The translations under genes and the position numbers were made by a program. A stretch of 32,000 nt of DNA from Candidatus Kuenenia stuttgartensis (GTDB lineage Bacteria > Planctomycetota > Brocadiia > Brocadiales > Brocadiaceae). The stretch spans positions 1,140,001-1,172,000 of the forward strand of contig NZ_LT934425.1 of the NCBI RefSeq assembly GCF_900232105.1, read 5' to 3'. Shown here in pieces: positions 1-32,000 of the stretch (its first letter is position 1; every line of letters starts with the position of its first letter). The notes beneath the pieces were generated by a model. That model had not been told where the DNA came from, did no database searches, and worked only from the letters and a program-made list of their open reading frames with translations.

Positions 1-971
1 TTCAAAAAAAGAAAACCTATTATTTAATTGCAGAAAGCAACCTGAATGATACAAAAATAACGCGGATAAAAGAAACCGGCGGTTATGGGATAGATTCCCA
101 GTGGTGCGATGATTTGCACCATTCCCTGCACACACTCCTTACCGGAGAGATCACAGGATATTATTGCGATTTCGGTGAAACGAAACATCTGGTAAAATCT
201 CTCGGAGAAGGGTTTGCTTATTCAGGAGAATACTCTCCATTCAGGAAACGACGTCATGGTAACTCTTCGAAAAATTGTCCGCCATCGCAATTTGTCGTCT
301 TTTCGCAAAATCATGATCAAATAGGCAATCGGATGCTTGGGGAACGGTTATCAACATTGGTTTCGTTCGAGGCGTTAAAACTTGCGGCCGGTGTAATACT
401 TCTTTCCCCTTATATACCGCTTTTGTTCATGGGAGAAGAATATGGCGAAGAAGCGCCTTTTCTCTATTTTGTCAGCCACTCGGATGTTCCTTTAATAGAA
501 GCGGTAAGGCGCGGAAGAAAGCATGAGTTTCATGATTTTCAATGGCAGGGCGAACCGCCTGACCCGCAGGACAGTGAAACCTTTTTAACATCAAAATTAA
601 ACTGGGGAAAAAAGAGACAGGGACATCATAAAGTATTGCTGGATTTTTATAAACATTTAATACATTTGAGGAAAACAATTCCTGCCTTCGCGAATCAGGA
701 TAAGAACAAACTTTCCGTGTACGGCCTTGAGGATGAAAAGGTCGTGTTTTTGCAAAGAGGAGAGGGAGTGGATAACTCTTTTACCGTATTTAATTTTAGC
801 GATAGTGAAGTGTCCGTGAAACTTCCCCTTCAGGAAAATCACTGGAAAAAGCTTGTTGATTCATCAGATGAGATGTGGGACGGTCCCGGCTCATTGTTAA
901 CAGAAAAAACAGGGCAATTTAATCAAATCACTCTGAGAAAACACAGTTTTATTACGTTTATAAAGGAATGA
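1..971 (+). CDS. treZ: malto-oligosyltrehalose trehalohydrolase (GH13), 3' part; 5' end lies outside the window
   Basis: Frame 3 is open from the window edge (..YYLIAESNLNDTKITRIKETGGYGIDSQWCDDLHHSLHTLLTGE.TGYYCDFG..). QNHDQIGNR, LLFMGEEYGE and the C-terminal beta domain are typical of TreZ. The ORF-track start at 114 is internal. Confidence 0.85.
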   Translation, partial: QKKKTYYLIAESNLNDTKITRIKETGGYGIDSQWCDDLHHSLHTLLTGEITGYYCDFGETKHLVKSLGEGFAYSGEYSPFRKRRHGNSSKNCPPSQFVVFSQNHDQIGNRMLGERLSTLVSFEALKLAAGVILLSPYIPLLFMGEEYGEEAPFLYFVSHSDVPLIEAVRRGRKHEFHDFQWQGEPPDPQDSETFLTSKLNWGKKRQGHHKVLLDFYKHLIHLRKTIPAFANQDKNKLSVYGLEDEKVVFLQRGEGVDNSFTVFNFSDSEVSVKLPLQENHWKKLVDSSDEMWDGPGSLLTEKTGQFNQITLRKHSFITFIKE

Positions 972-978
972 TCTATTT

Positions 979-3408
979 ATGGAAAGATATATTTGTATTC
1001 ACGGCCATTTTTATCAACCGCCAAGAGAAAATCCCTGGCTGGAAGATGTGGAACTTCAGGATTCGGCATATCCCTATCATGACTGGAATGAGAGAATAAC
1101 CGCCGAGTGTTATGCACCGAATGCTGCTTCGAGCATTCTCGACGTTGACGGAAGAATAGTAGATATCGTAAATATATATTCAAAGATAAGCTTTAACTTC
1201 GGCCCTACCCTGCTTTCATGGATGGAAAAGCATAAACCAGGCGTTTACCAGGCAATTCTTGAAGCTGACAAATTGAGCCGTGAACATTTTTCCGGGCATG
1301 GCTCAGCTTTGGCTCAAATATACAACCACATGATCATGCCACTTGCCAATAAAAGAGACAAGTATACGCAGGTTATATGGGGACTAAGGGATTTTCAATC
1401 AAGATTCGGAAGAGATGCGGAAGGCATGTGGCTTCCGGAAACTGCCGTAAATACCAAAACCCTTGAGGTACTGGTGGAACTGGGAATAAAATTCACCATA
1501 CTGGCGCCCCGCCAGGCCCAGAAAATGAAAAGAATGGAGAGCCATGCTTGGAAAGATATGGGAAACGGGGAAATAGACCCTACAACACCCTATCTTTGCA
1601 GACTCCCCTCAGGACGAAGCATTTGCATCTTTTTTTACGACGGGCCTATTTCACAGGACCTCGCATTTGGCGGTTTGCTGGAAAATGGAGAAAATTTCGC
1701 AACTCGATTGCTTTCCGCATTTACCGAAAACAGGGACTGGCCTCAGCTTGTGCATATTGCAACAGATGGCGAAACATACGGACATCACCATTTTAAAGGG
1801 GATATGGCGCTTGCGTACTGCCTATATCATATAGAGTCAAAAAATCTGGCGAAAATTACAAATTATGGGGAGTATCTCGAGAAACATCCGCCAAAATTCG
1901 AGGCGGAAATAAAAGAAAATACTTCATGGAGCTGTATTCACGGAATTGAAAGATGGAAAAATAATTGCGGATGTTGTTCCGGCAGCCATCCAGGCTGGAC
2001 ACAGGAATGGCGCACACCTCTTAGGGCTACTATGAATGCCCTGAGAGACAAACTGGCAGCCATTTATGAAGCAGAAGCCGGCAAATATTTTAAAGACCCA
2101 TGGGTTACGAGGAATGCCTATATTGAAATTATCCTGAACAGAAAGGAAAATGCGGTTCGCAGTTTTATCGAAAAGCAAACAATTACGGCGCCTACAAAAG
2201 AAGAAATAACAAAAATCCTGAAACTCCTTGAAATACAGCGGAATGCCATGCTGATGTACACCAGTTGCGGATGGTTTTTCGATGAGATTTCCGGCATTGA
2301 AACAGTGCAGATTATCAAGTATGCCGCAAGGGCAATTCATCTCGCAGAAGAAATTTCAGACTCCGCCATTGAGACGGAATACCGTGCGCTTTTAAAAAAC
2401 ATAAAGAGCAATGTGCCAAAATACGAAAACGGCGACAGAATATATGAATTATTTGTAATGCCCAGCAAAATAGACCTTTTTCATGTATGCGCCCACTATG
2501 CAATTTCCTCCCTTTTTGAAGATATTCGGGAAAAAGCGCCAAGTTATTGTTATTCTGTAACAACCGAAAAATATGAACAGCGGTACGCGGGGAGAGTAAA
2601 ACTCGCTTTAGGGAAAATGCATATAGTATCAACCATCACATGGGAGGAGGTGGAGACAGTGTTCGCAGCGCTCCATTTAGGCGACCATAATGTAAATGGT
2701 GGCGTAAAATGTTTTACCACTGAACAGGAATTATTACACATGTTTCAGGAGATCGGGAATATTTTTGACAGAGGTGAAATCTCAGAAGTTATAAGACTTA
2801 TGAACAACTATTTTGGCGCCCATAGCTATTCTCTGTGGCATCTGTTTACAGACAGGAAAAGGATGATTTTAGATCAAATCCTGCAATCCACAATGAAGGA
2901 AATAGAAGTTTCATTCAGGATGATTTATAAAAACAATTATTCCTTGCTGAATTTTCTCCATTATCTGCAGACCCCCCCGCCTCGTCCACTTTTTTTAACT
3001 GCAGAATATACGGTAAATAGAGATTTAATAAATATTTTTTCCCTAGAAGAAGAAATGAATCTTGAAAAACTTGAAAACCTCATCAACGAAGCAAAACGCT
3101 GGTCATTTGCCATTGATAAAAATGCCACTGGCTTTGCGGCAAATGTATGGATAAACTCACACATGGAACGGTTACGAAAGAAACCAAGCGATATCAGTCT
3201 TGTTGAGGAAATCGACGCCGTGATAAAACTATTAAACTCTCTCTCCGTAAAGCTGGACCTGTGGGAGGCGCAAAATATTTATTTCCATATCGGAAAAAAC
3301 ATTTATCACACAATGAAAGAAAAGTCATTAACCGAAGACCCTCGTTTTAGAAGATGGGAAGAGGCATTTAAAAAACTGGGATATTATCTTGGGGTGAAGG
3401 TGTCATAG
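979..3408 (+). CDS. glycoside hydrolase family 57 protein with DUF3536-like C-terminal region
   Basis: 809 aa. N-terminus MERYICIHGHFYQPPRENPW is the GH57 signature. It has the candidate nucleophile region EGMWLPETAV and acid/base region HIATDGETYGHH. SCGWFFDEISGIE is typical of the DUF3536 extension. It starts 8 nt after the treZ stop. Confidence 0.85.
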   Translation: MERYICIHGHFYQPPRENPWLEDVELQDSAYPYHDWNERITAECYAPNAASSILDVDGRIVDIVNIYSKISFNFGPTLLSWMEKHKPGVYQAILEADKLSREHFSGHGSALAQIYNHMIMPLANKRDKYTQVIWGLRDFQSRFGRDAEGMWLPETAVNTKTLEVLVELGIKFTILAPRQAQKMKRMESHAWKDMGNGEIDPTTPYLCRLPSGRSICIFFYDGPISQDLAFGGLLENGENFATRLLSAFTENRDWPQLVHIATDGETYGHHHFKGDMALAYCLYHIESKNLAKITNYGEYLEKHPPKFEAEIKENTSWSCIHGIERWKNNCGCCSGSHPGWTQEWRTPLRATMNALRDKLAAIYEAEAGKYFKDPWVTRNAYIEIILNRKENAVRSFIEKQTITAPTKEEITKILKLLEIQRNAMLMYTSCGWFFDEISGIETVQIIKYAARAIHLAEEISDSAIETEYRALLKNIKSNVPKYENGDRIYELFVMPSKIDLFHVCAHYAISSLFEDIREKAPSYCYSVTTEKYEQRYAGRVKLALGKMHIVSTITWEEVETVFAALHLGDHNVNGGVKCFTTEQELLHMFQEIGNIFDRGEISEVIRLMNNYFGAHSYSLWHLFTDRKRMILDQILQSTMKEIEVSFRMIYKNNYSLLNFLHYLQTPPPRPLFLTAEYTVNRDLINIFSLEEEMNLEKLENLINEAKRWSFAIDKNATGFAANVWINSHMERLRKKPSDISLVEEIDAVIKLLNSLSVKLDLWEAQNIYFHIGKNIYHTMKEKSLTEDPRFRRWEEAFKKLGYYLGVKVS

Positions 3409-3410
3409 AT

Positions 3411-3440
3411 TGTGGAGACAACGCATGCGTTGTCTCTACA
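3411..3440. repeat. REP-like palindrome, copy 1 (perfect 22-bp palindrome GAGACAACGCATGCGTTGTCTC at 3415-3436, framed GTGG...CTAC)
   Basis: Checked base by base as self-complementary. An identical 22-mer recurs at 3777-3798. It lies 3 nt after the GH57 stop. Confidence 0.85.
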
Positions 3441-3473
3441 ATTTGTGTCAAAAGAACATTTTGTAAAAAAATA

Positions 3474-3803
3474 ATGGCTGAAAAATTTCAAAATAAATAC
3501 CGAATACCATCTACCCGGCTACAAAATTGGAATTACGGGTGGGCAGGCGCACATTTTATAACCATTTGCACGGCAAACAGAGAATATTTTTTTGATAAAA
3601 TAAATAATGGCATTCTGCAATTATCTAATGTTGGGGTAATTGCAAATGTATTGTGGTATGAAATTAAAAACCACACAACAAATGTTGAATTGGGGACATT
3701 TATTGTTATGCCCAATCACGTTCATGGTATATTGGTTTTGAATGGAAATAACAACAACACCGACACAACCGTAGTAGAGACAACGCATGCGTTGTCTCTC
3801 TAA
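3474..3803 (+). pseudogene. truncated REP-associated tyrosine transposase (RAYT / IS200-like Y1 HUH transposase), N-terminal ~109 aa only
   Basis: QNKYRIPSTRLQNWNYGWAGAHFITICTANREYFF and the HUH motif MPNHVHGILVL match RAYT-type proteins. The ORF stops right after the palindrome-encoded VVETTHALSL. The C-terminal half that should carry the catalytic Tyr is not found in any frame downstream. Confidence 0.7.
3774..3800. repeat. REP-like palindrome, copy 2 (same 22-mer at 3777-3798, preceded by GTAG)
   Basis: Identical to 3415-3436. The similarity continues a few bases beyond it (..TCT.AA..GTGTCA in both copies). It forms the last codons of the RAYT fragment. Confidence 0.85.
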
Positions 3804-3885
3804 AGTGTCACCAAATAGCAAATCGTAATAACAATTCCCGGTTGGGAACGGAAGTGAAATAATTTTTAAAATGTAAACAATCTCT

Positions 3886-5385
3886 ATGTACAAAAGAAGA
3901 AGCGGCATATTACTACATATAACATCACTCCCATCGCCATATGGCATAGGAGATTTTGGGCCATTCGCCTACAAATTCATCGACTTCCTGGCAGAAACGA
4001 AGCAGTGTTTATGGCAAATCCTGCCGTTAAATCCCACATCCCTCCCCTATGGAAACAGCCCCTATAGCAGTTGCTCTGCCTTTGCAGGAAACCCTATCGT
4101 AATAAGCCCGGACATGCTAGTGGAAGATGGACTGCTTGCCAAGCCGGATATTGAAGGCGGCAGACGCTTGCCGAATAATCGGACGGATTACGCAAATACT
4201 ACCGTCTATAAGGAAGGCATTCTTCAAAAGGCATATAAAAATTTTCAAATACAGAAAAAAGAAAAATATGCCTTTCCGTTATTCTGCGAACAGAACGCTC
4301 ATTGGCTGGATGATTACACACTATTTATTGCCCTTAAAGAATATTTTCAGGGAAAAGTATGGAGCGACTGGCCTGCGGAAATAAAGCACAGAAAACCTGA
4401 CGCAATGGTTGAATGGAGAGAAAAATTAAAAGAACGAACGGAAAAAGAAAGGTTTATCCAGTACATATTCTTTAAGCAATGGCACAAGCTCAAAGAGTAC
4501 TGCAATAAAAAAAACATACAAATAATCGGAGATATTCCTATTTATGTTACGTATGACAGCGCTGATGTCTGGTCGCATCCGGAATTATTTAAATTAGATG
4601 AAAACAAACAACCATCATTCGTTGCGGGGGTGCCGCCGGATTATTTCAGTGAAACAGGACAAAAATGGGGAAACCCTATTTATACGTGGGATTTTCATAA
4701 AGAAACGGAGTTTTTGTGGTGGATCAAACGTATAGAACACAACATGAAGCTCTTTGATATTGTCCGATTAGACCATTTCAGGGGTTTCGTTGCGTATTGG
4801 GAGATCCCTGCGCACGAAGAAACGGCTATTAATGGCACATGGGTTGAAGCTCCTGTTGAAGACTTTTTTACCACCATTTTTAAACACTTTCCTAATTTAC
4901 CCCTTATTGCAGAGGACCTCGGCACCATAACACCGGAAGTAAAACTCGTTATGCAAATGTTTCAATTTCCCGGTATGAAACTTCTCCTGTTTGCCTTTGG
5001 CGATGATGTAGCAAAAAATCCTTATGTACCACATAATTATGAGAAAAACTGCGTGGTATATACCGGAACACATGACAACAATACCATAAAAGGGTGGTTT
5101 AAAAATGAGACAAACGAAGAAACACGAAAAAAACTTTTCAAATATCTTGGAAGAGATGTTTCCGAAACAAATGTGTGTCGGGAATTAATACGACTAGCAA
5201 TGATGTCCGTTGCAAACACGGCGATCATTCCTATGCAGGACATCCTTGAACTTGACGAAGAAGCCAGGATGAATTTACCGGCAACCACTGAAAATAACTG
5301 GGCATGGAGACTGCTTTCCGAACAGCTCACGCCATCCGTAACGAATGCACTTAGAGAAATTACCGGAATTTACGGTAGGAGCTGA
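3886..5385 (+). CDS. malQ: 4-alpha-glucanotransferase (amylomaltase, GH77)
   Basis: 499 aa. RRSGILLHITSLPSPYGIGDFG N-terminus, IGDIPIYV, VRLDHFRGF and YTGTHDNNT are classical MalQ motifs. Confidence 0.9.
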   Translation: MYKRRSGILLHITSLPSPYGIGDFGPFAYKFIDFLAETKQCLWQILPLNPTSLPYGNSPYSSCSAFAGNPIVISPDMLVEDGLLAKPDIEGGRRLPNNRTDYANTTVYKEGILQKAYKNFQIQKKEKYAFPLFCEQNAHWLDDYTLFIALKEYFQGKVWSDWPAEIKHRKPDAMVEWREKLKERTEKERFIQYIFFKQWHKLKEYCNKKNIQIIGDIPIYVTYDSADVWSHPELFKLDENKQPSFVAGVPPDYFSETGQKWGNPIYTWDFHKETEFLWWIKRIEHNMKLFDIVRLDHFRGFVAYWEIPAHEETAINGTWVEAPVEDFFTTIFKHFPNLPLIAEDLGTITPEVKLVMQMFQFPGMKLLLFAFGDDVAKNPYVPHNYEKNCVVYTGTHDNNTIKGWFKNETNEETRKKLFKYLGRDVSETNVCRELIRLAMMSVANTAIIPMQDILELDEEARMNLPATTENNWAWRLLSEQLTPSVTNALREITGIYGRS

Positions 5386-5386
5386 T

Positions 5387-8300
5387 ATGATACAAGCACA
5401 CTTTCGCACCCCACGCATACCTATTGCCACCTACAGATTACAACTCAATAAACATTTTACCTTCCATGACGCAAAAGAAATAGTCGCCTATCTGCATGCT
5501 TTGGGCATAAGCGATATATATTGTTCTCCTTACCTGAAGGCCAGGGAGGGCAGCCTTCACGGGTATGACATCGTTGACAACCATTCATTGAATCCTGAAA
5601 TCGGCACAGAACAGGAAATGGATGAATTATCCCGCGAGCTTGAGCATTATGGAATGGGGCACATATTTGATCTGGTGCCAAACCATATGGGTATTGCCGA
5701 TAAAGAAAATGCATGGTGGATGGATGTGCTGGAAAACGGGATGAGTTCCTGTTATGCGAATTTTTTCGATATAGACTGGGATCCTATAAAGGATGAATTA
5801 AAAAATAAAATACTCCTTCCCGTCCTGGGAGATCAATACGGCAACGTCCTTGATAATCAGGAATTAACCCTGACGTTTGAAAACGGCTCTTTTTTTATAC
5901 TTTACTACCATCACAAATTCCCCATACGACCACAAACATATCCGGAGATTTTAAAATACCGACTGGAGGAATTAGAAAAAACCTTACCGGAGGAAAACCT
6001 TCATCTGACGGAGTTTTTAAGCATTTTAACCGCTATTGACCATCTTCCCGCATACACGGAAACAGCAGAAGAAAAAATCAGGGAACGACGACGCGAAAAA
6101 GAGGTGATTAAAAAACGACTCCACACCCTTTACAACGAAAGCACGGAGATCCGAAATTTTATCGATAAAAATGTGCTGCTGTTTAACGGACAAAAAGGAG
6201 GCACGGAAAGCTTCGATCTCCTCGACAATCTGCTGGATAAACAGGTGTACCGGCTTTCCCACTGGCGAGTCGCCACCGAGGAGATTAATTACCGGCGGTT
6301 TTTTGATATAAGCGAACTCGCAGCAACCAGGGTAGAAGAGCCAGACGTCTTTCGGGAAACCCACGAACTTGTGTTTCGCCTCATCCGGCAAGGTAAAGTA
6401 ACAGGGCTGCGGGTAGATCATCCCGATGGATTATACTGTCCGCCTGAATATTTTAAAGAATTACAAAAGAACTGCTATCTCCTTACTTTTGGTGGAAACG
6501 GGAAAAATTCAAAAAATAATCGCGCATCAGAGGATGAACAATCAGAGGAAAGGGCGGCGCTGACAAAGCAATACCATGAGATACTTGCAAGGGAACCGCA
6601 CTATAAACCATTCTATATTGTGGGAGAAAAAATACTGGGAAGGTCAGAAAGGATACCGGAAGACTGGCCGATTTTTGGCACAACAGGATACGACTTTATT
6701 GCCACGGTGAACGGCATATTTGTTGAAACAAAGAATGCAAAGGAATTTGACAAAATATACTCCAGGTTTATTAAAGAGACGATACACTTTCATGAGATTG
6801 TCTATGAAAAAAAGAGGCTCATTATGCAAGTGGCAATGTCTAGCGAAATCAACACACTGGGGCACTATCTGAACCGTATCTCTGAAAAAAACAGGCATAC
6901 CAGAGATTTTACGCTCAATAGCCTGACCTACGCAATTATTGAAGTAATCGCATGTTTTCCCGTATACCGGACATACATTCATTCCTCAGAGGTAAACGAA
7001 CCGGATAAACGTTATATTGAACATGCTGTTTCTAAAGCAAGGCAAAAAAATCCCGCCCTTAATGAATCGATTTTTTTCTTCCTTAAAGACGTGCTTCTCA
7101 ACAATTATCCCGGATATTTTAACGAGGAAGGCAAAAAAGCATGGCTTAATTTTACCATGAAATTTCAACAAATTACGGGCCCGGTTATGGCAAAAGGGGT
7201 AGAGGATACTGTTTTTTATGTATACAACCGCCTCATTTCACTGAACGAAGTTGGCGGCAGTCCCGATTGGTTTGGGACTTCAATCGAAGCCTTTCACGGA
7301 CAAAATACGGAAAGGGCAAAATCATGGCAACATTCCATGTTAGCCACTTCCACACATGATACCAAACGAAGCGAAGACGTCAGGGCGCGCATCAACGTCC
7401 TCTCCGAAATACCGGCAAAATGGAGAGAATGTCTGATAAAATGGAGCAGAAACAATAAAAAACACAAATATCTTGCAGGAGACCTAGCCGCCCCTAGCAA
7501 AAATGAAGAGTATTTATTTTATCAAACACTTATTGGCGCCTGGCCTTTTGAACCAATGGACGATTCAGGGTATGAAATCTTCAAAAACAGGATTAAGGAA
7601 TACATGCTCAAAGCGTCACGCGAGGCAAAGGAAAATACGAGCTGGATAAACCCAAATACGGTATATGAAGAGGCATTAATGCACTTCATTGACAACGTAA
7701 TGAACAGGAAGCAAAATAATGCTTTTTTGCATGATTTTAAAAAGTTTCAGGAAGAGATTTCTCATTACGGCATATATAATTCGATCGCACAGACGTTGCT
7801 TAAGATAACTTCTCCCGGAGTCCCGGATATTTATCAGGGGAATGAAATATGGAGTTTTTGCCTCGTGGACCCTGACAACCGCATGCCCGTTGATTATGGC
7901 CTGCGAATGAGCATGTTGGAAGAATTAAAAGAGCAGGAAACAAGCGGCGGAATACAGGCCCTTATTACAAATATGATGAGAAACAGGGAAAAGGGCTTGA
8001 TAAAACTGTATGTTACCCACAAGGCGCTTACCTTCCGGAAAGAGAACAGAGAACTGTTTGAAACCGGGAATTATACGCCCCTTGAGGCTGCGGGAACAAA
8101 AGAAAATAATGTATGTGCATATGCAAGAAACAGCAACACCAAAACCGCGATTGTCGTCGCACCCCGGTTCATGACGCAAATTCTTTCCCATCCGGAAGAA
8201 TTGCCCTTTGGAAAGGACGTGTGGGAGGATACCTTTCTTTCCCTCCCTTTTGAAGATAACGCAGCAGGATACCAAAACATTTTTACAGGAGAGGTTGCTA

Positions 8301-8389
8301 AGACAACTATTCATAATAATGCAAAAGGCATATTCCTTTCAGAAATATTTACCACCTTTCCGGTGGCCCTGATGGAAAGAATTTGTTAA
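5387..8389 (+). CDS. treY: malto-oligosyltrehalose synthase (GH13)
   Basis: ATYRLQLNKHFTFHDAKEIVAYLHALGISDIYCSPYLKAREGSLHGYDIVD and DLVPNHMG are TreY signatures. I place the start at ATG 5387 (MIQAHF..), which has AGGAG at 5377-5381 and follows the malQ stop (5383-5385) by 1 nt. The ORF-track start at 5345 would overlap malQ. Confidence 0.9.
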   Translation: MIQAHFRTPRIPIATYRLQLNKHFTFHDAKEIVAYLHALGISDIYCSPYLKAREGSLHGYDIVDNHSLNPEIGTEQEMDELSRELEHYGMGHIFDLVPNHMGIADKENAWWMDVLENGMSSCYANFFDIDWDPIKDELKNKILLPVLGDQYGNVLDNQELTLTFENGSFFILYYHHKFPIRPQTYPEILKYRLEELEKTLPEENLHLTEFLSILTAIDHLPAYTETAEEKIRERRREKEVIKKRLHTLYNESTEIRNFIDKNVLLFNGQKGGTESFDLLDNLLDKQVYRLSHWRVATEEINYRRFFDISELAATRVEEPDVFRETHELVFRLIRQGKVTGLRVDHPDGLYCPPEYFKELQKNCYLLTFGGNGKNSKNNRASEDEQSEERAALTKQYHEILAREPHYKPFYIVGEKILGRSERIPEDWPIFGTTGYDFIATVNGIFVETKNAKEFDKIYSRFIKETIHFHEIVYEKKRLIMQVAMSSEINTLGHYLNRISEKNRHTRDFTLNSLTYAIIEVIACFPVYRTYIHSSEVNEPDKRYIEHAVSKARQKNPALNESIFFFLKDVLLNNYPGYFNEEGKKAWLNFTMKFQQITGPVMAKGVEDTVFYVYNRLISLNEVGGSPDWFGTSIEAFHGQNTERAKSWQHSMLATSTHDTKRSEDVRARINVLSEIPAKWRECLIKWSRNNKKHKYLAGDLAAPSKNEEYLFYQTLIGAWPFEPMDDSGYEIFKNRIKEYMLKASREAKENTSWINPNTVYEEALMHFIDNVMNRKQNNAFLHDFKKFQEEISHYGIYNSIAQTLLKITSPGVPDIYQGNEIWSFCLVDPDNRMPVDYGLRMSMLEELKEQETSGGIQALITNMMRNREKGLIKLYVTHKALTFRKENRELFETGNYTPLEAAGTKENNVCAYARNSNTKTAIVVAPRFMTQILSHPEELPFGKDVWEDTFLSLPFEDNAAGYQNIFTGEVAKTTIHNNAKGIFLSEIFTTFPVALMERIC

Positions 8390-8493
8390 AATCTCATTCT
8401 ACAATAATTGGCTACTTTGTGATAAGCGGAGCATTTGCTATAAACGGTTGCTGCTCGTTCCTCAGTTGAAATATCTAAGCCTATTAAATTCAT

Positions 8494-8520
8494 GTAGTGC
8501 GACGAACCTCGTCGCACTAC
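8494..8520. repeat. REP-like hairpin GTAGTGCGACG-AACCT-CGTCGCACTAC (perfect 11-bp stem, GTAG...CTAC frame)
   Basis: Arms checked as exact reverse complements. It lies in the treY-hisB spacer. No U-run follows, so it is not a canonical intrinsic terminator. Confidence 0.75.
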
Positions 8521-8678
8521 AAAGGACAATTTTCCGTTTCAAAAGACTAAAGTGTTACCCGTTTTTTAGTACCATTTTCACTCGTTGCCAAACAGTTAAA
8601 TTTGTTGCCTTTGGCAGTCTGATTTCATTATCTTATATTATCTTATTACAACATCCTCAACATATAAACACATCTTAT

Positions 8679-9269
8679 ATGAAAAAAAGAATTGCAAAAA
8701 TCGAAAGAAAGACCAAAGAAACACAAATTGAGTTGGTTTTGAATATTGACGGAGAAGGAATATGCAACGTTAGTACAGGGATTGGTTTCCTGGACCACAT
8801 GCTCGAATTATTAACCAAACATGCCTTATTTAATCTGGATATTACCGCACATGGTGATATTCAGGTAGATGGCCACCACACGGTTGAAGATATTGGGATA
8901 TGCCTTGGCCTGGGAATAAAGGAGGCATTGGGCGACAAAAAAGGAATCCGGCGTTTTTCAAACGCCAGTATCCCCATGCAGGAAACGCTGGCAAATGTAG
9001 CCATAGACATAAGCGGAAGGTCTGCACTGGTATTTAATGCAAACTTTCATAATGAAAAGATTGGCAATTTTGATGTAGAACTTATTCGGGAATTTCTTGA
9101 AGCATTCACAACGAATGCAGGCGTTAATTTACACATAAATATTTCTTACGGTACAAATTCCCACCATATGGCTGAGGCGGTGTTCAAAGGCATGGCAAAG
9201 GTATTGTGCGAAGCCGTCCGCCTTGATGAACGCATAACCGGCATACCTTCAACGAAAGGAGTACTTTAA
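8679..9269 (+). CDS. hisB: imidazoleglycerol-phosphate dehydratase
   Basis: The conserved sequence starts at MKKRIAKIERKTKETQIELVLNIDGEG. Also present are GIGFLDHML, DGHHTVEDIGI and SHHMAEAVFK. The 77 extra N-terminal codons in the ORF track (8448-) have no HisB counterpart and run through the REP hairpin. Confidence 0.9.
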   Translation: MKKRIAKIERKTKETQIELVLNIDGEGICNVSTGIGFLDHMLELLTKHALFNLDITAHGDIQVDGHHTVEDIGICLGLGIKEALGDKKGIRRFSNASIPMQETLANVAIDISGRSALVFNANFHNEKIGNFDVELIREFLEAFTTNAGVNLHINISYGTNSHHMAEAVFKGMAKVLCEAVRLDERITGIPSTKGVL

Positions 9270-10462
9270 TGTTACATGGCCGTTCTTTTCTGTTTTTTTC
9301 AAAACCTGAATGCAGCTTCGCAAGAAAAGTCATTTCCTATGTTATTTACATAGCATTCCTTTTCATTATAATCTTCCTGCCAAACACACCTGCATCATTT
9401 TGCTCGGAACTTGCGGATAGTCCATGGCCTATGTTTCGGCACAATTTACAACGTACCGGATTAAGTCCTTATAAAAGCATTCAAAATCCGGTGATAAAAT
9501 GGACATTTCAAACAGAAGGAGCTGTGACCTCTTCACCATGCATTGGAAATGACGGCGTTATTTACTTTGGCTCTAAGGATAAAAAACTTTACGCTGTATC
9601 CAGGGACGGCAAACTAAAGTGGACATTTCAAACACAGGGAGAGGTTGAATCTTCCCCCGCAGTAAGAAAGGACGGAACAATTCTGTTCGGGTCATGGGAT
9701 GGCAACCTTTATGCTTTAAATGCCGACGGGAGTTTATTGTGGAAATATGCAGCCGAAGGAGGGATTATTTCGTCTCCGGCAATAGCGCCGGATGGAACAA
9801 TTTATTTTGGATGCTGGGATAAAAAATTACATGCAATTACTTCAGACGGAAAATTAAAATGGACTCAGCGAACCGCGGACCACATAGTTTCATCTCCGGC
9901 AATAGCACCGGATGGTACGGTATGCTTCGGCTCTGAGGATTACTTTTTATTTTCCATGACGTCTGAAGGAAAGGCATCATGGAGTTTCGGAACACGGTAT
10001 ATTCTGGATGCATCCCCCTTAATCAGACAAAATGGTGATATCTGCGTAGGGTCAGAAGATGCAAAGTTTTATGTTTTTCAACCCGATGGTCAAGCAAAAT
10101 GGACATACAATACCTTATATGATATTGATTCATCCGCTGCAATCGATACGGAAGGAAACCTTTACGTTGGTTCAGGGGATAATAATCTCTATGCATTTAC
10201 CCCCGATGGAAAGTTGAAATGGACATATGCGGCAAGAGGCTCAATTCGTTCTTCACCAGCGGTTACATCAGACAATGTTATATATTTCGCATCGGGAGAT
10301 AAAAAAGTTTACGCATTGGACCAAAACAGCAATTTGAAATGGTCTATCACTACCGGAGATGCGGTCGAATCATCGCCCTGCATTGACAAAGACGGCACAG
10401 TATATATCGGTTCCAATGATGGAAAGCTCTATGCTATAGGTGAAAAAAACGCCAGTAACTAA
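9269..10462 (+). CDS. membrane-anchored/secreted PQQ-like (BamB-like) beta-propeller repeat protein
   Basis: 397 aa. N-terminal hydrophobic anchor VISYVIYIAFLFIIIFLP, followed by about 8 tandem ~40-aa blades of the form KLKWTFQT.G.V.SSPA...DGTIYFGS.D.KLYA...DG. Its start ATG overlaps the hisB stop (TAATG at 9267-9271). Confidence 0.8.
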   Translation: MLHGRSFLFFSKPECSFARKVISYVIYIAFLFIIIFLPNTPASFCSELADSPWPMFRHNLQRTGLSPYKSIQNPVIKWTFQTEGAVTSSPCIGNDGVIYFGSKDKKLYAVSRDGKLKWTFQTQGEVESSPAVRKDGTILFGSWDGNLYALNADGSLLWKYAAEGGIISSPAIAPDGTIYFGCWDKKLHAITSDGKLKWTQRTADHIVSSPAIAPDGTVCFGSEDYFLFSMTSEGKASWSFGTRYILDASPLIRQNGDICVGSEDAKFYVFQPDGQAKWTYNTLYDIDSSAAIDTEGNLYVGSGDNNLYAFTPDGKLKWTYAARGSIRSSPAVTSDNVIYFASGDKKVYALDQNSNLKWSITTGDAVESSPCIDKDGTVYIGSNDGKLYAIGEKNASN

Positions 10463-10510
10463 AGGTATATACTAAACAGGCTTATAACAGGTGAATTCAG
10501 TACAGACGGC

Positions 10511-10586
10511 GTGAAGAAGTTTTTAGATAAAAAAAGGGCTAGCAACATAATTTACTTGCTGGCCCTTAAATACCTCAAATGCAACT
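10511..10586. repeat. 76-bp direct repeat, left copy (contains a degenerate copy of the FNT-gene terminator hairpin, 10535-10566)
   Basis: GTGAAGAAGTTTTTAGATAAAAAAAGGGCTAGCAACATAATTTACTTGCTGGCCCTTAAATACCTCAAATGCAACT matches 10802-10878 with two substitutions and one A indel. Confidence 0.9.
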
Positions 10587-10801
10587 CCAGGCGGGTCCAG
10601 GTTTGTAACCTGAACCTATAGTTTATGCAGATAATGGGGGCCATGTAATGCGGTAAAATTCCAATGCCAAAATCACAAAATCTTTGTTTGGAATTTATTT
10701 GTCATTTGTTCTGCCAACAAAAGGCGGGATTGAACGTATAAAACGTTTGGTTCAGGTTACAAACCAATATCATTAACTTAATGATATTGGGATGCAGTCC
10801 T
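10587..10801 (+). mobile_element. 215-bp non-coding insert between the direct repeats. It holds a ~166-bp structured repeat with 17-bp inverted termini (10600-10765) and a 27-bp mini-palindrome (10764-10790).
   Basis: Termini are GGTTTGTAACCTGAACC (10600-10616) and GGTTCAGGTTACAAACC (10749-10765). The interior is about 85% identical, by eye, to 31453-31625. The palindrome CCAATATCATTAA-C-TTAATGATATTGG matches the ends of the split repeat at 28823-28844 / 31436-31457. Strand is assigned from G:U-compatible substitutions. Confidence 0.75.
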
Positions 10802-10878
10802 GTGAAGAAGTTTTCAGATAAAAAAAAGGGCCAGCAACATAATTTACTTGCTGGCCCTTAAATACCTCAAATGCAACT
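10802..10878. repeat. direct repeat, right copy (carries the functional-looking terminator)
   Basis: See 10511-10586. Confidence 0.9.
10820..10858 (-). terminator. intrinsic terminator of the FNT channel gene
   Basis: On the minus strand, AGGGCCAGCAA-N10-TTGCTGGCCCT (perfect 11-bp stem) is followed by T8. It lies about 60 nt downstream of the stop at 10921. Confidence 0.8.
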
Positions 10879-10920
10879 TTATAACATAAATGTACGTAAA
10901 AAATCACTCGTTGTAGTACA

Positions 10921-11823
10921 TTACGCCTTCATCTTCATCTTCACTTTTACATCTTTAATCTCTTCAAATGTCTGACCTGCACCAGGCAACTCACCGGCGC
11001 CTGAACCACCTTGTATGGCAGCACTCATCCTCTTTGCGCCCCGTTCATCCATGTAGGTAGCAAACCAATAGAGGAATGTTACAAAGAATCCACCTCCCAC
11101 AATATTACCCAAGGTAACCGAAACAAGGTTCCATCCGAACATCTTGCCGAAGTTGATAACAGCAGGGTCATGAGGCAATAAACATGCCAGCGTCATAATA
11201 GACATATTTGCAACACAATGCTCCATACCTGTAGTAACAAAGCAGAACAAGCACCACCAAATCATAATAAGTTTGCCAGAGTCGCTCGTACATCTGAAAC
11301 TACTCCAGACAGCAAGACAAACAAGCCAATTACAAAAAATACCCCTGAAAAACAATTCCCACCATGGCGCATTCATTTTATATGTTGCTACTTTCAGCAA
11401 AAACGACAACCATGGATCTTTGGCAAAAACACCTGTGGGAATAAGCATTAATGCAAACAACATTGAACCTGCCAAATTACCTATATATGTCCAAAACCAC
11501 CCTAACATACTATCACCAAACGTTACTGTACCTCTAAAGCAACCTTTAAAAATCAATAGATTATAACCCGTAAACAGTTCAGCACCGGCAAAAACTACGA
11601 GCGCCAATGCCAGGCCAAAGAATATTCCGGCAGCAATCTTACCCAGCCCTGGATTTATTGCTCCGATAGGAGCCGCAACAATAAATGCAATGAGAACACC
11701 AAACCCAATATAAAAACCTGCCATTACGGAAAGCGTCAAAAAGCCTATAAGGCTATGTTTCATGCAAGTCGCTTTTTTAAGTGAAACCGCCGCAATTGCA
11801 TCAACAGCACCAGTATATAACAT
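10921..11823 (-). CDS. formate/nitrite transporter (FNT) family channel, FocA/NirC-like
   Basis: 300 aa and polytopic. GAELFTG, FCNWLVCLAVW and TGMEHCVANM (central His) are FNT signatures. The AAGGAG RBS lies 8 nt upstream of the start codon. The substrate (formate, nitrite or another anion) cannot be told from sequence. There is an unusual Gly-rich, then Lys/Met-rich C-terminal tail. Confidence 0.88.
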   Translation of the reverse strand: MLYTGAVDAIAAVSLKKATCMKHSLIGFLTLSVMAGFYIGFGVLIAFIVAAPIGAINPGLGKIAAGIFFGLALALVVFAGAELFTGYNLLIFKGCFRGTVTFGDSMLGWFWTYIGNLAGSMLFALMLIPTGVFAKDPWLSFLLKVATYKMNAPWWELFFRGIFCNWLVCLAVWSSFRCTSDSGKLIMIWWCLFCFVTTGMEHCVANMSIMTLACLLPHDPAVINFGKMFGWNLVSVTLGNIVGGGFFVTFLYWFATYMDERGAKRMSAAIQGGSGAGELPGAGQTFEEIKDVKVKMKMKA

Positions 11824-12178
11824 TAATTTTTTCTCCTTTAAAATAATGTTGAAAACACCATCTTAAAAACCTCTCCTTAAGCCTCGTTAATACAACCAAA
11901 ATTGCCACCATTCCAAACTGAGTAACCATATACATTCACTCCTTATTTGCCTTTGCTTACGACCTTAAAACACCTCCTTTCTCTTTCATCTCATACATCA
12001 TTATTCCCTCTACAAAATACTTGTACGTTTTTTTGCCGCAATACAGCACTGCAATAACAGACATTAAAGCAATGAATGCATAAACCTAAATATCCCGAGT
12101 CCGTCCTTTTTTTCTGTTTTCGTTTTACCCACGTGTAAACTATACCGGGTGGCATGGACAAATTGCTTTTGTACTCTG

Positions 12179-12610
12179 TTATTTCCCACTCCTCATATCG
12201 CTGATAGTCTGCCTTGCAAGCGACAACTGGTCCTCCAGCGCCCATATTTCTCCCTGCAATTTTGCCTTTTCAGCCTCAAGGAATGCAATTGCATCGTTCA
12301 TCTCCTCGTTTTTACGTTTTAGATCCAACTCCCGCTGAGCAAGCAGTTTCGCAGCATTTTCCGCCGCTTCCTTTTGTTGTTTTATTTCATTTACCAACGC
12401 ATTCGCTTCTTCAACTGAAGCGAACGCCTTCATAACCCTTTTGGTCGTTTCTTCCTTAAACGTTTTCTCCCTCCGGTAACCAAGGTCTTTCATGGAATAA
12501 TATTTGCTTATCATCTTCGCCGCAAATGCAATGTTTATGAATAACAATATTATTATTAAAGTCTTTGCGTTTACCGAAAAACCCTTTGCCTTTGCCTGTT
12601 CATTTCCCAT
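12179..12610 (-). CDS. hypothetical membrane-anchored coiled-coil protein
   Basis: 143 aa. One N-terminal hydrophobic helix (LIIILLFINIAFAA), then a charged heptad-like region (EEANALVNEIKQQKEAAENAAKLLAQRELDLKRKNEEM..). A GAGGAG RBS lies upstream. I recognise no family. Confidence 0.55.
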   Translation of the reverse strand: MGNEQAKAKGFSVNAKTLIIILLFINIAFAAKMISKYYSMKDLGYRREKTFKEETTKRVMKAFASVEEANALVNEIKQQKEAAENAAKLLAQRELDLKRKNEEMNDAIAFLEAEKAKLQGEIWALEDQLSLARQTISDMRSGK

Positions 12611-12660
12611 AATTTACACTCCTCGTTAGTGTATTTAAATTCTTACTATCATATAAACGC

Positions 12661-13407
12661 TTATCTTTCCGTTATGTCCCTAAATACACCTTCAATTCTT
12701 AACGGCTTACCATTTTCATCACGGACAAGATTACACGTTGTTTCAGAAATAAACTTTTCTCCATTTTTTCTTTTGCAATAAGCGGTAAAATCCCTCCAGA
12801 CTTCCACCTCTTCCAATTTTTCCAGCAATTCCTTCCTGTCGTCAGGGTTTACATAAATATCCGCCAATCGCGAACCAACTACTTCTCCCGGCGAGCTGTA
12901 TCCAAGAATCTCTGCACCTGCCTGATTAATCCACTTAAATACGCCGTCCTTGCCGGGTTCACACTGAAAAATCCCCTCCTTCAAAGAATTTAATAACAGT
13001 CTGTATCTCTTTTCAGACTCAATAATATCCAGCTCCGCCTTTTTTCGCTCAGTGATATCCCTGAGTACGCCACGAATAGCAACAGGCTTGCCTCTTTCAT
13101 CTCTGACCAGGGTGCTGGTACGTTCCGCGTAAAAAGTCTCCCCATTCTTCCTTTTAAAGAGCGACGTAAAATCACGCAACATACCCTCTTTTTCCAGCTT
13201 TTCGCAAAGCAGCCTTCTGTTCGCTGAGTCCACATAAATATCTCTAACTTTTGTACCTATTACCTCTTCGGGGTTGTCAAACCCAAGAATCTCAGCGCCG
13301 GCCTTGTTGATAAACGTAAATGTACCTTCCACTTCAGGCTCTGACTGATAAATACCCTCTTTCAAAGACTCAAACAGTTCTCTGTAACGGCGCTCGGACT
13401 CAATCAC
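12661..13407 (-). CDS. tandem PAS-domain protein with no output domain (probable 3' portion of a disrupted sensor gene)
   Basis: Two ~120-aa internally repeated PAS units (ESE.RYR.L..SLKEGI.Q.EP...G.F..IN.AGAEILG...P.EV.G.....IYV ... VRDE.GKP..I.GV.RDITER). The GTG start overlaps the upstream ORF's stop (GTGA) immediately after an A10 run. Confidence 0.7.
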   Translation of the reverse strand: MIESERRYRELFESLKEGIYQSEPEVEGTFTFINKAGAEILGFDNPEEVIGTKVRDIYVDSANRRLLCEKLEKEGMLRDFTSLFKRKNGETFYAERTSTLVRDERGKPVAIRGVLRDITERKKAELDIIESEKRYRLLLNSLKEGIFQCEPGKDGVFKWINQAGAEILGYSSPGEVVGSRLADIYVNPDDRKELLEKLEEVEVWRDFTAYCKRKNGEKFISETTCNLVRDENGKPLRIEGVFRDITER

Positions 13408-14462
13408 TTTTTTTTTTCCTCATCCAGTGCGCACGCAGTAGTAAGCTGCCGGGCAATAAGAACTGCCGCGATTATAATGGGAAACGCAAGAAACAACAAA
13501 ATCGCATTTACAACATACTGAAGATTATAGACAACGCCGTACCCTTCATCCTTGTCGATTTCTGTAATAAGCCCCCAGTTGAAATCCGGCATCCATCGCC
13601 ACACACCCAATACCGTTACCCCGCTATAATCTTTGTATCCCCTTGCGTCAAACCCGTCAGTGCCTGCAATACACTGGGCTACGCCATACGTCAACACATC
13701 AGTGCCAGGCTCAACCACCTTCAGTTCCAGTGAACACCGCTTTTCCACCACACCCATTTCCCTGAGCGTTTCGGCAAACCGTGATTCAGTGATCATGTAC
13801 CCTTCTCTGTTCACGAGGTATGCCTCACCCGTTGTGCCCAATTCAACTTTTACGACCATATCGCTCAACGTGTTAATGTCAAGTCGTAAAACTATTACCC
13901 CGTTGATTATGCCTGATTCGTCTTTTACCGGTGCCGAAACAAACATGGTAGGCACACCCATTTCTTTTTCACCATTTTCGTTTATAAGTGGAATATCAGC
14001 AGGGTGCACCTCAGAAACGAACGTTTTACCCCTTGTAGCCTCCGTAAAATAATTTTTTTGGGAAACATCGCCTCCCACCATAATTTCCATTGTTGAAATG
14101 GTAACCAGGCCATTGCTGTTGCATAGAAATATTTCTTTGTATCCGTATTCAGATATTAACCTGTTCAGATACAATAAAATACTTGCATAATCTGCGTCTT
14201 TCTTTGTAATTTTCAAACTCTTAAGAATGACAGGGCTGTCGCCAATCACACGAGCGTCTTTCTGCCTTTCGCGCATCCATGTTCGTATCAAATCCTCTTG
14301 CTTAGACTCAACCCCCTGCAGGTTTCTTACCAACTCCCTCTCAACATCGGACTGCATCTTCGGATACGCGACGATCCTCAGTACTACCAAAGGCAGCAAG
14401 GTAAATGCAATCAGCAAAAAAATGAGTCGATTCCTGATCGAAATAAACATTTTTTTCTCCAT
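13404..14462 (-). CDS. Cache-type periplasmic sensor domain protein with two TM helices (probable 5' portion of a disrupted sensor gene)
   Basis: 352 aa. The N-terminal TM, Cache-like domain and second TM are clearly paralogous to residues ~1-335 of the kinase at 17016-20216 (for example LVNREGYMITESRFAETL.. versus LINREGYMVTESRFLEEL..). The ORF ends about 15 residues after TM2 in EEKKK*. Confidence 0.75.
   Translation of the reverse strand: MEKKMFISIRNRLIFLLIAFTLLPLVVLRIVAYPKMQSDVERELVRNLQGVESKQEDLIRTWMRERQKDARVIGDSPVILKSLKITKKDADYASILLYLNRLISEYGYKEIFLCNSNGLVTISTMEIMVGGDVSQKNYFTEATRGKTFVSEVHPADIPLINENGEKEMGVPTMFVSAPVKDESGIINGVIVLRLDINTLSDMVVKVELGTTGEAYLVNREGYMITESRFAETLREMGVVEKRCSLELKVVEPGTDVLTYGVAQCIAGTDGFDARGYKDYSGVTVLGVWRWMPDFNWGLITEIDKDEGYGVVYNLQYVVNAILLFLAFPIIIAAVLIARQLTTACALDEEKKK
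13408..13417. repeat. homopolymer T10 (A10 on the coding strand) at the junction of the Cache and PAS ORFs
   Basis: Counted directly. A11 would read ..DEEKKKVIESERRYRELF.. and fuse the two ORFs in frame. Confidence 0.9.
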
Positions 14463-14495
14463 AATTTAACAAAATTGCACATCCAAAAATAACTA

Positions 14496-15045
14496 TTACA
14501 ACCTGTAACCGTTTTTCACTTCCCACCTTGCCTGCCAGTGCGAAGGATACTCACGCTTTCCAAGTTTATCAAACACAACGACAACTATCATCAGAATAAT
14601 AACACCTACCATAACGGGGTTTAAGTGTACATATACCCCAGAACCTAAACCTCCGGACTGTACTGCTACATAAGCTATGGCACCTGCCGGAGGATGAATA
14701 GAGCATGTTACCATTATAAGTACGACCGCAATGGCAACGCCAATTGAAATCTAATACCAGTTAGTGCCAAACAAATCATAAATCACACACCATGAGCACG
14801 CACCGGCAAAATGCATCATAATCACATTTCTAGGCTGCGCCAGGGGGGCTTTATACGCCTCGTAAATCAACACCGCAGACGCACCAAAAGGGCCTAATAA
14901 CATAGAAAATCCTGAAGAAAACGCAAGCCATGACGTAATCTCTATGCCTTTGATCGCACCAAACAAGGCTAAACCACAACTCCCTCGCAGAAATCGCCGA
15001 ATGCAACATTTTCGGCAACTTCTTTACCGTCTCTAAAAGCGACAT
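14496..15045 (-). pseudogene. HPP-family membrane protein gene, disrupted (one frameshift and one in-frame TAG)
   Basis: LLGPFGASAVLIYEAYKAPLAQPRNVI and CSIHPPAGAIA are HPP-family motifs. The two pieces 14751-14966 and 14496-14714 share a frame and are separated only by TAG at 14751-14753 (..GTNWY*ISIGVAIAVVLIMVTCSIHPP..). The N-terminus MSLLETVKKLPK.. (ATG 15045, GAGGGAG RBS) is in another frame, which requires a shift near 14990-15024. Confidence 0.7.
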
Positions 15046-15598
15046 TTTTTTCTCTCCCTCATTTTTTAGATGCAAAAAAAATTCGCTAAACAAGCACAAC
15101 AACAGATATTATTACCATCATCTCACCATCTTAGCATTTTACAGGGTTTCATTTCCTCTGCACAAAAAACTCCTGCTGCATAACTCATCCGTCAACCCCA
15201 ATCACGAGTTATCCGCTGTTCAGAATAATGAGGATAAGACCCCTGCATAACGAAAAAATCATGTCCCCCTCTCTCTTTCTCTCTTAACACGCCCTTAATT
15301 TACCAAAATCTTTCCCAGATGAACAAGTATCATCAATAAAAACAAAACAACCATCAACATTAACTACGGCCATACCAAACCTATTAGAGTAAATTGCAAG
15401 ACTTGCATTTGTACGGTATACGACATATACGAAAAATATACCAACACCCCCACAAAAAACAAAAAAACCTTCCCCTGATAACGTAACATATATAAATACC
15501 TATATTTGCGTAATAATCAGAAAAAGGGCGCTCAAATAAAATATTTGCAGGCAAACATTAAAAATATTTCATAATGCAATAGCAATTTCAGTATGAAA

Positions 15599-17005
15599 TC
15601 ATTTTATGCCATCATCGGGAATTTCATGTTGGGGTTTGATTTTGTATTTTTTGATCTTTCTCCAAAGTGTTGTTGTCGAAATGCCGAGCACTTGCGAAAC
15701 CTTTGTCTGGTTGCCGCCATATTTATTCATTGCCTCAACTATGGCGTTTTTTTCCTGTTCCGACAGGGTTTCAACAATAGAAGATTTTACCGTCACATCC
15801 CTCTCCGGATTGCTATTATGCGCAACAAACCCTCCCGTAGGAAGCGGAAGCGCCTCTACCCCGATTACCTGATTCTTCGACAAGGCAACCGCCCTTTCTA
15901 CAATATTTTGCAATTCCCTGATATTGCCCGGCCAATCATAATTCAGCAAAACAGCCATCGCGCTACCGGAAAAGACCCTTTTGTCCTTTTTTAATTTATC
16001 TGTATACAACTCCAGAAAATAATTGACCAGCAAGGGGATGTCTTCCTTTCGCTCTTTTAATTGGGGCAAATGGATGCGTATAACGTTAATACGGTAAAAC
16101 AGGTCTTTTCTAAACCGTCCCTGATTAACAGCCCTCTCAAGATTTTCATTTGTTGCGGCAATAATCCTCACATCCACATGTATTGATTTGTTTCCGCCTA
16201 CCTGTCGAATTTCCCCATCTTGCAGAAAACGCAAGAGTTTTACCTGGGTAGAGGCAGACGTTTCCCCGATTTCATCCAGAAAAATAGTTCCCTTATGTGC
16301 ATGGTGGAACAACCCTACCTTCTCTTTCACCGCCCCGGTAAAAGACCCTTTTGCGTGGCCAAAGAGTTCGCTCTCCTGCAAATTTTCCGGTAACGCGCCG
16401 CAATTAATAACAACAAACGGGTATCCGCTGCGGGGGCCGTTGTAATGAATCGCCCTTGCAATCAACTCTTTCCCGGTTCCGCTTTCTCCCGTTATCAGGA
16501 CAGTGCTTTCGGTGCGGCTCACATCTGCTGTAACCTTCAGTACCTCTACCATAACGGCAGAATTGCCGATAATCCCCTCCAGCTTATATTTTTCCCTTAC
16601 TTCTCCTTCCAGATATTTAAGCCGCTCTTTCAGTTCCTTTTTTTCAAGGGCATTCTTAGCAACCTTTAACATTTCCTGATAACGAAAAGGCTTGGTGACA
16701 TAATCGTACGCGCCTTCCCGGATCGCCTGAACAGCCGTGCTAATAGCGCCATATGCCGTAATTACTATTACCTCGGTCGCCGGATTTTCTGTTTTTACGG
16801 CATTGAGCACCTCCAAACCATTCACCTTCTTCATCTTTAAATCCGTCACTACCAGATCGTATACGTTGCCGTCCGACAGCTTCTTAATCGCACCTTCACC
16901 ACTTGATACACACTCTACGTGATACCCTTCGTCCTTAAACGCAATCAGGAGGGACTCTCTCATTGCATCCTGATCTTCTACTACAAGTATTTTATAGTTT
17001 TTCAT
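15599..17005 (-). CDS. sigma-54-dependent response regulator (NtrC family: REC, AAA+, Fis-type HTH)
   Basis: MKNYKILVVEDQ..VVTDLKMKK (REC), GESGTGKE Walker A, GSFTGA (GAFTGA variant), ESELFGH, and the C-terminal GGNQTKVSQVLGISTTTLWRKIKKY. I place the start at ATG 17005, 10 nt after the kinase stop. The ORF-track start at 17044 overlaps the kinase. Confidence 0.9.
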   Translation of the reverse strand: MKNYKILVVEDQDAMRESLLIAFKDEGYHVECVSSGEGAIKKLSDGNVYDLVVTDLKMKKVNGLEVLNAVKTENPATEVIVITAYGAISTAVQAIREGAYDYVTKPFRYQEMLKVAKNALEKKELKERLKYLEGEVREKYKLEGIIGNSAVMVEVLKVTADVSRTESTVLITGESGTGKELIARAIHYNGPRSGYPFVVINCGALPENLQESELFGHAKGSFTGAVKEKVGLFHHAHKGTIFLDEIGETSASTQVKLLRFLQDGEIRQVGGNKSIHVDVRIIAATNENLERAVNQGRFRKDLFYRINVIRIHLPQLKERKEDIPLLVNYFLELYTDKLKKDKRVFSGSAMAVLLNYDWPGNIRELQNIVERAVALSKNQVIGVEALPLPTGGFVAHNSNPERDVTVKSSIVETLSEQEKNAIVEAMNKYGGNQTKVSQVLGISTTTLWRKIKKYKIKPQHEIPDDGIK

Positions 17006-17015
17006 GATTAAAAAA

Positions 17016-20000
17016 TTATCCTGCCAAAAGGTTGCCCTGCACATCCTGTTTTTCGTTCATAACGGGCAATTTTATATAAAAAGCCGTTCCCCTGCCATAT
17101 TTACTCTTCACATCTATCGTACCTCCATGCTCATCAATGATACGCTGAACAACGGACAGCCCAAGCCCGGTGCCTTCCGATTTTGTCGTATAAAAAGGCT
17201 CAAATACCTTGTTTATTTCGTGCTCAGCCATCCCAATCCCGTTGTCCGATATGATGATCTCGATTGCATTTCTCAAAAATAATGTAGTTTTCCGTACAAC
17301 AATCCTGATTCGGCCGCCATCGGGCATTGCATCCAAAGAATTTATAAATAAATTCCATAATATCTGATGGATTAAATCCGTATCAATATAGACTTTAGGC
17401 AGTACGGTTTCGTAGATTTCCTTTATTTCAATTTTATCCGTAAACCTCTTATCCTGCCCTAAGAGAAAAATGGTATTTTTAATTATTCCCTTGATGTCCT
17501 GCAAAACTAAGGAAGGCTCGCGGGGATGCGCAAACGACAGGAAATCGCTTATAATCCTGTCCAACCTTTCCGATTCCCCGACAATCATTTCCAGCAAATC
17601 CATGTCCTGTCCGGACAATTTCAGATGTGAATCTAAAATCCCAACCGAATTGCAGATTGCCCCCAGAGGGTTTCTTATTTCATGGGCAATTGCGGCGGCC
17701 AGTTCACCCATTGAAGCCAGTTTTTCGGAGCGCCTGACCTGATCTTCCATCCTTTTCCTCTCGGAAATATCTCTGACAAACTCTCTGATAAATATACATT
17801 CGCCTGTTTTCCGGTTGTAAAAACCCGTCCCATGAATCTCGACATTTATTTCATTTCCGGATTTCGAGAGAAAGACCGTTTCCAGCTCGCTGCTTCCCGT
17901 CTCTTTTATCAGGTTTATATGCCGTTTTATCTCGTCGCGGTAACCGGCAGGAACGATATCTCCAAGTTTCATCTGTTTCATTTCTTCAATAGCATATCCC
18001 AGTTTGTTTAGCTCCGTTTTGTTGACGTCGGTAAAATTCCCTTCAGGATGAATCTCGTGAATCATTTCCGGCGCATTCTCCACAAGATCCCTGTATTTTT
18101 TTTCTGATTCTTTGATAGACAAAAACAGCCTGGCATTTTCAATGGTAATCGCTATTTGAGAAGTCAACTGGTTTAATACGTCATAATGCATTTCCTTAAA
18201 AGCGTTTTTCTTATAGCTCCCTAACGTTAACGTCCCAATCGATTCCCCTTTTGATTTCAATGGAAAACATAAATAGGAATGTATCTCTTTTTCATAGAGT
18301 TTGTTGTCGAAAGCGTATTCTCCACTGCTTGTGTCCGCAACAAAGACGGGGACTCCCTTTTCAAAAACAATGTCCTGCGCCATTGTTTTTCCCGGTAGTT
18401 GTTGAATGCCCAGCCAATTTTTTGCCAACAACACCCCGTCAACAATATTCGATTCTTCAAACATTTCAGGCCCGTCCGGAAAATACGCTACGCTTAACCA
18501 TGTAATATCAATCATGCGTTTCAATTCCCTGAATACCGCCTCATAAACCGCCTTAATATCAATGCCGGAAGCTATTGTCTTATTAATATTATTAATAATA
18601 TCCTTTTCCAGGGCTATCAGCTTAACCTTTGTGATGTCCTTTGAAATGACTACAAAACCAATGGGTTTCCCATTTTCAGAGCGCCGCAACGTTGCCGTAT
18701 CATGCACCGGAAAGACTTCGCCGTTTCTCCTCCGTTTCAGCACTTCGCCTTCAAATCGTCCGCTCTTAAAGGCCTTTTCAAGGATGAAATCTACCTTTCC
18801 GGACTCAATATCCTCTTCCACGTGAAGTTTTCTTATATTAGCAATGCCAATCATCTCTTCCTGCCGGTATCCAAAAATCAAGCTCGCACCTTTATTAAAA
18901 GCAAGAATGTTGCCGCTCAAATCCTGGGCAATAATAGAATATTCCGTAGAACCAGCGAGGATACTATTTAAAAAATTGGTGGTGGACTGAAGTTCAAGTG
19001 TTCTTTCCTTAACTTTATTTTCAAGATCAATCGTATAATTTCTCAGTTTTATCGTTTTTTCTTCAAGAGACGCCGCCATCACATTAAACTCTTTTGCCAG
19101 TTTTCCTATTTCATCGTTTCTTTCTTTATATATGACCCTTTGCCCCAGATCACCGCCGGTTATTTTCTTCGTTACTTCGGTAATTTCATAAATAGGAGAG
19201 GTTATTCTCCTGCTAAAGTAAAAAGCAGCCAGGGTAAGCGGAAATGCCAGCACCATTAACATAGAGAGTACAAAGTTTTTTAAACTATAGGCAGTTTCAT
19301 AGCCTTCGTGAATGTTTATCTGTGTAAGCAACCCGCAGTTAATATCGGCAATCCAGCACCATGCGCCCAACACTTTGCATCCGTTATAATTAATATACCC
19401 TTTTGTATCGTATCCATCTCTGCCGCTCAAACACTCTGCCGCTCCCGCAGTACGCATTCCGGTACGGGGATTTAATACTTTTAATTCAAATATGGTGTTT
19501 CTTCGTATCAGTCCTGAATTTTTTAATTCCTCTAAAAACCGTGACTCTGTTACCATATAACCTTCCCGGTTAATCAGAAAGGTCTCTCCTGTTGCCCCTA
19601 ACTTTACATTTTTTAAAATATCGTTAAGGGGCGTTGTATCTATGCCAAAAACGACGGCGCCCAGAAGAGAATTGTCCGGTTTAAGGATCGGAGCAGATAA
19701 AAATATTACATAACTTTCCGCAGAACGGCCTGCCTCATCCTCCATGAAAAAAGGCGTGATGCCTGACGTCTCCATTTCCCCCATTAGCGCTTCACGGCAA
19801 TACTCAGCATACCTGTTGCTTCTTTCAGCAGGTTTTGGAGCCGAAGCAACCACGCTTTCCTCCAGGGAGACAACACCTATCGTTTTATATCCATACTCGT
19901 TTTTAATCTTTTCGGTATATGCTGACAAGGCGGAAAAATCATCGCCGGAAATGGCACTTGCAAATGAAACAGAAATATTTTTTGTTATCATTTTCGCCTC

Positions 20001-20216
20001 GTGTTTCCGCTCATTAAGCCACATCTTTATCAGCTCTGCCTGCTTCTGTTTCACCCCTTCCAGGTTACGCACCAACACACCTTCCAGGTCAGATTTGGCC
20101 TTGGGGAATGCGAAAAAAAGAAGCAGCAACAACGGCGTAAATGAACATAATAACAATATTAAAATGAAACTTTTTTTTATGGATTTAAATAAAAACATAA
20201 TCTGTGTTTTTAACAA
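17016..20216 (-). CDS. multidomain sensor histidine kinase (TM, Cache, TM, HAMP, PAS, GAF, PAS, HisKA, HATPase_c)
   Basis: 1066 aa. It has a HAMP-like segment after TM2, the H-box ELAAAIAHEIRNPL, and the ATPase motifs ISDNGIGM and GTGLGLSVV. The true start may be ATG 20198 (MFLFKSIKK..) rather than TTG 20216. Confidence 0.9.
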   Translation of the reverse strand: MLKTQIMFLFKSIKKSFILILLLCSFTPLLLLLFFAFPKAKSDLEGVLVRNLEGVKQKQAELIKMWLNERKHEAKMITKNISVSFASAISGDDFSALSAYTEKIKNEYGYKTIGVVSLEESVVASAPKPAERSNRYAEYCREALMGEMETSGITPFFMEDEAGRSAESYVIFLSAPILKPDNSLLGAVVFGIDTTPLNDILKNVKLGATGETFLINREGYMVTESRFLEELKNSGLIRRNTIFELKVLNPRTGMRTAGAAECLSGRDGYDTKGYINYNGCKVLGAWCWIADINCGLLTQINIHEGYETAYSLKNFVLSMLMVLAFPLTLAAFYFSRRITSPIYEITEVTKKITGGDLGQRVIYKERNDEIGKLAKEFNVMAASLEEKTIKLRNYTIDLENKVKERTLELQSTTNFLNSILAGSTEYSIIAQDLSGNILAFNKGASLIFGYRQEEMIGIANIRKLHVEEDIESGKVDFILEKAFKSGRFEGEVLKRRRNGEVFPVHDTATLRRSENGKPIGFVVISKDITKVKLIALEKDIINNINKTIASGIDIKAVYEAVFRELKRMIDITWLSVAYFPDGPEMFEESNIVDGVLLAKNWLGIQQLPGKTMAQDIVFEKGVPVFVADTSSGEYAFDNKLYEKEIHSYLCFPLKSKGESIGTLTLGSYKKNAFKEMHYDVLNQLTSQIAITIENARLFLSIKESEKKYRDLVENAPEMIHEIHPEGNFTDVNKTELNKLGYAIEEMKQMKLGDIVPAGYRDEIKRHINLIKETGSSELETVFLSKSGNEINVEIHGTGFYNRKTGECIFIREFVRDISERKRMEDQVRRSEKLASMGELAAAIAHEIRNPLGAICNSVGILDSHLKLSGQDMDLLEMIVGESERLDRIISDFLSFAHPREPSLVLQDIKGIIKNTIFLLGQDKRFTDKIEIKEIYETVLPKVYIDTDLIHQILWNLFINSLDAMPDGGRIRIVVRKTTLFLRNAIEIIISDNGIGMAEHEINKVFEPFYTTKSEGTGLGLSVVQRIIDEHGGTIDVKSKYGRGTAFYIKLPVMNEKQDVQGNLLAG

Positions 20217-20293
20217 GGTAAAAGAATACTTACGGGAAAATTAGGAACAAGCCGTAAGATGTTTGGTGTTTTCTCGTTTTTTTTGCGGCACAT

Positions 20294-21364
20294 TTATTCT
20301 TTCCTGTCGTGTTCCTTACTTTCTCCAGCCCGCTGTTCCAGCAAGGCTCTCGATTTCTCAATCGCTGCATGAAGTTTCTTTTCCAACAACTCTTTTGGAG
20401 GCAATTCGGTTAAATATTCTGCAATCTTAATGGAAGACTTGTTCAACTCCAGCAGTTCAATCTGTTCATGAGCACCTTCAGCACACAGGACCAGTCCAAG
20501 ATGGTCGTTCTCATCCTTTTCCTTTTCGTACTTCTTCAACCAGCGCAGGTAGAGTTCCATCTGTCCCTTGAAGGTAGCTTTAAACTTACCAAGTTTGAGT
20601 TCGACAGCCACCAACCGTTTCAGCTTACGGTGGTAAAAGAGTAAATCGAGGTAGAAGTCTTCGTTATCAATTGCCATTCGCTTCTGTCTGGCAACAAAGG
20701 TAAATCCTGCGCCAAGTTCCAGAATAAAAGATTCCAGTTCCCTTAGAATCGCAGCCTCCATGTCAGATTCGCTGTATATATCTTTCAGATTTAAAAAATC
20801 CAGCACGTAGGGATCACGAAAAACAAGGTCTGGTTATATTTTATCGTTAGAACGTAATTCAGCCAATTCGTGCTTTGCCAATTCTTCTGGTTTTCTGAAA
20901 ATAGCCGTGCGCTCATAAAGCATTGAATCGATCTTCTTGCGTAGGGTATGTACACTCCACCGATCTACCCTGCACATTTCAGTGTAAAACTCTCGTTGCA
21001 AAGGTTCTTTTAAGGGAATTAGTGCGATAAAATGAGTCCAGCTTAAATGCCGTATCAGCGATACGACAATCTCTTTGGATGGGTAAACATCTGCGAATTG
21101 AATCATTCTGCGCAGATTTTTTCCGGAAAAATTGTTGCCATATTCCAATATTAATTGTCGTGACAGTGATACGATAATCTCTCTGCCATATTCCGCCCGT
21201 TTTCCTTTCAGAATTTATTCATTAACCCGCTTTCCAATCTGCCAGTAAAGCATGGTTATAGCGGCATTGACCGTTGAGGCAACTGTATGGCGGGCTTCCT
21301 CGATAAGGCAACGAACGTCCTTATAAAAGTTGCTTACAACAATATCTTCCACATTTTTTTTCAT
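20294..21364 (-). pseudogene. DUF1016 / YhcG-like PD-(D/E)XK nuclease family gene with two in-frame TAA codons
   Basis: A single frame reads MKKNVEDIVVSNFYKDVRCLIEEARHTVASTVNAAITMLYWQIGKRVNE*ILKGKRAEYGREIIVSLSRQLILEYGNNFSGKNLRRM...SNDKI*PDLVFRDPYVLDFLNL...DLLFYHRKLKRLVAVELKLGKF.. The stops are at 21215-21217 and 20834-20836. There are no frameshifts. The family was recognised from these motifs. Confidence 0.8.
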
Positions 21365-21451
21365 CACTTTATATCCTGCCCTGATTTTGTTTTGACCGAA
21401 CCTACCCTGAAGTGTATGTCCCTGACTATACCCCTCCGTACAGGAATATTT

Positions 21452-23215
21452 TCACCGGAGAACAACCTCTTCCTTATTATTCTTATTCCGATAAACAAGA
21501 TACAACAATCCGTCTGCCATTGAATAATTGTAAGGGAAGGGGCACAATGTCCCGCTTAATTTACTTATCATATAATTATACATTTCTTCCGCCTTTTGCG
21601 GGGACATACCCTCCTTCACTGCATATAAATACCCTAACCCCAGATCCTCGCCTATCGGTGACCGTATACTTGCCAAACCATACTCCGAAGGATTATTGAC
21701 AATCGGCGAATCCTTTTCCATACCAAACAATGACGGCAAACAAGAATATCCCGCAGAATGCAGATACTCTTCGTTCAGCACAAAGTCAAGTGTTTCCATC
21801 GCTTCATTTTCAGTCTCCGTTGGAAACCCCACTATGACGTAAAGGTGAAACGAAATGCCCGCTTTCAAACATTCATCCAGCGTTTTTTTTACTACATCGC
21901 GTTTTGTCCCCTTTTTCATTTTATCCAGCACACGTTGACAATACGACTCCAATCCAAACACCAGCTTTTGACACCCTGCTTCCGCCATTTTTTTCAAAAC
22001 GTCTCCGGTAAGGGCTTTTTCAAAACGCACGCCTCCCATCCATTTTATTTCATCCCTGCTTTCCAATAAGCATTGAGAAATTTCACGCAATTTATTCATC
22101 GGGACCGATTCATCCGTAAAGAAGAAACACTTTGTTTGGTATTCCCGTGAAAGTTTCTGTATATCTTCCATTATCAGGTCAGTGCGCCGTAACCGAAAGT
22201 TTCTATGGTCAAGGTGCAAATTACAAAAGGCACATTTCCTGTAATAGCAACCCCGCGAGGTCTGTATGGGCAAAACAAGAGAGGGGGTAAAGTAAAGAGA
22301 CAGAGGGAACCCTTTAAAATCAGGCGTCGGCAAGGTATTTAAATCTTCCGAAAAGTAATTATCGTTAATCTTTATAACGCCTTTTTCCCGGTAAACAAGA
22401 TTTGGCACCTTTTTGAAATCATTTTTGCCATCCACCTGCGCACACAATTCCAGTAGTGCGTGCTCTCCCTCAAAAACAATAAAGCTGTCCACCAGTGTAA
22501 AAAGTGAATCAACCTTTTTCAACTCCTCTATGAGTTTCGTAAAAACACTTCCGCCAACGGTGATGTGTATTTCCCTGTTTTGTTCTTTTATTAGCTTTGC
22601 AAGGGTAAGGCCAGGTATTATTTGCGAAGTGTTAGTAATAGAAATACCTACTATTTTTGGCGTCGCTTCCAAAATTGAGGACAGGACATATTCTTTATAA
22701 AGAGAGAGAAAAATATTTTCTCTCTCTGAATGGATTGCCTGCAAAATATCGTTCGAGGAATATACTGAAAACCTCATAGTGTTACTTACCGCCGTCATCA
22801 CTGAAGGATAAAAAAGGGACGACATAAGCCGAAGGGCTTCGTTCACAATATGGACGGCTTCCATATAGCTATCAAGGTGATAGAAAGCATCAGACCTCAA
22901 AATATTTTTTGCGCGTTCTACTTGATGTATGAACCACGGAAGTGCTTCCACTGCCTCTGTTAAAGCATTTCTCTCTTCATGATAATTGAGGCTGTTTATG
23001 AGACGTTCTTCTAAACCGCGTAATTTATCCGTAATTTTATTGTAAGATTCGCCACATGTTTTCTGCGTCAGAAGCATATCCAGCAGCTCGATATTCAAAT
23101 CTCTCTGTATAACATCGCTGACGCCGTTTTGTTTTAAAAAGGCAGTTAAGGAAGGCAGACTGAGATATGGTTGAGAAGGATGCCATGAAGGAGGAAAAAG
23201 CAACAAAACTTTCAT
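21452..23215 (-). CDS. B12-binding-domain radical SAM protein (class B-like), substrate unknown
   Basis: 587 aa. The N-terminus MKVLLLFPPSW..PYLSLPSL is typical of the cobalamin-binding domain of COG1032-type enzymes. The cluster motif TSRGCYYRKCAFCN lies at 22223-22249. A later VFGLES..GFPTET region follows. An AAGGTG RBS lies upstream. Confidence 0.82.
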   Translation of the reverse strand: MKVLLLFPPSWHPSQPYLSLPSLTAFLKQNGVSDVIQRDLNIELLDMLLTQKTCGESYNKITDKLRGLEERLINSLNYHEERNALTEAVEALPWFIHQVERAKNILRSDAFYHLDSYMEAVHIVNEALRLMSSLFYPSVMTAVSNTMRFSVYSSNDILQAIHSERENIFLSLYKEYVLSSILEATPKIVGISITNTSQIIPGLTLAKLIKEQNREIHITVGGSVFTKLIEELKKVDSLFTLVDSFIVFEGEHALLELCAQVDGKNDFKKVPNLVYREKGVIKINDNYFSEDLNTLPTPDFKGFPLSLYFTPSLVLPIQTSRGCYYRKCAFCNLHLDHRNFRLRRTDLIMEDIQKLSREYQTKCFFFTDESVPMNKLREISQCLLESRDEIKWMGGVRFEKALTGDVLKKMAEAGCQKLVFGLESYCQRVLDKMKKGTKRDVVKKTLDECLKAGISFHLYVIVGFPTETENEAMETLDFVLNEEYLHSAGYSCLPSLFGMEKDSPIVNNPSEYGLASIRSPIGEDLGLGYLYAVKEGMSPQKAEEMYNYMISKLSGTLCPFPYNYSMADGLLYLVYRNKNNKEEVVLR

Positions 23216-23357
23216 TCTTTCACCTTTCTTACGCTTGTTTCATTGTGAGCGCCACGTCACGCAACGCTCATTGAACAACTATTCCATACATAACCCTATG
23301 CTTCAGCATGGATTATGTATAGCAGGCACTGCTTACCGGAAATTGGGCAGTTACGAA

Positions 23358-23427
23358 GTACGATTTGGGATTTACGATTTTAGATTTGGGATTTTAAATC
23401 GTACCTCATACTTCATACTTCATACTT
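23358..23427. repeat. composite repeat module: ACGATTT-type inverted units followed by (CATACTT)x3
   Basis: GTACGATTTGGGATTTACGATTTTAGATTTGGGATTTTAAATCGTACCT then CATACTT x3 (23407-23427). It shares GATTTACGATTT...AAATCGTACCTC with 24999-25046. Confidence 0.8.
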
Positions 23428-23430
23428 CAC

Positions 23431-23476
23431 AAATCCCTGCGGGATTGAAAGTATAAAACGTGTGGTTCCGGTTTGG
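23431..23476 (+). repeat. truncated copy of the 3' part of the ~170-bp structured repeat
   Basis: AAATCCCTGCGGGATTGAAAGTATAAAACGTGTGGTTCCGGTTTGG compares with ..GCGGGATTGAAAGTATAAAATGTTTGGTTCAGGTTACAAACC at 31584-31625. The AATCCC/GGGATT helix is collapsed to a 3-nt loop. Confidence 0.7.
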
Positions 23477-23664
23477 TCTTTGCGTATTTGTGTGAATATT
23501 TTCATTCCCATTCGTGAGCAACAGTTCCTAATATTTAATTATACTACTTATTGCGCGTGATGGCAAAAGTACCTGTAGCGACAGGAGTTCCCCACCCCAC
23601 CGCCCGATACGGTTGCTGTCAGGAGGAAAACCCCTGACAGCGCAAAAAAACCACCTATTCTCAT

Positions 23665-24927
23665 TCACGGCAATAATTTCGGCGGCATTATTGACTCCAA
23701 ATTCAACGCCTCCCTCCCGCTCAAAACATTCATCTGTTTCTGCGATTGCGTCTTTACAGGCAAACCGTAAATCTTAATAAATCCAAGAGAAGCCGCATGG
23801 TCAAAGACGTCCGTTTTCTGGTAAGTAGCAAGTTCCTCACTATAAAGGGCGTGAGGCGATTTTCTCCCGACTACGGCACAAGACCCCTTTGACAATTTTA
23901 CGCGAATCGTTCCATTCACAATTCTCTGACTGCTCAATACATAAGCGACAAGATCCTGATGAAAGGCAGAAAACCAAAGGCCATTGTAAATCAAATCAGC
24001 ATAATGACTTGAAACTATTTCCTTAAAGCGCAAAGCATCTTTTGTCATATTCATGCCTTCGAGCGCCTTATGTGCGGCATGAAGTATAATGGCAGCCGGC
24101 GCCTCGTAAATTTCACGCGATTTTATCCCCACCAGCCGGTTTTCTATATGATCAATGCGGCCAACGCCATGCTCTCCCCCCAGTGCGTTTAGCGTATTAA
24201 TAAGCGCAACCCCTTCTGTTTTTTTGCCATTTAACGCTATCGGGATACCTTTTTCAAAATCGATTTCTATATATGCCGGTTCGTCAGGGACGTCTTTAAT
24301 ATTTCTCGTCCATTTATAAACATCCGCAGGCGGTTCCATCCAGGGGTCTTCCAATACGCCGCACTCAACACTTCGCCCCCAGAGGTTTTCATCGGTGCTG
24401 TACGGACTATTTACTTTTGCCTCAACATGGATTCCATGTTCTTCCGCATATTGAATTTCTTCATCCCTGGACATCTTCCACTCACGCAACGGGGCAATAA
24501 TCTGTAATCTCGGGTTTAACACCTGTAACGAGACATCCAAACGAACCTGATCATTCCCCTTACCTGTGCAACCATGGGCGACAGCATCCGCCTTTTCATC
24601 TTCTGCCGCATCCGCCAGTAATTTCGCAATAAGCGGCCTGCCCAAGGCGGTTGCCAACGGATACACCCCTTCATATAATGCGCCCGCCTGCAATGCCGGC
24701 ATGACGAAATATTTCACAAATGTATCTTTCGCATCGACAACAATGGCCTTCTTTGCCCCTATTTTCAAAGCCTTTTGACGAATTGATTCAAGATCTTTTA
24801 CGGCACCCAGATCAACAGTCACCGTAATAACATCCATATCATATTTTTCCGGAATCCACTTAATGGCCACAGATGTATCAAGCCCGCCGGAATACGCCAA
24901 AACCACTTTTTTTCTTTGTTTCGTCAT
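23665..24927 (-). CDS. argG: argininosuccinate synthase
   Basis: KVVLAYSGGLDTSV ATP-PPase motif, AHGCTGKGNDQVR, and overall collinearity with ArgG. I place the start at ATG 24927 (MTKQRKK..); the ORF-track start at 24945 is a TTG. Confidence 0.92.
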   Translation of the reverse strand: MTKQRKKVVLAYSGGLDTSVAIKWIPEKYDMDVITVTVDLGAVKDLESIRQKALKIGAKKAIVVDAKDTFVKYFVMPALQAGALYEGVYPLATALGRPLIAKLLADAAEDEKADAVAHGCTGKGNDQVRLDVSLQVLNPRLQIIAPLREWKMSRDEEIQYAEEHGIHVEAKVNSPYSTDENLWGRSVECGVLEDPWMEPPADVYKWTRNIKDVPDEPAYIEIDFEKGIPIALNGKKTEGVALINTLNALGGEHGVGRIDHIENRLVGIKSREIYEAPAAIILHAAHKALEGMNMTKDALRFKEIVSSHYADLIYNGLWFSAFHQDLVAYVLSSQRIVNGTIRVKLSKGSCAVVGRKSPHALYSEELATYQKTDVFDHAASLGFIKIYGLPVKTQSQKQMNVLSGREALNLESIMPPKLLP

Positions 24928-24998
24928 AAAATCATTAAACTCCAAGTGTTAAATTACACAATTTAGCTTACAGGCTTGTCAGCATGTTACACAAGATA

Positions 24999-25046
24999 GA
25001 TTTGCGATTTACGATTTAAAATCGTACCTCGTAAATCGTAAATCAA
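24999..25046. repeat. heptamer-built imperfect hairpin: (GATTTNN)x3 facing (NNAAATC) units including (CGTAAAT)x2
   Basis: GATTTGCGATTTACGATTTAAAATCGTACCTCGTAAATCGTAAATC lies just downstream (minus sense) of the CBS gene stop. It is related to 23358-23427. Confidence 0.75.
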
Positions 25047-25058
25047 AATGCGGACGCC

Positions 25059-25514
25059 TTATCTTTTTTTGACAACCTTTGTCATGTACCGTAAAAGAAC
25101 CAAACGCGACACAATTCCCACCACCTTGCCGTCCCTTAACACGGGAACTGCGTGTATTTTTCTGTTCAACATGGCGGCTGCAACTTTTATTATGGTATCG
25201 TTCTCGCTGGCAGTAGCGGCCAAAATTGGTTTTGACATAATTTCGGTAATATCCATATCTTTGCACTCAAGACATCTTTTATCAAAATAATCTTCACCCA
25301 TAATTGAAAATAATGCGTCATCCGAATTTAAATATTTGGGCATAAGCACCTTTAAGAGGTCGGTCTCGGTTACAACCCCAACAAGTTTTTCCTTATCGTC
25401 CACCACAAATATGACGTGAAACCTGATTTTCCCAAGCATTTCCATTAGGTTGTAAAATGTACCAGAAGCAGGCACTACTGTTGGATCTGTAACCATAATG
25501 TCTCTGATTTTCAT
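25059..25514 (-). CDS. CBS-domain pair protein
   Basis: 151 aa with two CBS-like units (MKIRDIMVTDPTVV..HVIFVVDDKEKLVGVVTETDLL and ITEIMSKPILAA..IHAVPVLRDGKVVGIVSRLVLL). A GGGAGAG RBS lies upstream. Confidence 0.8.
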   Translation of the reverse strand: MKIRDIMVTDPTVVPASGTFYNLMEMLGKIRFHVIFVVDDKEKLVGVVTETDLLKVLMPKYLNSDDALFSIMGEDYFDKRCLECKDMDITEIMSKPILAATASENDTIIKVAAAMLNRKIHAVPVLRDGKVVGIVSRLVLLRYMTKVVKKR

Positions 25515-25663
25515 ACGATATTCTCTCCCTTCCCTAAAAAAATAGTTTATTTATTTTGACAATGATGTGTTTTCCGGTTTTAAATAATTGAAGAAATGAA
25601 GGACATATTTTATATCAGATAGTAAAATGTGATTACAATAAAATTTTCATTTCCCGTATGGAA

Positions 25664-25712
25664 GTCGTTGGTCATTAGTCATTGGTCAGCAGTCAGCAGT
25701 CAGCAGTCAGCA
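25664..25712. repeat. tandem heptamer array GTCGTTG GTCATTA GTCATTG (GTCAGCA)x4
   Basis: Seven contiguous GTCNNNN units, the last four identical, in the divergent CBS / GDH-MurI intergenic region. Confidence 0.9.
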
Positions 25713-25739
25713 GTTTAGTTTTTTAAAAAAGCAAAAGCG

Positions 25740-25771
25740 CTCGTTCCAAGTCTGTCCAGCTTGGGAACGAG
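25740..25771. repeat. REP-like hairpin CTCGTTCCAAG-N9-CTTGGGAACGAG (one-base bulge)
   Basis: Inverted arms read directly. It is followed at 25781-25802 by CGGGCAAATGCTTCGCCCCTAC, which is GTAG-prefixed on the minus strand. Confidence 0.65.
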
Positions 25772-26000
25772 ATCGAAAAACGGGCAAATGCTTCGCCCCT
25801 ACAGTTTTACAATTCCCCCGGATCAGGGTTCTGCATTTAGGTTCTGGACTTTAAAATACCTCCCCCTTGTTTTTTTTGTTAACTTTATCAGAAAAAGGAA
25901 ATATCTTGAGAAGTATTGAAATATTTAGTTAACTAAAACAATCAATACATTCCTTATTCCTGCAAATAAAACAAATTTTCAATGTCCGGCACATATACCC

Positions 26001-28751
26001 ATGAATTCGTCCCTTTTGTTTAGAAACAGAAAAATTAAAAATCCGCTTTTAAAAAACGTTCACAACCGGCTTGACGAAGCGATTGAAGTCATTAGGGAAA
26101 AAGATCCCGTTTTTTACAAGAATTGCCATAAATTATTTCCCGTTCTTAAGACGCCTGAGCATGTCTGGAAAATACCTTTGGAATTCTACACTGATGGCGG
26201 CGTAAAATTAGTTCTGCGAATAACGGTAGTTTTCCACAATCTTGCCCTTGGCCCGCCTAAAGGTGGTATCTTGTTAATCCCGCCCCATATTCTTGGGGAT
26301 GGCTTTTTTGAACTTTTTGACCAATTACGGAAACAAAAGACATCTCTTGATGAAATACGTGAATTTTGTTTTGAATGGGTCTCTGAGGGAATTGAAGCCC
26401 TTTCCATTGTAACCACGTTAAAACTTGCTCTATATTCCCTCCCGCTTGGTGGAGGAATGTGCGGAATTTTTCTTGGCAAACCGGAATATGACAGGGGAGA
26501 ACTATTTCTTAAATCCATTGACCTGACAAATAATGAAAAAAGGAGATTGGTCAGGGAAGTAGGTTACTTACTTACAAAAGAAGGGATTATGGGGTATGAT
26601 GCATATTCCCCCGGCCCGGACATAGGCACCGATGGCGCAATGATGGATTCTATTGCAGATGGCCATTTCAGGGCATTAACTGAGATGGAAAAAATCAGAG
26701 AAAAAGGGCTTTTGGAAAAATTAAAAAGCATCAGGGATGCTGAGATTGTATGGACAGTAGATTTGCCTTATTTAAAAACAGCAGCGGCGTTTGCAAAGGA
26801 AATAAAAATACCGGCGGAAGCAAAAAGAAGCGTCCCGGAATTGGGCGCCGTTACGTTTAAAACTCACGGCGGATTAGCAGGCAGAGGAGAAGCCACAGCA
26901 TTTGCTGCGGTGGAAATCACGAATATTCTGGTTTGGCACAATGAAGATCCAAAAGACTATTTAAAAGTACGGATTGGAAGGGAAAGAAAGAATTATTTGG
27001 CGGAAAAGACGGTTGTTATTCACGGTTTTGACAACATCGGGTTAAACGCGTCACAGTTCTTTTCACGAAAAGGAGCAAAAGTAGTTGCGGTAAGCGAATA
27101 TGAACGGAGAGAAAAGAAATTAGTGGCGGTGTATAATTATGAGGGGATAGACGTAGATGCGTTAATCAGGCATAAAGAAACATGCGGCGGCATTTATGGC
27201 TTCCGGGGAGCAAGTGTTTATGCCGAACCCTATCAACTACTGAATGAAAAGGTTGACATCGTTTTTCTGGCTGCCATAGAAAACCAGATACACGACCATA
27301 ATGCTGAAAGCATTCAGGCCCGTTATGTTATTTCTGCTGCAAATGCAGGCATCTCCCAGGAAGGGTATCACATACTGATAAAAAAAGGGAAGATTGTTGC
27401 CAGAGATTCCATTGTAAAATCCGGAGGAATTATCGCATCTTACCTTGAAAAAATACAAAATGCCCAGAATGACTACTGGGAAAAAGAATACGTCTTTAAA
27501 GATATTATATCGAGAATCGAAAACGTTTTAAAAAATAATGTATTCAAAAACCTGGTGGAAAAACACTCCATTGATTTATCGGTCGCAGGCGATGTGGCGG
27601 CTATCAAAAGAATCACCAGCACCATGGAGGCAAAAAATGCACCGCAAAAGAAAATGAAAGACAAGAAACCCTTAATAATAGGCATCTTTGATTCCGGACA
27701 GGGCGGGATTATTGTAACGGAAAAACTTAACAGGATACTGCCCGTGGGAAATATAAAACTGCTGCTTTTTACCGACAAGGCGAATTTCCCGTTCGGACAA
27801 AAATCAAAGGAGGAAATAAATGACATCACCTTTCGGGCAGTTCATGAAATAAACGAACGCTGCAAAACCATGCATCAATCAAACGGGTTTTTCTACCGGT
27901 TTATTTATAATACTCCGTACTTTCTTAAAACAGTATTCATCTGGCTGGGGATCATTCCCAGAGACGTCATCGTCTGCTTTGCCTGCAATACGGTGGATAC
28001 CATGGTTAATCATAAAAAATTACGTATCCGTTTTCCACACATGCAATTTATTGGCCCTGTAAAGAAAACATTATTAAAAATAAACGCGCTGCCAAAAGAC
28101 GCAAGGATTGGCATTATTGGCACGGTAGGAACAATAAAAAGCGGCATTTATGAAAAACGTATCAGAGAAGCAGGATACCATGTGTTGGCAAAGCCAACCC
28201 CATTACTGGCGGTCTTATCGGAAATGTTATACAAAAAAAGCTTTGATACGGAAGAAAAACAAAAGGAATTTTACAAAACAGCAAGAGACCTCATCTATGT
28301 AAATTTAAAAGAATTTATAAAAAAAAATACTATTTCTCACCTGTGTCTTGCCTGCACGCATTACGATTATTTAAAAAGCACACTAAAAGACCTCTTCGGC
28401 GAAGTGGAATTTATCAGCACGGTGGAAACCGTAATTGAAGAAGTCCAGGACATCATAAATCAGATACCATTGCAAATGGGGGAGCGGGAACTGGAATTTA
28501 TAAAAAGGGCAAGAAAAGGGAAAGATTTAGACCGCCTGATCCTTGAAGATATTATTTCCTCCCAAAACCTGTCCCCGGAAGAAAAGGTAAAATTAGGAGA
28601 CAGGGAAGACCAAATCAAAAACATACTGCAAAATAAATTAGAGGGAATTACGGCTGATGAAATTGAAGAAATGAAGTTTTTTGATAGTAATAGTGTTAAA
28701 GTAAAATATAACGGAAAGGAAAGGCTCGTAAGCCTTTTTCATTTGCAGTAA
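26001..28751 (+). CDS. fusion protein: Glu/Leu/Phe/Val-dehydrogenase-like domain (~aa 50-540) plus glutamate-racemase (MurI)-like domain (~aa 555-830) plus ~90-aa acidic tail
   Basis: GDH-like part: LGPPKGGI (K87), TTLKLAL, LPLGGGMCG (M153 where GGxKGG carries the catalytic Lys), PGPDIGTD, GGLAGRGEATAFA, HGFDNIG..GAKVVAVSE, and SAANAGIS..KSGGIIASYLEKIQN. MurI-like part: IGIFDSGQGG (27675-), FACNT (Cys662), IIGTVGTIKSGIY, and LACTHY (Cys785). It is a single uninterrupted 916-codon ORF. No clear SD precedes ATG 26001. Confidence 0.8.
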   Translation: MNSSLLFRNRKIKNPLLKNVHNRLDEAIEVIREKDPVFYKNCHKLFPVLKTPEHVWKIPLEFYTDGGVKLVLRITVVFHNLALGPPKGGILLIPPHILGDGFFELFDQLRKQKTSLDEIREFCFEWVSEGIEALSIVTTLKLALYSLPLGGGMCGIFLGKPEYDRGELFLKSIDLTNNEKRRLVREVGYLLTKEGIMGYDAYSPGPDIGTDGAMMDSIADGHFRALTEMEKIREKGLLEKLKSIRDAEIVWTVDLPYLKTAAAFAKEIKIPAEAKRSVPELGAVTFKTHGGLAGRGEATAFAAVEITNILVWHNEDPKDYLKVRIGRERKNYLAEKTVVIHGFDNIGLNASQFFSRKGAKVVAVSEYERREKKLVAVYNYEGIDVDALIRHKETCGGIYGFRGASVYAEPYQLLNEKVDIVFLAAIENQIHDHNAESIQARYVISAANAGISQEGYHILIKKGKIVARDSIVKSGGIIASYLEKIQNAQNDYWEKEYVFKDIISRIENVLKNNVFKNLVEKHSIDLSVAGDVAAIKRITSTMEAKNAPQKKMKDKKPLIIGIFDSGQGGIIVTEKLNRILPVGNIKLLLFTDKANFPFGQKSKEEINDITFRAVHEINERCKTMHQSNGFFYRFIYNTPYFLKTVFIWLGIIPRDVIVCFACNTVDTMVNHKKLRIRFPHMQFIGPVKKTLLKINALPKDARIGIIGTVGTIKSGIYEKRIREAGYHVLAKPTPLLAVLSEMLYKKSFDTEEKQKEFYKTARDLIYVNLKEFIKKNTISHLCLACTHYDYLKSTLKDLFGEVEFISTVETVIEEVQDIINQIPLQMGERELEFIKRARKGKDLDRLILEDIISSQNLSPEEKVKLGDREDQIKNILQNKLEGITADEIEEMKFFDSNSVKVKYNGKERLVSLFHLQ

Positions 28752-28809
28752 ACAAAAACTGCAAAAAAAACAGTAACTATTAAGCGTAAACATTACACGA
28801 CTACCGGCG

Positions 28810-28844
28810 GGTTCAGGTTTGTAAACCAATGTCATTAAGTTAAG
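28810..28844. repeat. left arm of a split 35-bp inverted repeat (GGTTCAGGTTTGTAAACCAATGTCATTAAGTTAAG)
   Basis: Bases 28823-28844 are the exact reverse complement of 31436-31457 (22/22). The outer 11-13 bp (GGGTTCAGGTT / AACCTGAACCC) continue the symmetry with one indel. Confidence 0.85.
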
Positions 28845-28888
28845 AATTATTGTAACACTTTGATTTTAAAAAAAACGTATTACCGATA

Positions 28889-28947
28889 AGCTACGTAGGA
28901 GCGGCCTGTCTTCCTGTCAATCATATACAGGCCGTTCCTACGTAGCT
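28889..28947. repeat. REP-like hairpin with 21-bp arms (AGCTACGTAGGAGCGGCCTGT / ACAGGCCGTTCCTACGTAGCT, 1 mismatch, 17-nt loop)
   Basis: Arms compared base by base. It contains a GTAG...CTAC core (28895-28941). Confidence 0.8.
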
Positions 28948-29080
28948 ATTTACCTGTTGAATTTTATTGCGCTACAAACAGACCGCCCCTAAAGGGGCTA
29001 CATTGTTTTTTATGTCCCCTTGGATTTTTCAAATAACTAAGGTGCTATGAATTATTTGATCAAAAACAACCCCCCTTTTC

Positions 29081-31418
29081 CCCCCTTAATAAACTGGGGA
29101 TGACCCATATTTTTTGCTGGACACCGTGTTAACCGTATGTTACACTGTGTACATGCATAGAGTAGGAGGTCGAATATTTTCAGATGATGTAATAAAGCGT
29201 TTATCAGAAACTATCCAAAAGGAACCGTGCCTATCGCGTCGTAAACTGTCGCGTCTGGTATGCGAATGGATGGACTGGCGGAATCAAGCGGGCCGTTTGC
29301 AAGAGATGAGTTGTCGCAAGGCGTTGTTGGAATTGGATCGTCGTAAAGAGATCAATCTTCCAAAGGTGAACAGGCATTATGCATTTCAAAAAGTCAATAA
29401 ACCTGCGGAGGCGCCTCCGATTGCGGAAGTGTCATGCGAGCTAGCGGAGTTGGGTGACGTAGAGATTATACGGGTTACAACGAGAATCCATTCGAAACTT
29501 TGGCGTAGCATGTTAGAAGCGCATCATTATCTTGGAAGTGGGCCCCTATGCGGGGCGCAACTTCGGTATCTTGTACGCAGTGAACATTACGGATGGATAG
29601 GAGGGCTAAGTTATAGTGCCTGTGCCAGACGGGTGGAAAGTCGCGACGAGTGGATAGGATGGACGGAGGAAGCACGTAAGCGGAATCATACGTTTGTTAT
29701 CAATAACAGTAGGTATTTAATAGCGCCTACGGTAAGAGTAAAATGTTTGGCATCGCATGTATTGGCAAAATGCCAAACACGTTTGGTAGATGATTGGGAA
29801 AGAGTGTATAAATATCGTCCTGTACTTTTAGAAACCTATGTGGAACGAGGACGGTTTTCCGGAAGCTGTTATCGGGCAGCTAACTGGAAGTATGTAGGAG
29901 GCACGGAAGGTCGAGGACGAAAAGGAACAGGTGCAACGGTCAAAGACGTTTATGTTATGCCGTTGCAAAAGAAATGGCAGGCGGTGTTGTGTTGTTGTGC
30001 CGATGGCAAAGTACATGTTCGCCAAAGAGTGGCACAAAAAGAGCCTCGGGATTGGATAGAAGCGGAACTTGGAGGAACAAAATTGGGCGATGCACGATTG
30101 ACCTCAAGACTTTTAGAAATGACAGGTATGTTTTATGACAAACCTTTGGCAAACATTCCGCAGGCGTGCGGCTCAGTCAGTGCGACTAAGGCTGCATACC
30201 GATTCCTTGACAATGAGAATGTAGATTGGAAGGCGATATTGCAAGCTCATTATGAGGCCACGGAAGAGCGTGTGAAGGAGAATAGTTTGGTTTTGGTAGC
30301 GCAAGATACTACGACTCTGAATTATAGCACACATCCGAATACGCAGGGGTTAGGGCCGATAGGTACTAAGAGTAAAAAAGTTCGTGGACTGATGGTGCAT
30401 GATACGATGGCGTTTACTGAAAGTGGCACACCCTTGGGACTTCTGAATGTGCAATGCTGGGCGCGGGACGGAATAGGCAGCAAACATGAACGACACAAGA
30501 AGCCTATCGAAGAGAAGGAAAGCTGGAAATGGGTGGAGAGTTACCATGCAGTATCGCAAGTACAGAAACGCTGTCGAAACAAATCTTTGCTGGTGGTTGT
30601 GGCAGATCGTGAGGCCGATATTCACGAGGTATTCGCTGAGCAGTATAATACGCCTGATGGCGCTCAGTTGCTGATCCGTGCAGAACGTTCGCGCAATAGA
30701 AAGGTTGTTGATGATAAAGAATCATGCGAGTTTTTGTGGACTAAACTGGAACAGCAACCGGCGATGCCTGTTACGCTACGCCCACCTATGCTAAAAAAGA
30801 ATATGCCTGCGGTCAGGGTGTGGGCGGTGCTGGCGCAGGAAGTCAATCCGCCTATCGGAATTGATGGGTTAGAATGGATGCTGTTAACCACAGTTGCGGT
30901 TAAGCAAGAAAAAGATGCTTACGAACGTTTGGAATGGTATGCTCGCCGATGGGGTATTGAGTGTTATCATCGTATTATCAAGAGCGGTTGTCGTGTCGAG
31001 GCCCGGCAGTTGGAGAGTGCTCGTCGTCTATGCAACGCTTTGGCCATTGATATGATTATAGCTTGGCGTATCCATTACCTGACTACTTTAGGACAAGAAA
31101 CACCTGATGTCCCTTGTACTGTCTACTTCAGCGATTCTGAATGGAAAGCATTGACAACTTTTGCGAACAAGGTCAAGGAGCCTCCTGATTTACCTCCAAG
31201 CCTCAATGATGCCGTGCGGCTTTTAGGTAAACTTGGCGGTCATCTGGGCCGCCGTGGTGATGGCCATCCCGGAAGTGAAGTACTTTGGCGAGGCATGTCA
31301 CGTTTGGCTGATATTGAAGTTGCTTACGAACTTTACACCACTTAGCCTTCAGCTCAATTGGCCGTACAACTACGGTGCTCTTGAAATTTGTGGGTAAAGA
31401 TTAGCTTTATTAAGGGGG
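29081..31418 (+). mobile_element. IS4-family (IS50/Tn5-like) insertion sequence, ~2.34 kb; boundaries tentative
   Basis: 13-bp terminal inverted repeat CCCCCTTAATAAA (29081-29093) / TTTATTAAGGGGG (31406-31418), with further imperfect subterminal symmetry (..ACCCA.., ..CACCG). It holds a single transposase ORF and looks visibly more GC-rich than its surroundings. A possible 5-bp CTTTT flank (29075-29079 / 31420-31424) is too low in complexity to trust. Confidence 0.6.
29153..31345 (+). CDS. DUF4338 (DruA-like) domain fused to a Tn5/IS50-type DDE transposase
   Basis: The C-terminal ~450 aa are collinear with Tn5 Tnp: WIEAELGGTKLGDARL (DNA-binding N-terminus), AQDTTTL (D), VADREADIHE (D), YARRWGIECYHRIIKSG (YREK/E), and the dimerisation tail LGKLGGHLGRRGDGHPG. 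The N-terminal ~300 aa (HHYLGSGPLCGAQLRYLV..RDEWIGW..VINNSRYLIAP..LASHVL..DDWERVYKYRPVLLETYVE.GRFSGSCYRAANWKYVGGTEGRGR) match my memory of DUF4338. I place the start at ATG 29153; TTG 29114 is the ORF-track alternative. Confidence 0.8.
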   Translation: MHRVGGRIFSDDVIKRLSETIQKEPCLSRRKLSRLVCEWMDWRNQAGRLQEMSCRKALLELDRRKEINLPKVNRHYAFQKVNKPAEAPPIAEVSCELAELGDVEIIRVTTRIHSKLWRSMLEAHHYLGSGPLCGAQLRYLVRSEHYGWIGGLSYSACARRVESRDEWIGWTEEARKRNHTFVINNSRYLIAPTVRVKCLASHVLAKCQTRLVDDWERVYKYRPVLLETYVERGRFSGSCYRAANWKYVGGTEGRGRKGTGATVKDVYVMPLQKKWQAVLCCCADGKVHVRQRVAQKEPRDWIEAELGGTKLGDARLTSRLLEMTGMFYDKPLANIPQACGSVSATKAAYRFLDNENVDWKAILQAHYEATEERVKENSLVLVAQDTTTLNYSTHPNTQGLGPIGTKSKKVRGLMVHDTMAFTESGTPLGLLNVQCWARDGIGSKHERHKKPIEEKESWKWVESYHAVSQVQKRCRNKSLLVVVADREADIHEVFAEQYNTPDGAQLLIRAERSRNRKVVDDKESCEFLWTKLEQQPAMPVTLRPPMLKKNMPAVRVWAVLAQEVNPPIGIDGLEWMLLTTVAVKQEKDAYERLEWYARRWGIECYHRIIKSGCRVEARQLESARRLCNALAIDMIIAWRIHYLTTLGQETPDVPCTVYFSDSEWKALTTFANKVKEPPDLPPSLNDAVRLLGKLGGHLGRRGDGHPGSEVLWRGMSRLADIEVAYELYTT

Positions 31419-31435
31419 ACTTTTGCGGCCGTTTG

Positions 31436-31469
31436 CTTAACTTAATGACATTGGTTTGCAACCTGAACC
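31436..31469. repeat. right arm of the split 35-bp inverted repeat (CTTAACTTAATGACATTGGTTTGCAACCTGAACC)
   Basis: Reverse complement of 28810-28844 (see there). Its inner half doubles as the left terminus of the 170-bp structured repeat. Confidence 0.85.
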
Positions 31470-31625
31470 CATGAGTTTATACGGATAATGGAGCTATATA
31501 CTGCAGTAAAATTCCAATGCCCAAATCACAAAATCCCTGTTTGGAATCCGGAATTTATTTTTCATTTGTTCTGCCAATAGAATGCGGGATTGAAAGTATA
31601 AAATGTTTGGTTCAGGTTACAAACC
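31453..31625 (+). repeat. ~173-bp structured repeat with 17-bp inverted termini (candidate ncRNA or MITE), copy adjacent to the IS110-family gene
   Basis: Termini are GGTTTGCAACCTGAACC (31453-31469) and GGTTCAGGTTACAAACC (31609-31625). It is collinear with 10600-10765. Internal helices are conserved (TTTATAC/GTATAAA, AATCCC/GGGATT, AAATTCC/GGAATTT). It ends 105 nt upstream of ATG 31731 on the same strand. Confidence 0.75.
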
Positions 31626-31730
31626 TGATAATCATATAGAAGGCACCTCCGAGCGCACTCTTCATGGTAAAATGGAGGATACCGTGAAAGGCGATTGTTA
31701 AATAATAACAAAGTAAGGAGGGAGCGAGCA

Positions 31731-32000
31731 ATGGGATATTTCGTAGGAATAGATTTACATGGTGATAATAATTATATTGGAATACTCGATGAGGAGGATC
31801 GGAAGGTATTCAAGAGGAGAAACCGTAATGACATCAATGAAATAAAGCGCGTATTAGAGCCATACAAAAAAGAAATAAAGGGTATAGTAGTAGAATCGAC
31901 CTTTAACTGGTACTGGATAGTGGATGGTCTGATGGAGGCAGGCTATCAGGTACACCTGGCAAATACATCGGCAATGCAGCAGTATGAGGGATTAAAGTAC
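31731..32000 (+). CDS. IS110-family (DEDD) transposase/recombinase, N-terminal 90 aa; continues beyond the window
   Basis: My own translation: MGYFVGIDLHGDNNYIGILDEEDRKVFKRRNRNDINEIKRVLEPYKKEIKGIVVESTFNWYWIVDGLMEAGYQVHLANTSAMQQYEGLKY. VGIDLH, VVES and VHLAN are typical of the IS110 N-terminal RuvC-like domain. The RBS is AAGGAGGGA at 31715-31723. It is absent from the ORF track because there is no stop codon inside the window. Confidence 0.85.
   Translation, partial: MGYFVGIDLHGDNNYIGILDEEDRKVFKRRNRNDINEIKRVLEPYKKEIKGIVVESTFNWYWIVDGLMEAGYQVHLANTSAMQQYEGLKY

Follow-up and report, generated by a model that had tools for sequence, protein, structure and literature searches.

A putative accessory glutamate racemase fused to a dehydrogenase-like module lacking the catalytic lysine in Candidatus Kuenenia stuttgartiensis

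Related enzymes and organization of the fusion gene

The closest described relatives of the protein encoded by kuste3038 of Candidatus Kuenenia stuttgartiensis are the hexameric ELFV dehydrogenases and the glutamate racemases of the MurI/RacE type. Escherichia coli GdhA, Clostridium symbiosum GDH and Thermotoga maritima GDH (1B26) contain both Pfam domains of its N-terminal half in the same order, and the hexamer core of genuine glutamate dehydrogenases (GDHs) is built by domain I. The fusion shares with these enzymes the general-base Asp, the two Lys residues for the substrate carboxylates, the Ser in GGxxxS, the Arg in GGSxxR and most of the hallmarks of the Rossmann domain. It differs from them by a Met-Cys pair replacing Lys-Gly in all family members, by the attached racemase, by equivalog scores that fall far short of the GDH thresholds, by three insertions that are common to a divergent Lys-retaining clade (P0028/P0030), and, in K. 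stuttgartiensis, by an Asp that replaces the second Gly of GxGxxG. Its C-terminal half corresponds to MurI/RacE (TIGR00067; Bacillus subtilis RacE 1ZUW, B. anthracis RacE2 2GZM, E. coli MurI 2JFN) in the fold, the cofactor-independent two-Cys set and the substrate-binding residues, but the identity is 27–33%, PYG is changed to PFG, about 550 aa precede the domain, and a ~30-aa helical insertion, a ~12-aa insertion after the catalytic Glu and a ~45-aa C-terminal extension are present. Stand-alone MurIs are tightly controlled, which avoids a drain on the glutamate pool. A functional analogy, and nothing beyond that, is provided by the trigger enzymes RocG and GudB of B. subtilis, in which a GDH fold reports glutamate to another protein (PMC6794564). 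RocG retains its enzymatic activity and exerts its effect on the transcription factor GltC in trans, whereas the GDH module of the fusion appears to be disabled and is covalently joined to its presumed target.

The open reading frame in the window (the whole stretch of 32,000 nt analyzed here) starts with ATG and encodes a single protein of 916 aa, which is contained in exactly this form in public records. The locus tag KSMBR1_1085 follows from the gene order miaB_2, argG, hypothetical, gdh_1, transposase. The features of the locus are as follows:

26001..28751, + strand: complete gene of the putative pseudo-GDH/glutamate racemase fusion (KSMBR1_1085 'gdh_1' = kuste3038; SOH03588.1)
26001..26990, + strand: GDH domain-I-like region, residues 1–330, with K87, K141, D207 and R295 kept (PF02812; alignment with E. 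coli GdhA)
26457..26462, + strand: Met153-Cys154 replacing the catalytic Lys-Gly of GG(G/A)KGG (family alignment)
26991..27644, + strand: GDH domain II of the Rossmann NAD(P)-binding type, residues 331–548 (PF00208, 126.7 bits)
27645..27668, + strand: short Lys-rich linker, about residues 549–556, from the last GDH helix to the first racemase strand (alignment, secondary structure of the model)
27669..28619, + strand: MurI-type glutamate racemase domain, about residues 557–873 (alignment, hhalign, AF2, Foldseek)
27855..27956, + strand: helical insertion, about residues 619–652, in Kuenenia/Brocadia-type proteins only
28620..28748, + strand: C-terminal extension beyond the MurI fold, about residues 874–916 (hhalign, AF2 model)
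28819..31461, + strand: IS4/Tn5-like insertion sequence, 68 nt downstream of the gene (terminal inverted repeats)

Contigs that encode the identical protein occur in 76 blocks of the sequence collection (23 contigs read), and an uninterrupted orthologous frame is present in at least six further lineages, which rules out an assembly artefact as the origin of the fusion; the stop codon or frameshift between the halves that the original prediction had considered is not present. All of its motifs and coordinates were exactly recovered. In the dehydrogenase-like half these are GPPKGG (residues 84–89), GGGMCG (150–155), PGPDIGTD (204–211), GGLAGRGEATAFA (290–302), HGFDNIG (341–347) and KSGGIIASYLE (473–483), and in the racemase half FDSGQGG (563–569), ACNT (661–664), GTVGT (707–711) and CTHY (785–788). 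The codons of K87, M153, C662 and C785 are located at 26259–26261, 26457–26459, 27984–27986 and 28353–28355, respectively. The assignment of a GDH-like and a MurI domain is far beyond chance according to Pfam and to matches with solved structures, which reach down to 1.8e-29 for GDH chains and 8e-19 for MurI chains. No DNA-binding domain was detected in the fusion by the Pfam search.

All parts of the protein are under purifying selection (dN/dS ~0.1), both halves equally strongly, with values of 0.085–0.14 in every domain at a dS of ~1. The gene is transcribed at 31–38 RPKM, similar to murI (18–36 RPKM), and its expression is low and constitutive. The full-length AlphaFold2 model, calculated from a family alignment of ten sequences, has a mean pLDDT of 57.6, with most of the GDH half below 50, and is unusable for the active-site cleft and for domain contacts.

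The dehydrogenase-like and racemase halves

Both ELFV domains are recognized in the N-terminal half, namely PF02812 (ELFV_dehydrog_N; E=2.3e-8, 34.2 bits, gathering score 25.3) and PF00208 (ELFV_dehydrog; E=1.6e-36, gathering score 23.4). The best GDH equivalog of NCBIfam, GdhA_Arch, remains below its threshold (130.4 bits, cut-off 750). The domain-I-like region (dN/dS 0.085–0.10) contains insertions at about residues 95–136 and 228–279 that are also found in the Lys-retaining ELFV proteins P0028 and P0030. The predicted loss of the catalytic Lys at Met153 was borne out by independent alignments: HMMER pairs LGGGMCG of the fusion with FGGGKGG of Thermotoga GDH, and MAFFT places M153 at K128 of E. 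coli GdhA, the equivalent of K125 in CsGDH and K102 in AtGDH1. Met-Cys occupies positions 153/154 in 21 of 21 family sequences, so that an invariant Cys adjoins the Met of the former catalytic site; the same site is Lys in 93 of 99 other ELFV domains, followed by Gly in 85. No Lys at a neighboring position takes over, and K161 varies among the family members. According to the alignment, the general base D207 and the glutamate-binding residues K87, K141 and S480 are retained in the window protein. In most lineages this Asp, both Lys residues and the Ser are likewise preserved, together with a normal Rossmann fold. In GDH the catalytic Lys acts after hydride transfer by priming water for the hydrolysis or formation of the imine (PMC7326016).

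The Rossmann part exhibits the motif G342-F-D344-N-I-G347, E366 closes beta-2, and N448, G475, G476 and S480 are kept. GFDNIG instead of GFGNVG had been correctly noted; D344 (27030–27032) corresponds to the second Gly of GxGxxG, and the motif is hence not intact in the window protein. This Asp is confined to the K. stuttgartiensis clade (13 sequences), whereas the seven other family sequences have Gly, as do 144 of 146 other ELFV domains. The Rossmann dN/dS of this clade is higher (0.29) in comparison with its closest relative. Judged from its sequence, the fusion is almost certainly not an ordinary ammonium-assimilating GDH.

The C-terminal half has the canonical MurI fold with all catalytic residues intact. 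Its sequence scores are low, with PF01177 barely exceeding the gathering score of 31 (31.9 bits, E=1.5e-7) and the MurI equivalog TIGR00067 reaching 82.9 bits (cut-off 146.65). The hhalign comparison covers the full length of MurI (residues 1–271 onto 554–873 of the fusion, probability 100%), and the AF2 model of the racemase has a pLDDT of 91.9 and a pTM of 0.88. All Foldseek hits from rank 1 to 48 are glutamate racemases, with target-normalized TM scores of 0.68–0.79. The four MurI hallmarks and the two Cys residues are intact at exactly the predicted positions. In an alignment of 128 sequences with stand-alone MurIs, C662, T711, S714, E741, C785, T786 and H787 are invariant, and D564, S565, N663 and T664 are conserved to at least 90%.

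The predicted insertion of ~35 aa between FDSG and ACNT was confirmed by comparison with canonical MurI (~30–35 aa), and it also has no counterpart in the Omnitrophota and Scalindua relatives. In the model it prolongs a long helix and adds a second one, and it is the least conserved part of the fusion (identity 38–62%, dN/dS up to 0.40). A role as membrane anchor was rejected, because the hydropathy peak (1.85) is located in the buried strand before C662 and the modelled helices pack on the domain. The tail of ~90 aa that had been described as acidic is highly charged but almost balanced (17 K+R, 19 D+E, net –2), and about half of it is probably the normal C-terminal segment of MurI. The true extension comprises ~45 aa (dN/dS 0.08–0.11), modelled as a helix end and a three-stranded beta unit, and its conservation reaches to the relatives from Omnitrophota and Scalindua. 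The tail does not represent an independent known domain, given the lack of a Pfam match and the alignment of one half to the normal MurI C-terminus; there is no PDB sequence match at E<=10.

Separate copies of both genes, whose presence the original prediction had proposed to check, are annotated in the genome, i.e. murI (KSMBR1_1293/kustd1506) and a second gdh, gdh_2 (KSMBR1_2236). The former is not identical with the fusion gene: the locus tags are distinct, and the match of E. coli MurI to the fusion is far poorer than the published BLAST statistics of kustd1506. With a separate murI annotated, the fusion is not the housekeeping supplier of D-Glu for peptidoglycan.

Family distribution and genomic neighborhood

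An exhaustive profile search retrieved relatives of the fusion only from anammox lineages and Omnitrophota; the architecture is rare, and no characterization of kuste3038, kustd1506, GDH–racemase fusions or anammox D-glutamate was found in the literature. The proteins from Scalindua (P0043, P0062) and Omnitrophota (the L015 ORF, P0298) have in common with the fusion a GDH domain I without the catalytic Lys and a racemase that contains both Cys residues, and they also carry a related C-terminal extension. The Met-Cys motif region reads GGAMCG in Omnitrophota and GGSSSA or GGACCA in Scalindua. The Scalindua proteins differ by the absence of the entire Rossmann domain and of the glutamate-binding lysines, the Omnitrophota protein by additional PTS-HPr, HEAT, methyltransferase and GH77 domains. 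K87 is replaced by Thr in one Brocadia-like sequence, by Met in Omnitrophota and by Gln or His in Scalindua. Since K87 varies and the Scalindua versions lack an equivalent of K141, GDH-style glutamate binding is not a family-wide function. An apparent racemase-only relative (P0026) resulted from a mis-called gene start; the real frame encodes a fusion of 1330 aa.

In four lineages the fusion gene is located directly 3' of a GltB-like gene (PF01645) and a Rid-family gene. A sigma-54 two-component pair, a conserved neighbor in two to three lineages, lies with a near-consensus -24/-12 promoter upstream of the GltB-like, Rid and fusion genes; the HO-like gene is the only one preceded by such a near-consensus site. 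A sigma-54 promoter directly upstream of the fusion can be dismissed: there is none at 25515–26000 of the window or directly upstream in the other lineages, and the window-wide number of matches is at chance level (37 vs 26.9 +/- 5.4). The conserved gene order is disrupted in K. stuttgartiensis, Kuenenia sp. Bin_40 and one Brocadiaceae MAG, and the one transcriptome shows no co-regulation of the fusion with its partner genes. Amt/P-II/Amt genes adjoin one Scalindua homologue, but this adjacency is no conserved clue because the second Scalindua locus has a GNAT gene instead. The IS4/Tn5-like element of the window is bordered by 26-nt terminal inverted repeats (28819–28844 and 31436–31461, 96% complementary) and contains a transposase frame at 29114–31345. 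It separates the fusion gene from its ancestral FetAB-like neighbors and is absent in Kuenenia sp. Bin_40.

Candidate functions of the fusion

We favor, with moderate confidence, the reading of the fusion as an accessory glutamate racemase of the cytoplasm, with a catalytically dead module of GDH origin that gates or scaffolds it. Among three functions that had originally been proposed, regulation of the racemase by a degenerate domain is the best supported, given the absence of the Lys from all 21 sequences, the invariant racemase residues, the canonical fold and the equal selection on both halves; pure scaffolding by the GDH-like module is equally possible. The MurI-type domain would be permanently tethered to a module without dehydrogenase catalysis, which may serve as a ligand-binding and/or oligomerizing device. 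It would probably sense L-glutamate or 2-oxoglutarate, and NAD(P)(H) as well where the Rossmann motif is intact, and might thereby gate the interconversion of L-Glu and D-Glu by the nitrogen and redox status. The role of the fusion in relation to D-Glu would therefore go beyond the supply of peptidoglycan precursors. The control of GltC by RocG is a precedent for a GDH as glutamate-dependent regulator (PMC6794564).

Of the alternatives that retain catalysis in the N-terminal half, a bifunctional enzyme is highly improbable. It would reductively aminate 2-oxoglutarate by means of a non-canonical catalytic residue and channel L-Glu to the racemase, corresponding to the originally proposed route from 2-oxoglutarate and ammonium to D-Glu. 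The domain order, the short linker of ~10 aa and the preserved substrate-binding residues would suit channelling, but the water-priming Lys is missing from 21 of 21 sequences without a conserved replacement nearby, the window protein carries G344D, Rossmann-less relatives exist in Scalindua, and 130 bits contrast with a GDH equivalog cut-off of 750. If the loss is limited to the water-priming Lys, the missing step would be imine hydrolysis or formation, and the GDH-like half might still use NAD(P)(H) to convert L-glutamate into 2-iminoglutarate and back. The imine would be passed to the neighboring Rid-family imine deaminase or taken from the GltB-like synthase, and together with the racemase a route D-Glu / L-Glu / 2-iminoglutarate / 2-oxoglutarate + NH4+ would result. 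This is consistent with the action of the Lys after hydride transfer (PMC7326016), the conservation of D207, K87, K141, S480, N448 and G475-G476, the intact GxGxxG in the seven non-stuttgartiensis sequences and the Rid-family and PF01645 genes immediately upstream in four lineages; the K. stuttgartiensis clade, which lacks this synteny, also has G344D and the elevated Rossmann dN/dS. We nevertheless regard the half-reaction as unlikely: D344 replaces the second Gly in the window protein, the Scalindua relatives are devoid of the Rossmann domain and the substrate-binding lysines, the Rid-like protein scores 55.9 bits (family cut-off 106), synteny inside one bacterial family says little about functional coupling, and the enzyme would be of little obvious benefit because free imines hydrolyze spontaneously. 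The same low probability applies to a GDH half re-purposed more broadly with Rid and GltB-like partners, either for hydride transfer between glutamate and 2-iminoglutarate or for a thiol-dependent chemistry of 2-oxoglutarate. If true, it would constitute with the racemase an undescribed D/L-glutamate–iminoglutarate module by which anammox bacteria release or capture ammonium.

Two further readings, both doubtful, concern the racemase itself. As a non-catalytic sensor or regulator the fusion would bind metabolites of the glutamate family and control other proteins, the sigma-54 activator or P-II/Amt for example, without supplying D-glutamate. The conserved two-component pair, the Amt/P-II/Amt genes beside one Scalindua homologue, the fused PTS-HPr domain and HEAT repeats of the Omnitrophota protein, the low constitutive expression and the RocG/GltC precedent (PMC6794564) point in this direction; retained catalysis is however indicated by the invariance of both catalytic Cys residues and the D/S/N/T/E/T/H set over ~60% divergence and into Omnitrophota, the Amt adjacency is lost at the second Scalindua locus, and a DNA-binding domain is lacking. 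A different chemistry, the third original proposal, is conceivable. A racemase or epimerase for a substrate different from free glutamate, for instance a derivative of glutamate or some other acidic amino acid, which the GDH-like module would deliver or select, is improbable to a similar degree. The score below the MurI equivalog threshold, the change from PYG to PFG, the ~12-aa insertion after E741, the helical insertion, the C-terminal extension and the supply of D-Glu by the canonical murI would fit such a specificity. Arguing for glutamate are the conservation of every D-Glu-contacting residue known from solved structures of MurI, the 48 glutamate racemases that outrank aspartate racemases in the fold search and the MurI-type N-terminal motif FDSGxGG.

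Some observations count against the accessory racemase with a dead GDH module, namely the sub-threshold MurI score and the PFG motif, the variation of K87 across the family, the broken synteny and the partner genes that are not co-regulated.

In the literature kuste3038 is counted as an ordinary ammonium-assimilating GDH, which is at odds with the sequence evidence; on these grounds the fusion cannot be a conventional GDH. Metabolic reconstructions of anammox bacteria should include gdh_2 as the only GDH of ammonium assimilation. Ammonium is the energy substrate of these bacteria and glutamate their main reported osmolyte, and a second D-glutamate enzyme points to a D-glutamate metabolism beyond the supply of peptidoglycan precursors. 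The favored accessory racemase would exemplify a fold of central metabolism that turned into a pseudoenzyme module and became fused to the enzyme that it presumably controls. The graded variants of the Rossmann domain in this family, i.e. intact, damaged and absent, represent a convenient natural series for the evolution of pseudoenzyme modules.

Architecture of the fusion protein

The fusion gene is one unbroken ORF encoding 916 aa (window 26001-28751, + strand), and the motifs that had suggested a glutamate dehydrogenase (GDH)-like half joined to a MurI-type glutamate racemase were all found at exactly the residues and nucleotides assigned to them in the original prediction. Three Pfam domains are recognized:

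Residues 129-220: ELFV_dehydrog_N (E=2.3e-8)
Residues 327-544: ELFV_dehydrog (E=1.6e-36)
Residues 660-814: Asp_Glu_race (E=1.5e-7, barely over the gathering score)

The best NCBIfam families are glutamate dehydrogenase and glutamate racemase, both far under their equivalog cut-offs, and in a search of solved structures residues ~330-545 match GDH chains and residues ~552-830 match MurI chains. An identical protein is already present in public Candidatus Kuenenia stuttgartiensis records (SOH03588.1 and others), which list it under several names: 'strongly similar to glutamate dehydrogenase', 'aspartate/glutamate racemase family protein' or 'glutamate dehydrogenase/leucine dehydrogenase/glutamate racemase'. 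The gene order of the window (radical-SAM miaB_2, argG, CBS protein, fusion, transposases and later FetAB-like and xdh genes) corresponds to the published MBR1 gene table, which identifies the fusion as KSMBR1_1085 'gdh_1', i.e. kuste3038.

Residue equivalences in the dehydrogenase half, from the alignment to E. coli GdhA
GdhA K92: fusion K87, conserved
GdhA K116: fusion K141, conserved
GdhA K128 (catalytic): fusion M153, replaced
Gly after GdhA K128: fusion C154, replaced
GdhA D166: fusion D207, conserved
GdhA Arg of GGSLIR: fusion R295, conserved
GdhA Ser of GGVATS: fusion S480, conserved

After re-alignment of all hits to the family HMM, Met153 and Cys154 are present in all 21 family sequences; the other Glu/Leu/Phe/Val dehydrogenase (ELFV) domains harbor Lys at position 153 in 93 of 99 cases and Gly at position 154 in 85. 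The possibility that a neighboring Lys fills the active site was not borne out, as no conserved substitute was found near position 153 and other genera have Glu instead of K161. In the K. stuttgartiensis clade the Rossmann motif is G342-F-D344-N-I-G347, with Asp in place of the second Gly of GxGxxG, a position that is Gly in 144 of 146 other ELFV domains and in the seven family sequences from other lineages.

In an alignment of 128 sequences with stand-alone MurIs (27-33% identity), A661, C662, T711, S714, E741, C785, T786 and H787 of the racemase half are invariant, and D564, S565, N663 and T664 occupy columns that are at least 90% conserved. The half differs from canonical MurI in the replacement of PYG by PFG, about 12 aa added after E741, additional C-terminal sequence and an extra ~30 aa at residues ~619-652, which confirms the insertion proposed between the first two MurI hallmarks. 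The AlphaFold2 model of residues 546-916, calculated with this deep alignment (mean pLDDT 91.9, pTM 0.88), shows this insertion as a prolonged helix and a second helix; a membrane segment was ruled out. Ranks 1-48 of the Foldseek comparison with the PDB are all glutamate racemases (target-normalised TM 0.68-0.79), and aspartate racemases rank lower. The full MurI length covers fusion residues 554-873 in a profile-profile alignment, so that the true C-terminal extension comprises only ~45 residues, modelled as a helix end and a three-stranded beta unit. A sequence match to this extension was not found in the PDB, and the tail, originally described as acidic, is not so, with a net charge of -2.

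Distribution and origin

When 1.84 billion representatives were searched exhaustively with the profile, the full fusion was recovered as a single 50%-identity cluster. According to the names in this cluster and a scan of GTDB genomes, its host organisms are Kuenenia spp., K. hertensis, Brocadia sp. MAGs, Brocadiaceae MAGs and unnamed Planctomycetota from Lake Kivu and Rifle groundwater. A 1849-bp contig (JANLHG010000004.1) in a MAG labelled Patescibacteria also carries part of the fusion gene, with 67% identity to the Kuenenia protein; this most likely reflects an error in binning rather than a true occurrence outside the PVC group.

Two Ca. Scalindua proteins, P0043 (720 aa) and P0062 (911 aa), exhibit a Lys-less GDH domain I followed by a racemase and a related tail, but unlike the Kuenenia fusion they lack the Rossmann domain and equivalents of K87 or K141. 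In Ca. Omnitrophota, a real ORF of at least 1330 aa (DNSN01000018.1, 23-4015) encodes a product that opens with PTS-HPr and HEAT repeats and also contains a GDH-like domain, a racemase, a tail and a methyltransferase; its GDH-like domain reads GGAMCG at the Lys motif and has an intact Rossmann motif (GFGKVG). The deposited protein P0026 (539 aa) is a truncated call with a mis-annotated start that falls within this ORF. The combination of a Lys-less GDH domain I, a racemase and an extension is common to all members.

A sibling of the P0026 record runs on into a GH77 4-alpha-glucanotransferase. The window itself harbors an alpha-glucan/glycogen cluster (979-8389) with a GH57 protein containing DUF3536, a GH77 4-alpha-glucanotransferase and a 1014-aa alpha-amylase-family protein, and this double occurrence of GH77 may be a coincidence.

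Compared with ordinary GDHs, the dehydrogenase half contains three insertions that are also common to divergent, Lys-keeping ELFV proteins such as P0028 and P0030. Both read GGAKGG, and this set matches the profile at residues ~50-545 in one stretch. The GDH-like module therefore came from this clade, and the Lys was lost later. Members of the insertion-bearing clade are also found inside very large multidomain proteins of 4600-5800 aa (P0029, P0042, P0045), and one member, P0033 (999 aa), shows an independent case of Met in place of the catalytic Lys (LVGAMALN).

Genomic context

In four lineages (K. hertensis, a Lake Kivu MAG, a Brocadia-like contig and RIFOXYC2_FULL_41_27) the fusion follows a three-gene group:

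CADD/BesC-like (CADD/PqqC-like) heme-oxygenase-like (HO-like) gene, heading the group
PF01645 glutamate-synthase-domain (GltB-like) gene, 525 aa
Rid-family gene, 170 aa

Ahead of this group, two of the four lineages have genes for a PAS histidine kinase and a sigma-54 activator, and a near-consensus sigma-54 -24/-12 promoter (GGGCAC-N5-TTGCA/G) is located before the HO-like gene (locus L013, 4184-4199; locus L009, 4448-4463). In the K. stuttgartiensis clade, the HO-like/GltB-like/Rid block is found about 80 genes off (KSMBR1_1163-1170), and the GltB-like and pqqC-like genes of K. stuttgartiensis have been reported with 662-695 RPKM under nitrite limitation. The argG and CBS protein genes lie upstream of the fusion in this clade, which keeps the ancestral FetAB-like genes downstream. 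One Scalindua homologue adjoins amt, glnK and amt; the other does not. Taken together, the genomic context hints weakly at glutamate and nitrogen metabolism.

Two IS elements part the fusion from the FetAB-like genes in K. stuttgartiensis. The first is a complete IS4/Tn5-like element (window 28819-31461) with 26-nt terminal inverted repeats and a 743-aa transposase carrying an N-terminal DruA domain (PF14236). The fusion stop codon lies 68 nt before this element, which Kuenenia sp. Bin_40 lacks; many public contigs stop shortly past the fusion, presumably because of the IS repeat. A tandem heptamer array, (GTCAGCA) x4.3 with 100% match (window 25663-25714), lies between the divergent CBS and fusion genes, and a related AGTCATT array comes before it. 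The window also has a FocA/NirC-type formate/nitrite transporter gene (10921-11823, - strand; PF01226, E=1.2e-70), of interest for how an anammox bacterium handles nitrite. Further upstream of the fusion, a YhcG_C/DUF1016 gene (window 20294-21400, - strand; loci L002-L007) is whole (281 aa) in one public contig and broken elsewhere, the window included, into 170+90+49 aa or 170+176 aa; the splitting differs among contigs, which indicates strain-level pseudogenisation.

Selection and function

Codon-level dN/dS from comparison with orthologues at dS ~1
GDH domain I: 0.085-0.10
Rossmann domain: 0.09-0.14 (up to 0.29 in the closest comparison)
Racemase: 0.095-0.105
Tail: 0.08-0.11
Helical insertion: up to 0.40

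The low dN/dS of the catalytically disabled half shows that it is maintained for a function. In the mechanism described from the AtGDH1 structure, an Asp takes a proton from the substrate amine, iminoglutamate is formed by hydride transfer, and the Lys activates water for attack on the imine (PMC7326016); the sole lost residue is thus essential to the overall reaction in both directions. Channelling by a conventional bifunctional GDH-racemase is unlikely, and the data fit best with an accessory glutamate racemase bearing a non-catalytic GDH-derived module, which would serve as a ligand sensor and/or oligomerisation scaffold. There is a slim chance that in lineages with an intact Rossmann fold the module catalyses the hydride-transfer half-reaction alone, or else thiol chemistry at the invariant Cys154, acting together with the Rid-family and GltB-like neighbors. 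Literature searches retrieved no publication characterising the fusion protein or naming its locus tags; the text of the MBR1 paper classes gdh_1 as a low-affinity ammonium-assimilating GDH.

A separate murI (KSMBR1_1293, kustd1506) and a second gdh (gdh_2; KSMBR1_2236, kustc0555), whose presence was to be checked, are both annotated in the MBR1 gene table. In the anammox peptidoglycan paper kustd1506 is assigned as MurI; its match to the E. coli enzyme has 30% identity, 88% coverage and E=2e-24 (PMC4432595 supplement). E. coli MurI and the fusion align with only 25% identity over 162 columns with 26% gaps, and this mismatch documents that kustd1506 and the fusion are different genes. The published transcript level of the fusion is 31.2 RPKM under NH4+ limitation and 38.5 RPKM under NO2- limitation, without differential expression, compared with 18.2 and 35.5 RPKM for murI and 58.4 and 49.2 RPKM for gdh_2, respectively.
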